From: an uncultured Nitrososphaerota archaeon
GTDB taxonomy: Archaea; Thermoproteota; Nitrososphaeria; Nitrososphaerales; Gagatemarchaeaceae
Assembly: GCA_963718895.1 (NCBI GenBank)
Contig: CAVRAG010000008.1
Coordinates: 416,001 to 480,000 of the forward strand
Direction: 5' to 3'
DNA length: 64,000 nt
Part shown: piece after piece, positions 1 to 64,000 of the stretch
How positions within the stretch are numbered: the first letter of the stretch is position 1
Layout: every line of letters starts with the position of its first letter
Program-made: the position numbers and the translations under genes
The notes under the pieces: generated by a model
Database searches by the model: none
Told to the model about the DNA's origin: nothing
The model's input: only the letters and a program-made list of their open reading frames with translations

Positions 1-887
1 GAGTTACTGCGAGATCGCCAAGGCCAACAGGAGCGTGATAACTCTGACAGAGCTGCGTCAGCTCACGGAGGCCGATGTAACCGAGGAGGACTTTCTTGCC
101 GCCTGGGACGGGAACGCGACCCTGACATCGAGGTACCTGGTCGAGTCTGGCTACATACTGGAGAAGGGGGAAGGACAAGAGAGGCCCCGCCGGGAGGGTT
201 GATGCCGAAGAGAGGAACAGGAAGAGGGCGAGGCTCAACATCACCGCCGCAGAGGAGTTCGCACGCATCTGCGTCGACGACCGTGTCAAGCTCCTCGCCG
301 TGGCCGGGGGCAACTCGTACAAGAGAGCAAGACATGGCGACGACATCGACCTCTTCTGCGTCACGACTCAGAACTCCCTCTGGCTCTTCATGCTGAAGTC
401 TCTCCTGCTCGCCCGAATCTACCAGCTCACGAGGAGGTCGCCACCGTTCTGCTTCAGCTACGTGATGGACGAGGGCATGGCGCACAGCGAGTTCACGAGG
501 TCCGGAGACCGTCTCTTCGCCCGTGACGCGCTCGCGGCGAACGTGATGGTCGGGGAGGGGTTCTACCGTTCTCTTCTGCGCGAAGGCAGGTGGATGGAGC
601 GATTCTTCCCGAGGATGTACAATCGAAGCTTCACGGAAGGCGACGTTACCGCTCCGCTGGGAGGCGAGCGCCACGGCAGCCGCGCTCTCAACGGTCTGCT
701 CTTTCTCACCGTGGGGACGTATGTCCGGATGAAAGCGCACCTGCTCAACCGGAGGTATCGCGCGAAGGGGAACACCTCCGCACTCTTTCGTGTCAGGATA
801 GGCATCGACCACTGCATCTACGAGTCGAACAGGTACCACATGCTCAGGGGGATGTACAACGGGGTCGGAGCTGAGAGGGGAAGGTGA
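1..887 (+). CDS. Pol-beta-superfamily nucleotidyltransferase-like protein (5' partial, frameshift near 195)
   Basis: Reading upstream of ORF 300 gives ...KLLAVAGGNSYKRARHGDDIDLFCVT, matching the hG[GS]x9-13DhD NTase motif. An open frame continues to the window start after a frame change. Confidence 0.55.
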
Positions 888-2133
888 CTTTCCTGGAGGG
901 CGAGACCCTCGCTCCCGTGGCTGGAAGCCTGATCAAGGTCATCTCTCGAGGCAGGACAACAGGGCTCCCCCACATCGTGACCGTGAGGTTCGTCTACCAC
1001 GAAGGGGCGTTCTACCTGCTGGGCGGCAGGTCTGGGGCCGACTGGGTGAGGAACTCGCTTGCAGCAGGGACCGTCAAGCTCCGGCTCGGCGAGGTGATGT
1101 ACGAGGCATCCGCGACGGTCGCGGGTTCTCAAGAACGGTCGGACACCCTTGATCGGTTCTCGAAGAAGTACGGGAGCGGGATGGTCAACGGATGGTACGC
1201 CTCAGCAGAGATCTGCCTGAAACTCTCTCCTTCCGGGCTCCCGACCCGCAGAGGAGCGGTGACCGGTGAGGCGGGCGTGAAGACGTCGTTCTCCGATTGG
1301 AATCAGTCGGGCCGGGGATACTACGGAGAGGTCGCAGAGGCGTTCGACTCCGCATCGGAGGAGTACGACTACACGATCAAGAACAACTTCATCAACATGT
1401 GGATCAGAGAGCGGTCGATACAGGAGCTGCTGGCGCACGCGACCCCCAACGACGTCCTCCTCGAGGTCGGGTGCGGCACCGGGGCGGAGGCGATCGAGAT
1501 ATCGCGGCACGTCGCGGGCGTCGTGGCCACAGACATCTCCCCAGGCATGATAGCGCTGCTCCGAAGGAAGATTGAAGCAAAGGGGGTAAGCAATAGGGTA
1601 TCGGCCCTGCAGCTAGGCGCGGGGAAATCGGCAGGGCGTCGCAGAGTCTACCGGGGGGCAGGACCCGCCTGGCATACTCCTTCAACGGAGCTCTGAACTG
1701 TGAGCCTTCGATCGACCGGTTCCCGTCCGAGCTCGCCAACGTGGTCGAGGATGGCGGTTACTTCGTCTGCTCAATCAGGAACACGCTCTGCCTCTCCGAG
1801 GCGCTCATCCACGGACTCTTCCTCCAGTTCGACCGGATGGCCCCGAGGAAGAGACAGCCGATAATGGTCTCGGTCGGCGGGCAGGACATCCCCTCGTACT
1901 ACTACCCGCCCTCGAAGTTCGTGCGCTTCTTCGTTCCCCAATTCAGGGTCAGGAAGACGATCGGCCTCCCCGCCATCCTCCCGCCCGCCTACCTTAGCGA
2001 CGCCTACTTCAGGGCAAGGCGCGTCCTTGCCTTCGCCGAGAGGGTCGAGCGCGTCGCCGCCGGAACGTTTCCCTTCAACCAGTTCGGAGATCAGACCCTG
2101 TTCGTCTTCCAAAAGAACCCGAGCGTGAGCTAG
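884..2133 (+). CDS. Deazaflavin-dependent nitroreductase (DDN/F420 split-barrel)-like domain fused to class I SAM methyltransferase (frameshift ~1620)
   Basis: N-terminal GRTTGLPHIVTVRF...GADWVRN resembles the DDN family; LLEVGCGTG is SAM motif I; ORF 1741-2133 continues the methyltransferase fold. Confidence 0.7.
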
Positions 2134-2248
2134 TTCGCGAAAGAAGACCGGGGCGAGCGTTCTCCCTCTCGTCCTCTCGCTCCTGATTCTGATCTGGGTT
2201 CGTCCGACTGCCGCGACGCCGACAACCCAGGTCACGCCAATCAATCAC

Positions 2249-3511
2249 GTGATAGTCATCGTCCAGGAGAACCATTCATTTGACAACTACTTTGGCACCT
2301 ATCCCACTGCGAACGGCTCTTTGGTGGACCCGATCACCTCGGAGCTCGGAAGCGTCGTCGGCCTCCCAGACAACGTCTGCCTCCCTCTGAACGAGACCTG
2401 CGTGCGCCCGCAGTTGAGCTACGCCTCGAATTCGACGAACCCGGTCGAAGGTCAGGGACAGTATGTGGACGACTACGCAGGAGGAGCGAGAGGCTTCGCC
2501 GAATCTTCAGGGCAACAGTCGATGACCTACTTCGACTACCACACGGTGGCGAACTACTGGGACTACGCTGAAGAATACGGCCTCGGGGACAACTACTTCG
2601 CCGCAGTCCTGAGCGAGACGACACCCAACCGGCTCATGATGCTGAGCGGAGACACCCCGGTCTCGGCGAACTACGGACCCCCTCCGTACCTGCCGTACGC
2701 TGACACCTTGATGAGCCAGCTCGATGCAGCGAGCGTGAGCTGGGGATACTACGACTTCCTCAACGCAAGTGTGGGGCCTTCCGCGTTCTATCCGCTGAAC
2801 TACGTGTCTGGGATCCCGCTCCAGTCGCTCAGAGACGTTCGCAACGTATCTAGTCTTTACTCAGAGCTGGCCAGCGGAAGCGGCCTCCCTGACGTGAGCT
2901 TCGTCAGTTCATTGGGCAGGCCTGCGCTCTCAGAGCACCCGCCCTTCGACATAGGCAAGGGAGAGGCCTGGGTCGCCTCAATCGTGAACAGCGTGATGGA
3001 CAGCGCGTACTGGAGCACGACAGCCGTCTTCCTGACCTGGGACGAGGGCGGAGGGTTCTACGACAACGTCGTCCCACCTCAGGAATACACCGTAGACCAC
3101 GGATTCAGCAGCGCGCTGCTCGGCCTTGGCCAGAGGGTTCCGCTCATCGTCATCTCCCCGTTCAGCAAGGAGGGCTATGTCTCGGCCACCCTCCTGAGCC
3201 ACCTGTCCCTCCTCCACTTCATCGAGTACAACTGGGAGATCCCCCCGCTAAACGCCGACGTCTCTGCCGCAGCGCTCCCCCTCGACTTCTTCAACTTCTC
3301 CCAGCCTCCGCGGGCGCCCATGCAAATCCCGTCGGATCCGAACTATCCGCTCCCACTCCAGGTCCCTCTTGGAGAGGCGCGCGCTTCTGCCGCCCCGGTG
3401 GAGCGGCAACTCGACGTCGAGTCGGGCGTCGCGCTGGTGGTGCTGGCGGTAACGGTCCTTGTCATTTGGGAACTGGGCCCGCGGCGAAAGAAGCGCCTCT
3501 CGCGTACCTGA
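2249..3511 (+). CDS. Secreted, membrane-anchored phosphoesterase (phospholipase C/acid phosphatase family)
   Basis: VIVQENHSFDNYFG, TTPNR, TWDEGGGFYD and LGQRVP motifs plus a C-terminal TM. The frame is open back to 2129 and encodes a signal-peptide-like stretch, but has no canonical start. Confidence 0.85.
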   Translation: MIVIVQENHSFDNYFGTYPTANGSLVDPITSELGSVVGLPDNVCLPLNETCVRPQLSYASNSTNPVEGQGQYVDDYAGGARGFAESSGQQSMTYFDYHTVANYWDYAEEYGLGDNYFAAVLSETTPNRLMMLSGDTPVSANYGPPPYLPYADTLMSQLDAASVSWGYYDFLNASVGPSAFYPLNYVSGIPLQSLRDVRNVSSLYSELASGSGLPDVSFVSSLGRPALSEHPPFDIGKGEAWVASIVNSVMDSAYWSTTAVFLTWDEGGGFYDNVVPPQEYTVDHGFSSALLGLGQRVPLIVISPFSKEGYVSATLLSHLSLLHFIEYNWEIPPLNADVSAAALPLDFFNFSQPPRAPMQIPSDPNYPLPLQVPLGEARASAAPVERQLDVESGVALVVLAVTVLVIWELGPRRKKRLSRT

Positions 3512-4493
3512 GCCGGTACGCGATCACCACTACGACGACCGTTGCGGCGACCGCCGCCGCGCCCAGAACGAAGGGCACCGGAGAGGGCGAGACAGGCGCG
3601 TTCTGGGTCATCACCCTGAAGGACCAGAGCGTGGTGTTCCACCTGAAGTTGTATCCCTCCACGTTGAGATAGACGTAGGAGATGACAGGAGCAGGGCTGG
3701 ATGAGGAGAGACCCAGGGCAGCGAGCGTGTCGACGAGATACTTCGAAAGGTTGAGGGATACCGTCACGTTCCCTCCGCTGGAGATCTGCACTGGGTGGTA
3801 GACCACGACGTCGGGTTCGACCATACGTTCCGTTCCGACGGCCGAGGGCGAGAGCCCGCTCGAACTGTTCCTATCCATCCAGAGGTTCACCACCGTGTAT
3901 ACCAGGTTCCCCTGAACGCCCGGGACATACTGGGTCGCCGCTATCCCAATCGCAGCCCACTCGTTCGACTGGTTGAGGAGGGACGGGACGGCCCAGTCCA
4001 GGGAGAACTGGACCGTCCAGTTCCAGTCGGTCCTCAAACCGACGTCGGCAGGCGCCTTGAAGTCCGACGTGTAGTTCTCCAGGTTCACGCCGGGTGGACC
4101 GAACCCGGCCTTAACGTAGTAGTAGTCCCCCCAGGACGGCTCCCTGAACTGCTGCGTGTGGGCCACCTCCACGAAGTTGCAGCACTGGGGACCGACCGCC
4201 AGGTGCGGAAGACCGTCTTCGTCGTGGGACCAGGGACCGATCCAGTATCCGATCCGGCCGAATCCCTCTCCCGACACCCAGGAGATCGAGGTCTGGGTGA
4301 GACCCGCCTGAAATCCAGGGATGAAGTTGGCGTCGTAGATCTCGTTGTTTGCGCTAGAGTTGAGGTTGGGGTCGAAGTTTGCTACGTGATAGCCGGGAGG
4401 GGTCAAGTTCGAGGCGCCGGGCTCGAAGGTGACGGTGAGACCCGCGGAGAGGAGGAGCACTAGCGCCAGGACCGTCGCAGCGGTGGTCGTCAC
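3462..4493 (-). CDS. Secreted beta-rich protein with C-terminal membrane anchor
   Basis: GTG at 4493 overlaps the upstream stop; signal peptide TVLALVLLLSAG; C-terminal TM followed by basic residues. Confidence 0.6.
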   Translation of the reverse strand: MTTTAATVLALVLLLSAGLTVTFEPGASNLTPPGYHVANFDPNLNSSANNEIYDANFIPGFQAGLTQTSISWVSGEGFGRIGYWIGPWSHDEDGLPHLAVGPQCCNFVEVAHTQQFREPSWGDYYYVKAGFGPPGVNLENYTSDFKAPADVGLRTDWNWTVQFSLDWAVPSLLNQSNEWAAIGIAATQYVPGVQGNLVYTVVNLWMDRNSSSGLSPSAVGTERMVEPDVVVYHPVQISSGGNVTVSLNLSKYLVDTLAALGLSSSSPAPVISYVYLNVEGYNFRWNTTLWSFRVMTQNAPVSPSPVPFVLGAAAVAATVVVVVIAYRLRYARGASFAAGPVPK

Positions 4494-5179
4494 TTTCTCT
4501 CCAGGCTCTGGATTGTCAGCTTCATCGAACCAGCAGTGTAAGAGGACCCCTGGAGCCCGTAGATGAAGGCATGAGAGAGGCTGGCCCAGCCGATGGGAAA
4601 GTCCGAGACAACCTCGACACTGCCGATGAACACTGATAGGTTCCCGTTGGGCCTGGGGGCTATCTGCGGGTTCACGACAGACGCGGGACCAAAGTCCACG
4701 AACCGCAACGTCAGGTTCTGCCCGGCCAGCGGGGGGAAGGACGAGTTGAAGAGGACCATCCCGAAGGTCTTGTTCCAGTCCTGTGCGTAGTACTCTATCC
4801 TCAGCAGCCCGTCGGCTCGCTCCTGTATGATTATCGTCGGTATCGAGAGGTTCTCGGCCTTGAAGGTAGGGGCCAGCGCTATCTGCGCCTCGGTCGTGGA
4901 GGACTTCGCGGGGGCGACGAGCGAACTCTGAATCGTGACGACCCACGAGTAGTTGTAGGTCGGTCGAAGCTGCTGGTTGGTGTCGTTGATTATCGGCTGG
5001 TTGAAGAGGTCATAGGGAAGAGAGAAGGTCTGGGAGACCCCGGGCACATAGGTCGCGCCGCTTCCCGAGCCTGCGGCACCGCTGAGATACGGAGAAGCGA
5101 TTATAGCGGACTCCACGACTACTATGACCGAGAGGACAACGAGAATCACCTTGAGGCTATTCAAGAGGCCGCTCGTCAC
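4490..5179 (-). CDS. Membrane-anchored extracellular hypothetical protein
   Basis: N-terminal TM (LKVILVVLSVIVVV) then a beta-rich domain with N-x-S/T sequons. Confidence 0.6.
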   Translation of the reverse strand: MTSGLLNSLKVILVVLSVIVVVESAIIASPYLSGAAGSGSGATYVPGVSQTFSLPYDLFNQPIINDTNQQLRPTYNYSWVVTIQSSLVAPAKSSTTEAQIALAPTFKAENLSIPTIIIQERADGLLRIEYYAQDWNKTFGMVLFNSSFPPLAGQNLTLRFVDFGPASVVNPQIAPRPNGNLSVFIGSVEVVSDFPIGWASLSHAFIYGLQGSSYTAGSMKLTIQSLERK

Positions 5180-5339
5180 GAAGATGTGGAGCCCGGGTAT
5201 TTCGGCTTTGTTCCAGATGGCTCCGCGTCCGTTCGCGGCCCCTGTCCTCACACGGGAGACGCGGCCGACAAGGTGACCTCACCGCAGGTCCCCTCCCACC
5301 GAAGAGGTTGATGGGGCAATCAGGGCCAGATACATCCTA

Positions 5340-6595
5340 GTGATCGGCCTTCTCGCGAGGGAGGTCTTCTCGTTCTGGACGGGCCACCCGTTCGACTTTG
5401 AACTCTGGGTAAGGACGGGATTCTGGGTCACGCACGGGCTCAGCCCCTACGGAGTACTGCCCCCAGCGCCGTGGTCTTTCGCTTCCATCTACTCGCCTGC
5501 GAGCGAGTCCACGATAGGTTACCTCCCATTCTGGCCCGTCCTGCTCGGGGGATCTATGAGATCTATGCCTTCATCGGGATTCAGAACCAGTACGTCTACT
5601 ACTTCCTGCTAAAGCAGCCCGTGATACTCGGGGATGTCCTCCTCGGATACCTGATTTTCAGGTTCGTCAAATCGAACCGACCAGAAGCCACGAACGCGGT
5701 CTTGGCCTTGTGGTTGCTATCACCCTACACCATAGTCATCTCGAGCATCTGGGGCATGTTTGACTCGCTGGCGATGGCCCCGGTCGTCGCGGCCCTGCTC
5801 ACGCAGAGACCGGCGTACAGGTCCAGCCTGGAAGGGATTGCGATATGGATCAAGTCAATCCCGCTGATCTACGCCGTCCCATTCGCCCTCTCGGGACCCC
5901 GGAAGCTCAGGAACCTGGCCATCTCGATCGCAGTCCCTGCAGCGGGCAGCGTGGGAATCATCCTGATCGCCGGATGGCCAGTTATGACCGCGGTCGCTAC
6001 GCTGAACAGCACAGTGACGAAGGGAGGTCAGTCGCTCTCTCTCCTTGGGGTCTTCTTCTACCTGATACAGTTCAACGCCGTGGGTGGATGGCAGCCGGCC
6101 GTCCTCACGCTTCTCGGTTACCTTTGGATTCCCGCCGAGATAGTCACATTCTGGTTGGCGCACAGGTGGCACGGCTTCTCCACGTCAAAGGGTCTCGTGC
6201 AATCCCTCATTCTGTGCACAATCACCTTCATGATCTTCAAAGCACAGGTGAACGAACAGTACGCGGTTTACCTTCTCGCGCTGACTCTCATCGACGTGGC
6301 AATCTGGAACCCTGGTAGGAAGTGGCTCTACGTCTCGATAACTATCGCTGTGATGACGTTCCTGATCCTGAACAACGTATTCCTCGTGAGGTTCACCGCT
6401 CCCGTAAACCCTGGATGGAGCTCCACCGAGAACGCCCTCATCGCAATGCTGGGCGTGGCGCGGCCAGCCATCCAGCAGGCGAGTTCTTTGGCCTTCGTGG
6501 CGCTGAACGTAATCTACTTCGGGCTGATATTCCGCGGGAGGAGGGCAGGGCCAGCGCCAATCTACTCTCCCCTTGCCGGTGAGAAGCCCGAATAG
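5340..6595 (+). CDS. GT-C fold polytopic glycosyltransferase (GT87/PIG-M-like), frameshift ~5550
   Basis: GHPFD loop, YLPFWP, LLKQPVILGD, WGMFDS and NEQY motifs with about 10 TM segments, split over ORFs 5340 and 5471. Confidence 0.7.
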
Positions 6596-7387
6596 ATGTC
6601 GCTTCTGGTGTGCTCGAGGCTCGGGAGGAGCTTCCTGACGCGGCAGGATTCGATCGGTGTCTATCTCGGCGATCGTTAGGCCCTCCTCCTCGCCGGCGTC
6701 GCAGACCGAGACGCCGAAGGGGTCCACGACAAGACTCCTACCTGTGAAGATGCGTCCCGTCTGAGAGGCAACCGCCACAAAGACTGTGTTCTCGAGGGCT
6801 CTGGCCTTCGCGAGGACGTGGAGGTGCTCCTCCTTCATCCGTCCTCCCAGCCAGGCGGTGGGGACCACGATCAGCTCCGCGCCCTGGAAGGCTAGGATGC
6901 GGGCCATCTCTGGGAAGCGCAGCTCGTAGCAGGTCATCATCCCCATCTTCGCCAGTCTGGTCTTGAAGACGCCTTCGAGCCTCGAGGCAGGCTCGAACCT
7001 GCTCGACTCCTTGTAGCCGAAGGAGTCGAAGAGCTGGAGTTTCCTGTGGGTGGAGATCACCTTCCCCTCCGGTCCGATCATGACCACCGTGTTGTACACC
7101 CTGTCCTTCCTCTCCGACGTCTCCAGGATGCCCACCGCGACGTGCGTTCTCGTCCTTCTGGCCTCGGCGGCGAGGCCCCTGACGAACTCTCCGTCGATGT
7201 CTTCGGCGACTCCGACAAACCTGGCGGGCGGCGCGTCGATCGGCGCGTAGGCCATGAACTGCTCGGGGAGGACGACTAGGTCTGCACCCCCTTTGGAGGA
7301 GGCGCGGATGAGCTCCTTCCCCCTGGCAAGATTCTCTCCCTTGTCCTCTGACGCCGAGACCTGCGCGAGCGCGATCTTGAACCTCAT
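6562..7387 (-). CDS. Carbon-nitrogen hydrolase (Nit family), frameshift near the 3' end
   Basis: MRFKIALAQ start; catalytic triad E (LPEQF), K (HRKLQLFD), C (TCYELRFPE); the corrected C-terminus reads RVRKLLPSLEHTRSDIY. Confidence 0.85.
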
Positions 7388-7439
7388 CGACTGCGCGAAA
7401 CTCCTGAGCCGATATAAGGGTGAGAGGAGTTGTGGACGA

Positions 7440-10103
7440 TCAGTTCTTGGTCGTGTCCAGCAGGGCAATCCTCGCGGCCGCGAGCCTTGCCACCGGGATC
7501 CTGAATGCTGACGCCGAGACGTAGTCGAGCCCGGCCCTGTGGCAGAGATAGATCGAGCGCGGGTCGCCCCCGTGCTCTCCGCATATCCCGACCTCGAGGT
7601 CCGGCCTCGCCTTCCTGCCCGACTCGACCGCCATGCGGATCAGGCTCCCGACGCCCTTCTCGTCAAGTGTCTCGAACGGGTTGTCGGCGAGGACACCCCT
7701 CTCAAGGTAGAATGGGAGGAACTTGGCCTCGGCGTCCTCCCTGCTGAAGCTGAACGTGGCCTGGCTGAGATCGTTTGTGCCGAATGAGAAGAACTCCGCG
7801 TACTTTGCGATCTCGTCGGCGTCGAGGGTGGCCCGGACGGTCTCGATCATCGTGCCGAACTTCACGTCCAGCTTGACGTCCATCTCCTTCTCCACCCGGG
7901 CGCGTATCCTTTCGAACTGCTCCCTGACGAGTTTTACCTCCTGGTAGGCTGCGACCTGAGGCGTCATTATCTTGGGCTTGACGTTGACGCCCTCCTTGAC
8001 GAGCTCCGCCGTGGCCTCCATCACCGCGGTCATCTGCATGTCGTAGATCTCAGGATGTGTGAGCCCGAGCCGTACCCCTCTGTGACCGAGCATGGGGTTC
8101 GCCTCCGAGAGCTGCCTAGCCTTGTCGAGCATCCTCTTCGCCTCCATGAGCTGCTTCTCGTCTCCGTACCTCTCGAGCTTCTTGACCTGCTCGAGCAGGT
8201 CTTCGAATCTTGGGAGGAACTCGTGCAGAGGCGGGTCGAGGAGCCTGATTATAACCGGGAGGTCGTGCATCTCCTTCAGGATCCTCTTGATGTCGTCCTT
8301 CTGGAGGGGCCTGAGCTTCTCGAGGAAGGACCTCCTCTCCGCCTCGGTAGAGGCCATGATCATCGAGACGACGAGTGGTAGCCTCTCCTCGGCGTTGAAC
8401 ATTCTCTCTGTCCTGGCAAGCCCTATGCCCTCCGCGCCCATCTTGCGGGCCCTCGCCGCCGCCTCGGGAGTGTCAGCATTCGCCCAGACCCCGAGCCTCT
8501 TGGTCTCGTCGGCCCAGGTGAGCAACTCGAAGACCTCGTCCTTGAGCTCAGGCTGCAGAAGGGGGACGATGCCCGGGTAGACGTTGCCGGTCGAGCCGTC
8601 TATGGTGATGGTCTCGCCCTGGGTTATCGTCGTCCCGTCGACCCTGAGGAGACGGCTCTGCGCGTAGATGCTGAGCGACGAGCATCCGACTATGCAGGGC
8701 TTGCCTATGCCTCGGGCCACGACGGCGGCGTGCGAAGTCTTCCCTCCCCTGCTTGTCAGTATGCCCTGGGCTGCGAAGAACCCGTGGACGTCCTCCGGCT
8801 TCGTCTCCTCCCTGACTAGTATCACCTTCTCCCCGTTCTTGGTCCACTCGACGGCGGTGTCCGCATCGAAGACGACCTTGCCCGCGGCGGCTCCCGGGGC
8901 CGCGGGCACCCCCACGGCCACAGGGGCAATCCTGTTGCCGGCGTCGACCCTGGGGTGCAGGAGCTGCTCGAGCTGTTCTGGGGATATCCGAAGCAGCGCC
9001 TCGCGTTTCGAGATCACGCCCTCGTGGACCATGTCGACCGACGCCCTCACGGCGCCCATGGGGCCCATCTTGGCTGCCCTCGTCTGAAGGAGGAACAGCT
9101 TCTTCCGCTCTATGGTGAATTCGATGTCCTGGGGCTCACGGTAGTGACCCTCGAGCTTCTGGGATATCTTCTCGAGGTCAGAGAAGACCTCGGGCATCTC
9201 GTCCCTGAGGTCCGAGATCGGCTTCGGCGTCCTGATGCCGGCGACCACGTCCTCGCCCTGTGCGTTGGTGAGATAGTCGCCGTAGAGTCCGGGACTCCCG
9301 GTCGACGGGTCCCTGGTGAAGAGCACGCCGGTGGCGCTGTCGGCCCCCAGATTGCCGAAGACCATGGTGACAATCGTGACAGCGGTCCCTTTGGCGAGGT
9401 CTGGAGTGATCCGGTACTGCTTCCGGTACTCGATCGCCCTCTTCCCGTTCCAGCTCTTGAAGACCGCCACTATCGCAAGCTCCAGCTGCCGGGAGGGCTC
9501 CTGGGGCAACGGCTTCCCCTCTCTGCGCAGGAGGTCCTTGTATGCCTCCGCGACCCGCACTACGGAATCGGCGTCGAGGTCGCTGTCCTGCGCGGCGCCC
9601 CTCCGTCTCTTCTCGCCGTCCAGTAGTTTCGAGAACTCTTCCTCATCGACATCGAGGACTATCTTCCCGAAGAGCTGAATGAATCGTCGGTAGGTGTCGT
9701 AGGCGAACCGCCGGTCCCCGGTCATTCCCGCCAGTCCCTCGACGACCGCGTCGTTCAGGCCGAGGTTGAGGATGGTGTCCATCATGCCCGGCATGGAGAC
9801 GGGGGATCCCGAGCGCACCGAGATCAGGAGGGGGTCGCCCGCGTCCCCGAACTTCTTCCCAGTGCGCTCCTCGAGTGAGGCCATGGCCGCGTGAACCGAG
9901 CCCATCAGTCCAGTGGGAAGCGACTGACCGTTGCGGTAGAACTCCTCGCAGACGTTCGTCGTAATGACGAAGCCAGGGGGGATTGGAAGCCCCATCGAGG
10001 TCATTTCGCAGAGTCCCGCTCCCTTGCCTCCGAGCAGCTTCCGGTCGGTCACGCCCTCGTCGAAGAAGTAAAGCCACTTGAGCTGAGAGTTGGCCATCTG
10101 CAT
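7440..10103 (-). CDS. ppdK: Pyruvate phosphate dikinase
   Basis: LGGKGAGL, SVRSGS..SMPGMMDT, GGKTSHAAVVARG (phospho-His), FSFGTNDL and ICGEHGGDP motifs. Confidence 0.97.
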   Translation of the reverse strand: MQMANSQLKWLYFFDEGVTDRKLLGGKGAGLCEMTSMGLPIPPGFVITTNVCEEFYRNGQSLPTGLMGSVHAAMASLEERTGKKFGDAGDPLLISVRSGSPVSMPGMMDTILNLGLNDAVVEGLAGMTGDRRFAYDTYRRFIQLFGKIVLDVDEEEFSKLLDGEKRRRGAAQDSDLDADSVVRVAEAYKDLLRREGKPLPQEPSRQLELAIVAVFKSWNGKRAIEYRKQYRITPDLAKGTAVTIVTMVFGNLGADSATGVLFTRDPSTGSPGLYGDYLTNAQGEDVVAGIRTPKPISDLRDEMPEVFSDLEKISQKLEGHYREPQDIEFTIERKKLFLLQTRAAKMGPMGAVRASVDMVHEGVISKREALLRISPEQLEQLLHPRVDAGNRIAPVAVGVPAAPGAAAGKVVFDADTAVEWTKNGEKVILVREETKPEDVHGFFAAQGILTSRGGKTSHAAVVARGIGKPCIVGCSSLSIYAQSRLLRVDGTTITQGETITIDGSTGNVYPGIVPLLQPELKDEVFELLTWADETKRLGVWANADTPEAAARARKMGAEGIGLARTERMFNAEERLPLVVSMIMASTEAERRSFLEKLRPLQKDDIKRILKEMHDLPVIIRLLDPPLHEFLPRFEDLLEQVKKLERYGDEKQLMEAKRMLDKARQLSEANPMLGHRGVRLGLTHPEIYDMQMTAVMEATAELVKEGVNVKPKIMTPQVAAYQEVKLVREQFERIRARVEKEMDVKLDVKFGTMIETVRATLDADEIAKYAEFFSFGTNDLSQATFSFSREDAEAKFLPFYLERGVLADNPFETLDEKGVGSLIRMAVESGRKARPDLEVGICGEHGGDPRSIYLCHRAGLDYVSASAFRIPVARLAAARIALLDTTKN

Positions 10104-10166
10104 GAACTCGCCCGTCTCCTCATTCGTTATAAACGTGAAGCAAGACTGTTCCCGAGCCTAGAGGGA

Positions 10167-10574
10167 TTACCTCGTCGCCGGTCCGGACCGAAGACCGAAG
10201 ATGAGAAGCGCCTCGTCCAGAGCAGGGACCTTGCGGAACCGTCCCAGGGCGCGCGGTGTCTCCCACCGACACTCAGAGTGCTCAGAGACGAGCACTCGGC
10301 CAGACCGAGAGCTCAGAAGGAATGGGACCGCGATGGACCGTCCGTACCCGTCCGTGTACTCGATCAACCTCCCCGGCCTGACCAGCTCGACTGAGAGGCC
10401 CGACTCCTCCAAGGCTTCCCTTCTCATGCAAGCCTCCGCTGACTCGCCGGCCTCGAAATGCCCTCCAAGGCAGTCCCAGAGACCCGGGTACGTGTCGTCG
10501 TCCATCTTCCGCTTGAGTATGAGGACCTTGCCCCCGCGGACGAGCACTCCGGCCGTGAAAACCCGCGTCTTCAT
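10167..10574 (-). CDS. NUDIX hydrolase (MutT-like)
   Basis: Nudix box GGHFEAGESAEACMRREALEESG. Confidence 0.9.
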   Translation of the reverse strand: MKTRVFTAGVLVRGGKVLILKRKMDDDTYPGLWDCLGGHFEAGESAEACMRREALEESGLSVELVRPGRLIEYTDGYGRSIAVPFLLSSRSGRVLVSEHSECRWETPRALGRFRKVPALDEALLIFGLRSGPATR

Positions 10575-10617
10575 CCTGTCTTCGGCCGGACTCCCGGGAC
10601 TATTGAAGCCAGCGGAA

Positions 10618-11826
10618 TCAACCGACCAGGAACGCGGGGTGCTTCACGAACCTGCCCTCAAGGTTGACGGTGCTGCCGCGCATTAACACGTGGTCGACCG
10701 CAAAGCGCATCCGTTCCCCTGCGAAGGGCGTCACCCTCCCCTTCGAGACGAACTTCTCAGGGTCGACCTGCCATATCCTCTTCGAGAGGATGACCAAGTC
10801 GGCAAGGTATCCCGGTGAGATCCTCCCCTTCTTGATCCCGAGGTACTCCGCCGGGGCTTGGCAGAACATCCTGCAGAGAAGTGGGATGTTCTCGGTCTTC
10901 GTCAGGAATAGGGGCAGGGCAAGTTCCAGGCCCGGAAACCCAGGGGCCCCCTTCCGAAGCTTGTCCTCGAGGGTGTGCGGGGCGTGATCGGTCGCGTAGA
11001 AGTCGAAACGGCCTTCCCTGAGCAACCGCCGCATCGCGATCGAGTTCGCTCGCGACCTGAGCTGAGGGTTTACCTTCGACGCAACTCCCAAGCGCGTCCC
11101 CGCTGTTCCACGGTCCGTGAAGAGGTGGTGGGGCGCGACCTCGATCGCGAGCGCCCTCTGGGCCCTCTTCTGGGCCAGGACGGCCTCCGCCGCCTCGTTC
11201 GTGGAGAGGTGGGCGAACCTCACCGAGGATCGCGACCTCGTCTCTTCTAGGATCTTCCTTACGGCGACGAGCTCAGCCCCCGGAGAACGGCCGGCCGCAA
11301 TTTCGGCGCCGTCCTCGGCGTGCACCGCCATCTTGAGCCCTGCAACCTCGGCTCGCCTGAGCAGGGCCCGGAACGAGGGGAGATCGGGGGGGTAGAGCTT
11401 CAGGGCGAACGCGCCCGCCCTTCGGATCTTGGGCAGCTCAGAGGCGTCGTCGGGAGGGGCTGCGTGGATTGCGAAGTCGGTGAACGCGCGGTCCTTGAGC
11501 AGGTCGACCCGTGCCTCGACAAGCTCGGCCGTCTCTAGCTTCGGCATCGTGTTCGGCATTTCTGCCACCGTGGTCACGCCACCTGCCAGCGCGCTCTTTG
11601 TGCCAGTCTCGACGGTCTCCTTCTCGGCCTGGGACCAGTCCCGGAGGTGCACGTGGAGGTCGGTCGCGGCAGGTATCAAGAATTGACCCTCGTCGAGCTC
11701 CAGCGTCGCCGCGGCCCGGCCTGTCGGCTCCCGGGAGACCTTCTTGATCATCCCGTCCTTGATGTACACCCACGACTCCGCGAGTTCGGCGACGTAGGCC
11801 CTTCCGTGAATTGCGAGGTCGAACAA
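10618..11826 (-). CDS. pyrC: Dihydroorotase
   Basis: DLHVHLRD, EMPNT, VHAED and ATDHAPH motifs; in operon with pyrBI; likely TTG start at 11826. Confidence 0.92.
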   Translation of the reverse strand: MFDLAIHGRAYVAELAESWVYIKDGMIKKVSREPTGRAAATLELDEGQFLIPAATDLHVHLRDWSQAEKETVETGTKSALAGGVTTVAEMPNTMPKLETAELVEARVDLLKDRAFTDFAIHAAPPDDASELPKIRRAGAFALKLYPPDLPSFRALLRRAEVAGLKMAVHAEDGAEIAAGRSPGAELVAVRKILEETRSRSSVRFAHLSTNEAAEAVLAQKRAQRALAIEVAPHHLFTDRGTAGTRLGVASKVNPQLRSRANSIAMRRLLREGRFDFYATDHAPHTLEDKLRKGAPGFPGLELALPLFLTKTENIPLLCRMFCQAPAEYLGIKKGRISPGYLADLVILSKRIWQVDPEKFVSKGRVTPFAGERMRFAVDHVLMRGSTVNLEGRFVKHPAFLVG

Positions 11827-11831
11827 CGCGG

Positions 11832-12308
11832 CTACCCGAGTTCGCCGGAGATCTCTTGCTCGGACAGGTCCCTGCCGCAGTACTTGCACCTGTAGACCAG
11901 CGGCGACGAATCGACCAAGAAGAAGACAGACGGGACGGAGTCCTTCTCACGGACGGAGACGCAGGTGGTCGCGGTGCACCTCAGGACGCCGGTGATCGTC
12001 TTTGGCAGGACCGCCTTCTTCTTCTGCGAGACCTTGTACGACCGGACTATGTTCACGCTCGCGAGAGGAGCTATCAGGGCGAGCTTCTGAATCTGCTCGT
12101 CGGTCAGCTCCACGCCCTCGACCTTGAGGATGTCCTTCCTGCCCATCTTGGAGCTCTCCACGTTCATCACCAGGGCGACCGTGACTCCCCTGTCCTGGGG
12201 GTCGCCGAGCAACCTGAGGACGGAGAGCGCCCTCCCAGCGGAGACGTGGTCGATGACTGTGCCGTCGCTGATCTTCTGGACGAGCATCTTCTCGCGCTCG
12301 CTCATCAT
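11832..12308 (-). CDS. pyrI: Aspartate carbamoyltransferase regulatory subunit
   Basis: GTVIDH, KDILKVEG and Zn ligands CTATTC/CKYC. Confidence 0.96.
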   Translation of the reverse strand: MMSEREKMLVQKISDGTVIDHVSAGRALSVLRLLGDPQDRGVTVALVMNVESSKMGRKDILKVEGVELTDEQIQKLALIAPLASVNIVRSYKVSQKKKAVLPKTITGVLRCTATTCVSVREKDSVPSVFFLVDSSPLVYRCKYCGRDLSEQEISGELG

Positions 12309-13234
12309 TCTCCCCCTCCCATGATGAGGTGGAGGAGCGCCATCCTCACAGGCACGCCAAGCCTCGCCTGTTTCATGTATGCTGCGTTGGGAAGGTCGTC
12401 GACGTCGTAGGCCAGCTCGTTTATCCGCGGGAGGGGGTGGAGGACGATGGCGTCTCCGGCGTTCGAGAGCAGAGCCTTGGTTATCCTGTAGCTCCCCTTG
12501 ACCTTCTCGTACTCGTTCGGGTCAGGGAACCGCTCCTTCTGAATCCTGTTCATGTATATGACGTCCACCTTTCCGATGACCGGCTCGAGGTCGTCAAGCT
12601 CCTCAGTACGCAGCCCGAGCTTTCCGATCGCGGTCTTCACCTCGTCCCTCATCTTGAGTCCCTCGGGGGAGACTAGGTAGACCGACGACGGTTTGTACTT
12701 CGCGAGACCGTAGAGAAAGGACGCCGCGGTCCGCGCGTATCGCGTGTCTCCGACCACCGCGTAGCGCAGCCCGTCGACCTTTCCCTTCAGTCTCCTTATC
12801 GTGTACAGGTCGAGCATCGCCTGCGAAGGGTGGTGCTGTGAACCGTCGCCCCCGTTGACTATCGGGACGTGGCTGACCTCTGAAGCGAGAAGCGCCGCGC
12901 CCTCCGACGGGTGGCGCATGACTATGAGGTCCGAGTATGACTCGAGCATTCTTATGGTGTCCGAGAGGCTCTCCCCTTTCAGGACCGAGGAGACGTCGGG
13001 CGAGAGGTCGATCACCTTGGCTCCGAGCTTGAGAGCGGCGGTGCTGAAGCTCAGCCTCGTCCGCGTGCTCGGCTCGAAGAACGCGGTGGCTACTATTCGG
13101 TCGGCGAGAGTCTTCGGGACCGAGTCCGGTCTCTCGACGAAGCGGTCCGTGGTCTCGAAGAGCGTTTCCAGGTCATCACGGGAGAAATCTAGGATGCTGA
13201 GAACGTCCTTGCCTGACCAGGCAACGCTTCCCAA
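12305..13234 (-). CDS. pyrB: Aspartate carbamoyltransferase catalytic subunit
   Basis: FFEPSTRTRLSF, HPSQAMLD, RIQKERF and HPLPR motifs; likely TTG start at 13234. Confidence 0.97.
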   Translation of the reverse strand: MGSVAWSGKDVLSILDFSRDDLETLFETTDRFVERPDSVPKTLADRIVATAFFEPSTRTRLSFSTAALKLGAKVIDLSPDVSSVLKGESLSDTIRMLESYSDLIVMRHPSEGAALLASEVSHVPIVNGGDGSQHHPSQAMLDLYTIRRLKGKVDGLRYAVVGDTRYARTAASFLYGLAKYKPSSVYLVSPEGLKMRDEVKTAIGKLGLRTEELDDLEPVIGKVDVIYMNRIQKERFPDPNEYEKVKGSYRITKALLSNAGDAIVLHPLPRINELAYDVDDLPNAAYMKQARLGVPVRMALLHLIMGGGE

Positions 13235-13318
13235 TGCACCTACACCGTAGTCCTCCCGGAGGCATCCCATATTAACGATGTGGAAGGACCGTCGTAGCGC
13301 AGGGACTCGCCGACTGGG

Positions 13319-14110
13319 TCAGATCGACCTCAGGACGGCCCCGTCCACGGGTATCGACGCACCGGAGACGTACGAGGACATGTCGCTCCCAAGGAAGAGG
13401 ATCGCCCTCGCAAGCTCCTCGGTCGTGCCTATCCTCCCCAGCGGGATCTCGCCCTCGATCTCCTTGATGTAGTCCTCCGGCCTTATCCCACGCCTCCTCG
13501 CCTGGTCCTGTGCGAGCTGGTCGATCCTGCCCGTCCGGATGAAGCCAGGCAGGATCCCGTTCACGCGGATGTTCTTGGGTCCGAGCTCCCTCGCAAGCGT
13601 CCGTACGAGAGACAGGACCGCCGCCCTGCAGACGCTGGAGAGTGCTATCGCAAGGGTGGGTTCCTTGATTACGTAGGATGACAGGAAGACCATCCTGCCC
13701 TTGATCTTCGCTTCGATCATGTGGTCGGCGACTAGCTTTGCGAGGTACGCCGGGCTCACGACCAGGAGGTCGGATGCGCCCCTCCAGTCTTCGTAGGACA
13801 TCTCGAGAAACCGGCCGGGCTTGGGAGAGCCTGTCACGTATACCAGGGTATCTATTCCTCCGAGATGCGACACCGCGAACTTGACGATGTTCTCGAGGTC
13901 GGCTTTCGCTGCGAGGTTCCCCCGGACGCCGTAGACCTCCCCGAGAGGCTGCAGCCTCGCCAGAGCGGCGCTGAGCTTCTCCTGATTCGACGAGTTTATC
14001 ACGACTCGGGCGCCCTCCTTGAGGAAGGCCGCCGCCGCACCGTAGCCGATCCCGGTGCTAGCAGCGGTGACAAGGACCCTCTGGCCTTCGAGTCCGGAAC
14101 TGAGCGGCAC
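13319..14110 (-). CDS. Short-chain dehydrogenase/reductase
   Basis: TAASTGIG Rossmann motif, atypical SSVCR active site, C-terminal IPVDG. Confidence 0.9.
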   Translation of the reverse strand: MPLSSGLEGQRVLVTAASTGIGYGAAAAFLKEGARVVINSSNQEKLSAALARLQPLGEVYGVRGNLAAKADLENIVKFAVSHLGGIDTLVYVTGSPKPGRFLEMSYEDWRGASDLLVVSPAYLAKLVADHMIEAKIKGRMVFLSSYVIKEPTLAIALSSVCRAAVLSLVRTLARELGPKNIRVNGILPGFIRTGRIDQLAQDQARRRGIRPEDYIKEIEGEIPLGRIGTTEELARAILFLGSDMSSYVSGASIPVDGAVLRSI

Positions 14111-14162
14111 GTCGACCGATTCCGTTGTTTTGCTAATAAGCTGTCCGCTCCGAAGACCACGG

Positions 14163-14966
14163 TTACTGTATCGTCCAGCCGCCGTCCACGAAGATGTTCT
14201 GGCCAGTCACGTACGCCGAGAGGTCGGACGCGATGAACGCGACGACGTTGGCTATGTCGATGGGCTCTGCGAACCGTCCGAGCGGGACCCTCTCAAGGAG
14301 GAACCTGCGGACCTCATCCCGCGCGAAGTAGTTCCCGGTCATCTCGGTGTTCGTCCAGCCAGGGGAGACAGAGTTGACGGTCACGTTGTACTTCGCCCAC
14401 TCGGCGGCGAGGTTCTTGGTGAATGCGATGACCCCGCCCTTGCTGGTGACGTACGACGCCCGCGGGGGGAGCGCGACCTCTCCCATGATGGAGGCGATGT
14501 TGATTATTCGTCCGGAGCGGCGCGCGATCATCGTCCTCCCGACGGCCTGCGAGAAGTTGAAGACGCCCTTCAGGTTTGTGTCGATCACCCGGTCCCAGTC
14601 CTCCTCGGTGTAGTCCTCCATGGGCTTCCGCACCACCACCCCCGCGTTGTTGACGAGTATGTCGACGCGTTCGAATGCCTCGGTCGCGGCCTTTGTCATC
14701 GTCTCGACGGCGGTCCGGTCAGAGACGTCTCCTTGCAGGGCGAGGGTCCTCGTCCCAAGCCCTATGAGATGGTCCTTGACCGCAGACATCGAGGCCGGAT
14801 TGATGTCGTTCAGGACTATGCTGGCGCCGCATCCCGCCAATGAGACGGCTATTGCCCTCCCTATGCCCCGTCCAGAGCCTGTGACCAGGGCAACCTTTCC
14901 CGACAGGTCGATCTGCAACTGCGCGTGGATGCGGCCCCTATCTCGATAAGCATTTTGTTCGGGCAT
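14163..14966 (-). CDS. Short-chain dehydrogenase/reductase (FabG/GDH-like)
   Basis: TGSGRGIG, NNAG, YVTSK (YxxxK) and VDGG motifs. Confidence 0.92.
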   Translation of the reverse strand: MPEQNAYRDRGRIHAQLQIDLSGKVALVTGSGRGIGRAIAVSLAGCGASIVLNDINPASMSAVKDHLIGLGTRTLALQGDVSDRTAVETMTKAATEAFERVDILVNNAGVVVRKPMEDYTEEDWDRVIDTNLKGVFNFSQAVGRTMIARRSGRIINIASIMGEVALPPRASYVTSKGGVIAFTKNLAAEWAKYNVTVNSVSPGWTNTEMTGNYFARDEVRRFLLERVPLGRFAEPIDIANVVAFIASDLSAYVTGQNIFVDGGWTIQ

Positions 14967-15091
14967 GGACTCTCGCGCAGTCCTACCAGACCAAGGCCCA
15001 AGAGGGGGCTCACTTGGTCAGGAGGCACTACGAGGGACCGGTCCGCTCGCATGAGGCTCGGCTGGTGTCTCCAGGCGCCGAACGACCGCCT

Positions 15092-15946
15092 TCATGCTTC
15101 CGACCGCTGCCCTGATCTGTGGCCGACGTAGATGCGCCATCTCGACACGCCCGGATCTCGAGGGAAGTTCGCCTTCCTCCACGAGTCTAGCTGGGCCCGT
15201 ACGTCTCTCTGGACTGCAGGATCGAGGACTTGGGACAGCCTGCTCAGTCGCCTGTTCCCTGAAAACACGCCGATGCGCCGCCACGCTTCTCGGGACTCCC
15301 GGGACACTTCGAACTCGAACGGGACATCCTTCACCGCGAACCCGAGGCGACGAAAGAGGGCATGGTAGTCCACTCTTTGTCGGACCCGCCGTAGCGCGAA
15401 GGCGTCTATTGCGTCGGGGGGGACGCCGTGCTCAAGGAGGACCTCTCTCGTTTTGGCGCGGAGAGCCTCTCTCACCTCCTCGTTACCCTCGACCCAAGAA
15501 GGGAGACTGAGCGCGAAGGCTCCGGCCTCGGTCAAGAGCTCGCGCAGTCCGACAAGGACCCTTTCGGGCTCCGGGAAGTGCCAGAAGGCGGAGTTGCAGA
15601 CCGCGAAATCAAAGGTCTGTCCCGCGAGAAGTCCTGATATCTCACGAGCGTCGCCCTGGACGAAGGTGACGTTGTGCGCCCCCGCCACCGACGCGTTCTC
15701 CCTCGCCACCCCCAGCATCCCCCCTGACGAGTCCAGTGCTACGACCTTTCCGGTGCCTGCGAGGTTGGCCAGCTTCAGAGTGCAGGCGCCTGTCCCGCAC
15801 GCGAGCTCAAGCACCCTCGAGCGTTCCTCGATCCTGAGTTGCGCGATCGTGGCATCGGCGACGGTCCCGTAGAAGTGCCAGCGCTTTTCGAAGGTGTCAT
15901 ACTCCTTCGCGCTCTCTCCCCAGGCGTCTTCTCGCGCGCCTTCCAA
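15092..15946 (-). CDS. Class I SAM-dependent methyltransferase
   Basis: VLELACGTG and FDFAVCNSAFWHF motifs; TTG 15946 lies about 25 nt below an AT-rich box. Confidence 0.85.
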   Translation of the reverse strand: MEGAREDAWGESAKEYDTFEKRWHFYGTVADATIAQLRIEERSRVLELACGTGACTLKLANLAGTGKVVALDSSGGMLGVARENASVAGAHNVTFVQGDAREISGLLAGQTFDFAVCNSAFWHFPEPERVLVGLRELLTEAGAFALSLPSWVEGNEEVREALRAKTREVLLEHGVPPDAIDAFALRRVRQRVDYHALFRRLGFAVKDVPFEFEVSRESREAWRRIGVFSGNRRLSRLSQVLDPAVQRDVRAQLDSWRKANFPRDPGVSRWRIYVGHRSGQRSEA

Positions 15947-16173
15947 GGCCGGTGGCCAAGGAATGAGCCCTTTTTTGAATTTCGGGACTTGCCGGACGCT
16001 GAGACCGCGGCTGACGCGTGCGGACAAACTGTTGCCACCCAAGGTCATCCTATTCGTAGAAGTAGACGCGTGGACCGGACAGCACCTTGGACAGGGGTTC
16101 GGGGGGACCCAAGTCAGACCGTCATCGTTGAGCTGAGCGCGAAAGCCCGGAGAAGGCTCTGATGACCGCTCTG

Positions 16174-16560
16174 GGTTCTGTCAAGTTGTCGGGTGATGGC
16201 TGACCTTGTTGACCATCGGGTGACGACCCAACTTGCTGGCATCGACTCTGAGGATTAGGGTCCGCGTCCCGTTCCCCTTCACGGCTTCACCTGCCAGCCC
16301 TTTCTCCCTCGCCGCAAGATCTGCTTGTTGCGAGCGACTCTTCGACTCTGGAAGAGAACGGTCGAACCTCAACCGCCGTAGCACGACGGCAGTTCGGATC
16401 CTTTAAGCGCCCCGTAGAATCCCTTCAGCCCCTTCCTGTTGTCGATGCCGTGCTCCTGGGCATGTGCAATTGCGTTGTACGTGAGGATGAGGCATTCACC
16501 GAGAAGGTCCCGCGATCCCTCCCCGCCATGGGACTGCGTTACGCACTTTGTCGCCCGCAA
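16174..16560 (-). mobile_element. Internally deleted IS200/IS605-family TnpB remnant
   Basis: The N-terminal piece MRATKCVTQ...FYGALKGSELPSCY and the C-terminal piece RLRFDRS...GLAGEAVKGNGTRTLILRVDASKL resemble the two ends of archaeal TnpB. No RuvC core remains. The segment ends in TTGACAGAACC. Confidence 0.6.
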
Positions 16561-16683
16561 TGGCTGAATGTTATCCCATCATACTTAACCACTACCCGAA
16601 TCTTGGCGGACTGTTCCATCACTCAGCAGCTTGGCAGAGTCCCGCTCTGTCAAGCTTATATTCGCCATGGGGTGAATCCGCGC

Positions 16684-17566
16684 ATGAAACCTCTCGGAAG
16701 AGTGACAGCAGTACTACTGCTCGTCGTCCTCGTCATGGGGGGCGTGGTAGGAATTATCTATTTTGACGACCAGCAAGTGATAAGCTCACAGTCGTCGACC
16801 ATAAGCAAACAATCGGTGACGATACAGGGGCAGGTCGCGTCGATCCAGAGCCAGTCGTCCGACGCTGCAGAAGGACGAGTCCTCTCTGACCACCCTCGAA
16901 GCGAACATCACGGCGACGGAGACGGCTCTCGCCCAGGACCAGGCAAGTCTCGCCCAGGCGCAGGCTGAAGCCGCGAACCTGACGACGACCATAGCATCGT
17001 ACAAGACCGAGATAGCCACCATCACGGCGGAGTACTCGCAGGCCAACGGGACCATCGCCTCGCTCAAGGCCGAGGTCGCCCCGCTGCAGGCCCAGGTCGC
17101 TTCCTTGCAGACTCAGCTGAATGGGTTCCAGGTACAGATTACGGGGCTGCAGACGCAGATTGCCGGATACCAGACGCAGATCGCCACTCTCCAGGCTCAG
17201 GTCAAGTCGCTCACCGCCATCGTGGACCTGAGCCAGAGCACGGTACTGCTCAGCCAGCAGTTCGTGGGAGTGCAGTCGATCGGCGACCAGGTCGCCGACA
17301 ATTTCAACGCCACCTACTCCGGGTACGTCGCGGTGTCCATGTCCCAAATCAGCGACATCAGTAACGTCCAGGTCGGCGTGTTGATCTTCTTCGCCTCCTC
17401 GGTCAACTCTGGCCAGTACACTTCCGAACCCATCGGCCCCTACTCATTCACCTCGATTCCTGGCCTGATAGTCTTCCCGGTGACACCCGGGTCGGTCACC
17501 GTCTACCTTTCCAACACGGACAGCACACCTGAGAACGCAACCCTCTCGATCACCTACTACTACTGA
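16684..17566 (+). CDS. Membrane-anchored coiled-coil protein (frameshift ~16870)
   Basis: N-terminal TM, heptad Q/A/L-rich stalk and a C-terminal beta domain. Confidence 0.7.
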
Positions 17567-17600
17567 CCCCGGGTCAATCGGTCTCCCCGCAGGGCACAAT

Positions 17601-17610
17601 GCATAAATAA
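17601..17610 (+). promoter_or_regulatory. TATA box of the aromatic superoperon
   Basis: GCATAAATAA about 30 nt upstream of the TTG at 17640. Confidence 0.55.
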
Positions 17611-17639
17611 CGTCGGCCGGCTCGGAAAGCCAGAGAGCG

Positions 17640-17702
17640 TTGAAGGAGAGAAGCAGAGGCGGTTCACTTTATCGTTCTGTTCTTTTCGGCTTTAGCTTCT
17701 AG
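17640..17702 (+). CDS. Putative Phe-rich leader peptide MKERSRGGSLYRSVLFGFSF
   Basis: 20-codon TTG-start ORF near the predicted TSS, ending F-G-F-S-F-stop. Its 3' end is complementary to the lysC Shine-Dalgarno. Confidence 0.55.
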   Translation: MKERSRGGSLYRSVLFGFSF

Positions 17703-17744
17703 ACCCGATTCAAGCTCCCACTGGACATTGGAGGCTCATGCTCA

Positions 17745-18969
17745 ATGACAAATAGGAACGACAGAGAAATCACGGTCGTGAAGTTCGGAGGGTCGGTCCT
17801 AGAGAACGAGAGATCAATGGAGCAGGCCGCGCAGCTCGTCATCGACACCGCGGAGAAGGGCTTCGGCGTGGTGGTCGTGGTCTCGGCGATGAAGGGCGTC
17901 ACAGACCAGCTCATCGCGCTCGCCAAGAAGGTCAGATCCAAAGATGGAAGCCGCGCTGATGGATGAGCTCCTAGCCTCCGGCGAGAAGACCAGCGCCCGG
18001 CTGATGGCCGGGGCGCTCGCGGGCCACGGCGTAAGGTCGGTGGTAGTCGACCCCGAGACATCCTACTGGCCGATCGTGACCGACTCGAGGCACCTGGACG
18101 CAAACCCCATCATGGAGCTCAGCAGAGAAAAGGCGCAGGAAGTGATCCTCCCCCTCCTGCGGGAGGGCAAGGTGCCCGTTGTCTGCGGCTTCCTAGGGAA
18201 GACGGTGGAAGGCAAGACGACCACGATGGGCAGGGGAGGTTCGGACACGACGGCGGTCATCCTCGGAAGCTGCCTTGATGCCAAGGAGGTCGTCCTGATA
18301 AAGGACGTCGAGGGGGTCTACTCGTCCGACCCCGACAGGGTCAGGAATCCTCACTTCATCGAGTCGCTCAACGGAGAGGAGGCCGAGATGCTCGCGGCCG
18401 GAGGCGCGAAGTTCCTCCACGTGAAAGCGCTCCGCTACCAGGCCAGCGGGCTGAGGCTGAGGGTGACGAGCCTGGACAAGCTGAACGCGGGGACCGTGAT
18501 AAAGGGCGACCTCGCCCCGATAAGCCTCGAGGTCTTCCCGCAGGGAGTGTCGATGATAACGGTGGTGGGTCTCGATGCAAAGAAGCTCGAGTCCGTATCA
18601 CAGCTGACCCGCGCGGTGAGGGAGGACGGGGGGTCCCTGCTCGCGCTCTCTCTCGAGGCCACGTCTGCGATATTCTATGTGGCGGGAGGGAAGAACGTCC
18701 TGGATCAGGTCCACCAGGTGCTCGTCAGCGAGAACATCGGCAAGGCCGTCTCCTCCTTTGACGGCCTCTCGATGATGACGGTGAAGGGGAGCTCGCTCGA
18801 GACGGAGACGGGGATCGTGCAGAGGATCACCCAGCCTCTGGCACGGTCCAACATCAACCTCTTCGGGATAGTGACGATCCGGTCCTCAATCAGGGTCTTC
18901 GTCTCCTCCGACCAGGCCGAGAGGGCCCTCGAGCTCATCCGGGAGGCCATGATGGTGAAGAAACCATGA
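17745..18969 (+). CDS. lysC: Aspartokinase (frameshift ~17940)
   Basis: VVKFGGS, VVVSAM, GRGGSDTTA and DVEGVYSSDP motifs with C-terminal ACT domains. Confidence 0.92.
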
Positions 18970-20027
18970 AGAAGATCAGAGCGGCTCTGCTCGGCGCGAC
19001 CGGCGCCGTGGGACAGAGGTACATCAACATGCTGGAGAGTCACCCGTACATCAACCTCGAGGTCCTGATGGGTGGCGAGTCTGCCGGGAAGAAGTACGGC
19101 GAGGCAGTCCACTGGCTCTTCCCGGACGCGATACCCGAAAGGTTCGCCCGAGCGGAGGTCCGCAGGGCGCGCCCAGAGTCCGCCGAAGGGTGCGACGTCG
19201 TCTTCTCAGCCCTCCCCTCCGAGGTCGCAGGTGAGATAGAGCAGGCCTTCGCCCGTTCCGGGCTCACCATGGTCAGCGAAGCGAGCTCGCACAGGATGGA
19301 CCCCGACGTGCCGCTCATGATCCCCGAGGTCAACCCCGGCCATCTGGCGCTGCTCGGGGTACAGCGTAAGAAGAGAGGGTGGAAGGGGGCGATAGCGACG
19401 ACCCCCAACTGCACCGTGACGGGGCTCGCGATAGTGATGAAACCACTCCTAGACGAGTTCGCGGCGCAGAAGGCGATCGTGACTACGATGCAGGCCCTCT
19501 CTGGGGCAGGCTACCCGGGGGTTCCGTCGCTCGCGATAACGGAGAACGTGATACCCTATATCAAGAACGAGGAGGAGAAGGTCGCGAGGGAGGCGAAGAA
19601 GATACTCGGGACCTTCAAGGACGGCGTCGTCCACGAGAACGGGATACCGATGGGGATATCCTGCAACAGGGTCCAGGTCATCGACGGGCACACGGAGACG
19701 CTCTACGCGGAGTTCCCGGGGCGGGTCGACCCGCAGGAAGCCGCCAGGGTCCTCGCGGGCTTCAGGGGGAAGCCGCAGGAGCTCAGGCTGCACACCGCGC
19801 CCGAACGGCCGATCATAGTGAGGTCCGAGAACGACAGACCCCAGCCGCGGCTCGACAGGATGGCCGGGAGCGTTCCTGGCATGAGCGTGACGGTGGGCAG
19901 ACTGCGGAACGGGATAGACGGGAAGTCCCTCCAGCTGACCCTGCTCTCGCACAACACGATCAGGGGCGCTGCGGGGACCGCCATCCTCACGGCGGAGCTC
20001 ATGGCCAGGGAAGGATACATCGGGTGA
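18966..20027 (+). CDS. asd: Aspartate-semialdehyde dehydrogenase (archaeal type)
   Basis: LGATGAVGQ, TPNC, QALSGAG and HNTIRGAAG motifs. Confidence 0.96.
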   Translation: MKKIRAALLGATGAVGQRYINMLESHPYINLEVLMGGESAGKKYGEAVHWLFPDAIPERFARAEVRRARPESAEGCDVVFSALPSEVAGEIEQAFARSGLTMVSEASSHRMDPDVPLMIPEVNPGHLALLGVQRKKRGWKGAIATTPNCTVTGLAIVMKPLLDEFAAQKAIVTTMQALSGAGYPGVPSLAITENVIPYIKNEEEKVAREAKKILGTFKDGVVHENGIPMGISCNRVQVIDGHTETLYAEFPGRVDPQEAARVLAGFRGKPQELRLHTAPERPIIVRSENDRPQPRLDRMAGSVPGMSVTVGRLRNGIDGKSLQLTLLSHNTIRGAAGTAILTAELMAREGYIG

Positions 20028-20033
20028 TCATGG

Positions 20034-20829
20034 TTGACAACCGGTAAAGACGTCCGTGTCTCAAGGATAACACGAAACGGGAGGATGCTCTGCATCCCGA
20101 TGGACCACTCGCTGACCGTCGGTCCGATAGCGGGGCTCGAAGACACGGAGGAGGCGATAAATCAGATCGCGAGGGGAGGTGCCACCGCGTTCCTTGTCCA
20201 AAAGGGGATCATAAAGTCCCTCAGCAAGCCGGTCGATATCGGGATGATCATCCAGCTCTCGGCGAGCACGAGCATCGGGATGTCTCCCAACAGGAAGGTC
20301 CTTATCGCGAGCGTCCTCGAGAGCATCAGGCTGGGCGTCGACGCGATCTCGATACACGTCAACATAGGAGGGAAGGAGGAACCCGAGATGCTCCAGCAAC
20401 TTGGGATGGTCTCGGACGAGTGCGACTCGTACTCCGTCCCCTTCATCGCCATGATGTATCCACGAGGCGAGAACATCAAGGACCCGTCGGACCCCGAGGT
20501 GGTGGCGCACGTCGCCAGGATAGGTGCCGAGGCGGGCGCGGACATCGTCAAGACCGTGTACACCGGGATCGCCCGAGACGTTCAGGGAGGTCGTCAGGAA
20601 GTGTCCCGTCCCGGTCGTGCTCGCCGGAGGCTCAAAGGCCGAGTCCGACGAGGCGCTTCTGAGGATGACCCAGGAGGTCATGAAGGCTGGGGCGATGGGC
20701 GTGACCTACGGGAGGAACGTCTTCCAGCACAGGAGCCCGATGCTGATCACGAGGGCGCTCAAGAAGGTGGTGATAGACAGGGCCAGCGTCGAGGAGGCTA
20801 TGGAGGTACTAAAGCCTGCCCCGCCCTGA
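20034..20829 (+). CDS. aroA': 2-amino-3,7-dideoxy-D-threo-hept-6-ulosonate (ADH) synthase, class IA aldolase fold (frameshift ~20570)
   Basis: IPMDH, AMMYPRG, GADIVKT (Schiff-base Lys) and GRNVFQH motifs; adjacent to DHQ synthase II. Confidence 0.88.
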
Positions 20830-21841
20830 CAAGGACATAGTCCTCGACATTACCGGGGCCGCTAGCCCCGAAGGGTTGCTGAGGGAAGCGAAAGGCGTCG
20901 GGATCAACAAGGCCATCTCGAGGAAGTCCACCTCGGAGGTCCCCGAGGTCGAAGGAGTCCAGGTCGTCAGGGTCTCCGACGCGGCGGGCGACTCCGGCAC
21001 CGCCGCGTGGGTCGAGGTGGCGGGTGCGGGAGACATGGAGAGGGCCGTCGCAGCCGCCGGGCAGGGCCACGCCTTTGTCGTCGTCCAGCCGGAGAACTGG
21101 AAGATCATCCCTCTGGAGAACCTCATCGCGGACTTCCACCGCCAGGGGAAGAAGGTTTACGCTTACATGAAGACCAAGGCCGAGATGGAGATGGCCTTCT
21201 CGATTCTGGAGAAGGGCGTCGACGGGATCGTGGTCCCCGCCGAGTCGCTCCAGGCCGCCGCCGAGATAGTCTCGACCCTCGGGAGAGAAGACCGGTACTC
21301 GCTCCCGGTAGCCAAGGTTACGAAGTTAGTCGACGTCGGCAACGGCGAGCGCGCCTGCATAGACACGGCCTCCCAGCTCACGATAGGCGAGGGGCTCCTC
21401 GTCGGGAGCCGGGCGAGCTTCTTCTTCCTTGTCCACAGCGAGACCATCCCCTCGGAGTACATTCCGACGAGGGAGTTCAGGGTGAACGCGGGAGCGATCC
21501 ACAGCTATGTGCTCGGCGAGGGGGACAAGACGAGATACCTCTCAGAGCTCAGGTCCTCGGACAAGGTCAGGACGGTCATGAGCGACGGCAGGTCCAGGCA
21601 GGTCGTCGTCGGCAGGGTCAAGATCGAGAGGCGGCCGCTGATGATGATCGAGGCCTCAGTTGACGGCGAGCGGGGGACCGTGATGCTTCAGAAGGCCGAG
21701 ACGATCAGGCTGATCCGCCCCGATGGTTCGCCCGTCTCAGTGACGGACATCAAGGTCGGGGACGAAGTACTTGTGCACCTTACGCAGAGCAAGGCGAGGC
21801 ACTTCGGCGGAGAGGTCGACGAGTTCATTCTTGAGAGGTAG
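20816..21841 (+). CDS. aroB': 3-dehydroquinate synthase II
   Basis: WKIIPLENLIA, RACIDT, FRVNAG and QKAETIRL motifs; probable CTG start after a GGAGGT SD. Confidence 0.93.
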   Translation: MPRPDKDIVLDITGAASPEGLLREAKGVGINKAISRKSTSEVPEVEGVQVVRVSDAAGDSGTAAWVEVAGAGDMERAVAAAGQGHAFVVVQPENWKIIPLENLIADFHRQGKKVYAYMKTKAEMEMAFSILEKGVDGIVVPAESLQAAAEIVSTLGREDRYSLPVAKVTKLVDVGNGERACIDTASQLTIGEGLLVGSRASFFFLVHSETIPSEYIPTREFRVNAGAIHSYVLGEGDKTRYLSELRSSDKVRTVMSDGRSRQVVVGRVKIERRPLMMIEASVDGERGTVMLQKAETIRLIRPDGSPVSVTDIKVGDEVLVHLTQSKARHFGGEVDEFILER

Positions 21842-22540
21842 CGAGAGGGCGGCCCGAAGTCTGGGCCGCGTCTGCACGACCATATCATCAGGGACGCCCT
21901 TGGGGATGGTGAAGAAGGCGGCGGCCGCGTTCTCCTTCGGTAGCGACCTCGTCGAGTTCAGGTTCGACCTGCTTCGGGAGCCCGAAGCCGAAGTCCCAGA
22001 GCCTCTGGCACGGCTCGCTCGCAGATCTGTCTTCACCGTAAGGCGGAAGGACGAGGGAGGCGGGTTCGAGGGGACCGAGACAGAGAGGCCGCGCTGCTCT
22101 CGAGGCTCAGCCGGATCCGGCCCCTCTTCATGGATATCGAGCTGAGAACGGCCCAGGAGAACCCGGAATGGTTCCAGGCACTGCCGAGAAGACAGCGGAC
22201 GATCGTCTCGTGGCACTCCCTCGACGGCACCCCCGCGCTCTCGGTCTTGCGGCGGGCGCGGGAGAGGCGCTGGGTCGCTGGGGGATGTGGCGAAGATCGT
22301 GACCATCGGCGAGGAGCTTCGAGGACAGCCTCAGGGTGCTGAGGCTCTACGAGAGCGACCCGCTCGACCTGGTGGCCTTCTGCACGGGCGGCGGCCGGAG
22401 CAGCCTCGCGTCTGGTCAGCATGCAGCTTGGGAGCCCGATAGTCTACGCGTCCCTTCCAGGCGAGCCGGTCGCTCCAGGGCAGATCTCGGTCGAGACCAT
22501 CGCAGGGCTGAAGAGGATTTGGGGGAGAGCCGCCTGGTAG
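21831..22540 (+). CDS. aroD: Type I 3-dehydroquinate dehydratase (multiple frameshifts)
   Basis: DLVEFRFD, FTVRRKDEGG, DIEL, IVSWH and APGQISV motifs spread across frames. Confidence 0.85.
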
Positions 22541-23363
22541 ACTCGTACCGGCTGCTCGGGGAGGACGTTTCTCGATCGCTCTCCCCCGCCATGATGAACG
22601 CGGCCTTCGAAGCGACCGGAGTCGACGCGAGGTACGAGGCGATCAGCGTCGTAAGGGAGGAATTCAGGAGCAGGTTCCTGGCCCTCAAGGGGGAGGTCCA
22701 GGGGATGAACCTCACCATACCGTTCAAGTCCGAGGTCCTTCCTCTTCTTGATGGGCTCGACGAGGTCTCCGCGAGGATAGGCGCTGCCAACGTGGTAGCA
22801 AAGTCGGGGTCTCGTTGCCTGGGTTACAACACCGACGTGAACGGCATCACCGCTCCTCTGAAGGACCATGGTGCGGAGCGGGTCGACCGCGCGCTTCTGC
22901 ATGGGCGCCGGCGGGGCGGCGAGGGCCTTCTGCGAGGCCATGAACCAGATCGGGTGCTCAGAGGTCACCGTCGTGGTCCGCGACAGGGCGAAGGGCGACG
23001 GACTTCGTCTCCGAGATGAAGAGGACATTCCCCAGGATCAGGTTCAGCGCCGTCGGGATAGACGGGATCGGAGGTGCTGAAGCAGACCTCGTATTCAACG
23101 CGACCCCCACAGGCTCGTGGGTCCCGCTCCCGGAGGCGCTCAAGCGGGTTATCTATGGGCACGTGACCGTGTTTGACGCCGTGTACAGACCGATGAAGAC
23201 AGAACTCCTGAGGGCCGCAGAGGAGGTGGGCTCTCCGATAATATACGGATACGAGATGCTCCTGAACCAGGGCACCAAGGCGTTTGAGCTCTGGACGGGA
23301 AAGAAGGCTCCCAGGCAAGTGATGGAGACGGCCCTGCGCTCCTCCTTGGAGGGAGAGCGATGA
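22519..23363 (+). CDS. aroE: Shikimate dehydrogenase (frameshifts)
   Basis: SLSPAMMN, GMNLTIPFK, YNTD, GAGGAAR, NATP and EMLLNQG motifs. Confidence 0.9.
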
Positions 23364-24245
23364 AGGGGAGGGGTTCCACTTTCGGCGCGATCAGCATCGT
23401 GAACGCCATAGCCGGGGGCAAGGGAGTTACGGCGAGCACCAAGCTCGGCACAGAATCCGTAGTGGAGCTGGAGAACAAGCCGGGAGGCTGGTCCGTATTC
23501 GTCAACGAGAAGGAGCGTGGAGTCGAAGCTGGCCTCAGAGACCATAAGATTGGCCCTGAAGATGGCCGGCAGGGAGCCTGCGGACTTCTCCGGGACCGTC
23601 CGCACCGTGACCGCTCTGCCGACAGGGGTGGGGCTCAAGACGTCCTCGTCGTCCTCCTCGGCCATTGCCCTGGCCGTCTTTGCAGCGCTCGGCCAGAGGG
23701 CATTCGACCCCCACAAGATCATGATCTGCAGCATCGACGCGTCCCTGGCGAGCGGAGCCTCCTTTACGGGGGCAATGGACGATTGCGCATCCTGCCTGCT
23801 CGGGGGGATCAACATGGCGGACAATCTGGGGCGGAAGATCGAACGCTCGAAGCTCTTCGACAGACCGCTCAAGATAGCGATCAAGGTCCCGAAGACCCCG
23901 AGCAAGAGGGGCGCGGTCGAAGTCGCTGAGGTAAGGAAGCTGGGGAAGGTCGCGGAGGTCCTGTACAGGATGTGCACGGAGGGGGACCTCTGGCGGGCCA
24001 TGACGCTGAACGGGGTCCTCTACTCTGGAATCTACGGATATGACTCGAGGCCGGCGCTCCTCGCGGTGGAGCACGGCGCCCTGGGCGCGTCCCTGTCTGG
24101 GACGGGGCCGGCCACGGCGGCTGTGTTCGATCCAAAGTCGAGCTCCGAGATGGGTCACCTCGTCGAGGCCTGGGCCTCGGACGGCAGTCAGGTGCTGGAG
24201 ACGGAGACCAACAACGAGCACGGGAGGATAGAGGCCATTGAGTAG
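23360..24245 (+). CDS. aroK: Archaeal (GHMP-type) shikimate kinase (frameshift ~23515)
   Basis: GAISIVNAI, GVGLKTSSS, TGAMDD and LSGTGPA motifs. Confidence 0.92.
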
Positions 24246-25524
24246 CACGACGGTGACCGTCGGCGGACGGCTCGAGGGGAGAGTCAGGGTCCCTCCGAGC
24301 AAGAGCTACACCCATCGGGCGGTCCTGATGGCGAGCCTTGCCGAAGGCGGGTCGACCATCTCAAACGCCCTGTTCTCCCGCGATACCAGGGCCACGATGG
24401 CCGCCTGCAGGTCGATGGGCGCCCGCCTTGAGGAGTCGGGTTTGACAATCAGGGTGGACGGCACGGCGCCGAGAACCCCCGAAGACGTCGTGAACGTCGA
24501 GAACTCAGGGACGACTCTCAGGTTCATGACGTCCGCGTTCGCAGCCGCGCCGGAGGGATATGTGGTCCTCACGGGCGACTCGAGCATCAGGAGAAGGCCG
24601 ATGCAGCCCCTACTGGACACGCTAAAGGAGCTCGGAGTCGAGGCGTGGTCGACCCGAGGGAACGGGTGCGCGCCGGTCGTCGTTAGAGCGGGGGGCATCG
24701 CGGGAGGGAGCGCCACCATCAGGGGGGACGTTTCGTCCCAGTTCGTGTCCTCTCTCCTCATCTCCTCACCCATGGCGGAGAGGGAGACGTCGCTTGCGGT
24801 CGCCGACGCAGTCTCAAGGCCGTACATCGAGGCGACCCTCAACCTGTCCCGCCGATTCGGAATCAGGATCGAAAGGGAGGGCTTCACCCGGTTCCAGGTG
24901 GCGCCAGGTCAGAGGTACGAGCACTGCGACTTTACGGTCCCCGCGGACTTCAGTTCGGCCTCTTTCATCGTCGCGGCGGTCGGCCTCGCGGGGGGAAAGG
25001 TCGTCCTCGAGGACCTGAACCCGGCCCTCCCCCAGGGCGACTCTGCCATCCTTGGTATCGCGTCGGCGATGGGCGTCCGGGTGAACCAGGGCGACGACTC
25101 GGTCACCGTCGAGTCGGACGGCGCGGGGCTGAACGGTGGGACCTTCAACCTGGGAGACACACCCGACCTCCTCCCTGTCGTCGCCGCCCTCGCGCTCAGG
25201 AGCGAGTCCCCGGTGGAGGTCGTCGGGACGGCGCACGCCAGGTTCAAGGAGACCGACAGGATAGCGATACTCTCGAGCGAACTCTCGAAGCTGGGCGTCA
25301 AGATAGAGGAGAGGCAGGACGGCATGAAGATATCACCGTCCGGAGAGCTGAGGTCTGCTCTCCTGGACGCGCACGACGACCACCGGATGTTCATGGCGTT
25401 CTCTCTGGCGTCGCTGCTCGTCCCGGGAGGGGTCCCGGTCGTCGGGGCGGAGAGCCTGGACGTCTCCTACCCAGGGTTCCTCGAAGACATGAAGAGGCTA
25501 GGTGCGAGGGTGGAGAGCCCATGA
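24238..25524 (+). CDS. aroA: EPSP synthase
   Basis: PPSKSYTHR, NSGTTLRF, SSQFVS, KETDR and DHRM motifs. Confidence 0.96.
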   Translation: MSSTTVTVGGRLEGRVRVPPSKSYTHRAVLMASLAEGGSTISNALFSRDTRATMAACRSMGARLEESGLTIRVDGTAPRTPEDVVNVENSGTTLRFMTSAFAAAPEGYVVLTGDSSIRRRPMQPLLDTLKELGVEAWSTRGNGCAPVVVRAGGIAGGSATIRGDVSSQFVSSLLISSPMAERETSLAVADAVSRPYIEATLNLSRRFGIRIEREGFTRFQVAPGQRYEHCDFTVPADFSSASFIVAAVGLAGGKVVLEDLNPALPQGDSAILGIASAMGVRVNQGDDSVTVESDGAGLNGGTFNLGDTPDLLPVVAALALRSESPVEVVGTAHARFKETDRIAILSSELSKLGVKIEERQDGMKISPSGELRSALLDAHDDHRMFMAFSLASLLVPGGVPVVGAESLDVSYPGFLEDMKRLGARVESP

Positions 25525-26627
25525 CGGGCAACATAGTGGGCGAGCGGTTCGTCCTCGCAAGCTTCGGGGAGAGCCACGGGAAGGTCGTAGGCGCCGTCAT
25601 CGACGGCTGCCCGGCGGGCCTGAGGATCTCGGAGGAGGACATCCAGAGGGACCTCGACCTGAGGAAGCCGGGTCAGTCCATCGTGACGACCCAGAGGAAG
25701 GAGGGCGACGTCGTGGAGATAATGAGCGGGACGTTCAGGGGATACACCACCGGCGCCCCGATCATGATGCTGATACGCAACCAGGACCAGGACTCCCGCG
25801 CCTACGAGGCGCTGGTCAACACGCCTCGACCGGGGCACGCAGACGCGACCTCCAAGGCAAAGTACGGAGCCTTCAACGACTACAGGGGAGGCGGGAGGTT
25901 CTCGGGGAGGATAACGGCGACCTTCGTGATGGGCGGAGCCGTGGCCAAGAAGCTCCTCCGAGAGACCCTCGGCATAGAGATCATCGCATACACCTCCGAA
26001 CTGGGCGGCCTGAGGGCCGAGGGGTTCACCCTGGAAGAGGCCAGGAAGAACAGGTACTCGAACGAGGTGAGGTCTCCCGACCTGACGGCGGCCGAGGAGA
26101 TGAGGAAGAGGGTGATCGAGATGAGAGGCAAGGGCGACAGTCTGGGCGGAGTGGTCGAGTGCGTAGCGCTGAACGTGCCCCAGGGGCTCGGCGAGCCGGT
26201 CTTCGGTTCGCTCGACTCCGACCTGGCGAGGATAGCGCTGGCCATCCCGGCCGTGAAGGGCGTAGAGTTCGGGTCTGGGTTCGCGTCCACCCGCTTGACC
26301 GGGACCCAGAACAACGACCTCTTCAAGATGCGCGACGGCAGGCTCTTCTCGGAGACCAACAACGCAGGGGGGATACTAGGTGGCATCTCCAGCGGCATGC
26401 CCATCGTCTACAGGATAGCCTTCAAGCCGGCAGCCTCTGTGGCAGCGAAGCAGCGGACCTTCGACACGGCGAAGAACGAGGAGGTGGACCTCGTGGTCCC
26501 GGGAAGGCACGACCCCACCGTCGTACCGAGGGCCGTCCCCGTGGTCGAGAGCGTCACGGCGCTCGTCCTTGCGGACCATGCGATCAGGGGCGGATTTATT
26601 GCCCCGGTCCTCAAGCTGGTGGATTGA
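25521..26627 (+). CDS. aroC: Chorismate synthase
   Basis: FGESHG, RPGHAD, GGGRFSGR, NNAGGILGG and GRHDP motifs. Confidence 0.97.
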   Translation: MTGNIVGERFVLASFGESHGKVVGAVIDGCPAGLRISEEDIQRDLDLRKPGQSIVTTQRKEGDVVEIMSGTFRGYTTGAPIMMLIRNQDQDSRAYEALVNTPRPGHADATSKAKYGAFNDYRGGGRFSGRITATFVMGGAVAKKLLRETLGIEIIAYTSELGGLRAEGFTLEEARKNRYSNEVRSPDLTAAEEMRKRVIEMRGKGDSLGGVVECVALNVPQGLGEPVFGSLDSDLARIALAIPAVKGVEFGSGFASTRLTGTQNNDLFKMRDGRLFSETNNAGGILGGISSGMPIVYRIAFKPAASVAAKQRTFDTAKNEEVDLVVPGRHDPTVVPRAVPVVESVTALVLADHAIRGGFIAPVLKLVD

Positions 26628-28022
26628 TGAGCTCCGAGAAGGAACTCAGGCGACCTGAGGGAGCAGGTCGCGGACAAGACGAGGCAGATAATCGAACTTA
26701 TCGCCGCGAGGAACGCCCTGGCTCAGAAGATCGGGGCTATCAAGTCGAGGGAGTCCCTGCCGGTCGAGGACGGCAGGGTCGAGGACTCGCTCGTCAGGCT
26801 CGTGATGCAGGAGTGTGAGGAGAAGGGGGTCGACGTCCAGGCGGGGCTCAAGGTCCTCAACACCATCCTCGCCGAGGGCAAGCGCGTACAGGGATTCCAG
26901 ACGAGGCAGTCTCTGATCACTCCCACGATGATGGGCGCCAAGGCCCGCGAACTGGAGGCGAGCGGGAGGCAGCTCCTCAGGCTCGACGTCGGGGAGCCGG
27001 ACTTCCACCCACCGAAGGCGGTGCTCGATGCGACCTCGCAGGCCCTCTACGCCTTCAAGACCCACTACACGGGGACGCGCGGCATCCCCGAGCTCGTCAC
27101 GGCCGTCAGGCGCTATCTCGAGAGGAAGCACCACTACTCTGCCAAGGACTCGGAGCTCATGGTAGCCCCGGGGGGCAGGTTCTGCGTCTACATGGCGCTG
27201 GCGACCGCCGTCAGGGAGGGCGAGAGCGCCTTGGTCATAGAGCCCAACTGGCCCGCCTACAAAGAGGTGCTCCAGTTCATCGGGGCCAGGGCCGTCACCG
27301 TCCGCACGACCATGGAGGAGAGATGGGAACCCTCCGTGGAGGCCATACACGACGCCATCAGGCCAAACACCAAGGCGATCCTCCTCAGCTACCCGGCGAA
27401 TCCAACCGGGAAGATTATCTCGCCGGCCAAGTTCAAGGAAATCGTCGGACTCGCGAACGACCATAGGCTGACCATAGTCAGCGACGAGATCTACACCGAC
27501 TACGCGTACAGCGAGTGCCCGAGCATCATGGGGTCGGGTGCGCAGAGGTTCATCCTCACGTCCTCCTTCTCGAAGACCTGGGCGATGACGGGGTTCAGAG
27601 TGGGATACGCCGTCTCCTCCGAGGAGACGATATCCAGGATGATGAAGATACAGGCCCTGATCGTCACGTCAGTCCCGGAGTTCATCCAGTACGGCGCCAT
27701 AAAGGCCCTCGAGAGCGACGCCGAGGTCGCCCAGAACTCGGCGGCGATGAAGGAGCGCATACAGGCGGCGAGCAAGGAGCTGGACGCCATAGACGCGCTT
27801 CAATACGTCAGGCCTGACGGGGCGATGTACGTCTTCCCTCAGGCCAGGAAGTTGGACTTCGACTCCTCCGACTTCACCATGAAGCTGCTCGAGCAGAAGG
27901 GGGTGACGATCTCTCCGGGTACTGGGTTCGGCGACTATCCTCGATGCTTCAGGATCTCCCTCGGCGGTTCAATGGAGACGATCGTAGGCGGGATCAGGAA
28001 GATAGGGGAATTGATCGGTTGA
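26627..28022 (+). CDS. Chorismate mutase (AroQ) fused to class I/II aminotransferase (frameshift ~26650)
   Basis: N-terminal LREQV..RNALAQKIGAIK...ED.RVE (CM_2 pattern), then GEPDF, NPTG, SDEIY and SFSKTWAMTGFRVG (PLP Lys). Confidence 0.88.
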
Positions 28023-28867
28023 AGGTCGCGGTCATCGGGTCCTCCGGCGGGATGGGCAGCTTCTTCGCAAGATACTTCCTCTCAAGGGGAATGGAGGTCG
28101 TCGGCTCGGACTCAAGGAAGAAGACGCTCAAGAATCCACATTTCTCGTTCGTTAGGTCCAACGCGGAGGCCGTCAAGGGAGCGGAGATCGTGGTCGTTGC
28201 GACCCCCATAGACACGACAGTCGAGACGGTCAGGGCCTTCGCCAGAAACCTGGCTCCCGGCGCCTGCGTGATCGAGATGACCTCCGTAAAGGGAAAGATG
28301 CTCGGGGCGCTAAGGGAACGGGTCGCCGGGCGGAGGGCCAGGCTCCTCTCCCTTCACCCGCTCTTCGGCCCCTCCCTCAGGTCGCAGAACGAGATGAAGC
28401 TCTGCGTGATAGAGACTGATTCGGGCTCGCTCGCCGTGGCGCGCTCGCTCTTTCCGGAGGCGACGCTCATCCCGATGAAGGCGCGGGAGCACGACAGGAT
28501 GATGGCCATGATTCTCTCGCTCACCCACCTGGTGAACATCGCATACGCGGGGACGGTCAGCAGGTACCTCGAGCCCGGGGAGTTCAGGAGGATTCAGACG
28601 CCCACCTCGGCGGTCCAGCTCACCCTCGCCGAAGGTGTCCTCTCCCAGAACCCATCGCTCTACTCTTACATCCAGCTCGAGAACGAGTTCTCATCGGAGT
28701 TCGCCGACGCCCTCATCAAGGAACTCGGGTCGCTCAAGCGGCTGATCGAGAGGAGAGACAGAAAGGGCTTCGAGAAGCGCTTCAGCGGACTCTCCAAGAA
28801 GTATGCCGGCGACTCCAAGTCTGCTCTCGACCTCGTCTACCAGGCTTTCGAGAGGTCGTCCCGCTAG
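28019..28867 (+). CDS. tyrA: Prephenate/arogenate dehydrogenase
   Basis: IGSSGGMG, TSVK, HPLFGP and EHDRMMA..LTH motifs. Confidence 0.92.
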   Translation: MKVAVIGSSGGMGSFFARYFLSRGMEVVGSDSRKKTLKNPHFSFVRSNAEAVKGAEIVVVATPIDTTVETVRAFARNLAPGACVIEMTSVKGKMLGALRERVAGRRARLLSLHPLFGPSLRSQNEMKLCVIETDSGSLAVARSLFPEATLIPMKAREHDRMMAMILSLTHLVNIAYAGTVSRYLEPGEFRRIQTPTSAVQLTLAEGVLSQNPSLYSYIQLENEFSSEFADALIKELGSLKRLIERRDRKGFEKRFSGLSKKYAGDSKSALDLVYQAFERSSR

Positions 28868-29793
28868 AGCCGGATGAGAAGCAGCCCCAGAAGGAACGCC
28901 CCGAGGGGGACCGCCACCCACATGACGATCGACTCAGCGGCCAGCCTTGTGTTGATCGCCGACGTTTGTTTTGTGAAGGCAGCGCCGAACATCCCACCAA
29001 GGAGGCACTGGCTGATAGATATCGGAATGGCGAACTGCGTGCCCACCCAGATGAGGACGGCGCTGCTCAGGAAGGTCGCCACCACGCCGAACGGGCTCAG
29101 CCCTAGGAGCCGGTCGCCGATCGTCCCCGAGATGGCACCCCTGCCCAGCGCCACCATTCCCGCCACGGCGACGACCACGAGGAGCAGCAGGAGGCCCTCG
29201 GAGGCAGGGGCGCCGTTGAGCGCCATGCCATAGATCAGCCCGACGTTGTTCGCGCCCAGAACGTATGCAATGATCAGGGACGTGACTATCACGCCGTATC
29301 TGCTCGCACCGTCGACCGCCAGAAGACTCAGTCCCGAGGTCGATCTCACGATTATCCTGTAGAAGAGGAATGCCAGGGCCGCCGCGAGGAGAGGCGAGAT
29401 GAACCAGAAGGCCGCTATGCCCTCGAGCCGAGGGCCGTTGAGGGGAAGGGATGAGCCGTAGGCCGCTCCCGCAAAGGCCCCGACGATAGCCATGCTGAAG
29501 GAGACAGGAAGCTTCGCGGTCGAAAGCACAAAGGTCATCAAGAGCGAGACGACTAGCGCCACCACGACGACCTGGTCCCCGGCGGTGGGCGTGACGCTTC
29601 CGCTCAGGCTCCTAAGCATCTGAGACCCTTCGAGCACGACCCCGAGAAGGAGCCCAGCCGAGGAGACGATCAGCGCCTCTCGGAGCGTCAGGGAGCCAGA
29701 ACCCTCGCCGCTGCCTATCAGGAAGGAGCTGTTGTTCCAGCCGAAGACGAAGGCAAGGAGGACCCCCAGGGCGAGGACGAGGTCGCTAGCCAT
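28864..29793 (-). CDS. PiT-family inorganic phosphate transporter
   Basis: GWNN and GANN repeats, LPVSFS and IPISISQ motifs; paired with DUF47. Confidence 0.88.
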   Translation of the reverse strand: MASDLVLALGVLLAFVFGWNNSSFLIGSGEGSGSLTLREALIVSSAGLLLGVVLEGSQMLRSLSGSVTPTAGDQVVVVALVVSLLMTFVLSTAKLPVSFSMAIVGAFAGAAYGSSLPLNGPRLEGIAAFWFISPLLAAALAFLFYRIIVRSTSGLSLLAVDGASRYGVIVTSLIIAYVLGANNVGLIYGMALNGAPASEGLLLLLVVVAVAGMVALGRGAISGTIGDRLLGLSPFGVVATFLSSAVLIWVGTQFAIPISISQCLLGGMFGAAFTKQTSAINTRLAAESIVMWVAVPLGAFLLGLLLIRL

Positions 29794-30460
29794 AGCCTTT
29801 CGCGACCAAGACCAAGACGACGTCGCTGGCCCTCTCGGAGTTGTCGGCGATCTGATCTGAGGTGAAGATGAAATCGCGCAGCTCGATGATGGAGACCGGG
29901 TCCATCGTCCAAGGCTTGCTGAACAGCCGCCTCAAGAGGTTGTCCTTCTCGGTGTCGGCAGCCTCCTCGTAGTCCTCGATCACGCGCACCTTCGAGAGGA
30001 CCTCCTTCTTGTTGACCTGAAGTGCGTGGATGAGCGTCTCGAGTGAGGTCACGGCGGACAGGAGGTTCTGTTGGAAGCTCATCATGTGCTCGCTCTTGAG
30101 CAGACTCAGGTATCCCGAATCAGCCTCCGCTCCTATGATCAGCAGCCTCGCTGCATCCTTGGCGCTTACGGCTATGCGGTCGTCCGTCTGGATGAGCGTG
30201 ATGATGTCCTCGCGCACGCCCCCGAAGAAGGCGCCCTCCGCGATCTTCGCGCTGAGGTCCCTCCGAATCTCTTTGGCCTTCGCCTCCAGCTGGAGCACCT
30301 CCTCGAAGAGCTGCTGGGCGGACGGGTCCTCCACAGCGCATGCTGAGACGAGCTTCTGGTAGGTCATGACGCACTGCTTCACCACGGAGAGATGTTGCTC
30401 CAGGCCCTCGATTATCGACCTCTCCCTGCCACCCAGAGAAAAAGAGGGGAACCGCACCAA
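29786..30460 (-). CDS. DUF47/PhoU-like PiT accessory protein
   Basis: E..AKE.R, REDI..L...DD and E.AD..D.IAD..E repeats. Confidence 0.88.
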   Translation of the reverse strand: MVRFPSFSLGGRERSIIEGLEQHLSVVKQCVMTYQKLVSACAVEDPSAQQLFEEVLQLEAKAKEIRRDLSAKIAEGAFFGGVREDIITLIQTDDRIAVSAKDAARLLIIGAEADSGYLSLLKSEHMMSFQQNLLSAVTSLETLIHALQVNKKEVLSKVRVIEDYEEAADTEKDNLLRRLFSKPWTMDPVSIIELRDFIFTSDQIADNSERASDVVLVLVAKGYG

Positions 30461-30487
30461 GGATGATGATTTGCGGAGTCAGGGTAA

Positions 30488-31306
30488 TTAAGTCTGGCTC
30501 GCGGAGTGGGCTCTGGTCGCCGCCTTGAGCGACCGGACATACTCTTCAATCTCCTTCAGCATCTCAGCCTGCGGTTTTCCGGAGGCGACCCTGTTCACTA
30601 TGCTGCTCCCGACTATCACCGCGTCCGCCCCCGCACCTAGGACGGCCCTGACGTGCTCCGGCCTCGAGATGCCGAAACCCACACCCAATGGAACCTTCCC
30701 GCGGGTCAGCCGCTTCGTCGACCGGACCAGCTTCAGGGTATCGGCGTCGAGCTGGGACCGCGCGCCCGTGACTCCCAGAAGGGAGACGAGATAGAGGAAC
30801 CCCGTCGAGTGCATCACCAGTGACTTCATCCGGTCTGGAGAAGTCGTCGGCGCGGCTAGAAGGATGGTATCGAGCCGGTGTCTCCTGGCGATTCTGGAGT
30901 ACTCGGCGGTCTCGTCGAGGGGCAGGTCCGGTATGATCAGGCCGTCGACGCCAGCCTCGCTCGCGTCGGCCAAGAACCGGTCCAAACCCGGCGAGTACAG
31001 GATGTTGTAGTAGGTCATTATGGCGATCGGGATGTCGCGCCCCTTCTTGATCTTCGCGACCAGTCGAAGGACGTCCGCCGGCCTCGTCCCCGACGCCAGC
31101 GCCCTCACGGCGGCTTCCTGGATCGACTTGCCGTCGGCGATTGGGTCGGAGAAGGGTATCCCGAGCTCGATGATGTCAGCGCCCCCTGCAGCCAGGGCCT
31201 CGACCACCTTCTCGGTGGTCTCGATGTCGGGGTCTCCTCCCATCACGTAAGCTATGAGCGCCCCCTCGTCCTTCAGAGACCGGAAGACCCTCGAGATGTT
31301 GCTCAA
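30488..31306 (-). CDS. trpA: Tryptophan synthase alpha
   Basis: [20 protein letters not shown] and GFGIS motifs; TTG start overlaps the trpB stop. Confidence 0.95.
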
Positions 31307-32491
31307 AGCTCGAGACCCGCCCTCTTCGCTATGATCTGGACATCCTTGTCGCCTCGTCCCGAGAGTGTTATCACGACCGACTCGTCCTTCTTCATCCTCC
31401 CGGCGAGCTTGAGGGCGTAGGCTACGGCGTGCGCGGACTCGAGAGCAGGGATGATTCCTTCCTCCTCTCGAGACGAGGTGGAAGGCCCTGACAGCCTCCT
31501 CGTCCGCGACGGAGATGTACGTCGCCCTTCCGGTGTCCTTGAGGGACGAGTGCTCTGGTCCCACTCCGGGATAGTCAAGGCCTGCAGAGATGCTCTCGGT
31601 GGGCAGGACCTGGCCGTCACCGTCCTGCAGGAGGTAGGTGAGCATCCCGTGAAGAACCCCCGGCCGTCCTTCGACCAGGGTGGCCGCGCTCCTGCCCCTT
31701 CCGGTCCCTCCTGCCTCGACACCGTAGAGCTTCACCGACCCGTCCCGGGCGAAAGGATGGAAGCTGCCCATTGCATTGCTGCCGCCGCCGACGCACGCCA
31801 CGATCGCGTCCGGCAACCTTCCCTCCTTGCTCCTCATCTGACGTTTGACCTCTCGTCCGATCACGCTCTGAAAGTCTCTGACCATGACCGGATACGGATG
31901 CGGCCCCACCACTGAGCCTATGATGTAGTAGGTCTCCTCGAGGTTCGTGACCCAGTCCCTGAGCGCCTCGTTTATCGCGTCTTTGAGGGTCCTGGACCCG
32001 CTGCCCACGCTGTGGACCTCTGCCCCGAGGAGGCGCATCCGGAAGACATTGAGCTTCTGTCGCTCGATATCCTCCGACCCCATGTAGACCTCGGACTTGA
32101 GCCCCAGGACGGCACACGCCATTGCCGTGGCGACGCCGTGCTGCCCGGCCCCCGTCTCTGCGATGACCCTGGGCTTCCCCATCCTCTTTGCGAGGAGTGC
32201 CTGCCCGAGAGTGTTGTTGATTTTGTGAGCGCCGCTGTGGAGGAGGTCCTCACGCTTGAGGTAGATTTTCGCCCCTCCAGCGAGCTTGGTGAGGTTCTTC
32301 GCGAGGTAGAGAGGTGTGGGCCTCCCGGCGTAGTCGGAGAGCAGGCCAGCGAGCTCGGCCTTGAAACCTGGGTCGTTTCTCAGCGAGAGGTACTCGCGCT
32401 CCAGCTCCTTCACGGCCGGCACCAGCGTCTCGGGGATGAACTGGCCCCCGTAGCTCCCGAACCGACCATTTCTTGGATAATCCTTGCTCAT
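31303..32491 (-). CDS. trpB: Tryptophan synthase beta (TrpB1), frameshift ~31465
   Basis: [35 protein letters not shown] and [12 protein letters not shown] motifs. Confidence 0.95.
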
Positions 32492-33129
32492 CCTAAGTCC
32501 GCCTCCTTCGCTCTGCGGATGAAATCCGCAACCCTTCCGTGGTCCTTCACCCCCGGCGATCTCTCGACCCCGGACGAGACATCGACCGCGTACGGCCTGA
32601 CGGTCGCGACCGCCTCCGCGACGTTCTCCGGTCTGAGACCGCCGGAGAGCACGAGTGGCACCGGGAGTATCCCGTCCCTGATGCGACGGCAGAGGCCCCA
32701 GTCAGATGCGGAGCCTGAGCCGCCCTGCATCCCTGGTACGAACGTGTCGGTGAGGAGCGCGTCGAACCCCTCGGCCTCGGCCTTTGCTAGCAAGACGTCG
32801 TCAGACCTGAGGATGTACGGCCGGATGACGCGGACGCCCAGGGCCTTGCGGACGTGGTCCGGGTCGAGGTCGTCGCCGTAGAGCTGTACGGTATCGATCC
32901 GCGTCTCCTTCAGCCCGGACCCCCAGCCTTCCAACGCCTCGCTCGTCGTTACGAGCACCGCTGAGACGAACGGAGGGACGACCTCCGCGAGCTCCGCGGC
33001 CCTTTGAAGCGAGATGTTCCTCGGCGAGGCGGGGAATCCGCTGATGAAACCCACGGCGTCGGCGCCCGCGGCGACGGCGGACGCGACGTCAGACTCGCGC
33101 GTGTTCCCGCATATCTTGACCCTTACCAC
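32488..33129 (-). CDS. trpF: Phosphoribosylanthranilate isomerase
   Basis: VKICG, GGSG and VDVSSGVE motifs. Confidence 0.95.
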
Positions 33130-33915
33130 CTAGAGGGCACCAACCAGTCCGCGGACGGCTCCCTCAATGTCGCCCGACTTCATGAGGGCTGAGCCCACCA
33201 GAAACCCGTCTGCTCCCATCGAGCGCAGCTCGGAGAGCTCAGAGGCCTTGGAGAAGCCGCTCTCGCAGATCACCGTCTTCGAGTGGGCATGGTTCCTGAG
33301 CAGCTCGCGCGATGTCTCGAGAGAGACCGCAAGAGTCTTCAGGTTCCTATTGTTTATTCCGACGATATCGGCCCGGCTCTGGAGAGATTCGAGATACTCC
33401 GCCTCCGTGTGGGCCTCGAGGAGCACCTCGAGACCTCTGCCATGCGCCGTCTCTATCATCTCAGCCAGGCCGAAGTTGGAGAGTCTCGCCCGGTAGATGA
33501 CGTCCATGAGGAGGACTGCATCCGCCCCTATCTTCGCAGCGGCGTCTATCTGTACGGGGTCGATGACGATATCCTTCATCAGGACCGGGAGGTCCACGCT
33601 CCTCTTGACAGCGGTGAGAAACTCGAGCCTACCGTCGAAGTGCTTGGGTTCTGTTAGCACCGAGATGCCCGCGGCGCCACCCCGCTGGTACTTCTGCGCG
33701 ATTTCGCGGACGTCTGAGCTCTTCTTGAGCTGTCCCTCGGAGGGCGAGCGGAACTTCACCTCCGTGATCAGCGGGATTCCGTGGGCTGCTGCGAGCGAGC
33801 CGCGGAGGCTCCTGCGCGGGAGGCCCGCGTCCTTCACGATGTAGTATCCTTCCGAGATGGTCTTCCGAGCCGACTCGGCCAGGGTGCCGATGAAATCGTC
33901 GTTCGCTCTCAGCAT
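33130..33915 (-). CDS. trpC: Indole-3-glycerol phosphate synthase
   Basis: EVKFRSPSEG, ISVLTEP, GINNRNL and ESG motifs. Confidence 0.95.
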   Translation of the reverse strand: MLRANDDFIGTLAESARKTISEGYYIVKDAGLPRRSLRGSLAAAHGIPLITEVKFRSPSEGQLKKSSDVREIAQKYQRGGAAGISVLTEPKHFDGRLEFLTAVKRSVDLPVLMKDIVIDPVQIDAAAKIGADAVLLMDVIYRARLSNFGLAEMIETAHGRGLEVLLEAHTEAEYLESLQSRADIVGINNRNLKTLAVSLETSRELLRNHAHSKTVICESGFSKASELSELRSMGADGFLVGSALMKSGDIEGAVRGLVGAL

Positions 33916-33919
33916 GGTC

Positions 33920-34958
33920 CTAGGACCTCCTCAATTCACCGCCGCTGAACCTAATCAATCCTTCGAGCTTCTTGTAGGCGGCGCCGCTCTCGACCGAGAG
34001 GCGGGCGGCGGAGAGCGCACTCGGGAAGTCGTCCGCCATGCCGGAGACGACTATCGCTGCGGCAGAGTTCACAAGGACAAGATCCCTCCTCCCGGAGGAG
34101 GTCTCTGACCCGTCGAGTATCCGCAAGGCGGCCTCGGCGCTCTCTTCGAGCGAGGTGACGGTCATCGTCTCGGCCGGATATGAAGGCACTCCGAGGTCCT
34201 TTGGGGAGTACTCGTGCTCGGTTATCCTTCCTCCCTTCAACCATGCGATGTAGGACTTGCCGGCGACCGAGATCTCATCCATCCCCTCGGCGGCATGGAT
34301 TACCATCGCTTCCGTGCTGCCCAGCTTCTCCAGCGCGCGGGCGACCTTGAGCGCGAGCGGCTGGGAGTACACCCCGATGACCTGGGAATCGGCGCCGGCC
34401 GGGTTCATGAGCGGCCCCATCAGGTTGAAGATCGTCCTTATCCCGAGCTCGGCCCTTACCGGGGCAACCTGCTTCATTGCTGGGTGGAACGAAGGGGCGA
34501 ACATGAAGCCGATGCCAAGCTGCTCGATCGACTCCTTCACCCGATCGGGACTCATCGCCAGGTTGAACCCCAGCCGCTCGAGGAGGTCGGCGCTTCCGCA
34601 CTTGCTCGTCACCGACCGGTTCCCGTGCTTCGCTACCGTGACGCCCGCCCCGGCCGCTACCACGGCCGCGACCGTGCTGACGTTGAACGTCTTGACAGCT
34701 GTCCCCGCCCGTACCGCAGGTATCCACGAGCCGTCCGCTCGACCTTCGGCCTGAATCTTGACCCCGTATCCCCTGAAGGTCGAGGCAAAGGCGGCAAGCT
34801 CGTCCGGGCTCTCACCCTTGCCCCTGAGCGCGACCAGGAATCCGGAGATCTAGCGTCGGGGATGCCTTTCCGGAGATTATCTCCTCTAGGACTCCGCCGA
34901 CCTCAAGGGGGGAGAGGTCACGTCCCTCGACCAGGCCCGCGATTGCCTGTTGGATCAA
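33920..34958 (-). CDS. trpD: Anthranilate phosphoribosyltransferase (frameshifts in the 5' third)
   Basis: DTCGTGGD, FNVST, KHGNRS and GMDE motifs. Confidence 0.92.
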
Positions 34959-35545
34959 TGCTGAACCCCGCTCCTTAGGAAGTTCGCTACTATCTTCTTG
35001 CCTTCCGGGGTCATTATGGACTCCGGGTGGTACTGGACGCCCTCGATAGGGTACTCGACGTGGCGGACGCCCATTATCTCGGCGTCTTCCATGGAGAGCG
35101 CGGTCACCTTCAGGCAGTCCGGGATGTCATCCTTCTCGATCGCCAGGGAGTGGTAGCGGGTGGCCTGGAACGGGTTCCCGACGCCTTCGAGGACCCCCTT
35201 GCCGTCGTGGACGATCATGCTCGTCTTGCCGTGCATCAGCCGGGACGCGCGCACGACCTTCCCTCCGAAGACGGCGCCGATCCCCTGGTGGCCCAGGCAG
35301 ACGCCCAGCGTCGGAATCTCCCTGCTCATCGTCTTGAGGACGGCCGTGCAGACCCCGAAGTAGTGCTCGTCCTCCGGGTTCCCGGGGCCCGGAGAGATGA
35401 TTATCCTGTCGGGTTCCAGACCCTGAGCCTGCTTGAGGGTGAGCTTGTCGTTCCTGAAGACCTGGGGGTGGGCTCCGAGCTCGCCCACATACTGTGCCAG
35501 GTTGTAGACGAACGAGTCGTAGTTGTCGATGATGAGGACCTTCAT
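34955..35545 (-). CDS. trpG: Anthranilate synthase component II
   Basis: IDNYDSFVYNL, GVCLGHQ and QYHPES motifs. Confidence 0.96.
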   Translation of the reverse strand: MKVLIIDNYDSFVYNLAQYVGELGAHPQVFRNDKLTLKQAQGLEPDRIIISPGPGNPEDEHYFGVCTAVLKTMSREIPTLGVCLGHQGIGAVFGGKVVRASRLMHGKTSMIVHDGKGVLEGVGNPFQATRYHSLAIEKDDIPDCLKVTALSMEDAEIMGVRHVEYPIEGVQYHPESIMTPEGKKIVANFLRSGVQH

Positions 35546-36940
35546 CTCTTGCCACCCGATGCCTCGACGGCCCGGAAGAGCCCCGCCGCCTTGTTCTCGG
35601 TCTCCTCCCACTCCTTCGAAGGGACAGAGTCGGCGACCACGCCCCCACCCGCCTGGATGCTGCAGCGTTTCCCGTTCGCGAAGAGCGTGCGTATGGTGAT
35701 GGCGAAGTCGGCGTTCCCGTTGAAGGAGAAGTACCCTATCGCCCCGCCGTAGGGGCCCCTCCGCGTGGGCTCCAGCTCCTCGATTATCTCCATGGCTCTC
35801 GGCTTGGGAGCGCCGGAGAGCGTCCCTGCGGGGAAGAGGGCGCGTATCCCGTCGAAAGAGTCGAACTCGTCCCTGAGGTCGCCCACCACCCTCGAGACGA
35901 TGTGCTGGACGTGGCTGTACTGCTGGATGGTGAGGAACTCGGGGACCTTGACGCTCCCATACTTCGCCACCCGGCCGACGTCGTTCCTCCCGAGGTCGAC
36001 GAGCATGACGTGCTCTGCCCTCTCCTTGGGGTCGGCCAGCAGCTCCTTGGTCAGCCGGTCGTTCTCCTTCTGGTCAGGGACCCGGGGCGCCGTCCCGGCG
36101 ATGGGAAATGTCTCGATCCGCCTGTCCTCCACCCTCAGCAGCATCTCTGGGCTGGAGCCGACTATGCGCCGGTCCCCGAACTTCAGGAAGTACATGTAGG
36201 GGGAGGGGTTGATTCGGCTGAGCTCCGAGTAGAACCTCGCAAGGTCGCCGGTGGCCTCGAAGTCCTGCCGCTTCGATGGGACGACCTGGAAGATGTCGCC
36301 GGCGGCGATGTACTCCTTCGCCCTCTCGACCATCTTCTCGTACCGCCCTTGGTCGATGTTCGGCTTCCTCGGCCCGTGGTCGAGAGAGCCCATCTCCGCC
36401 CTCCGCCTCAGCAGCCGATCCACCAGCCCCGACCGGTCCTCGCCGAGGGAGCAGTAGCCGACTTCTCCGTTCGCGTGGTCGAAGGCTATTCCGTCGGTGT
36501 AGATGCCGAACTCCATGTCAGGGGCTGCGAGGTCGTCCTTCGCGGTGCTCGGGAGCCTCTCCCAGTAGCGGACCGAGTCGTAGGAGATGTAGCCCACAGC
36601 GCCGCCTATGAACCGGTATGGACCCCTTCCTCTCGTCGAGCCCACCAGGGCGCGCAGGTTCTCGAGCGGGTCGGCGGTCCGCACACGCTCGCGTCTTCCG
36701 CTGACCCTGTCGGTAACCTCGAGTTCGCCGTTCTTGACACGGAAGAGGGCCGCCGGCTCGAATCCGATGAAGGAGTACTCGGCGAGCCTGCTCGCCCCCT
36801 TGGCAGACTCGAGGAGGAACGCCTCTTCGTATTCTTGCTGGACCTTCAGGAAGAGTTGCTGGGGTGTGTCGGAGACCTTGAGCTTACTCGTCTTGAGACG
36901 AAGAAGTCTGGACCGCTAGCGCAGCGCCAAAGATAGCCAC
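35542..36940 (-). CDS. trpE: Anthranilate synthase component I (start region ambiguous)
   Basis: AFLLES, GDIFQVV, NPSPY, EHVMLVDLGRND and GTLSGAPK motifs; in-frame TAG at 36918-36916 near the start. Confidence 0.93.
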
Positions 36941-37198
36941 CCAAGTTGTTCGCCGGATGCCGTCTGGATAGCCGCTTAATATGTATGTTGTCTGGCGTAC
37001 AATAACGCACTGATATGCGCGGTCTCCTCGCGCATATTCTGGCAATTCTTACTATTCATAGGGTGAACGGTGAATGTTGACTCGGGCCTCTGTCTCGTTA
37101 TTGGGTGATTTGAAGCGGTGTCCCGCGTTGGGTGATAGTTCAAGCTGACCGTGAACTCGGTGGCGCCCTTTTTCCACTTTGGCACGGGCCACACCAAT

Positions 37199-37579
37199 TT
37201 ACGGGTCTTCGAGAGTGAATGATTGAGCTTTTCCGTCTGCATACATCTTGAAATTGTTAAGGATGTCCAATCCAATAAGAAGATAGTCACGATCTGTTGC
37301 CACCACTCTCCTAGGCCATTCGATGCCTTCAAATTTGATGCGGGCGTAGAATGTTTGCCTCTTGGCTGCGGGACCATTGAATCCGCCCAATTCCTTCTCA
37401 CCGCCCGGTAGAAGCCCAAGCCTCTTTACAATCGAATTAGGGACAGTCGTAATATCCGCGCCGGTATCTATCTTTGCTCTGGCATATTGATGCGACGAAT
37501 TGAGAGGATGGATTACATCCACATCTCGCATCAATCGGGGTAGGCTCTTGCTCGTGTCGTAACGGTATTGCTGGCTCAT
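37199..37579 (-). CDS. Retropepsin-like (clan AA) single-domain aspartic protease
   Basis: AKIDTGADIT catalytic motif and LIGLDIL; 126 aa. Confidence 0.85.
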   Translation of the reverse strand: MSQQYRYDTSKSLPRLMRDVDVIHPLNSSHQYARAKIDTGADITTVPNSIVKRLGLLPGGEKELGGFNGPAAKRQTFYARIKFEGIEWPRRVVATDRDYLLIGLDILNNFKMYADGKAQSFTLEDP

Positions 37580-38067
37580 ATGAGTTCAGGGGATGGTATT
37601 TCGAGAACCTCTTCTTCGGATTCTATTTTCTCGACATATATTGGAACATAGCCATATTTCCCGTATACCCTCCATGCCAAGATATTCTCGTCCGCGTCTG
37701 AATCGACAACTGTGCCGCCTACCACAGCAACGAATTTGCCGACGAAGTCAGGGTCACGAACAAGCCCGCCTTTCATTTGAAAGAATGCTGTCTTCTCTCT
37801 TTCGAATACTTGCTCTGGCGCGGGAGTGAGGTGGCGCGGATGATATCTTGTATGTTTCAACTCATACAATATGATTGGCTCGAATCGAGCGAGGTCAATG
37901 TCGCCCGTTGTCTCGGATTGCCATTTCTTCGATGCCACATCTTTCACTACGGCTTCGACAGTCCGATTCCTTCTTTCGAGCTTACTTGTTGGGTAGTTAG
38001 TCTTCCGCGTAGGGTTTGCCTTTGAAGGAGGCGGTGAATAACTTAGAATAGTTCGCGGTTCCAACAA
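37576..38067 (-). CDS. DUF5678-like domain protein
   Basis: C-terminal GKFVAVVGGTVVDSDADENILAWRVYGKYG..IYVEKI, the pattern typically found next to retropepsins. Confidence 0.7.
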   Translation of the reverse strand: MLEPRTILSYSPPPSKANPTRKTNYPTSKLERRNRTVEAVVKDVASKKWQSETTGDIDLARFEPIILYELKHTRYHPRHLTPAPEQVFEREKTAFFQMKGGLVRDPDFVGKFVAVVGGTVVDSDADENILAWRVYGKYGYVPIYVEKIESEEEVLEIPSPELI

Positions 38068-38745
38068 TCAACCCTCTGGTACGAACAATTCCGAGCGTAA
38101 GTCTTTCTTAAGTATTCTGGTGCTCTCTTTTGCCGAGTCAACCGCCTGTCTGACAGCCAGAGCGATTTCTTCAACTTGAGTTATCGGAACAGCGATGTCT
38201 ACCGTTTTTCCTTCGTCGTCCTTCTCAAGGAGGAGACGAAGTCTCATGACGGGGATTAATGCTCGACGTCCTTCGGCCTCACCTGTGACCCTGTAGATCA
38301 TTGATGAGCCAAGACCCTGGATGTGGAAATAGTCATCAACCGTACCAGACGCAAAATAGAGAATTTCCCCCAAAAGCTTTGTTTTCTCATCAACGTCTGA
38401 CAACATCTTGACAAATGTCTCAACCTTGCTCTTGTCACACCCCGCCTCTACAAGGTCAGTTCCGATTGATTCCAGGGATGGCATGTGCTCAAGATTCATG
38501 TGAATTGTGTGAAGAAAGAAGGAATAAAGATTATAGGCCTCCGCGACTTCAATGTTGAGCTTCTTCGCGACTTTGCCCGATGTGAAGGTTTCAGGAGAAA
38601 CTCTTAGCTGGTCGAAAAAGAACTTGATATCTTCGTCAGAAAGCTGGAAGAAGGCAATTGCATCAGCCTTCACGGACTCGGCCGTTTCCTCGTCAGTATC
38701 CTCTGAAGGTTTGAAGAGGTTGGTGGTCAACGACCTATACCTCAT
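38068..38745 (-). CDS. Putative prokaryotic COMMD-like protein
   Basis: Helical N-terminal ~130 aa, then beta-beta-beta-helix (IQGLGSSMIYR...LIPVMRLRL...VDIAVP.TQVEEIALAV); 225 aa. Confidence 0.5.
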   Translation of the reverse strand: MRYRSLTTNLFKPSEDTDEETAESVKADAIAFFQLSDEDIKFFFDQLRVSPETFTSGKVAKKLNIEVAEAYNLYSFFLHTIHMNLEHMPSLESIGTDLVEAGCDKSKVETFVKMLSDVDEKTKLLGEILYFASGTVDDYFHIQGLGSSMIYRVTGEAEGRRALIPVMRLRLLLEKDDEGKTVDIAVPITQVEEIALAVRQAVDSAKESTRILKKDLRSELFVPEG

Positions 38746-38861
38746 CTGGCTACTTAAGCGGCAATAAAAGAGTTCTATACCTGATATCTACAGGAAGGAG
38801 GTACCCAATCCTAAGGCAATTCAGGTCCAGCTCGGCGTGTCCCTCAATCGTTTAGAACCAT

Positions 38862-41513
38862 CTAGAGAATTTCTTTCTGGGACGACTTGGGTAAGTAACT
38901 TGGACCGGACAGAGATTGCGTTTGATGCGTCCGCCCTCGTGTTCTCATTCCGTAGAGGACAGCCACAGCCGCGACCGCGATGATGACGCCCAGCAGTCCT
39001 CCGATGGTCACCAGATTGTATGAGAAGGTTGCTTCTGTCGTCGTAGGTGCATCGACGGCGATCACTGTCGTCGGGATGGTACCGGTTTGTGAGGCGGCCC
39101 ACCCTCCGAAAGAGTAGAGGAGGGAGGATGGATTGGCGACGAGGGTGACGCTTGTGCCCGGCGGAACGTAGAGGACCCGCTGACCCGGCGAGGCCTGTCC
39201 CAAGGTTGAACCATAACTGTATGTCACGGAACCGCCCGACTCTACGCTCAGGTCGAGGCCCGGATAGAACACAGCCGTCTCGTTTATCGGCGCCTTGACC
39301 TCGAGGCTGGTGGCTGTTGCCTCTCCGGAGTACGATCCCGGTCCGCTTCCAACCCAGGTACCGAGAGTCCAGCCAGGGGAGGGTGAGGCAACAAGTCTCA
39401 GAGTGCTCGCCGCGTCGCACCACTGACCATCCGGTGAAACCGACCCTCCGCCCGTCTGCGCGCTCTCGACATCCACGTAATACTGGTGCTGGTACTCAGC
39501 GGCGTCTGTTACGGCCGATCGGACTACCAGGGAGAGGGTCGCGTTGGTCGCCCACCTCTCGGAGCCGCTTGAAGGGAGCAAGGATGCGGGGAGATTCAGG
39601 ACGGACCCGGAGTCCAGCCATGAGGACGAAGGCGAGGACGTCAATGCGTCCGAGGTCGTCCTTCCAAGCGCCGTCTCGTTGACGACCGGCGCGCTGGGCG
39701 AGCCTCCACCAACGATTGAGTAGCTGAGCGTCACCAGGAACTGGTGGAAGTACTCAGGGTCGACCGTCCCGCCCGGTGAAGATTGCCCGGACGTGCCGGA
39801 GATAGAGTCCCACTTTTCTGTCGAGGTCGACCCTGTCAGCGGGTTGGCAGTCACAGACCACGTCGTGCCGTAGTCGAGCCAGACCGCTGTCGGAGTCGTC
39901 GTCATCGGGTAGGTTGCCGAGGAAGAGCCGACGCTAGAGTAGTCGAGAGTCGGAGACGAGTATCCCGAGCCACTGTCCGATATCGAGTAGGAGACGCTCT
40001 CGATGACTTGCTTGTAGTAGTCGACGCTCACCGCAGATGCGGAGCTGATCGTGGCCGCGGACGAGGAACCGGCTGCGTTCTGCCACCGCGTGTGTGCTGG
40101 TGCGCTGCCCAGGAATTGGGCTAAGGTCAGGAACTGGGGGAAGGTCATCGAACCGCCGCTGTCGACCCAGGCCTGGCAGCTGGCCGTCGCTGCCGAGGTC
40201 GTGGTTATGGTGCAGAGCGAGACGCCCGCTGTCCCGAACTGGGTGCCCCTCAGGACGAGCGTAGTGCCTGAATCGAAGGCGGTCTGCGCCTCGGCAGCGG
40301 TCTGGAGAGTCGGCTGGTACTGGTTGTAGTAGACGTAAGCGACTGTCTGCGGTACCGACGCCGTCCCCGAGGCGATCTGATTAGTCTCCCATCTCTCGCT
40401 CGAGCTGCTGCCGCCGAGCGTGGGCTGGACCGACCAGCTACTACCCGGGTCGCAATTGAAGGTCGACGGCGATGAGCCGAGGGTTGCAGTCTTTGTCACA
40501 CCACCGGTGACGTAAGTCAGGACCGGCGGCGAGTAGCCAGTGCCACCTCCCTGGACGGAATAGCTCACGGTCAGAGAAACTTGGCTCAACGCGCCTGTTA
40601 TGAACTCGTACGCGTCGCTGTACTCTGTGGCGCCGTTCGATGAGAACGTCTGCAATTGTGTTGGGTTGGCATACGAGAGTGGGGTTTGCGTATAAGAGGA
40701 AAACAGGAGAGTCCTGGTAGTACAGGACAAATCGGAACACTCGAACTCGTCGATCCATGCAATTGCCGAGGTCAGCGCGAATGTCTTGTCGGTGTAGACC
40801 ACTTCCTTTTCGTTATCGTAGTAAGCGGTAGGATGATACCATTCGGTCATCAATCCGGTGAAGAAGCCGTTGGAGCTTGAGGTTGATGAGAGGCCAACAA
40901 AGTTCGTGGCGGCTTCCGCACTATACGTGACAGAAGCCTGTGCGTTCGTCTCCAAATCCCTGGAAAGCATGATCACGTTTCCGCTCGAGAAGTACAGGCT
41001 CAGGGAGACCGTGTCGCCAGGATTGATTGAGCCAGAATACTTCATGAGACCGCCGCCTCCGCTCGCGGGGAGGACGATATTGCCACTCGAGTCGAAGACA
41101 TTGTAGCCCATGTTGAACCCTGTAATGTAACCAATTCCTGAAGAATTACCCTCCCAATTGTAAGCTAGGCCGACCTGGTACCAGTATCCTTTGTCGGACA
41201 GTCCGTTCAGCAGATAATCGGGTCCGTATCCTGAGCTGGCGTCCTGCTGCTCAACTGCCGTCACGTTGTAGTTTAGAGACGTGAAGGACTGTGTGAATGT
41301 AATGCCGAGTTGCTCATCGTCGCTGTATGGAGCGCTGCTAGGCGTTTCGGTCGCTGGCGGGATGACAAACTTACCACTTGGTTCAACTGGCTTGCACGCG
41401 CTACAGACCTGCGTGGACGGTCCGCTGATGTGCACCGACTGTCCATGAGCGCTGGTAAGAGCTGGCGCGAGCATGAAGAGGACGAGTAACAGCAGGACGT
41501 AGCTTCTCGACAA
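38862..41513 (-). CDS. Large secreted surface protein: beta-sandwich head, repeated Ig/PEGA-like modules, C-terminal TM
   Basis: Signal peptide; three SYS..GG....P.L...ERW...Y..QY repeats; a divergent InlB-B-like module; membrane anchor. Confidence 0.75.
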   Translation of the reverse strand: MSRSYVLLLLVLFMLAPALTSAHGQSVHISGPSTQVCSACKPVEPSGKFVIPPATETPSSAPYSDDEQLGITFTQSFTSLNYNVTAVEQQDASSGYGPDYLLNGLSDKGYWYQVGLAYNWEGNSSGIGYITGFNMGYNVFDSSGNIVLPASGGGGLMKYSGSINPGDTVSLSLYFSSGNVIMLSRDLETNAQASVTYSAEAATNFVGLSSTSSSNGFFTGLMTEWYHPTAYYDNEKEVVYTDKTFALTSAIAWIDEFECSDLSCTTRTLLFSSYTQTPLSYANPTQLQTFSSNGATEYSDAYEFITGALSQVSLTVSYSVQGGGTGYSPPVLTYVTGGVTKTATLGSSPSTFNCDPGSSWSVQPTLGGSSSSERWETNQIASGTASVPQTVAYVYYNQYQPTLQTAAEAQTAFDSGTTLVLRGTQFGTAGVSLCTITTTSAATASCQAWVDSGGSMTFPQFLTLAQFLGSAPAHTRWQNAAGSSSAATISSASAVSVDYYKQVIESVSYSISDSGSGYSSPTLDYSSVGSSSATYPMTTTPTAVWLDYGTTWSVTANPLTGSTSTEKWDSISGTSGQSSPGGTVDPEYFHQFLVTLSYSIVGGGSPSAPVVNETALGRTTSDALTSSPSSSWLDSGSVLNLPASLLPSSGSERWATNATLSLVVRSAVTDAAEYQHQYYVDVESAQTGGGSVSPDGQWCDAASTLRLVASPSPGWTLGTWVGSGPGSYSGEATATSLEVKAPINETAVFYPGLDLSVESGGSVTYSYGSTLGQASPGQRVLYVPPGTSVTLVANPSSLLYSFGGWAASQTGTIPTTVIAVDAPTTTEATFSYNLVTIGGLLGVIIAVAAVAVLYGMRTRGRTHQTQSLSGPSYLPKSSQKEIL

Positions 41514-41991
41514 TTCATGCCCACATCAGGGCCAGACATGACAGGGCATTTACGTCCTTGTTATGCCGACCCCCTATCGCGGAGCCATTCGCCGGCCCTC
41601 TCACCTTTCGTTGGTGGTCAAGATCCGGGAACACCTCGGCGCGGTCTTCCTGCGACGCGCGAGGATTACGTCGCCCGTTATATGGCCTGAAAGGCGGCTG
41701 CGCTTGCAAATGCCAAACGCTCCCGATTACCTTGTCGTCCCTGGCCCGCAATCTCGGACCAAAGTCATCCGTCACTCTTGCCGCTTACGCTAAGGTTCTG
41801 TTAACTCAGGTATGGAGTCAGTTACAAGATAACGACCGCCGATTCTTCGGTGATGATTGGGTTCTAGACGCACTGAACTTTGCACCCCTGTTCAGACTCT
41901 AAGGAGCCTCATGGTGAGACGGGCCATTGGACAGGGTGAGTACGAAAGGAATAGTCATCCTTGCTGTTCTTGGATGGAACCGCTTGCACTG

Positions 41992-42645
41992 TCATGAACG
42001 AGACCTCGCAAGTACTTCAACGCGGATCGAGCGATTTGCCTCTAGTCCGGACGACCCAAGCCTCCTCTTCCTCCGCGGTATTTCAATCCGCGTCCCCAGG
42101 ACCTTCCTGAGGCGCTTGCACTGCTTCCTGACCGTCGCCTCTCTTACTCCGGCCGCCTCCGCCGCTTCGATCTGGGTCAGCGCCTCGCCGTCCAGCAGCG
42201 ACGCCAGGTAGAGGGCCGCAGCCGCCAGTCCCTGGGGGAACACGCCTGCCGTGATCCCCGCCTTCTCGGCTGCCGATAGTATCTCTCGAGCGTCTGCCTC
42301 CACCTTTGGGCTCGTCTTCGCTCGGGATGCGACGTTAGCCAGGCATTCCGCGGGGTCGGCGACGGGGATCTTCAGGTTCAGTTCCTCGACTAGCAACCGG
42401 TAGCAGCTAGCCACAACTATCCTGTCCAAGCCGCTGGCCGCGGCCACCTCTGCCAACGTCGCGGGGACCTCGTTCTCCCTGCAGGCGGCGTAGAGCGACG
42501 AGGCCGCGATCTGGACGAGCGGCCTCCTCTTGTTGACGCCCCTTTCCAGACTTCTCCTGTATATGCGAGCGGCCTCGTCAGTCACCGTGCGCGGGATTGG
42601 GAGTCTCTCAGAGAACTCAATCAGTTCTCCGAGAGCAAGCTTCAC
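41992..42645 (-). CDS. tfb: TFB/TFIIB core (two cyclin folds) lacking the Zn-ribbon and B-reader
   Basis: AASSLYAACR..VPATLAEVA and AG..PQGLAAAALYLA...TQIEAAEAAGVREATVR motifs; no CxxC N-terminus. Confidence 0.8.
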   Translation of the reverse strand: MKLALGELIEFSERLPIPRTVTDEAARIYRRSLERGVNKRRPLVQIAASSLYAACRENEVPATLAEVAAASGLDRIVVASCYRLLVEELNLKIPVADPAECLANVASRAKTSPKVEADAREILSAAEKAGITAGVFPQGLAAAALYLASLLDGEALTQIEAAEAAGVREATVRKQCKRLRKVLGTRIEIPRRKRRLGSSGLEANRSIRVEVLARSRS

Positions 42646-42646
42646 C

Positions 42647-44251
42647 TCAGCCCTGTCGGGTCGGGGGTCTCTTGACGACGTAGCCTATCGCCAGCCCAGC
42701 CAGCAGAAGGACGACCATCACTGCGTATGCCCAGTCCGGTATGGAGGATGTTGTCTGGGTCATGGTGCTGGTCGTGGTCTGGGTCGTCGTGGCCGTGTTG
42801 GTCAGGGTGGTGGTTGGCCCGGTAACCGTGCTCGTTGGTCCACTAACTGTGGTGGTTGGCCCGGTAACCGTGCTCGTTGGTCCACTAACTGTGGTGGTTG
42901 GCCCGGTAACCGTGCTCGTTGGTCCACTAACTGTGGTGGTTTTAGTGGTCGTTGTGGTCGTGGTTGTCGTGGACAACGGACCCGTGGATGAGGTCGTCGT
43001 TGTCGTAGTCGTAGCGGTGTTGGGGATGTAGGAGAACCTGTAGATGCTCGTGAAGAAGGACGGCGTCCCACTGACGATTGTGAAGTAGGTCGCTGTCAGC
43101 GTATATGTCCCCGGAAGGGCCCAGGACAGACTAGGAGTGAACTTACCGCTGAATGCCCCATTCGCTGAAATGGTGACCGTCTGGGTGAACACTGTCGCGT
43201 TTACTGGATTCGTGATTTGGAGCGAGAGCGTACTCCCAGCAGCGGACGGCGACCCTGTAACTGTTCCCGAAATGGTACCCGTCGCGTTTCCCACATAACT
43301 GTTGGAGTTTGTGGCCGCATTGACAGCGTACGCCGGGGGGGTTGTAGCCGTGGTCGAGGTGGATGTGCTCGTCGTCGTGCTTGATGTCGAGGTTGTTGTG
43401 CTCGAGGATGTGGTAGAACTTGTGCTTGATGTCGTCGTCCTTGATGTGCTCGTCGTCGTGCTTGATGTCGAGGTTGTTGTGCTCGAGGATGTGGTAGAAC
43501 TCGTGCTTGATGTCGAGCTGCTGCTCGAAGCGGAGGAAGTTGTGGAGGACGTGCTTGAGGATGAACCATACGTCTGGCCGCTGAAGGTCAGTGTGTACGT
43601 GCTCATGTCAGTCACCATGTGGTCCCCTGGCGACGAGAACTCGCCGACCCCAAATCCAATCTCAATCGTGGAACCCACCCCCAGCTTCAAGTCGTACGGA
43701 GAGGCTCCGGACAGAACGAACGGTCGGTAGCACTCCACGGTATACTGCCCGTTGGATACTATGCCTGTAAGGGTCAGACCGCACACCGACTGCACCTTGT
43801 AACCTAGGGAGTCTACCGTGGACGGGGTCACCGTATCCGTTGATACGAATTCGTCAACGTTGCTCTTGAACGATGTACTGGCGAGTATCATCATCGTGGG
43901 CGTGCTCGAGCTCCCCATGACCTGGGTATTATTCAGGTAACCGAGCTCTATGCCGCCGAAGCAGGCCGCGTCTGTGCAGATGAACGCAGACGTGTGCCAG
44001 ATCATCAAGAAGAGCCAGCCCGTCCCGTTCTGCTTGGCCGCAAAGGTAATTCCTGATTGAGGCTCATTTATGGTTTGTGTGTCAGCCCACTGGGAAGATT
44101 GGTATGGGCTCTTGACGTTGACCGCAATCGTAGACTTGTATGCGGTGATCGTGGTGGGTGCCCCTTTTGCCGTGCCAATGGCGACCCCGGAGGCCAGAAT
44201 CATCAGAACGACGACAGTAAGAGCCAGAGCACTGTTGAATTTCGTCCCATT
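42647..44251 (-). CDS. Secreted DOMON-like (putative Met/His b-heme) protein with Ser/Thr-rich stalk and C-terminal TM
   Basis: Signal peptide MNGTKFNSALALTVVV; W.D...A..NG..LF.M.W, QVMG, YTVECYRP and GDHM motifs; S/T linkers; IPDWAYA anchor. Confidence 0.6.
   Translation of the reverse strand, partial: NGTKFNSALALTVVVLMILASGVAIGTAKGAPTTITAYKSTIAVNVKSPYQSSQWADTQTINEPQSGITFAAKQNGTGWLFLMIWHTSAFICTDAACFGGIELGYLNNTQVMGSSSTPTMMILASTSFKSNVDEFVSTDTVTPSTVDSLGYKVQSVCGLTLTGIVSNGQYTVECYRPFVLSGASPYDLKLGVGSTIEIGFGVGEFSSPGDHMVTDMSTYTLTFSGQTYGSSSSTSSTTSSASSSSSTSSTSSTTSSSTTTSTSSTTTSTSRTTTSSTSSTTSSSTTTSTSSTTTSTSTSTTATTPPAYAVNAATNSNSYVGNATGTISGTVTGSPSAAGSTLSLQITNPVNATVFTQTVTISANGAFSGKFTPSLSWALPGTYTLTATYFTIVSGTPSFFTSIYRFSYIPNTATTTTTTTSSTGPLSTTTTTTTTTKTTTVSGPTSTVTGPTTTVSGPTSTVTGPTTTVSGPTSTVTGPTTTLTNTATTTQTTTSTMTQTTSSIPDWAYAVMVVLLLAGLAIGYVVKRPPTRQG
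42807..42941. repeat. Perfect 42-bp tandem repeat x3.2 (encodes TTTVSGPTSTVTGP)
   Basis: GTGGTGGTTGGCCCGGTAACCGTGCTCGTTGGTCCACTAACT at 42807, 42849 and 42891. Confidence 0.95.
43362..43515. repeat. Near-perfect 81-bp duplication in the Ser/Thr linker
   Basis: GATGTGCTCGTCGTCGTGCTTGATGTCGAGG... at 43362 and 43443. Confidence 0.9.
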
Positions 44252-44342
44252 CATCAATTTCACTCTTGCCAATTGCACTCTCGCCAGCTTCACTCTTGGT
44301 GATTCGGGTTCCTCGAAGTACGCAGGTTCCGGCGCCTGACGA

Positions 44343-46218
44343 TCAGGCGGGAATCTGCGTGTGGTTTGGCAGGGAGGCTGCGTGCGCGCCGGCGTACTGC
44401 CCCATGACCATAGCCTCGGGGAAGTTCCCACCGCTGTGGTACAGGTAGCCGAAGATTGAACCAAGCTCGCCTACGGAGTATAGCCTGGGGATTGGGTTGC
44501 TGTACACGTCGATGGTTCGGCCGTACTGGTCGTGCACTGGGCCTCCGTTCGTGTTCAGACTACCGATGCACAGCTCCAGCGCGTAGAATGGTGGTTTGCT
44601 GATGGCCCCCATTCCAGCGGCCGGCCTGCCGAAGTCCGAGTCGACTCCGGAACCGGCGTAGCTGTTGAAGTTGGTCAGGGTTGTGGCGAGATTGGTGGTG
44701 TTCATGTTACGTCCGTCCGAAGTAGTCGTAAGCTGACGATGCTGTTGCCGAGCGTTGTTATGTCTGGGGCCGAGATAAACCATCCCTTCGCCAGCTCCAC
44801 GCTGTTGTCGCTGCTCCACGTGTAGTGTGCCGTCTGATGTAGTGCCTTACAGCGCCACCCCACGACCCGGAGGCCAGAGCGCCCGCAGACATGAGTTGGC
44901 TGTCGAAGATCAGCCAGAATGGAGTGTTGGGATAGTCGACGTAATCGGTAGTCACCGACTCGGCTAGCGCCGAAGCCGGTAGGTTCGATGGCAATCCGGC
45001 ATACTGGGGGCTGTAAGGAGCTACATTCGCTGACAACCCGTTGAGCTCCACGAAGTTGATCGGTCGGCAGAAGCTGTGCGGTGTGGCTGCTGACAATCCA
45101 CTCGTTCATGAATCTCTTGCCGTACCTGTTCACGATGAAGGCTACCTTGCTGCTTGCGCTCTTGCTGCACTGGAATCCAAATCCGAGCTCTTTGCACGCG
45201 GCCTTGCCCCATAGCCAGATCCGGTCCACTCCTTGTTGTTCATGTGCCAGAGCGCGGCTCCCACACTCTGAGCCATGGTTATCCCGTCTCCGGTGTTGTA
45301 CGGCGTACCCCAGAATGAGAGGAAAGGCGCGTTCGAATGCGCCCATGGCTCGAATTGGTTCCTCATCGCGTTGTTGTTCTCGAACCCGCCGCAGGCAAGG
45401 ATTACCCCCTTGTTGGCCTGGATGTTTAGCGTCGCACCCATCCAGTTTACTGCCTGGACGCCCAGTATTTCCTTGGTGTTGGGGTCCTGAATCAGCCTCT
45501 CCGCCGGCGTTGACTGCAGCACAGGGATTTTCCTCGAAGCAACGCAGCTCTCCAGGAAGACCATTGTGTCGAGGCCCTTGCCCTGCCCTCCGGTGGGGGT
45601 TTGGATGAAGCAGTAGCTCTGCCAATTCGCCTTCGACTGGAAGCTGGGGTTGACGAAGCCTGTCACAAGGGATCTCGGCACTGCTGATGTGGTTGCAACG
45701 TAGATGGTCTTGCCTCCGAGGCCCGCGATCCAGGAAGGCCAATTGGCGATGCCTTGGCAGAGGGCAGCAATCAATTCGTCATCGTCCACTGTGCCATAGT
45801 GGATCATCTTGTGGTAAGTTATGAAATCCTGTACGGAGCCGCCATTCGATGCGAGCACGGGAGAGAACACTTGGCCTCCACAAACGCCGCTATTGCCGCA
45901 GTCGGCGGTCGGTGCCTTGTCAAGTACGATGACGCTCGCTCCGGCATCATGCGCCGTTATGGCAGCGGCGCAACCTGCCGCTCCTTGCCCTACTACCACC
46001 ACGTCAGCGGTGTAGTCCCAACTTGACGGAACAGAAGCTGGTTGTGCTCTCCTGGTTGAGCTGGCTTCGAGCGCCTTCGCGCCTGCTGTTGCTGGTGCAC
46101 CTGCGACGTGAGGGATGAGCGTCGTTGCTCCTGCCACAACTCCCAGCGCTGCGGCGCCTACGGCCGCAGTTCCCACGAACTGTCGTCTTGATATCTTAGC
46201 TGTTGACTCAGACGCCAT
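44343..46218 (-). CDS. Tat-exported FAD-dependent oxidoreductase (flavocytochrome c/KstD/fumarate-reductase-like), frameshifted
   Basis: ISRRQFVG Tat motif, VVVGQGAAG, LACGGFE, NTGDG, NTNGG and IPRLYSVGE. Confidence 0.85.
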
Positions 46219-46418
46219 ATCTAATCTTGGAGTTAAAGCGCTTCAATCAGTACTTAGGCGAGACGTAACATGTGCACTCAAGCCGACGTCCTTTGCACAC
46301 AAGTGCGGGGCGGAAGGAGATGTCCGAAAACGAACCTCACGCCCGAACACCACAAGGTGCAAGACCCTCCTGAAGGATTCACTACGGGAAGAGTGGTTGA
46401 AAGCGAAGAACATCCCAC

Positions 46419-46649
46419 ATGAAGACTGGGATCTACTTCATCGGGTACAGCCGGTCACCAAGCACCACCGAGGAGATGCTACAAAACATGTTCGTGGGTA
46501 AGCCTCCGGGCAACTATAACAGGCTTCTGGACTTCAGCCGGGCCGTCGCTGGGGTCTGTTCTTCGTGCCATCCGCGACATTTCTGGAGGGAGTCGGTGCT
46601 ACCAACGCCAAGTCTCTTAGAGGTAACCGTCTCGATTAAGCACGATTGA
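46419..46649 (+). pseudogene. DyP-type peroxidase C-terminal fragment
   Basis: GIYFIGYSRSP..TEEMLQNMFVGKPPGNYNRLLDFSRAV matches the DyP C-terminus; no N-terminal part is present. Confidence 0.75.
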
Positions 46650-46816
46650 AACTGAGTGATCTCACCAGGTCACCATGGTAGGTTTGATGGGACAAGTGAG
46701 ATTTGAACCTAAAGTCGGACTCCCGCCCGGGACACTTGAGCCCACAGGTCGAGTTCCCGCGTGGCCCTTCATGGGGTTTCTTGTTTTTTGCATTTTGAAC
46801 TCGAGAAGGGATGAAC

Positions 46817-47010
46817 GGGTCCTGGTTGACTTTCCTCTCCTAAACCAAACTGAGAACTGGATGTGTGTACGGTCCTGTTGGAAGATGATGCTGGACTATG
46901 CTAACAAACACATGTTGACAGAACCGAAACCATCTCTTGACGAAGAGGTAATCTCCGAGATAGTCAACACAACTAGGAGTGGCGCATGTTTGATGAATGT
47001 TGCTTACTAA
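46817..47010 (+). pseudogene. Peptidase C39-like N-terminal remnant
   Basis: VDFPLLNQTENWMCVRSCWKMMLDY...EEVISEIVNT (Q-x5-C pattern), truncated. Confidence 0.45.
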
Positions 47011-47356
47011 ACAAAGAAAAATCTATTGTGTCGGCCGTGCCTTCCTTCAAGGCGGGGCCTCACAGGATGGCAATAAGCTCTGCCGTGCTATGGGACAAGC
47101 GTCGAAGCCATGGGTCAGCGCTCGTTCTTGGCCGAGTCTATCGCGGGACTCGACGGTCTTCCTTGGGGATTAACGCGCGCACGGCTAGCGCTTCCCGCCG
47201 CCTCTGGAAGGGTGGCGAAGTAGACATCTAGGATGTCCTTGTAGCAGTTCAATCCCCTTGTTCCTCCGAAAAACGTCCCGGGGGGTTAGTCAAGAGACTG
47301 ATGCCCTCCCCCTAGGGTCCCGGAGCGATCACTCTCCATGACCACACATTCTCAAG

Positions 47357-48688
47357 CTAGATGCTCGTGACGATCAGATACGTGTTGAATATGAGGATCA
47401 GGGTGACGCTGACCAACGCGGCGAGCGTCGTGGCGTGACTGTTCACGAACTCCCCCATGAACTTCTTCTTGGAGGTGTAATAGACGAGGGGAATCATCGG
47501 CAGGGGGATCATCAGGCTCAGGACTACCTGACTGTAGACAAGCAGGTGGAGGGGATCGATTCCCAGCAGGACCGCGATGGTGGTGGGGAAGACGTTCACG
47601 AATCTCGTCACTATTCTCCTCGCCCAGATGTTCCAATGCTTGCCGATGAGCCCTTCCATTATCACCTGGCCCGCGATCGTCCCGAGGGTCGACGACGAGA
47701 GGCCCGATGCGAGAAGGGTCACGACGAAGACGGTGCCGACCACCGGCGCGAATATCGTCCCGAGCTGCGTCACAGCCTGCCCTATGGTGATGTTCACGTT
47801 AGGGTAGAGGGGAATCGCGACGAGCAGTATGCCTACGTTTACGATCCCGGCGATCGTCAGCATCACCACCGTCTCCCACTTATGGAGGTTCAGCGTCCTG
47901 TGTCTCTCCTCCGGTGTGAACTGATTGTCGCCCTCCTTCGCCCCGGGGATCTTCCTACCCGTGAGGTCCATCTTGTTCTTCGCCAGCCAGGAGTGAACGA
48001 ACAGGGCGTGGGGCATCACTGTCGCCCCGATTATTCCTACCACCAGAAGGAGAGCGTCGCTGCCCAGAGGGGCGATCGTGACCGAGTGGATTGCGACCTG
48101 GCCCAGATCGGGCTTGACGACGGCCAGCTGCCAGAGGAACCCGACGACGAGGACGCTGACGAGGAGCATGAACATCCGTTCTATGATGTGGTATCTCCGA
48201 GTCATCAATGTCATTATCAGCAGCACGTCCAGGGCGCCGAAGATGGCTGCGTACAGGAGAGGCACCCCGAAGAGCAGGTTCAGGGCTATCACGGTCCCGA
48301 GATACTCTGCTAGGTCGGTCGCAGTCGCGGCTGCCTCCGCGGCCAACCAATAGGGCACCACGAAAGCCTTTCGCACCAGCGAGCTCTTGACGAGTTCGGG
48401 CAGGGATCGGTCGGTGGCTATCCCGAGCTTGCCGGACAGGTACTGGAGAATCATGGCCATCGCCGAAGCGAGCCAGACCGCCCAGATGAGGTCGTACTTG
48501 AAACCGGCCCCGCCGGCCAGGTCTGTGCCGTAGTTGCCGGGGTCCATGTACGCTATTGACACCATCAGAGCTGGGCCTAGGTAGACGAGGAAATCGTGAA
48601 GACGACGGCGGGCCTCAGTCGGAGGCCGGATGGTTCCCTTGATGATGTCCTCCGGCGGTTCAAGTGTCCTCCTCTTGGGTCCACGCAT
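47357..48688 (-). CDS. mntH: Nramp divalent metal (Mn2+) transporter
   Basis: [16 protein letters not shown] and GQVIMEG motifs. Confidence 0.95.
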   Translation of the reverse strand: MRGPKRRTLEPPEDIIKGTIRPPTEARRRLHDFLVYLGPALMVSIAYMDPGNYGTDLAGGAGFKYDLIWAVWLASAMAMILQYLSGKLGIATDRSLPELVKSSLVRKAFVVPYWLAAEAAATATDLAEYLGTVIALNLLFGVPLLYAAIFGALDVLLIMTLMTRRYHIIERMFMLLVSVLVVGFLWQLAVVKPDLGQVAIHSVTIAPLGSDALLLVVGIIGATVMPHALFVHSWLAKNKMDLTGRKIPGAKEGDNQFTPEERHRTLNLHKWETVVMLTIAGIVNVGILLVAIPLYPNVNITIGQAVTQLGTIFAPVVGTVFVVTLLASGLSSSTLGTIAGQVIMEGLIGKHWNIWARRIVTRFVNVFPTTIAVLLGIDPLHLLVYSQVVLSLMIPLPMIPLVYYTSKKKFMGEFVNSHATTLAALVSVTLILIFNTYLIVTSI

Positions 48689-48721
48689 CTACTCATGGAG
48701 ACGATAACATATGTATTTAAC

Positions 48722-48773
48722 TTAGATGTATCTAACACTTATCGAGATATCTAATTTATTTAGACTGACATAA
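48722..48773 (-). promoter_or_regulatory. Triple DtxR/MntR operator array abutting the mntH1 TATA box
   Basis: TTAGATGTATCTAA (48722), ATCGAGATATCTAA (48741) and TTAGACTGACATAA (48760); TATA TTAAATAC at 48720-48713. Confidence 0.75.
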
Positions 48774-48841
48774 ACCTCTTTGGCGGTCCTAATCCCTTCG
48801 AGGTCTGGGTGGAGGCTGCGAAGAGAGTGTTGTTCGTCAGG

Positions 48842-48970
48842 TCAGTCCTCACAGGTCCCGCACAGCTTCGGCGGGAGGAAGTGCATTACGCCGTTGCTGT
48901 CGCGGTAGACCTCGTAGTCCTCGGTTTTGAGCTTGCGTGCGGGTTCTTTCTCTTTCTTCGTCTCGGTCAT
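48842..48970 (-). CDS. 42-aa small protein with C-terminal CxxC (MTETKKEKEPARKLKTEDYEVYRDSNGVMHFLPPKLCGTCED)
   Basis: ATG 25 nt below a TTATAG box (leaderless geometry); below the ORF-track size cut-off. Confidence 0.6.
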   Translation of the reverse strand: MTETKKEKEPARKLKTEDYEVYRDSNGVMHFLPPKLCGTCED

Positions 48971-49480
48971 GGAGGCTCGGGAGCGCGGCCGAGGCTATAA
49001 TGACCGGATTGCAGTGTAGTAGCTAGCTCGAGAGATAGCTGAAAGTGGGCGAGCGGGAACGTAACTTAGTCTGCCCTCTGTTCGAGAGACCTTATCCAAT
49101 TTCCGTCGTTTTCGGGTAAGGTATGTCGGTCATTGCAACCGTTGACGTCGGCTATCATCACCAGTCAGGCCGGACCCAAGTCCACAACAACGTTCTGAAC
49201 CCCGAAAACCGGTTCTCTACCTCCATTTGTTCAAGCACGGTTTGTCGTTTCGCAATTCCTCCTTAAACGCGTCCGCCCGCTCTGTTGATGGATTCAGCCG
49301 GTCCCCCGTTCTTCCTTCCAGGATCGGACGCTATTCCCTGACTGAGGATCTATCCCCGCGGCGGCGCTCGTCTCCAACGGGCGGATAGTCAATAACCTCT
49401 GTAGTCCAACATGTGACTTGAAAATCAATCAGACCAGAGGTGAGAGTTCGACGGTGAACCCAGGAAAGCCAATCGCCCTC

Positions 49481-49921
49481 TCACGTTTCCAGCTTTTCTG
49501 CCATCGCAGCCAAGTAAGTCTGATTTTTCCGAAGAAAGTCCACCATCCGCTCTATCTTGTGAATTGTCATTGGGTGCAGGTAATGTTCGATTCCTTCAGC
49601 ATCTTCGTCCGCCACCCGTTTCTCCACGTCGATCATGGATAGAAACTCTGAGATTATTGCATGTCTTGAGATTACCGATTTTGCGATCTTCGCGCCCTCG
49701 TCCGTCAACCTGATGCTTCGGTAGGGCTCGTGCACCAGGTAATCCTTTGCGGCCAGTCTCCGCAGCATAATAGAGACCGTTGGGGGTCTGACTCGAAGCT
49801 TCTCTGCGATTTCTGCCGTGCTTGCATAGCCCTTTTCTTGGATCAGATGGTAGATTACCTCGAGGTAGTCTTCCAGCCTCGAATTCCCTCCTCGCTGCTC
49901 AGCCTGGTTAGCTCCCGCCAA
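49481..49921 (-). CDS. mntR: DtxR/MntR family metal-dependent regulator (no FeoA domain)
   Basis: LEDYLEVIY, wHTH, RH..I.EFL and DAEGIEH motifs. Confidence 0.92.
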   Translation of the reverse strand: MAGANQAEQRGGNSRLEDYLEVIYHLIQEKGYASTAEIAEKLRVRPPTVSIMLRRLAAKDYLVHEPYRSIRLTDEGAKIAKSVISRHAIISEFLSMIDVEKRVADEDAEGIEHYLHPMTIHKIERMVDFLRKNQTYLAAMAEKLET

Positions 49922-49978
49922 TTCATCCCTCGCTTGCAGAGAAGCAGGTAGCCGCGCATTAAAAGGGTTTTTGAAAAG

Positions 49979-50030
49979 TTAGGCGCACCTACAAAATGAT
50001 GAGTACTATAATCATGTTAGAGTCATCTAA
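49979..50030 (+). promoter_or_regulatory. Triple DtxR/MntR operator array between mntR and mntH2
   Basis: TTAGGCGCACCTAC (49979), GATGAGTACTATAA (49998) and TTAGAGTCATCTAA (50017); TATA TTTAAATA at 50032. Confidence 0.75.
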
Positions 50031-50065
50031 GTTTAAATAACTGATGTAACTCTCTCTCAAGAGCC

Positions 50066-51360
50066 ATGCGTGCGCCTTGGAGTCGGTCTCTGAAATCACC
50101 AGAGGAACTCGAGGCAGAGAAGGAGGAAAGGGTTCGCAACCACATTTCTCCGCGCGCCGTGCTCGTCTATCTCGGTCCCGCCCTGATTGTCAGCATGGCC
50201 TACATGGATCCGGGGAACTATGGGACAGACATCCAGAGCGGCGCTTCATTCGCGTACGACCTTCTGTGGGCGGTCTGGATGGCCAACCTGATGGCCATGG
50301 CGTTGCAGTACCTTTCCGGGAAGCTGGGAATTGCGACTGGGAAGGACCTCGCCCAGGCTAGGTCCGCGGATCCCTCAAGACGAGGAAGCTAATCATTCCC
50401 TATTGGCTGGCTGCAGAGGCAGCGGCGGCGGCGACGGACCTCGCCGAGTACCTGGGTACCGTCATCGCGCTCAACCTGCTCTTCGGGGTGCCCCTCCTGT
50501 ACGCAGCCATCTTCGGCGCGGGCGACGTGATTATCCTCCTGGCGCTGACGTCAAAACGCTTTCGGGTCATCGAATACTTCTTCATGCTCTTCGTTTCCAT
50601 GATAACCATAGGTTTTCTCTATCAGGTAATCCTGATAGGGCCGAACCTGTCTAACATCATGTACCACTCCGTTGCCGTGTCAATCAGCGGCAAGACCGTC
50701 CTGCTGGTGGTCGGGATAGTGGGCGCAACAGTGATGCCGCATGCGCTCTTCGTCCACTCCACGCTCACAAGGAACAAACTGACCACGGCGAGCATTGAGG
50801 AGAAGAGGAGGCACCGGAGGCTACACCTCAGGGAGGTCGTCGGTACCCTCACCATCGCCGGTCTCGTCAACGTCGCAATCCTCGTCTCGGCCGCGGCCGC
50901 TTTTCATGCCAACTACAGCGGTGTATCCACGATCAACCAGGCCTACGAAGTGATGGTGCCTCTGTACGGCTACCTTGCAGGTACCGTATTCGCACTGACG
51001 CTGCTCGCTTCGGGCCTCGCTTCTTCCACCACGGGCACGCTGGCGGGCATGGCCATGATGGATGGGCTGTTGGGGACTCATGTAAACAAGAACCTCCGTA
51101 GGATCGTGACGAGATTGATCAACGTCTTTCCCACCACGATCGCCGTCTTGATAGGGCTCAATCCTCTGTCACTGCTGATTTACAGCCAAGTGATTCTGAG
51201 CCTGATGATACCACTACCGATGATTCCTTTGATTATCTACACGAATAGTAGAAAGGTGATGGGCGAGTTCGTGAACAGGAAGATCACCACGATTCTTGGG
51301 ATTCTCTGTGCCGTCACCATCATCTCCCTGAACATCGCGCTGCTCTACAACGCGCTTTAG
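50066..51360 (+). CDS. mntH: Second Nramp transporter (frameshift ~50360)
   Basis: AYMDPGN and MPHALFVHS motifs; paralog of 47357-48688. Confidence 0.92.
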
Positions 51361-51690
51361 GGCGTTGATCGGGCAGCAGGTCACAGGTACCCTCAAGGCG
51401 CTGCTCCTATGGGGACGTCGGAAGCGGGTGGTAAGAGTGATCGAGTTCTTTCCCACCCGCGAAGACTATGCGAAGAAGTTCGGCACCTGACCTTTACGAG
51501 AAAACCTTCCAGGGTTCCCTGATGGGATTCCCACCTTCGCGCAGAACTCTCGAAAGCGAGGGTCCTTTCGCAGCTCTTCGAAGAATGGGAGGTATCTGAT
51601 CAGATAGTGCCAAGAGTGTGTCTCGGTCTGGTCCACTTGGACTCGGCGGTTCTGGCGACTGCCGATCGGTGCTTCAGGTTCGGACGGGTT

Positions 51691-52188
51691 CTAGGTCTTC
51701 ACCACTATTTCGCCTTGGTGGCTGGGGTGGTAGGAGCAGTAGTATGGGTAGACCCCAGGCTGAGTGAACGTGAAGGTGTACACTTGGTTATGGGACAAGT
51801 CTCCACCGGAGAATGTTCCGTTCACCGAGACCACATCGTGAACGATCGTATCCTGATTGACCCAGACCACAGTGTTGTTGACTCCAATCATGACCGTCAC
51901 GTTCCCGGGCTCGAACTGAGCGTAGGGATATCCCCACCCGTACGGTATGTAGACATAGGTCGCGTTGGGCGGAGGGACAGCCACAGAAGTCGTGGTCGTG
52001 CTGATTGAGGTAATGCTGCCATAGTTTGTGAAAGAGTACATCTGACTCGATATCGTCACCGTTCGTGAAGAGAGAGGATTGACGTAGACGAATGCGATCG
52101 TGGCGATGATTAGAATCAGAGCAACAAGAGGTCCTCCGTCGCGTTTGAGCGTTCGATTCCTTGTCTCGCGAGAGGTTTCCAAGTTCAC
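51691..52188 (-). CDS. Membrane-anchored cupredoxin with His at the axial position
   Basis: VWVNQDTIVHDV ... YCSYHPSHQG. Confidence 0.88.
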   Translation of the reverse strand: MNLETSRETRNRTLKRDGGPLVALILIIATIAFVYVNPLSSRTVTISSQMYSFTNYGSITSISTTTTSVAVPPPNATYVYIPYGWGYPYAQFEPGNVTVMIGVNNTVVWVNQDTIVHDVVSVNGTFSGGDLSHNQVYTFTFTQPGVYPYYCSYHPSHQGEIVVKT

Positions 52189-52191
52189 ATC

Positions 52192-52368
52192 TCACATTCC
52201 GATAGACTCGGTGTCCGTATTCCAGAAAGCGGTTTGATTCCGCATCGCTGCGTTGGGAGGTGTGGCTATTCCTCCGACTCCCGATCCTGCCTCGCCGCCG
52301 AGCGCGGAGAAGGATTTGTCTTTGCCTGGGCGAGCCAGATATCTAGTAAGGGAAGACAAGAGCTCCAA
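52192..52368 (-). CDS. Putative 58-aa leaderless small ORF
   Basis: TTG 25 nt below TTAAATAG; stop 3 nt before the cupredoxin start. Confidence 0.35.
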   Translation of the reverse strand: MELLSSLTRYLARPGKDKSFSALGGEAGSGVGGIATPPNAAMRNQTAFWNTDTESIGM

Positions 52369-52407
52369 TCACACTTCGGCGAGGCTGTTTGTCTATTTAA
52401 TCGGGAC

Positions 52408-52423
52408 GTTTACTTTTGTAATT
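52408..52423 (-). promoter_or_regulatory. TTAC-N4-GTAA site A
   Basis: GTTTACTTTTGTAATT, 9 nt upstream of the minus-strand TATA at 52400-52393. Confidence 0.75.
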
Positions 52424-52566
52424 CACGAAGCCCTGATGCAAGGTACACTGGCCAGTGATGCTTCGGGTACATGGGCGCTGCGCGATTCTCTTTGCTAATC
52501 TAACGGGGAAGTGAAACAACAGGATTGTGGTTGGACGAACTCATCGCGTATGCGTCGAGAGTGAAC

Positions 52567-53316
52567 TCAACTGTCCAGCGCTAAAGTGTGCGAGTGTTCT
52601 CTGAAGATTTCGATAAAACGCGGTATCAGTTCCGAGTTTCTTTCAATTGAGATAAGATACCGCGGGAGCCGCGATTCCTTGCCCTCCGTCGACGTACGCT
52701 CCATCATGAATGGCTCACCCCACACTGATAGAAGGCCCTCTTTGGATCTATCACCATTTGTGATTAACCCGAATGAGATATTTCCCAAGTCTTCTGCAAA
52801 GATAGGCTCCCCTAACTTCTCGCGCCCAGCATGATTCTCTAATTTTGGGGTGACAAACTTTTGCCAAAGGATTTTCTCAGAATTCCTCAGTACTATTCTG
52901 ATTCGAGTAGTTTTCGGATTAGATAATACGTCGCCCATGAAAGCATCAAAGAGAGTTTGAGATCTGAACATATCCACGCAAATGTTAAACCACCATAGTT
53001 CCCCCACGTTCTTTGCTGTGAATTGGCTGGTGAATGCAACGAGCTGATTTGAGGGGACTAACTTCAAGTCTGAGCTACCTACCGATACTTTGATAGCGCG
53101 AATGTCGTCGATCATCCCCAGTAGCGCTTCATGCTCCTTTCGTGCCTTTGCACCTTCAGCCGAACTTTCGAGCGCGAACACAGCAACTATCAGGAGCGTG
53201 AGTGAAATTATTTCCTGAATAGAAAGAACGCCTAGAGTTTCGAGAACTATGCCTACGACTGCAGCTATGACGAGAGCAATCCTATGCCATTCCAGATCCA
53301 TTCCGAGTCCTCTCAT
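52567..53316 (-). CDS. Two-TM membrane protein with a soluble C-terminal domain (low GC)
   Basis: Two N-terminal TMs then an alpha/beta domain; 249 aa. Confidence 0.7.
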   Translation of the reverse strand: MRGLGMDLEWHRIALVIAAVVGIVLETLGVLSIQEIISLTLLIVAVFALESSAEGAKARKEHEALLGMIDDIRAIKVSVGSSDLKLVPSNQLVAFTSQFTAKNVGELWWFNICVDMFRSQTLFDAFMGDVLSNPKTTRIRIVLRNSEKILWQKFVTPKLENHAGREKLGEPIFAEDLGNISFGLITNGDRSKEGLLSVWGEPFMMERTSTEGKESRLPRYLISIERNSELIPRFIEIFREHSHTLALDS

Positions 53317-53677
53317 CCGAATCCTTCGATAGTCGATTCTTGTGAGATATGTAAAACTACCGAAAGGTGTCTTCGATTTGCCTTGGGATCCACTGCATTC
53401 TAATTGGTTTTGAAATCCAAGAGATCGATTGTCATCAGATGCCTAGGATTTAGGTTCCTTCCCCCTCTGGTACTTCTTGTTAACTAGTTCAGGTGGGAAT
53501 TCTCTTTTAGCGTTTCGGTTCAGACCCATGGATAGCCTTGACAGGTAAGACAATGTAGAGATACTCCAACGCCTTGTCTACTTCCACTCCACCGCGGCGC
53601 TGTTTGACGTCATGATGAGGAATCCCCAAACGATTTGGGCCAATTCTTAAACGCACTATCAGAAACTAGGACAAGTA

Positions 53678-54172
53678 ATGAACTTGACCGAACTTCTGGA
53701 GGCGGAACATGCTTCTTTGCGCGTGTATTTCAGGCATCTTCGTTATCTGAATTCTGACTTTCTCTTTGAACTCGACGATTTCGTCACTAATTGCCATGCG
53801 AAAATCGAAGACGAAGTGGTCTTTCCGGAAATGAGGATGGCCCATGGGACCGAGGATAAGAATATTGAGAACATCACAAAGAGAATGGAAGAGGAGCACA
53901 AACTGCTTCAGATGCTCGGGAATAATCTGCGAACAATCGTCGCGGAAGGAAATGAGGAGCTTGACAAGAACAAGGTGCTGCTCTACGCGGATACCCTGGA
54001 ATCGCACAACTCAAGCGAAGAAACGCTTCTCTTCCCAAGTTGGGATAAGGTCAGTATTGAGAAGGAAAGTGAAGCGGCTTCTCGGGCTAGGGGAATCATC
54101 GACGGTTACGGGTTTGAACGTTATCTCAGGGTGACGGGGTTTTCACAGGAGTTCATGAACTTGCTGGAGTGA
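53678..54172 (+). CDS. Hemerythrin-domain protein
   Basis: EH...HAKIED..FP...EEH...HNSSEE.LFP. Confidence 0.88.
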   Translation: MNLTELLEAEHASLRVYFRHLRYLNSDFLFELDDFVTNCHAKIEDEVVFPEMRMAHGTEDKNIENITKRMEEEHKLLQMLGNNLRTIVAEGNEELDKNKVLLYADTLESHNSSEETLLFPSWDKVSIEKESEAASRARGIIDGYGFERYLRVTGFSQEFMNLLE

Positions 54173-54749
54173 CGTTCATTCGGAGATACCGCGTGGCTTG
54201 AGGACCCACGTCAGGCGGGCTTCATGGCGCCGTCCGGGGGCGCCGCACAATTCTGCCTCTTCGAACGGGGCTGGTGCAGGGCGAGGAAGCTCCCGACCAT
54301 GTGCGAGGCTCCTTTCATCGCGACAATCGGCGACAACACATCGACAGACGTCCAGCTCAAGACTCCCTACCTTCTCTTGGTGCCAAAGGCAGGCCGGGAG
54401 TGAAGAAACCAGGGACTTTGGCAACACCGCGCAAGCACTGCTGGCGCAACTCACCGGACCTTCGAAGGGCCAGTCCATAGAGGCGCCTAGGGTGGACGGA
54501 GTTGGCCCGGCGGAGCATCTCCTGCACGAACTCGTCTTTCTTTCCCCAATCCATCGAGGTCATCTGTGGCTGCTACGGCGTGGCTCGCTCCATACTTCAG
54601 GACACCCCCCGGGGCATTAACCCCGCCGAAGGTCGCTGCTTGTCAGCACCCATACGCGTGGGGCAAGATCTCATCGGCCCCACTCATTCTCGCGATTTCA
54701 GGCGTCTAATCCCAACGGCTAGAGAGAAGGAGGTCAGCCAGGGAAGGGG

Positions 54750-55352
54750 TCATAGCGCGTACCCTTTCTCTATCAGCAGGTCCCTGAATTCGTCCGATTC
54801 GGTGATGAATGGGTCAAGCGCAGCAAGAATGACTGCATAGACGAACTCCGTCGCCTCGTGGTTCCTCCTGCAAATCGGGCAGATCCTTTCCTCCCCCGCC
54901 TCGGGAAGATAGGAGCGGAGCTTGCTCCTCGACTTGAACTCTTCGAACAGGTCTGAGAGCTCCTTCAGCAACGGAGCCTTCAGCTTGTCCGTGAGGTCTT
55001 TCGTTATTCCCTCGTAGGCGAGGACGTTCATGAAAGGAACGTCTATCCTGTATTTTCCCCAAGTGGTCCTCTCGCACAGGTACCGCTTCTTCCTCTCCTT
55101 CGCTCGCCTCAGGTCACGAGGAAGGATAGAGACGAACTCTAAGCGCCGCAGTTCTTTGAGCGTAGAGTAGACCGCGGATGCTGGTAGTCTAAGCTTCTTC
55201 GCAATCTCGTCGGCCGAGGCACCCCCCGCGCCCGCGATTCTCACATAGTCGAGGATATTCCAGGTGCTCTCCTTCGAAAGGATATCGGCCTCCAGATAGG
55301 ACCGGACCGGGATGTGCGTGAGGTAGGTCTTCGAATTCTCTTTGGCTTCCAA
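54750..55352 (-). CDS. Winged-helix transcription regulator with a C-terminal CxxC-x3-H site
   Basis: ASADEIAKKLRLPASAVYSTLKEL HTH; CPICRRNH. Confidence 0.75.
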   Translation of the reverse strand: MEAKENSKTYLTHIPVRSYLEADILSKESTWNILDYVRIAGAGGASADEIAKKLRLPASAVYSTLKELRRLEFVSILPRDLRRAKERKKRYLCERTTWGKYRIDVPFMNVLAYEGITKDLTDKLKAPLLKELSDLFEEFKSRSKLRSYLPEAGEERICPICRRNHEATEFVYAVILAALDPFITESDEFRDLLIEKGYAL

Positions 55353-55455
55353 GTTGCTCAGAATCCTGAATTTCCAGTGATTTTAGTTTTTCGGAACCTA
55401 AGACGTATATCTGGTCGGCCCTGCAACTCGTTGTGTGATACTAGGGTGAGCGCAG

Positions 55456-55704
55456 TTGTCAATCGGCATTAGCACGCGTCAGGAAGCAGAGATTCTGGAC
55501 ATCTCGGGTCGGATCGTCAAGGATATCATGCTCGACAACCCGCTCGTCATTCCGGCCGAGGGGATGCTTTTCACTGCGGCAGAGCTAATGGATCGAAGGA
55601 ACTGCAATGCACTCCTTGTGGAGGAGCAGGGAAGAATCGTTGGAGTAATCACGAGGAGAGATATTGAGAAGGCATACCTGAACTGGTTGAAATCCCACTT
55701 TTAA
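55456..55704 (+). CDS. Single CBS-domain protein
   Basis: VKDIM...AAELM...LLV...IVGVITRRDI. Confidence 0.8.
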   Translation: MSIGISTRQEAEILDISGRIVKDIMLDNPLVIPAEGMLFTAAELMDRRNCNALLVEEQGRIVGVITRRDIEKAYLNWLKSHF

Positions 55705-55983
55705 TGAGCAGTAGTAACCAATCTACACGCTCGGGCCGGGCAGGATTGAAATCCTGGTGTATTCAAGGCTCGTCCGATCTGAGCAGAGAAATCAATGGAT
55801 GGGATAAGAGGAGAACAAGTCCGTCTCGGCGAGGGCTTGGTTCCCCCTAGTCACATGGGGTTGAATCGGGGAAGTCGTTCGTGAGGATACGGTCCAAGGG
55901 CTGTGGGGGACGTCTGAGGCAGCCTTAACTTCCTCCATCAAGAAGGACGTGATGAAAAGAGGTACCGGATTGGAGGGACCAAC

Positions 55984-56571
55984 ATGACGTACAAGAACCA
56001 ACCGTCGGAGGCATCGACGAGCAGCACCGAGGTGAGAGCGATAAGAATCCCGAAGAGCATGGGGGAGATTCTAGAGACGGAAGCTCACGCTCGTGAAGTC
56101 AGCGTCAATGCACTGATAACAGAGATACTGAAGAAGTTTGTCGAGTTCGACAGGCACACAAACAGGTTCGAGTACATCTCAATCAGCCGCGAGGCCTTCG
56201 AGATTATCGTGGGCAAACTGGATGAGGAGAGCGCATTGAAGGCTGGAACCGAGGTAGGCGAAAGGATGCCGAAGGAGATAACCCAGTTCTGGTTCAAGAC
56301 ACTGAACCTCGAGACATTCCTATCGTTCCTCTCCAACTTCTCCAAGTACGCCAAACTCGCTCGGTACGACATCAAGGTCGACGGGAGGACGTATGTCATC
56401 TCGCTTTACCACGCGATGGGAATCAAATGGTCAATTTTCCTGCGCGGCTATTTCGAGAAATCGATTCCTGCAATCCTGGGCGTGCAAGGAAAGTTTGAGG
56501 TATCCCGCGATATGCTACTACTGAGATTCACGCTTCCTGAGGGCGTAAACCACTCAGTCCCGCGGTTCTGA
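55984..56571 (+). CDS. Ribbon-helix-helix regulator with a C-terminal sensor-like domain (thaumarchaeal family)
   Basis: RAIRIP...LETEA..REVSVNALITEILKKFVEFD; H.MG.KWS motif. Confidence 0.7.
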   Translation: MTYKNQPSEASTSSTEVRAIRIPKSMGEILETEAHAREVSVNALITEILKKFVEFDRHTNRFEYISISREAFEIIVGKLDEESALKAGTEVGERMPKEITQFWFKTLNLETFLSFLSNFSKYAKLARYDIKVDGRTYVISLYHAMGIKWSIFLRGYFEKSIPAILGVQGKFEVSRDMLLLRFTLPEGVNHSVPRF

Positions 56572-56597
56572 GCAATAGTGAGACCGCGCTGTCGTCC

Positions 56598-57164
56598 TCA
56601 GTCGCCCCCTATGTTGCCGTGTCCACACCATCCAAACTCGTCCTGTCTGTTGTCACAAACGGGACATAGCTCGTCTAGGAACTTGACGTCAGCAGCTCGC
56701 TTGCCGAACCTTGCGAGGTGCGCGTCCACCAAATCTTCCACGCTCATGCTCCACCTGAAGCTGCTCTCTCCCTTCTCGAGCCGAATCATCGTTCCGACCA
56801 GGTAGGCGGCCGATTCTGACTTGGCTAGCAGGGGGGCGAGCCTTTCCTTGTACCAAGGCTCCAGTCCGGTCATATCCCCGGGGTTTTTGATCTCTTCAAG
56901 CGATGCTGCAGCTGAGGCCATCTGAGTAGTGAGGAGGTCTGCCATTGGAGAGCTTGCAATTCTCACGTAACTGGCAATCGCTTCGCAGTTCTTCAGGGCC
57001 GCTTCGGCGAGCCTGAGTCTTGTCGCGACCCGAACCGGCGCATCTGTCCGGTACCCGAGACAGTACTCGTGGAACGCTATCCCAATCTCAGACTTGGACC
57101 TCAGGACATCCTGTTCGAGCTCCTCGATCTGACCAAGTCGGCCCAATGTGTTCTCTCGCCTCAT
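56598..57164 (-). CDS. Hypothetical protein with a C-terminal Zn-finger-like tail
   Basis: CPVCDNRQDEFGWCGH; start overlaps the ferredoxin stop. Confidence 0.65.
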   Translation of the reverse strand: MRRENTLGRLGQIEELEQDVLRSKSEIGIAFHEYCLGYRTDAPVRVATRLRLAEAALKNCEAIASYVRIASSPMADLLTTQMASAAASLEEIKNPGDMTGLEPWYKERLAPLLAKSESAAYLVGTMIRLEKGESSFRWSMSVEDLVDAHLARFGKRAADVKFLDELCPVCDNRQDEFGWCGHGNIGGD

Positions 57165-57586
57165 GGTTGAGTTATCTTAATGCAGCTTGTGGGACAACTC
57201 ACCTCACAAGCCATGCAGAAGATGCAATCAGTTTCCCGGACGGGGTCAGACTTGTCGCAGCGATAGGCGACCCATTCGGCACTCCCCTGCGATACCTCCT
57301 TGTTCTTTCCAGTGCCTGCCTGACCGGGGTTGAGAGCCCACTCAAAGACGAAGACCGGGCACACGTCCATGCACACGCCGTCGGCTATGCAGTTCTCCCA
57401 GTCGACGCCAACGGCGGTGCCATGGATTCCACCGTTCGTCGGATACGCCTTGCCGTCACCGTCGTCCCTATGCATCCCGCCTGCTCGTATCTTGTGACCG
57501 AAGTGCTCGCCGCTGATGGGATACGCATCGGGTTTCTGCAAGAAACCAGGGTCTATTGGGTGGGTCTTGTAGTCCAGAGAGACCAA
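57161..57586 (-). CDS. zfx: Zinc-containing dicluster (7Fe) ferredoxin
   Basis: GEHFGH...GIHG Zn ligands, CIADGVC...CP and CIFCMAC...CP; leaderless TTG 25 nt below the TATA box. Confidence 0.9.
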   Translation of the reverse strand: MVSLDYKTHPIDPGFLQKPDAYPISGEHFGHKIRAGGMHRDDGDGKAYPTNGGIHGTAVGVDWENCIADGVCMDVCPVFVFEWALNPGQAGTGKNKEVSQGSAEWVAYRCDKSDPVRETDCIFCMACEVSCPTSCIKITQP

Positions 57587-57624
57587 TACAAAATCATCGC
57601 GTGTTAGCGATGGTTTAACGTTGT

Positions 57625-57640
57625 GATTACGTATGTATAC
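57625..57640 (-). promoter_or_regulatory. TTAC-N4-GTAA site B (one mismatch)
   Basis: GATTACGTATGTATAC, 8 nt upstream of the minus-strand TTAAACCA. Confidence 0.6.
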
Positions 57641-57670
57641 AGGTGTCGAGTTCATCCGTAAATAGCACGG

Positions 57671-58036
57671 ATGAGAGGATTGGTCATCCTGATCAAGATA
57701 GATAAGACCGTCTACGACCCTCCAGACCCATCTGACGGTAAGAGGATTCTCGTCATGCGGCTCTGGCCCCGAGGCATCGCAAAGAAGAAGATAGACGTCT
57801 GGATGAAAGACCTCGGGACCCCAAAGGAGGTCATCACCAAGTGGAAGGGACGAAAGATTACTTGGAAAACCTTCTCGACTGAATACGAGAAGAGTCTGAA
57901 GGGGAAGGAGGCGATTCTAAAAGAGCTGGCTGACGAGTCGCGCAAGAGTACGATCACCCTCCTTTGCACAGAAAAGGATGCGACTACCTGCCATCGATCT
58001 CTTCTCAAGGCTGCGATAGAGAAGCAGCTGCGATAA
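57671..58036 (+). CDS. DUF488 (YeaO-like) protein
   Basis: DGKRILVMRLWPRG...W.KDLG and CHR motifs. Confidence 0.88.
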   Translation: MRGLVILIKIDKTVYDPPDPSDGKRILVMRLWPRGIAKKKIDVWMKDLGTPKEVITKWKGRKITWKTFSTEYEKSLKGKEAILKELADESRKSTITLLCTEKDATTCHRSLLKAAIEKQLR

Positions 58037-58058
58037 TGGTCGCCGCAAGGCCGCAATC

Positions 58059-58074
58059 AATTACAGGAGTAAAC
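58059..58074 (+). promoter_or_regulatory. TTAC-N4-GTAA site C
   Basis: AATTACAGGAGTAAAC, 8 nt upstream of AATATATC (58081); TTG start at 58113. Confidence 0.8.
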
Positions 58075-58112
58075 ATACTCAATATATCGAAAGGACCTGA
58101 CGTTGCACTGGA

Positions 58113-58562
58113 TTGGTCAAGCGGCGCTACATCGGCATCATAGAGGTTGCTGTTGTCGTGTTCGTCATCGGCTCATTCTTCGCGTTCGCTAATCAGGCTC
58201 AACCCTCAACTGTTCACACTTCGACCAGTGTGGGAGAGATAATCGAGCCTGTGGGCGCTGGTCAGCCCCCCTCTAACTGGAGCTCTTCGACTGGTCCAAT
58301 CTACGCAGACACATCGTACTCACCAGATACCGTAGTAGTCGTGATAGGAGTCAACAACACGATTACTTGGGTGAACCAGGACTCGGCCCCGCATACTGTC
58401 ACCTTCACGGTTGTCCCTTCGGGGGTGACGGCGACGATAGATTCTGGGGAAATGGTGCACGGGGCCGCCTTCACCTATACCTTCCAGGTTCCGGGGACCT
58501 ACCTGTACGGCTGCACATACCATCCCTGGATGGGCGGCAAGGTCATAGTGAAGAACGCGTGA
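58113..58562 (+). CDS. Membrane-anchored plastocyanin-like cupredoxin (canonical type 1 site)
   Basis: NQDSAPHTVT ... CTYHPWMGG. Confidence 0.9.
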   Translation: MVKRRYIGIIEVAVVVFVIGSFFAFANQAQPSTVHTSTSVGEIIEPVGAGQPPSNWSSSTGPIYADTSYSPDTVVVVIGVNNTITWVNQDSAPHTVTFTVVPSGVTATIDSGEMVHGAAFTYTFQVPGTYLYGCTYHPWMGGKVIVKNA

Positions 58563-58563
58563 G

Positions 58564-59601
58564 ATGTGTCAAAGACCCGTGCGCAGGCCAACCTTCCCAT
58601 CGCTTGTCAAATCGCCCGTGCTTCTAGGAATCGTCGTCTTCGCTTTCTCGATTGGATTCCCCCCGTTAGATGATCTCACGACAATCTACCTCACTCTTCA
58701 CATGCTCCAGCACACGGTGATTGTGGTCGCGGGAATCCTGATCGGGTACTACCTGTTCAGACGAGGGATCTTCTCCCGCCTTCGGGGGACGAGGGCACCC
58801 TCGATGGCTGTAGTCGGGATGGTCGCGCTCGTCATCTTCTGGCACCTTCCAATCTCCTGGGATGCCGCTATCCTCAATCCGGTCATTCACGCTCTCGAGC
58901 ACTTCTCATTTCTTCTGGTCGGCGTGCTGATCGGCTCGGTAGTTCTGATGGCCTCTGATCGCTCGAAGATTGGGCTCCTCATATTGGGTGCGGTCGGGCA
59001 GTTCGGTTACGGGTGGGCGCTCGTGTCCAATGTTCACGTCTATCCGCTGTATTCGCTATCTCAGCAGGCAGACTTGGGCGTGGCGATGCTGCTGGCCGGT
59101 CCCTTCTATTCAGCGGGAGCGCTGTACCTGGTTGCGAGGAACCAGGGATGGTTTGAGGAGAACCGACCAGGGTCCGTCACAAGGCTAGATGTCGCTCACT
59201 CATCAAAGCGGCGAGGGCTCGGCGTGGTAAGCGCTTCTCTGACCATTCTTCTGATAGCTACTCTGGTCGTTTACTACGGTGCCACCGCGACGGCCATAGG
59301 TTCCTCTCCTCGACAAGGATTGCCGGGCACATCCACCGTCTACATAGTCGAGACCCCACTTTCCTGGGGCTATTCCCCGCAAGACCTCAAGGTTGTGATA
59401 GGTGTTAACAATACGGTGACCTGGATCAGCCACTCGATCTCTTACGACACAATCACCAGCACAGGCGGTAACTTCTCCTCTGGACCCATAGCGCCGGGGC
59501 AGACGTTCACCTTCACGTTCTCAACACCAGGCGAGTACGGATACAAGTGCATCTACCACCCCTGGATGACGGGGGGAGTGGACGTTCTCGCCGGCCCTTA
59601 A
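58564..59601 (+). CDS. Caa3-type CtaG (DUF1404) copper-insertion factor fused to a cupredoxin
   Basis: HMLQH, FWHLP and HALEH motifs; C-terminal CIYHPWMTG. Confidence 0.8.
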   Translation: MCQRPVRRPTFPSLVKSPVLLGIVVFAFSIGFPPLDDLTTIYLTLHMLQHTVIVVAGILIGYYLFRRGIFSRLRGTRAPSMAVVGMVALVIFWHLPISWDAAILNPVIHALEHFSFLLVGVLIGSVVLMASDRSKIGLLILGAVGQFGYGWALVSNVHVYPLYSLSQQADLGVAMLLAGPFYSAGALYLVARNQGWFEENRPGSVTRLDVAHSSKRRGLGVVSASLTILLIATLVVYYGATATAIGSSPRQGLPGTSTVYIVETPLSWGYSPQDLKVVIGVNNTVTWISHSISYDTITSTGGNFSSGPIAPGQTFTFTFSTPGEYGYKCIYHPWMTGGVDVLAGP

Positions 59602-59650
59602 GGCGGTTTTTGCCTACCTTCACCTCGGAAATCCAGAGCCTGTGCCGACC

Positions 59651-61231
59651 CTAACCGTCATGAAGCTCGGATGTGGTCTTCGAACCTACTTGAGCAGCCG
59701 ACACAACTGGAACTTTCGGGCTTGTCGCTGGATCCACACTCAGCGACCCTCCCATCAACCCCTGGAAGGTGCCTCGCCATGCAGGCCCAAGCCCCGCCAA
59801 GATCTCTAACGCAAGCCAACCGGCCCCGATACCCAGGAGAACTATGAACGGGAACGAGACGAGAGAGTAGCCCTGCCACTGTGGGAGCCACGCGCTGTAT
59901 CGCCTCGGTATGCTCACAGCGCCGGCGACGAAGAAGCTGAGCACCATGCCCGTGCCTCCTACCACGTAAAACCACACTGCTATTCTGCTCATGCGGGACT
60001 CCACGATGCCCCCTATGTCCTTCACAAGGTAGTACAGGTAACCCAGCGTGAATATGGCGCTGCCCAGTATCATGTATGTGTGGAAATGAGCGGGCACCCA
60101 CATCGTGTTGTGCATTATCTGGTTGATGGGGATGACAGAATCCAGAATCCCGCCTATGCCTCCGAATGCCCAGCCCCAGAGGCCGACGAAGAGCATCAGC
60201 GCGGGGACGGTCCACTTGATTCCGGCGCGGTAGACCAGCGTGAGCCCGCCAAGGATGGTCACCAGCAGCGAAGGCAGGACCGAAAGGTCCGTGACGGCCT
60301 GGCCCAGCAGATTAGCCGCGGCGGGATTCACAAAAGCCTCGTAGGTGTGGTGCAGATATGCCCCGAGCACGAAGAACGTGATTAAGTTCCAGGCAAGGGC
60401 CGTGGGCCACGAAAGGTGCCATTTTCTGCCGACCAGCAAGGGAAGCACGGCGTAGACGACTCCCGCCGCCAGGTAGATCTGCAGGTTCACGTAATCGTGG
60501 GCGAACGAGTAGAGCAGGTTGTACATGGCCAGCGAGTTGAGCCCAACCACTAGGCCTCCAGCCTGAGCGTAGATAGCCAGCACGTAGATGGCTCCCTCGA
60601 GCGCACATGCTATCCCGATCACTGAGACCGTTGGTGCCACTATGTCAGCTGGTGTGACCTCAGGTTCGGGTTTCACCTTTCCGCCAGAACGGAGGAACCT
60701 CCAAGCCAGGAGGTTTCGGAGGCCTCCGAACTGCTTCCTGGCGGACGTGAGTATGTGGACCGAGTAGATCAGAAGGCCCACAGCGATAGCGGCGTAGCCC
60801 GCCAAGAAGGCCAGGGCAGACCAGAGCGTCCATGCACCTTGGGAGGAGAGTGGCAGCGGGTAAAGAACGGTGTATCCTGCAGCGAATCCTCCGAAGACGA
60901 CAGCGATTATCACGAAACCATCCCCGAGGGTGTAAATCAGGACTGCGCCCCAGAGCGTCCTCGCGCTGAGCTTGACTCTCTTGCTTGAGACGGCGGCGTA
61001 GGCGCCCATGCACAGGAGGAGGATTGAGCTTGTCATTCCTGCACCGTGTAGGGTCATGACCTGATAGTACAGCTCAGAGTTTAGCGTCAGTAGGCCGCCC
61101 TGGTCGAGCCGCATCACAACGCCGAGGAGCCCCATGAACAGGAAGACCAGGACGCTGACGACCATCGAGAATAGCGCCACCCTTACCACTGGCCCGTTCG
61201 ATCCATTCAGACTCTCGGGTTTTGCTTCCAA
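59651..61231 (-). CDS. Heme-copper oxidoreductase subunit I, sNOR-type (putative NO reductase)
   Basis: MTLHG (low-spin heme His), FAHDYVNLQIY (HxxxN), AYLHH, WVPAHFHTY and IPRRY; TTG start at 61231. Confidence 0.85.
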   Translation of the reverse strand: MEAKPESLNGSNGPVVRVALFSMVVSVLVFLFMGLLGVVMRLDQGGLLTLNSELYYQVMTLHGAGMTSSILLLCMGAYAAVSSKRVKLSARTLWGAVLIYTLGDGFVIIAVVFGGFAAGYTVLYPLPLSSQGAWTLWSALAFLAGYAAIAVGLLIYSVHILTSARKQFGGLRNLLAWRFLRSGGKVKPEPEVTPADIVAPTVSVIGIACALEGAIYVLAIYAQAGGLVVGLNSLAMYNLLYSFAHDYVNLQIYLAAGVVYAVLPLLVGRKWHLSWPTALAWNLITFFVLGAYLHHTYEAFVNPAAANLLGQAVTDLSVLPSLLVTILGGLTLVYRAGIKWTVPALMLFVGLWGWAFGGIGGILDSVIPINQIMHNTMWVPAHFHTYMILGSAIFTLGYLYYLVKDIGGIVESRMSRIAVWFYVVGGTGMVLSFFVAGAVSIPRRYSAWLPQWQGYSLVSFPFIVLLGIGAGWLALEILAGLGPAWRGTFQGLMGGSLSVDPATSPKVPVVSAAQVGSKTTSELHDG

Positions 61232-61242
61232 ATCAGATCGCC

Positions 61243-61788
61243 CTACTGTGTAACCGTGAACGTGGTGATCATGAACGCGTGCCCTATGCCGCAATAGTCG
61301 AGGCATCGTACCGTGTAGGTACCAGTTTGATTGAAGTTCATGATGAGCTGATTCGTATAACCGGGGAGCACCTCCACTTGGCCGATGAGCACACCCTGGG
61401 CGTTGTAGACTGCGAAGTCGTGAACCACATCTTTGGAGGTGACATTGAACTCCACCGAAGTGTTCGCAGGTACCTGCCTGGTGCTCATCGTCCAGGACCA
61501 CTGTTGCCCAATCACGTTCACAACCTGCGTGGGCGGGCCGAGGGCCTCCGCCCTTTGAGGGGGATAGGGGAGAGAGACAAGGGTGAATATGAAAACGATT
61601 GCTGTCAGCGATATCAGGACGACTAGGACGTATCGTCGGTACGAACCCACCTTCTTGTAAGTGTTGTCGAAGGAATCCGTGGGCTTCTTCGCGCTCACCG
61701 CTATCCAGATGCAGAGCCCGCTCCAGATGGCGGCCATCACGGTGAATACGAGCAAGACCTCGATTTGGGGGGTCACCACAAATGTCAC
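61243..61788 (-). CDS. Heme-copper oxidoreductase subunit II (CuA)
   Basis: Two TMs, GQQWSW, DVVHDF and CLDYCGIGHAFM. Confidence 0.9.
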   Translation of the reverse strand: MTFVVTPQIEVLLVFTVMAAIWSGLCIWIAVSAKKPTDSFDNTYKKVGSYRRYVLVVLISLTAIVFIFTLVSLPYPPQRAEALGPPTQVVNVIGQQWSWTMSTRQVPANTSVEFNVTSKDVVHDFAVYNAQGVLIGQVEVLPGYTNQLIMNFNQTGTYTVRCLDYCGIGHAFMITTFTVTQ

Positions 61789-61888
61789 TTCACTCCCTCC
61801 TGTCTTGGAACTTCAGTCGAAGACAAGTGTCGCGTCTCCGGCGCAGGCCATCAATAGCGATTTTGAGTGCTGCGCATATATTGAGAAC

Positions 61889-61904
61889 GTTTACATCTGT
61901 AATT
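61889..61904 (-). promoter_or_regulatory. TTAC-N4-GTAA site D (weaker second copy at 61910-61921)
   Basis: GTTTACATCTGTAATT, 8 nt upstream of the minus-strand AATATATG. Confidence 0.8.
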
Positions 61905-62001
61905 GCGTGTTACCTGTGCAATCTCCACAATCACATTCGATGGAGTGCGGAATTGGGCATTATTCGAAAGTCCGTCCTCACGATGTGGCGGAACGGTGTA
62001 C

Positions 62002-62397
62002 TCAAGTGCCTGACGGTGAGATTCCTTTTGGTCGTCCTTTCGCCACGTCGGTCTGCTCTGCTCTTCGCACGACCACCAAGCTGATTAGTGCAGCAGTCGC
62101 GACTACCTCGCCGCCATCCACCTTTGTCCCGTAGGTCTTGAGGGAGAGGAGCGCTGGTGGATTGAGGGCCTCACCCGTCTCCAGCCTGAACTGGGAAAGG
62201 TGCGCCGGACAAACTATGGAGTCGTCCATGAGGAATCCATCCACAAGTTCGACATGCTCATGTGTGCAGATATTGGAGACAGCGTAGAACGCGGCTGTAT
62301 AGTTGACGACGAGGATGCTTTCACCCCAGATATTCACAGCGACCTTCTCGCCCGGAGACAAGTCTGAAACACTGCAGACTCTTGCTAACCTTGTCAT
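62002..62397 (-). CDS. Rieske [2Fe-2S] ferredoxin
   Basis: CTHE...CPAH ligands. Confidence 0.9.
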   Translation of the reverse strand: MTRLARVCSVSDLSPGEKVAVNIWGESILVVNYTAAFYAVSNICTHEHVELVDGFLMDDSIVCPAHLSQFRLETGEALNPPALLSLKTYGTKVDGGEVVATAALISLVVVRRAEQTDVAKGRPKGISPSGT

Positions 62398-62618
62398 CGC
62401 CCATCACTCCGGGCGGTCATCCGTTGCATCTCCTCCTGTGTTGGAAGTGAGGTGACGAAGCCGTTCCGTTCGGAAGAATTCACATAGACATCTAGCGGGA
62501 AGAAGAGCCTTCCCCTCATCGACCAGTAGTGGAAGGTGCAGAATTCAAGTGGGCTCTTACGGTATTTCTCTACAGCAACGCTGAAGCCGAATTTGGAACA
62601 CTCTGAGCATGGCTTCAC
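62394..62618 (-). CDS. Small CxxC...CxxH protein
   Basis: CSEC and CTFH; tightly packed between the hemerythrin and Rieske genes. Confidence 0.55.
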   Translation of the reverse strand: MKPCSECSKFGFSVAVEKYRKSPLEFCTFHYWSMRGRLFFPLDVYVNSSERNGFVTSLPTQEEMQRMTARSDGR

Positions 62619-62620
62619 GT

Positions 62621-63091
62621 CTACCGCGCTTTAATCCCGGTCTTGAGCTTGAGATACTTCCCGACCAGCAGAGCAGCGGGATAGAGGATCTCTTCCTCGT
62701 TCTTGGCATGAAGGGCGAGTTGCTCCGCGAAGCGAACGTATTCGGAACCGTCAGATCGCTCAGCCGCGACCTTAAGGGAATCAAGCGCTGTGATTATCTG
62801 CTTATGTTCCAGGAGCATCTGTGGAAGCTCTTTCTGGAGCCTGTCCGTCATTGAAATCACAGCCCGAATATCAGGCTCGGACTCGCCTTCCGCCAAAGCG
62901 GGCAGCAGAGCCAAGGGTGGTAAAGCGTACTCTTCCTCCTTGGCGAAGTGGGGGTGTAAGATCTTCGCCACATTCCTGGCTGCCTCCCCGACGTCGCCGG
63001 GAGCTCTTGAGGCCCTCCGAAGCTCCCGATGCAACTCTTCATGCTCCATCTCGACCGAGTCAGGTACCTTCCAAGATTTCTTGTGCGTCAT
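62621..63091 (-). CDS. Hemerythrin-like protein
   Basis: EH...HFAKEE...EH...HAKNEEEILYP. Confidence 0.88.
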   Translation of the reverse strand: MTHKKSWKVPDSVEMEHEELHRELRRASRAPGDVGEAARNVAKILHPHFAKEEEYALPPLALLPALAEGESEPDIRAVISMTDRLQKELPQMLLEHKQIITALDSLKVAAERSDGSEYVRFAEQLALHAKNEEEILYPAALLVGKYLKLKTGIKAR

Positions 63092-63558
63092 TCTGTCACT
63101 TTCGCTTGGGGTCCTTGTGCACTCTTCTTGTTAAGGGCATCAGCCTTCAGGGCAAGGGGGAAGGTTATCCTTTCCTCTTCGGCATGGTGCTTCCTGAGGT
63201 CGTTGACGAAGATCTGAATCTCTCTCCGGGCAACAGAATCAGGTAGGGTTGGCATGCTTGGTAGGGTGCTCTTGAAGAAACTAGCCAGCTCCCTGTGCCA
63301 ACGCATGATGCTGATGCTCGGCTGAGACTCCTCCTCTAGCTCCCACACTATTGTTCGCATCAGTCTTGCCTCTTCCTCGACTGCGTGCCGAAGCATGACC
63401 TCCCTGATGGAGCTTAGCAGGCTCTCGGCGACTTTCAGGTCGCCGTTCTTGCTCTCCTCGTAAATCTTGGCGAGTTTGGGTTCGATCTCCTTGTGTTCAT
63501 TCTCTAGCCTCTTCACTACCTTCTCGAGAGGCTCGTCGTAGTCCAGCGTGTAGCTCAT
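63088..63558 (-). CDS. Hemerythrin-like protein
   Basis: EH...HAVEEE...WH...HHAEEERITFP. Confidence 0.88.
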   Translation of the reverse strand: MSYTLDYDEPLEKVVKRLENEHKEIEPKLAKIYEESKNGDLKVAESLLSSIREVMLRHAVEEEARLMRTIVWELEEESQPSISIMRWHRELASFFKSTLPSMPTLPDSVARREIQIFVNDLRKHHAEEERITFPLALKADALNKKSAQGPQAKVTE

Positions 63559-63601
63559 ATCGCTCCTCGACTTTTCCCGAAGGCGTGCACATAAGATGTG
63601 T

Positions 63602-63617
63602 GATTACAAACGTAAAC
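63602..63617 (-). promoter_or_regulatory. TTAC-N4-GTAA site E
   Basis: GATTACAAACGTAAAC, 8 nt upstream of a weak minus-strand TATA (CTTATGTG) for the hemerythrin-Rieske operon. Confidence 0.75.
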
Positions 63618-63868
63618 ACTCACACAGGTTCTCTTGAATTATCTGGGAGATGATCAATTCTCAAGTGTCATGTCTAACCAAATCGCCACAGCAGATGCCA
63701 ATGACCTATTCATCATGAATGATTCAAATCCGTCCAACGGAAACATACTGGTCGAAGCTCACCGGTCCCACTAAGAATCAACTTGAATATTGCTCCGTTT
63801 GTCATTTCGAGTGCTTCATAGACTAATTCTGTCAAAACTCCCCAGAACCTTCGGTGGCTCTACGTACA

Positions 63869-64000
63869 CTATCTAAGTCCGGTCACACGGGCGAAAGGCG
63901 TAAGCCTATGCAGCTTGCCGGGTTTTCCACTCGAGATATGGACGGCTCTTATTTCCCTCACCGTGAGAGCATCCGCGACGAGCGAGCGGTGGCACCTGTA
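63869..64000 (-). CDS. DUF488 family protein, C-terminal part (5' end outside window)
   Basis: YRCHRSLVADAL...VHI...H.LTPFARV. Confidence 0.75.
   Translation of the reverse strand, partial: YRCHRSLVADALTVREIRAVHISSGKPGKLHRLTPFARVTGLR

Follow-up and report, generated by a model that had tools for sequence, protein, structure and literature searches.

Can an archaeon read its supply of aromatic amino acids with a translating ribosome? The question is raised by a short upstream open reading frame (uORF) with an aromatic-rich end that precedes lysC, the first gene of an aromatic amino-acid operon, in a 64,000-nucleotide stretch of DNA (the window) from an uncultured archaeon of the Gagatemarchaeaceae. 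Leader-peptide attenuation is a textbook bacterial mechanism. To our knowledge, control of amino-acid pathways in archaea is known through a few DNA-binding proteins only, and archaeal RNA polymerase does not use terminator hairpins of the bacterial type. The archaeal aromatic regulators TrpY (M. thermautotrophicus) and Tar (TK0271; T. kodakarensis) bind DNA at the promoter, and the accessible text of the same source (PMC6737238) states that neither known regulator is present in many archaea with aro or trp operons, proposing that some third regulator or mechanism exists. An initial annotation of the window proposed that ribosomes stalling on Phe codons of the uORF mask an anti-Shine-Dalgarno (anti-SD) element and so switch lysC on. 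We find it probable that the element serves this archaeal operon as a translated leader peptide with a regulatory role, whose signal would be broader than Phe and whose sign of control may run in either direction.

Results

The uORF lies between a promoter and lysC

Each element that the initial annotation described at 17601–17747 is present at the coordinates it gave (Table 1), with one refinement: the TATA placed at 17601 is there as a TATA-like box, and its core, ATAAATA, actually occupies 17603–17609. The uORF, as described, carries three Phe codons (17685, 17691 and 17697) and one Tyr codon (17670), and it sits between the TATA-like box and the Shine-Dalgarno (SD) region and start of lysC. 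The second anti-SD reported at 17713 is likewise found, as AGCTCCCA at 17713–17720. The SD lies 10 nt upstream of the lysC ATG at 17745, and GGAGG is a true SD, because the 3′ end of the 16S rRNA from the same genome reads ...GGATCACCTCCT.

Table 1. Positions of the leader elements and operon genes within the window
Feature	Coordinates	Strand	Remarks
TATA-like promoter box GCATAAATA	17601..17609	+	core ATAAATA 17603–17609; invariant in 20/20 genus leaders (alignment)
Predicted transcript start and very short 5′ UTR, AGAGAGC	17633..17639	+	conserved GAGA/CGAGA
Leader uORF MKERSRGGSLYRSVLFGFSF; TTG start, 20 codons, TAG stop (17700–17702)	17640..17702	+	frame conserved in 30 family leaders
Conserved core GAGGCGGTTCACTTTAT, read R-G-G-S-L-Y	17656..17672	+	sole exact copy in 3.13-Mb genome
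Aromatic codon cluster TTC GGC TTT AGC TTC (F-G-F-S-F)	17685..17699	+	family-wide aromatic tail
Anti-SD 1 AGCTTCTA, overlapping last two codons and stop	17694..17701	+	duplex with SD region −10.1 kcal/mol
Anti-SD 2 AGCTCCCA, in spacer	17713..17720	+	spacer:SD duplex −9.4 kcal/mol
lysC Shine-Dalgarno region TGGAGGCT, GGAGG at 17730–17734	17729..17736	+	complementary to own 16S rRNA 3′ end
lysC, aspartate kinase with ACT domains, first gene of operon	17745..18969	+	frame broken, one extra base near 17934
asd, DeoC-type aldolase (AroA′), DHQ synthase II, DHQ dehydratase I, shikimate dehydrogenase (operon part)	18966..28867	+	Pfam
GHMP-type shikimate kinase, EPSP synthase, chorismate synthase, aminotransferase, prephenate dehydrogenase (operon part)	18966..28867	+	Pfam

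The distance from the TATA box to the uORF start is fixed across leaders. This spacing places the predicted transcript start 2–13 nt (mostly 7–10) upstream of the uORF start, a position derived from the usual archaeal distance between TATA box and transcript start. The conserved 5′ CGAG/GCGAGA is complementary, by eye, to CTCG/TCTCGC in the sister-clade spacers and is a candidate pairing. RNA for the locus, from one peat metatranscriptome run, consists of a single 222-nt contig (18586–18807) inside lysC.

Pfam searches bear out the operon content originally read as lysC-asd-aro-tyrA, and give the gene order lysC-asd-aroA′-aroB′-aroD-aroE-aroK-aroA-aroC-aminotransferase-tyrA. From these hits, the operon makes chorismate and tyrosine, starting from aspartate semialdehyde. 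Pfam gave no amoA or mcrA hit in a search for finer taxonomic placement, a negative that carries no weight since the amoA control was silent too. The broken lysC frame is a one-base insertion relative to loci L002 and L003; the relatives are intact and encode 406–431 aa. DHQ synthase II lies 1–3 kb 3′ of lysC on the same strand in all five genomes compared, which come from five families. We suggest that the lysC and asd products of the operon, aspartate kinase and aspartate-semialdehyde dehydrogenase, serve aromatic synthesis exclusively. The route would be the aspartate-semialdehyde/DKFP route, for which we draw on the accessible text of PMC4162585. The upstream regions of trpE and pheA in the same genome contain no leader peptide. 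TGTACA-type boxes are found upstream of trpE here, and upstream of the lysC TATA box in the genera g20 and g2.

Position and conservation raise the uORF above chance

Taken alone, the window leader is not beyond chance. In a single-sequence fold, the 131-nt leader reaches −38 kcal/mol against −33.6 ± 3.7 kcal/mol for shuffled sequences (z = −1.17; equalled by 24/200 shuffles), and the pairings of its spacer are no better than 30% of shuffles. Three aromatics in the last five positions are also carried by 12 of 7006 small ORFs (12–40 codons, beside long ORFs) in the same genome. An Rfam scan of 17000–18500 returned no relevant family, giving at E values up to 10 just a chance match inside lysC, and a de novo genome scan for further cognate-codon leaders was too noisy to yield any. 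Terminator-like sites (a hairpin plus a T run) number zero in 17400–18000, and no T run in the leader is longer than 4. What lifts the uORF above chance is its position before an aromatic operon, together with its conservation.

These two properties bear on a reading of the locus in which the ORF encodes a trans-acting small protein or has arisen by chance within a 5′ UTR that is itself conserved. The window ORF by itself is statistically ordinary. Archaeal Ribo-seq commonly reveals small ORFs in 5′ UTRs, most of them with no assigned role, as far as the accessible text of such reports goes; two archaeal Ribo-seq papers, in their accessible parts, mention possible uORFs and nothing more. Such a reading leaves it unexplained that the ORF is always 28–51 nt upstream of an aromatic-operon lysC, that its frame and aromatic end persist while the linker evolves fast, and that its 3′ end is part of predicted helices including the lysC SD. 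We therefore regard it as very improbable.

The frame and the aromatic tail are conserved across the family

An in-frame uORF with an aromatic-rich end was found upstream of lysC at 30 of 32 family loci, in five of the six genera sampled. The uORF and its aromatic codons are kept at every one of the 20 genus loci having upstream DNA, and at 10 of 12 loci from five other genera of the family (seven in g20 and one each in g2, g24 and g22). Absence of such conservation in relatives, which the initial annotation named first as grounds for refutation, is not what these loci show. At two g23 loci the core of the peptide is present and the aromatic tail absent. Across the 30 family leaders frame 0 contains no internal stop, and the other two frames are stopped in 25/30 and 13/30. 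Differences in uORF length are of whole codons, with turnover of both start codons (TTG 19, ATG 10, GTG 1) and stop codons (TAG 23, TAA 5, TGA 2).

F, Y or W occupies 100 of 180 positions in the last six residues of these leaders, against 54/450 (12%) in the rest of the peptide; the same tail bases read in the other two frames give 22/180 and 24/180 (12–13%). The last residue is Y in 11 leaders, F in 9, W in 8, and L and R in one each. By lineage, the tails read FGFSF, FGFRY, FGFYYF, YGYSW, FGFFGYSW and VSYYY. The Phe-specific sensing first envisaged does not fit this pattern, in which F, Y and W are interchanged.

Conservation in the family also reaches non-aromatic residues, namely an R-G-(G/D)-x-(V/L)-Y core and the G between aromatics. 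The Arg codon of the core is AGA, CGA, CGG or AGG according to lineage. A conserved core of this kind is superfluous for a pure codon-starvation sensor. By manual count on the peptides, the core Tyr is followed by 8–9 residues in clade 1 and 14 in clade 2, and the distance from uORF stop to lysC start is 39–42 nt in clade 1, 48 nt in all 10 clade-2 leaders and 40–42 nt in g20.

Predicted alternative helices link the uORF end, the spacer and the SD

The initial annotation had joined the uORF end to the SD region in an 8/8 helix. In the window the AGCTTCTA:TGGAGGCT helix does form on paper, with two G-U pairs and −10.1 kcal/mol by RNAduplex, but elsewhere it is mostly weak. Helices of this type are strong just in L001, L002, L003 and L005 (−7.7 to −10.1 kcal/mol), and weak in 6/10 clade-1 leaders (−2.6 to −5.6 kcal/mol) and in 7/7 leaders of the sister genus g20 (−0.6 to −3.6 kcal/mol). 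From a reading of the sequences, L005 appears to preserve the anti-SD 1 pairing by changes on both sides.

A CTCC-like element lies 1–16 nt past the uORF stop in every family lineage, as judged by reading the sequences together with duplex predictions. In 23 of 29 leaders, uORF-end:spacer and spacer:SD pairings are both as strong as native in at most 5% of 200 spacer shuffles. Among clade-2 leaders, GGTTTTCGC:GCGAAAATC pairing is complete (100% of cells) and includes three changes on one side and one on both sides, and CGCTCTAG:CTGGAGCG pairs in 92% of cells versus 35–47% with the partners slid; shuffle control (a) of this analysis was not significant (72/500). In g20, AGTTGG/CCAACT/TTGGAG shifts jointly to AGCTGG/CCAGCT/CTGGAG; the g20 duplexes were computed sequence by sequence, as the MAFFT spacer alignment shifts two sequences by one column. 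By comparison of these sequences, the sister clades carry a predicted three-part switch, composed of uORF end, anti-SD spacer and SD, with compensatory changes that amount to few events among related genomes.

Occlusion of the SD is clearly greater than with shuffled spacers in clade 2 only, where its unpaired probability is about 0–0.07 in 7/10 leaders, below that of shuffles there. The mean over all leaders is 0.23 for native and 0.27 for shuffled spacers, and the value in the window is 0.38. One leader has an atypical SD. Folding with a modelled ribosome footprint on each codon, repeated on the SD core in 23/29 leaders, did not open the SD consistently. With the modelled ribosome on the aromatic codons, the SD stays or becomes closed in clade 2 and in the g20 leader L120; some leaders of clade 2 and g20 are predicted to open in part, and then just with the last codon or the stop in the A site.

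These models do not support the original proposal that stalling masks the anti-SD and turns lysC on. The direction of switching is also called into question, since the helices of clade 2 and g20, the two clades with the best support, predict closing of the SD by a ribosome on the last codons. If the signal were starvation, modelled closing of the SD would have the wrong sign for a biosynthetic operon. Stalling may thus turn the operon on or off.

A core motif extends across the order

The sign predicted for clade 2 and g20 would be a sensible one for a nascent-peptide arrest sensor. Under this alternative, abundance of a free aromatic amino acid or pathway metabolite would cause the conserved peptide to stall the ribosome that is making it, as bacterial and fungal arrest peptides do; the stalled ribosome would occupy the uORF end (part 1), let the anti-SD:SD helix form and turn the operon off. 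The peptide concerned would comprise a core, M-R/K-G-D/G-x-L/V-Y, and, in the family, an end of the form [FY]-G-[FY]-x-[FYW].

Conservation of the core beyond the family is in keeping with such a sensor. At 29 of 33 further loci, all from the order but outside the family, lysC is preceded by a shorter uORF core, M-(R/K)-G-(D/G)-x-(L/V)-Y, and the opposite strand at the 33 loci gave none. Its non-aromatic residues are thus kept across the order, although the lysC proteins are just 41–54% identical. Outside the family a start codon (ATG, GTG or TTG) stands one or two codons ahead of G-D at 17 loci, and several uORFs have just 9–11 codons, so that the whole peptide would still be within the exit tunnel at termination. 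Other features are harder to reconcile with arrest. The spacing from core to stop differs between clades 1 and 2, free swapping of F, Y and W at the end is what codon sensing would lead one to expect, and the nucleotides are kept where a stop directly follows R-G-D (4/9 loci of family f11) or where an in-frame start is absent (4 motif loci). On balance we consider an arrest sensor rather unlikely as the explanation of the element.

The persistence of the motif where the frame is closed or lacks a start raises a further alternative, in which the core is a DNA or linear RNA signal and the open frame is secondary. Candidates would be an operator just 3′ of the transcript start, a second weak TATA box at CTTTAT, or a protein-bound linear RNA site. 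In line with this, AT-rich families, too, retain the third bases of GGC, GAT and CTT in the core, and the motif, which goes together with lysC, is specific to one strand. Known archaeal aromatic control, in the accessible text of PMC6737238, is by the DNA-binding proteins TrpY and Tar. The motif shows no dyad symmetry by reading, however, is a single copy in genome G000, and lies downstream of strong canonical TATA boxes already present at a fixed distance. A nucleic-acid signal would also leave unexplained the start and stop turnover, the stop-free frame, the whole-codon indels and the aromatic tail. Conserved secondary structure around the core was not detected, RNAalifold on 36 order-wide leaders giving 0 pairs, and there is no Rfam match. 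We judge this alternative improbable.

Hits to GAGGCGGTTCACTTTAT with three mismatches in the 3.13-Mb genome were at control level. A degenerate 16-mer has a background of about 0.3–0.5 hits per genome, so the pattern alone cannot find leaders. A profile search of the genome contigs with the lysC alignment yielded, among the matches listed, distant lysC (27–41% identity) and no close leaders.

Discussion

These data allow us to propose how a translated leader peptide, the reading we favour, would control the operon. The sequences themselves show the uORF with its frame and aromatic end, a fixed placement of it relative to promoter and lysC, and, as predicted pairings, the alternative helices of the sister clades. 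From these we infer that the uORF is translated, that the supply of aromatic aminoacyl-tRNA is the signal and that access to the SD is the output. Transcription would begin about 8 nt upstream of the uORF, and a ribosome would translate its 20–24 codons, the last five or six of which are mostly for Phe, Tyr or Trp. The time for which the ribosome dwells at the uORF 3′ end would select among mutually exclusive helices, whose partners are the uORF end, the CT-rich anti-SD spacer just past the stop and the lysC Shine-Dalgarno. The choice of helix would set the level of lysC translation and, through it, expression of the operon.

By analogy, an aromatic-ended uORF looks like bacterial ribosome-sensed leader-peptide control. 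As in the bacterial trp, phe, his, leu and ilv attenuators, a short leader ORF lies right behind the promoter with cognate codons near its end, and the element precedes a biosynthetic operon for the same amino acids. Mutually exclusive helices involving the leader 3′ end, a further trait of those attenuators, are predicted here clearly in clade 2 and g20, and no better than in 30% of shuffles in the window. Unlike in those systems, there is no terminator hairpin with a T run and the last predicted helix holds the SD; three aromatics are mixed, non-cognate residues are conserved and the host is an archaeon. Amino-acid leaders that sequester an SD have been predicted in Actinobacteria, according to the accessible text of PMC1262725. 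The predicted pairing logic has a further parallel in the erm and cat/cml leaders, where the position of a ribosome on the leader ORF decides the fate of a downstream hairpin holding the SD, again in three parts. Here, in contrast, the likely signal is aromatic amino-acid supply rather than an antibiotic, and the clade-2 and g20 geometry predicts closing of the SD with a ribosome on the last codons.

Amino-acid-sensing arrest peptides are known from the E. coli tryptophanase leader and the fungal arginine attenuator peptide. These share with the present element a conserved short peptide before a gene for the same amino acid, and residues conserved beyond what codon sensing needs. They differ in that stalling is here a candidate only, the conserved parts stand at varying distances from one another and F, Y and W replace each other at the end; relative to the tryptophanase leader, the output is probably SD access and not Rho-type termination. 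TrpY and Tar/TK0271 regulate the same pathways, and TGTACA-type boxes occur near trpE and near the g20 and g2 lysC, whereas the present element is an ORF carried on the transcript. We found no archaeal leader-peptide attenuator in the literature searched.

A more speculative extension, which we rate as possible but unlikely, is that the order-wide mini-uORF is a nascent-peptide sensor of aromatics or of a shikimate metabolite, to which the F/Y/W tail of the family adds a reading of charged tRNA. If true, no metabolite sensor based on the ribosome would have been described in Archaea before it. For the family, the leader, at about 110 nt, would be a small element open to direct testing, and nature supplies its variants in the form of F-only, Y/W and F/Y/W tails. 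A conserved cognate-codon uORF coupled to the first gene's SD would demonstrate that the translating ribosome serves as an amino-acid sensor in archaea as well.

The leader region of the aromatic operon

Direct reading of positions 17300-18000 recovered all the sequence elements that the initial annotation had listed before lysC, which are collected in the table. The same genome encodes an archaeal 16S rRNA (1447 bits) with the 3' end ...GGATCACCTCCT, so that GGAGG, and the GGTGA of some relatives, are genuine Shine-Dalgarno (SD) sequences.

Elements of the lysC leader in the window
Feature	Position	Strand	Basis
TATA-like box ATAAATA	17603-17609	+	direct sequence reading of 17300-18000
Leader uORF, TTG start, encoding MKERSRGGSLYRSVLFGFSF	17640-17702	+	direct sequence reading
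Anti-SD 1 AGCTTCTA, last uORF codons and stop	17694-17701	+	direct sequence reading
Anti-SD 2 AGCTCCCA, spacer	17713-17720	+	direct sequence reading
lysC SD region TGGAGGCT, with GGAGG at 17730-17734	17729-17736	+	direct sequence reading
lysC ATG start	17745	+	direct sequence reading

Taken alone, the window leader is not beyond chance. Three aromatics among the last five residues occur in 12 of 7006 small ORFs (12-40 codons, adjoining long ORFs) in this 3.13-Mb genome, and the leader fold does not stand out from shuffled sequences (z -1.17; 24 of 200 shuffles equally stable). An Rfam search of the window leader returned no relevant match, and no terminator-like site was found there. The conserved, predicted 5' transcript end CGAG/GCGAGA (CCAG.GAGC in the window, 17633-17639) is complementary to spacer CTCG/TCTCGC (GCTC...CTGG, 17714-17724), as seen in the minimum free energy fold of the window leader and otherwise by eye in sister-clade leaders; the leader could thus fold into a panhandle enclosing the uORF start region. 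Further upstream, an ORF of 153 aa (17105-17566, +) opens with Q/T-rich repeats about seven residues long, gave no match in a Pfam search and stops about 35 nt 5' of the lysC TATA box.

Conservation of an aromatic-ended leader uORF

A lysC orthologue is present in 21 of the 22 other genomes of the window's genus. With the window's own genome this gave 22 loci, 20 of them with upstream DNA (L013 and L022, at contig ends, were excluded). All 20 leaders carry GCATAAATA, then a conserved GAGA/CGAGA about 24 nt on, and an in-frame uORF, bearing out among relatives the conservation of uORF and aromatic codons that the initial annotation had proposed to check. The ten clade 1 loci, the window included, start with TTG and encode M-x3-4-R-G-G-S-(V/L)-Y-x3-4-F-G-F-x-x, ending in FGFSF, FGFKF, FGFRL, CGFWF, FGFYYF or FGFKR. 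The ten loci of clade 2, the other group in the genus, start with ATG and encode M-x3-R-G-G-S-(V/L)-Y-x2-L-x-Y-x-K-P-I-(F/Y)-G-F-R-Y.

We extended the comparison to an order-wide sample of 251 genomes, 56 of which have this lysC type, and obtained 36 further upstream pieces (L141 was excluded as too short). Among other genera of the family, uORFs end in YGYSW, YGYYGYSW or FGFFGYSW in g20 (seven loci), and in ...RGGSVYRQPLYGYSW, ...RGDLVYRRFGFRYYF and ...LYLSYSYWVSYYY in g2, g24 and g22 (one locus each); in g23 (two loci) the uORF has the core motif described below and lacks the aromatic end. Across 30 leaders the uORF frame contains no internal stop, against stops in 25 and 13 leaders in the other two frames. 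Aromatics make up 100 of 180 of the last six residues versus 54 of 450 upstream, and 22/180 and 24/180 for the same tail bases in the two alternative frames. The final codon specifies Y (11), F (9), W (8), L (1) or R (1); starts are TTG (19), ATG (10) and GTG (1), and stops TAG (23), TAA (5) and TGA (2). As the genomes are related, the independent evidence behind these counts amounts to about six lineages at genus level whose tails differ, rather than 30 cases. TATA-to-start spacing predicts a 5' UTR of 2-13 nt, mostly 7-10. The interval between uORF stop and lysC start is constant at 48 nt in clade 2, spans 39-42 nt in clade 1 and 40-42 nt in g20, and measures 36 nt in g2, 51 nt in g24 and 28 nt in g22. 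These data confirm the observation of an aromatic-ended leader uORF.

An order-wide core motif

Within the uORF lies a core, GAGGCGGTTCACTTTAT (17656-17672), present as a single copy in the genome. Ahead of lysC, 29 of 33 loci from other lineages (31 in other families plus the two of g23) carry a related pattern, GGCGAT-N3-5-(N)TTTA, which never falls on the opposite strand. It translates as (R/K)-G-(D/G)-x-(L/V)-Y, and at 17 loci an ATG, GTG or TTG one or two codons before the core Gly gives uORFs 9-22 codons long. The core Arg is encoded variously by AGA, CGA, CGG and AGG, which reads as a coding signature. The third bases of GGC, GAT and CTT are kept, four loci of family f11 have a stop directly after R-G-D, and four motif-bearing loci lack an in-frame start; a nucleotide-level constraint therefore acts as well. 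A structured aptamer was ruled out, since RNAalifold found no consensus pair around the core in 36 leaders. At three f11 loci with a stop after the core (L030, L144, L145), a separate ATG uORF ending ...FFFNFYY or ...FSFNFYY lies about 70 to 13 nt before lysC, and at L147 the core and an ...LFTYY end fall within one ORF.

Pairing among uORF end, spacer and SD

The helix originally proposed, between the uORF end and the SD, holds in four clade 1 leaders (-10.1 kcal/mol in the window and L002, -7.7 in L003, -9.3 in L005, where by-eye reading indicates maintenance via changes on both sides). It is weak in the other six (-2.6 to -5.6) and in g20 (-0.6 to -3.6). The wider arrangement is tripartite: part 1 is the uORF end, part 2 a CT-rich spacer whose CTCC-like anti-SD lies 1-16 nt past the uORF stop, and part 3 the SD. 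When each spacer was shuffled 200 times, no more than 5% of the shuffles matched the native 1:2 and 2:3 strengths together in 23 of 29 leaders; the window, at 0.30, falls outside these.

In clade 2, GGTTTTCGC (G-F-R codons) pairs with GCGAAAATC adjoining the SD in all cells, with one two-sided and three one-sided changes, and for CGCTCTAG with CTGGAGCG the paired share is 92% of cells, against 35-47% in slid controls. A column-shuffle control in clade 2 was not significant (72/500), because these sequences barely vary. In g20, AGTTGG (Ser-Trp codons)/CCAACT (spacer)/TTGGAG (SD flank) changes in concert to AGCTGG/CCAGCT/CTGGAG, splitting the sequences 3 versus 4 for 1:2 and 2 versus 5 for 2:3, probably through one or two events. 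The two helices are similar in energy (-7 to -14 versus -10 to -16 kcal/mol).

Direction of control

The initial annotation held that stalling on the Phe codons masks the anti-SD and switches the operon on. We modelled a ribosome at each codon by barring from pairing a footprint that ran from 12 nt upstream of the first P-site base to 14-15 nt downstream of it, with the SD core followed in 23 leaders; the lysC ribosome-binding site did not open consistently. In this footprint model an A site on F, G, F or R leaves the clade 2 SD core closed, and partial opening (0.05-0.59) comes only when the A site is at the last codon or stop. The SD of g20 leader L120 closes with the A site on Y-G-Y-S (0.00-0.04 versus 0.43 free). 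Only in clade 2 was the SD less accessible than with shuffled spacers.

The helix geometry thus predicts that a ribosome pausing at the uORF end frees the anti-SD to pair with the SD. Starvation stalling would then have the wrong sign as the signal, unless the stall that counts occurs further upstream, at the conserved Tyr, or the footprint extends into the anti-SD; it would do so in g2, whose anti-SD begins directly after the uORF stop. A serious rival is an arrest peptide, in which the nascent peptide senses excess amino acid: if that excess is the signal, the sign would fit the helices, and the conserved non-aromatic residues would be accounted for. The free interchange of F, Y and W at the tail argues instead for codon sensing, which, with a tail specific to the pathway products, we retain as the leading reading of the sequences. 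The kind of element first proposed, a cognate-codon leader peptide of an aromatic operon, stands as a probable reading, but the particular helix and the sign are not supported.

Operon context and known systems

The ORFs that follow were identified by Pfam as aspartate kinase with ACT, aspartate-semialdehyde dehydrogenase, DeoC-type aldolase, 3-dehydroquinate synthase II, DHQ dehydratase I, shikimate dehydrogenase, GHMP kinase, EPSP synthase, chorismate synthase, aminotransferase and prephenate dehydrogenase. This set corresponds to the aspartate-semialdehyde/DKFP route to aromatic amino acids, which accounts for lysC and asd at the operon head. A second, distant aspartate kinase (31% identity) is encoded elsewhere, and the lysC-to-DHQ-synthase-II linkage is kept in five of five genomes from five families. 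Several frames are split (lysC at 17934; 20034-20840 versus 20524-20829; 21771-23363; 23360-24245; the trpE N-terminus near 36880-36930, -). The lysC break comes from a single base that two relatives lack, frames are intact in relatives, and the assembly has 11 contigs at 80.5% completeness; the splits appear to reflect indel errors in the assembly, not decay, though some may be real pseudogenes. In a peat metatranscriptome run, one 222-nt contig aligns to lysC 18586-18807 with three differences, placing the lysC region of a close relative in an RNA library and nothing more.

The trpE gene (35542-36930, -) lies about 17 kb from lysC, on the same contig in the window and relatives. No cognate-codon leader peptide was found before trpE (37000-37050, -), where the start closely follows the promoter, or before pheA elsewhere in the genome. 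Most genus relatives (L157-L170; window about 36975-37015, -) have a TGTACA or TGGACA box, with GCAC/GTAC-like bases 6-8 nt after the box, just 5' of the trpE TATA, as do g20 and g2 (L119-L127) before the lysC TATA; the box resembles the TRP boxes bound by TrpY. In family f6 (G029 contig 2, 400719-403620; L025, L172) lysC and trpE adjoin divergently on opposite strands, and the intergenic region, under 1 kb, carries the core motif.

The closest known systems are bacterial leader-peptide attenuators, from which the window leader differs in the absence of a terminator, and leader-ORF translational attenuation, membership of which the folding model does not support. For archaea, TrpY and Tar are described as controlling aromatic pathways, and a further mechanism is suggested for lineages lacking both (PMC6737238); in the passages searched, two archaeal Ribo-seq studies mention possible uORFs only. 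A full-text search of the main text of openly accessible articles found no archaeal amino-acid leader peptide. Judged from sequence comparison, the element is a conserved and probably translated leader peptide that bears cognate codons and precedes an aromatic operon in archaea, and it merits experimental follow-up.

Follow-up and report, generated by a model that had tools for sequence, protein, structure and literature searches.

Five promoters of a variable gene island in a soil Nitrososphaerales archaeon (genome G000) carry a common palindromic box, TTAC-N4-GTAA, set a short, fixed distance ahead of TATA, and the same box is kept at the copper-resistance (cop) loci of relatives across the archaeal family. 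The box is probably the cop operator, bound by CopR, through which copper would induce the island's cupredoxins, CtaG, CuA-type NOR-like oxidase, ferredoxin, and hemerythrin/Rieske units. The island is therefore most likely switched on by copper, and not by a novel sensor of NO or oxygen.

Box–TATA modules of the island

The window is a 64,000-nucleotide stretch of the 3.13-Mb G000 genome, the source archaeon. Exact TTAC-N4-GTAA occurs in it at 52410, 58061, 61891, and 63604 (0.13 expected; maximum of 1 among 100 shuffles), and a fifth site at 57627 (TTACGTATGTAT) carries one mismatch, which bears out the palindrome that a sequence-only reading had claimed at five sites. All four exact sites also fit ATTACA-N3-GTAAAC; the asymmetric flank GTAAAC points toward TATA at sites A, C, and D and away from it at B and E. 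Whole-genome counts gave nine exact copies. Non-coding DNA, defined as DNA outside our own crude gene calls, holds five against 5.2 expected, so genome-wide enrichment is absent, whereas the island's 4,744 non-coding bases hold four against 0.063 expected, a count reached in none of 20,000 shuffles.

A TATA matrix (consensus TTAAATAG) was trained on 539 upstream regions out of 1,415, none of them from the island. It placed its best score 8–9 nt past the box at all five sites, confirming the spacing first claimed; across sites, 0.03–3.8% of 20,000 random non-coding places reach the island scores. The start codon follows TATA by 24–25 nt at the leaderless promoters A, B, and C, by 29 nt at E, and by 86 nt at D. 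None of these promoters has the A-rich BRE that is usual in the genome. The sequences support the boxes as a common cis-element just 5′ of BRE/TATA, in the layout of archaeal activator sites; the fixed place of the box and the promoters without the usual BRE favor the activator-type arrangement proposed earlier.

Unit A (51691–52368, minus strand) opens with a doubtful 58-codon ORF (52192–52368, from translation), which promoter A reaches before the membrane-anchored cupredoxin (51691–52188; Pfam Cupredoxin_1, 1.2e-8). Its exact box, TTACAAAAGTAA, lies at 52410–52421 (minus strand), and the TATA box ATTAAATAG at 52393–52401 (minus strand; score 8.3, matched by 0.03% of random non-coding places) is 25 nt 5′ of TTG 52368. 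Unit B (56598–57586, minus strand) encodes a ferredoxin with two Fer4 motifs (57161–57586; Pfam) and a 188-aa protein with a C-terminal CxxC...CxH (56598–57164; translation). The ferredoxin ("zfx") start was re-set to TTG 57586 by alignment to nine homologues, so that box B (ATACATACGTAA, 57627–57638, minus strand; mismatch in the TATA-distal half-site) lies 5′ of the gene and not within it; the TATA-like box TTAAACCA (57611–57618, minus strand; score 3.9) follows 8 nt past the box and 24 nt before the start.

Unit C (58113–59601, plus strand) comprises a cupredoxin (58113–58562) and a CtaG/DUF1404-type membrane domain fused to a cupredoxin (58564–59601; both by Pfam), and both proteins read C-x2-H-x2-M close to the C-terminus. 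Box C (TTACAGGAGTAA, exact) spans 58061–58072 and its TATA box AATATATCG 58081–58089 (both plus strand; score 5.5), 24 nt 5′ of TTG 58113. Unit D (59651–61788, minus strand) holds heme-copper oxidase subunit II (61243–61788; Pfam COX2), with the CuA-type ligand pattern H..CxxxCxxxHxxM, and subunit I (59651–61231, likely start TTG 61231; Pfam COX1). It is preceded by box D (TTACAGATGTAA, exact; 61891–61902, minus strand), by a second box-like site, TTACCTGTGCAA, at 61910–61921, and by the TATA box AATATATGC (61874–61882, minus strand; score 3.1), 86 nt 5′ of GTG 61788. Unit E (62002–63558, minus strand; Pfam and translation) encodes two hemerythrin-domain proteins (63088–63558 and 62621–63091), a 74-aa cysteine-bearing protein (62394–62618), and a Rieske protein (62002–62397). 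The 12 bases of box E (TTACGTTTGTAA, exact; 63604–63615, minus strand) are identical to the chaperone/copR box of five relatives; its weak TATA, CTTATGTGC (63587–63595, minus strand; score 1.4, matched by 3.8% of random places), is 29 nt 5′ of ATG 63558. Together, the island carries three cupredoxins, a CtaG-like assembly protein, a CuA-type heme-copper enzyme, a ferredoxin, hemerythrins, and a Rieske protein.

In subunit I of unit D, AHDYVN aligns to GHPIVY of the Thermus thermophilus ba3 oxidase, so the cross-link tyrosine of oxygen reductases is lost; nitric oxide reductases likewise have no cross-linked active-site tyrosine, according to an excerpt of PMC11214002. The best solved relatives of this NOR-like subunit, a candidate for the sNOR type related to the B family, are ba3 oxidases. 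By sequence similarity, most homologues at 41–48% identity belong to Gemmatimonadota, whereas MAGs of Nitrosomonadales and of other Proteobacteria are among the homologues at 30–36%. Across 401 genomes of the order, the subunit was found in one, G000 itself, and the island is common to no relative. The one close relative of the NOR-like operon that was fetched (L025, 63% identity) shows no box even at two mismatches, which counts against the CopR reading. Promoters of non-island ferredoxin homologues have the box within 150 nt in 0/9 cases and a strong ATTTATAA-type TATA in 9/9, unlike the island copy with its box and weak TATA.

Could the boxes have arisen by chance, or remain from promoter modules that were copied, and have no regulatory role? 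Sites C and D are 87% alike over 30 nt, in keeping with the near-identity noted before, and A and D 76% alike over 29 nt; these likenesses and the lack of genome-wide enrichment speak for such an origin. Yet the likeness between island promoters stops at the edges of the box–TATA module, shuffling never yields four boxes in island non-coding DNA, TATA follows at 8–9 nt for 5/5 boxes, and a matrix drawn from other genomes' cop loci finds the island boxes (below). We give this explanation almost no weight.

The cop locus and the binder of the box

The cop locus lies on the island's contig, 5.7–8.8 kb past the window end, and was for that reason hidden from the sequence-only reading. Its regulator (G000:C8:485957-486622, ~6 kb past the window end) has the CopR-family architecture, in which an Lrp/AsnC HTH at the N-terminus is followed by an AsnC-type ligand domain and, at the C-terminus, by TRASH, with domain matches (L137:6957-7622) to HTH_24 (3e-14), HTH_AsnC-type (3e-13), AsnC_trans_reg (5e-9), and Arc_trans_TRASH (1.6e-9). 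Directly 3′ of copR is a YHS + E1-E2_ATPase + Hydrolase protein (the CopA ATPase), and divergent from it, upstream, a 49-aa YHS protein (6e-17), the small chaperone; the regulator gene thereby has a copper P-type ATPase gene on one side and that of a small metallochaperone on the other. The copA promoter reads TAACGTTCGTAA – 9 nt – TTTAAGAC – 22 nt – ATG. Both cop boxes of G000 carry one mismatch each, as against four exact island boxes, and copR starts with CTG, unlike its five closest orthologues, whose start is a leaderless GTG, so that CopR may be poorly made in this strain; the mismatched cop boxes and the CTG start count against the CopR reading.

Conservation was examined in 30 loci fetched with a CopR query, 23 of which have a copA-like start 3′ of copR. 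At 22 of these 23, the copA promoter carries the box (one mismatch allowed) 8–10 nt 5′ of TATA; it is exact in 10 loci and has a single mismatch in 12. A second box stands between the chaperone gene and copR in 23/23 loci, 8–10 nt from the chaperone-side TATA and 1–5 nt from the copR TATA (3–5 nt in 22/23). The order chaperone-copR-copA holds in the 23 loci, the chaperone start being recognized by pattern in 16, and the conservation spans 22 relatives in seven genera of the family. By sequence comparison, a semi-palindrome stands both 5′ of the BRE/TATA of copA and on the copR promoter, and the five island promoters have the copA-type box–TATA spacing. CopR-like loci without an adjacent copA lack the box there (0/7). 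Four relatives were examined for exact boxes elsewhere than at cop; of the 21 present, not one has a TATA scoring at least 3 at 7–10 nt, so box plus TATA is cop-specific in those four. The box can accordingly no longer be called undescribed in the sense first proposed: it is the one found at copA and chaperone/copR promoters in 22–23 of the 23 cop loci, and CopR (Lrp-HTH + TRASH) belongs to a regulator family already described.

A cop matrix built from 43 cop boxes of the 22 relatives, G000 excluded (consensus GGCT-TTAC-GTTC-GTAA-AGGC), was scanned across 6.25 million G000 positions. The two cop boxes lead and island site E comes next: the 14-column matrix ranks E 3, D 4, A 6, B 26, and C 161, the last in its better orientation, and E ranks 1 by the 12-column core. 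Relative to TATA, the N4 centers of A, C, and D run in the opposite sense to those of the cop boxes; this reversal and the poor rank of C count against the CopR reading. So does the even, 4-nt center of TTAC-N4-GTAA, Lrp-family sites being usually odd-centered. A CopR-type regulator is nonetheless the most likely binder of the box.

The original proposal had an island-encoded wHTH protein (54750–55352) or RHH protein (55984–56571) binding the box in response to NO or low O2, analogous to DNR, FNR, and NsrR. Both genes are within the island; the wHTH family has a conserved C...CxxC...H site (C93, C158, C161, and H165 invariant) that could sense metal or redox state; and a NOR-like enzyme and hemerythrins are among the box targets. 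But the 22 relatives that keep the box at cop loci all lack the island, and cop boxes are present in G006 and in G007 (95% complete, one contig), neither of which gave a wHTH match at E ≤ 1e-20. Within 20-kb neighborhoods of 14 wHTH loci and in the upstream regions of 20, no box of one mismatch or fewer accompanies the regulator. Among 1.84 billion representatives, none is more than 44% identical to the island RHH, which therefore cannot bind a site conserved across genera, and both genes lack a box. Pfam identified no CRP/FNR- or Rrf2-family regulator among 19 ORFs (50488–63558), the regulator-type matches being only a TrmB/MarR-like wHTH, a weak HicB-like RHH, and CBS domains. Neither protein held up as the regulator, and with a metal-binding TRASH domain as the linked sensor and largely copper proteins as targets, an NO- or low-O2-responsive regulon now seems very improbable.

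A different DNA-binding protein, such as an Lrp-family paralogue, might instead recognize the box at both cop loci and island, in which case the signal would not be copper. A plain Lrp paralogue (G000:C4:101622-102077) has TTACATTCGTCA 7 nt 5′ of its own TATA, and the half-site TTTACAT..GT is seen upstream of it in 11 readable relatives (a 12th locus ended at a contig end); this related half-site at its own promoter counts against the CopR reading. The full palindrome (at most one mismatch), however, is kept at the Lrp promoter in 1/11 readable relatives as against 22/23 and 23/23 at cop loci, where it strictly co-occurs with copR-copA adjacency. We consider such a binder improbable and return to CopR.

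Copper as the candidate signal

From these features we infer CopR as the binder, an activating role for it, and copper as the signal. CopR would sit on the box beside a weak BRE/TATA; with Cu(I) bound by its TRASH domain, it would help TBP/TFB load, and the island would consequently be induced along with copA at plentiful copper. CopR might instead occupy the boxes as a repressor, with copper bringing derepression; since it would leave the DNA or change shape at copper binding, the physiological outcome, copper induction, would be the same. By geometry, a box-centered dimer would reach the BRE position, 1–6 nt 5′ of TATA, and Thermococcus onnurineus CopR is described, in part of PMC7830388, as a copA repressor despite a promoter layout nearly identical to that of Pyrococcus furiosus, a report that itself counts against the CopR reading. 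The spacing speaks for activation: the box is 8–10 nt from TATA at island, copA, and chaperone promoters but 1–5 nt away at copR, two classes that agree with activation and occlusion, respectively, as demonstrated in vitro with P. furiosus. Island promoters without an A-rich BRE, and mostly with weak TATA, also fit a need for help better than silencing. Repression is thus unlikely, and activation by CopR remains our preferred reading.

Five promoters of a variable island would then extend the predicted CopR regulon in G000, compared with box plus TATA at the cop locus only in four relatives. We put at even chances the broader proposal, drawn from sequence comparison, that this archaeon wired a strain-specific respiratory island, probably acquired elsewhere, into its copper sensor, all five promoters having the host CopR operator in activating position. 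If true, NO reduction and its electron carriers would be made only at available copper. Transcriptional control would then have been predicted for the first time for an NO reductase of this archaeal class, and the system would be a clear example of a regulator of detoxification recruited as a copper-availability switch for cuproenzymes.

Comparison with known systems

Bacterial FNR/DNR/NnrR and NsrR act at palindromic operators 5′ of NO-reductase and accessory genes. The island differs in having archaeal TATA/BRE promoters, a linked metal-binding TRASH sensor, and neither CRP/FNR nor Rrf2 proteins among the 19 ORFs.

The nearest archaeal analogue of the NO-responsive proposal is the CGAA-N4-TTCG semi-palindrome of haloarchaeal denitrification promoters, linked to NarO in Haloferax volcanii. 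As outlined in part of PMC10062603, it lies 66–79 nt from ATG, answers to anoxia and N-oxides, occurs in 83 Haloferax mediterranei promoter regions, and acts positively, since its mutation lowers promoter activity. Both systems place a 4-N4-4 palindrome at promoters of nitric oxide reductase and copper enzymes; the sequences differ, and TTAC-N4-GTAA is tied to a copper sensor locus.

In Saccharolobus solfataricus (CopR/CopT/CopA) and Halobacterium (VNG1179C), a copper-responsive TRASH-domain protein positively regulates copA and a chaperone, as summarized in portions of PMC7830388; the likeness to our locus is one of description, not of operator sequences.

P. furiosus CopR (PF0739), as excerpted from the same source (PMC7830388), recognizes a semi-palindrome directly 5′ of BRE at 8/9 copper-induced promoters, activates copA, and represses copR; ferredoxins and Fe-S assembly genes are among those that copper induces. 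Our locus resembles this system in the regulator's domain make-up (Lrp-HTH + TRASH), the copA linkage, a semi-palindromic TT...AA site directly 5′ of BRE/TATA and at the copR promoter too, and a predicted regulon reaching beyond export to ferredoxins and iron/Fe-S proteins. The Thermococcales-type operator TTNNCAWWWTGNNAA (15 bp) differs in inner bases and length from TTAC-N4-GTAA (12 bp, even center), a dissimilarity that counts against the CopR reading, although a lineage-specific operator is expected because the regulator comes from a different archaeal lineage. Gene order differs as well, with tandem copR-copA and a divergent YHS chaperone here versus divergent copR/copA there. What the present system would add, as predicted from sequence, is a set of extra targets that are copper enzymes—cupredoxins, CtaG, and the CuA-type NOR-like oxidase—in a strain-specific island.

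A box at fixed spacing before five promoters

The window (416001–480000 of contig C8) holds four exact copies of the palindrome TTAC-N4-GTAA (the box)—at 52410 (site A), 58061 (C), 61891 (D), and 63604 (E)—where 0.13 are expected in 64 kb, and a fifth copy with one mismatch at 57627 (B). The source genome as a whole (3.13 Mb, 11 contigs, 59% G+C, 80.5% complete) contains nine exact boxes. Under our own rough gene calls, by which ~80% of the genome is coding, five of the nine are non-coding against 5.2 expected, so genome-wide enrichment is absent. Four of these five nevertheless fall in the 4,744 non-coding bases of the island, against an expectation of 0.063, and 20,000 shuffles never gave as many.

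Across upstream regions of the source genome, A+T content peaks 25–37 nt ahead of start codons and a TATA consensus, TTAAATA, lies ~31 nt ahead of them, which marks an archaeon with mostly leaderless transcripts and justifies reading A+T-rich octamers as TATA boxes. The source names attached to homologues of an island protein are Nitrososphaerales or Nitrosocosmicus. A TATA matrix trained on 539 of 1,415 upstream regions, with the island left out, has its optimum 8–9 nt after the box at five of five sites, and 0.03–3.8% of random non-coding places score as high. In 83 typical promoters of this genome, an A-rich BRE precedes TATA by 4–6 nt and the box position has no preferred bases; the A-tract is missing from the island promoters. 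The likeness of sites C and D, 87% over 30 nt, goes no further, so the repeated unit is a box–spacer–TATA module rather than a larger duplication. A sequence-only reading had placed boxes before five promoters of a candidate activator regulon and proposed a matrix scan with an enrichment check: the placement stands on strong statistics, with island clustering and fixed TATA spacing but no genome-wide non-coding excess.

The 15-mer ATTACA-N3-GTAAAC fits all four exact sites, and its frequency in 200 other genomes of the order equals that of a reversed-pattern control; this pattern is too strict, being blind to the cop boxes described below. Assembled contigs from four DNA runs in three studies include short pieces identical to the window that span box C (57844–58225) and box D (61778–61983), at a low depth at which variants are undetectable; the runs listed for this DNA include no RNA run. 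Written as TTAC-N4-GTAA, TTACN4GTAA, TTACNNNNGTAA, or TTAC-4N-GTAA, the motif was not found in the literature searched. A second box-like site, TTACCTGTGCAA (one mismatch; 61910–61921), starts 19 nt from the start of box D, on its TATA-distal side; a chance neighbor this close is estimated beside ~2% of a set of five sites. The pair may let two regulator dimers bind the promoter of the NOR-like enzyme.

Copper proteins and the origin of the island

Pfam confirmed the gene list that had been drawn up from sequence. Site A precedes a cupredoxin (51691–52188), B a ferredoxin, C another cupredoxin (58113–58562) and a CtaG/DUF1404 protein fused to a cupredoxin (58564–59601), D homologues of COX2 (61243–61788; subunit II) and COX1 (59651–61501; subunit I), and E two hemerythrins and a Rieske protein (62002–63558). 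Subunit II keeps the pattern H..CxxxCxxxHxxM, which we take to be the CuA ligand set; with the gene list, this makes at least five of the target proteins predicted copper or copper-handling proteins. A 188-aa protein had no match in Pfam, NCBIfam, or an Atlas search. In subunit I, AHDYVN occupies the position of GHPIVY in the Thermus ba3 oxidase; the enzyme therefore lacks the cross-link tyrosine that O2 reduction requires. Excerpts of a survey of NOR families (PMC11214002) state that this tyrosine is absent from NORs and that sNORs are rare in Archaea.

For the ferredoxin gene, the ORF-rule call (57161–57655) is too long; alignment to nine homologues places the start at TTG 57586. Box B is then followed at 8 nt by the TATA TTAAACCA, which in turn precedes the start codon by 24 nt, the layout found at A and C. 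In all nine non-island homologues, a second copy in the source genome among them, TATA is strong and of the ATTTATAA type and the box is absent from the nearest 150 nt, whereas the island copy combines a weak TATA with the box. Housekeeping ferredoxin copies of the genus (loci L217 and L225–L232) share a highly conserved promoter, GGACAAATTTATAAC or AGATTTATAAT.

Of 401 genomes in the order, the source genome alone has subunit I, the 400 others being without a relative at E <= 1e-40; in 40 relatives the best identity is only 25–29%, and a single-sequence scan of genome contigs gave no match. Alignment-based scans returned one close locus (L025, 63% identity), where the box is absent, and 80 further genome loci at <=47% identity, nearly all bacterial and without a meaningful box. 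Metagenomic proteins are the closest relatives of subunit I (67–72% identity); those that follow, at <=48%, are bacterial where named, with source names including Gemmatimonadaceae, Anaerolineaceae, and Stellaceae. The heme-copper enzyme (59651–61788) is probably an acquired NOR-like enzyme. The closest species, G010, is syntenic only over an Nramp segment (49443–51361) left of the island, and a clean insertion site is therefore not definable. Uniqueness of subunit I, distant relatives of metagenomic or bacterial source, and synteny confined to the Nramp segment argue that the island is strain-specific and probably acquired.

No tRNA or Rfam elements were found at the island edges. Three stretches of 65–115 nt (49040–49153, 51419–51484, and 63704–63778), themselves without a tRNA or Rfam match, match many places, both in the source genome and in several others of the genus, at 80–89% identity, and may be small repeated elements near those edges. 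The 1 kb right of box E (63617–64634) holds no convincing gene. Inside the island, a 2-kb stretch (52000–54000) has 47% G+C against 55–64% around it and may be a separate insertion; it encodes a 249-aa membrane protein (52567–53316) without a family match.

The same box at cop loci

A scan of the source genome for boxes with <=2 mismatches and a TATA at 7–9 nt, whose gene-call and distance filters hid A, B, and D, returned, besides C and E, the site TAACGTTCGTAA at 486629 of the same contig (C8), 6.6 kb past the window's end. The TATA TTTAAGAC follows it at 9 nt, and at 41 nt begins a gene encoding YHS and P-type ATPase domains (copA). Ahead of that gene lies copR, encoding a 221-aa protein with Lrp/AsnC HTH, AsnC ligand, and TRASH domains, and beside copR, on the opposite strand, a 49-aa YHS protein. 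The YHS chaperone, copR, and ATPase genes are a classical archaeal cop locus.

The arrangement recurs across the family. A CopR query matched 45 of 97 family genomes at E <= 1e-15, and 30 loci were fetched, representing seven genera by genus labels. A copA-like start follows copR in 23 of the 30, and in 22 of these 23 a box, exact in 10 and with one mismatch in 12, precedes a TATA, mostly TTTAAGAC, by 8–10 nt; the lone exception, L243, looks degenerate. At CopR-like loci without adjacent copA, that box occurs in none of seven. A second box lies between the divergent chaperone gene and copR in 23/23 loci, 8–10 nt from the chaperone-side TATA and 1–5 nt from the copR TATA (3–5 nt in 22/23); the search pattern recognized the chaperone start in 16 of the 23.

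A cop matrix built from 43 cop boxes of 22 relatives, with the source genome left out, was scanned over 6.25 million source-genome positions. The genome's own two cop boxes ranked first and island site E third; with 14 columns, E ranks 3, D 4, A 6, B 26, and C 161, the last weakened by its central AGGA. None of the other high-scoring sites checked is copper-related by Pfam: one (C8:297478), only 5 nt from its TATA, precedes a gluconate-dehydrogenase-subunit-like gene, one (C4:101554) a plain Lrp gene, and one (C7:704815) is ambiguous. Four relatives served as a control, with 21 exact boxes outside the cop locus, most in long open frames and one in a tRNA-like stretch; none of the 21 has a TATA scoring >=3 at 7–10 nt. 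One exact box of a fifth relative (G002, contig C32) falls outside this set. In the relative G007, an unknown gene has a TATA, TTAAATTG, 22 nt ahead of its ATG with an exact box on either side, TTACTTGGGTAA and TTACCCTGGTAA (locus L266, 612–653; contig C1, 1578311–1578352), a layout that would be repressor-like if the boxes are bound at all.

The regulators proposed from sequence, a wHTH protein (54750–55352) and an RHH protein (55984–56571), fared poorly as binders. For the wHTH, 14 neighborhoods and 20 upstream regions share only a conserved core promoter of CGAAAAACTTAAAA type; some genomes with orthologues have no extra boxes, and in G007 and G006, where cop boxes are present, the search gave no orthologue. 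Its fold is generic MarR/ArsR-like, with a C-terminal part lacking a clear match, and across Nitrososphaerales the family keeps C93, C158, C161, and H165 invariant (a C...CxxC...H site); a second copy in the source genome (C4:285888–286466) is 52% identical. The RHH protein, which carries a ~130-aa C-terminal domain without a Pfam model, is a member of a large, rapidly diverging family, with matches to 819 representative clusters at E <= 0.001; a close relative of the island protein was found nowhere, and the 14 source-genome copies, at 18–30% identity, share no upstream palindrome. Two one-mismatch boxes near RHH paralogues look like chance. For the RHH protein itself, a sub-threshold NCBIfam row naming Shiga toxin B subunit is noise, its E value being 0.077 and its score 13 bits where the cut-off is 203. 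With wHTH orthologues not found in box-bearing G007 and G006 and the RHH protein lacking close relatives, neither accounts for a site conserved across genera. They may act elsewhere, for example at the perfect palindrome CCCAAA-CGA-TTTGGG (53624–53638), 8 nt upstream of the TATA-like TTAAACGC (53647–53654) of a hemerythrin gene (53678–54172), which resembles the cop box in position and differs in sequence.

CopR as the predicted binder

The box is the predicted cop operator, and on this reading the five island promoters are drawn into that regulon. CopR is most likely the binder, because the box goes with copR–copA adjacency, has the known layout of CopR sites, and is absent at CopR-like loci without copA. 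A plain Lrp/AsnC paralogue is an unlikely alternative binder: a conserved TTTACAT..GT half-site, related to the cop box yet distinct, directly precedes the TATA of its gene (C4:101554–101565; 11 relatives, L286–L296), but only 1 of 11 readable relatives retains the entire palindrome. Against the assignment to CopR stand a consensus unlike the Thermococcales motif, the poor fit of site C to the cop matrix, central bases that at A, C, and D read the other way round from those of the cop boxes, and a CTG in copR of the source genome (C8:485996) where the five closest orthologues have a leaderless GTG. That GTG lies 24 nt after TATA in the orthologues; the CTG (position 6996 of locus L137) is 5,996 bases past the window's end, and an in-frame ATG 39 nt upstream sits inside the box, before transcription is predicted to start. 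The CTG may reflect a base-calling error, or this strain may translate CopR weakly.

CopR on a box beside a weak BRE/TATA would activate the island promoters with copper; spacing and weak core elements favor activation over derepression. Copper is the likely inducer, a fitting signal for a set of cupredoxins, a CuA enzyme, and an assembly factor resembling CtaG. The activator geometry of the earlier regulon reading thus survives, whereas its NO or low-O2 signal, its regulators, and its degree of novelty do not: the box is tied to a copper-sensor locus, and that reading would have aimed experiments at the wrong proteins. What emerges is a concrete predicted CopR operator, TTAC-N4-GTAA 8–10 nt upstream of TATA, for an uncultured soil-archaeal family. 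Copper supply, besides oxygen and N-oxides, is predicted to gate a putative NO reductase and its blue-copper partners, which bears on N2O/NO turnover in copper-poor or copper-rich soils. The island would also offer a clean example of regulatory capture, with a host regulator's predicted site at one fixed spacing before five promoters of an island absent from sampled relatives.

The closest known system is that of Pyrococcus furiosus, whose CopR has the same domains. Excerpts of its description (PMC7830388) report binding to a semi-palindrome directly upstream of BRE at 8/9 copper-induced promoters with mapped TSS, activation of copA, and repression of its own gene; the two box–TATA spacings at the cop loci match these activated and auto-repressed promoters. 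Copper-induced genes there include ferredoxins and Fe-S assembly proteins, which offers a rationale for ferredoxin, hemerythrin, and Rieske units among the targets here. Excerpts of a copper study of N. viennensis (PMC7785015) report other motifs and call cop regulation an open question, and the haloarchaeal denitrification motif CGAA-N4-TTCG, as excerpted (PMC10062603), is alike in form only. The regulon had been called undescribed; it appears instead to be of the archaeal CopR type, alike in its working and defining features, with a lineage-specific predicted operator and an unusual target set.
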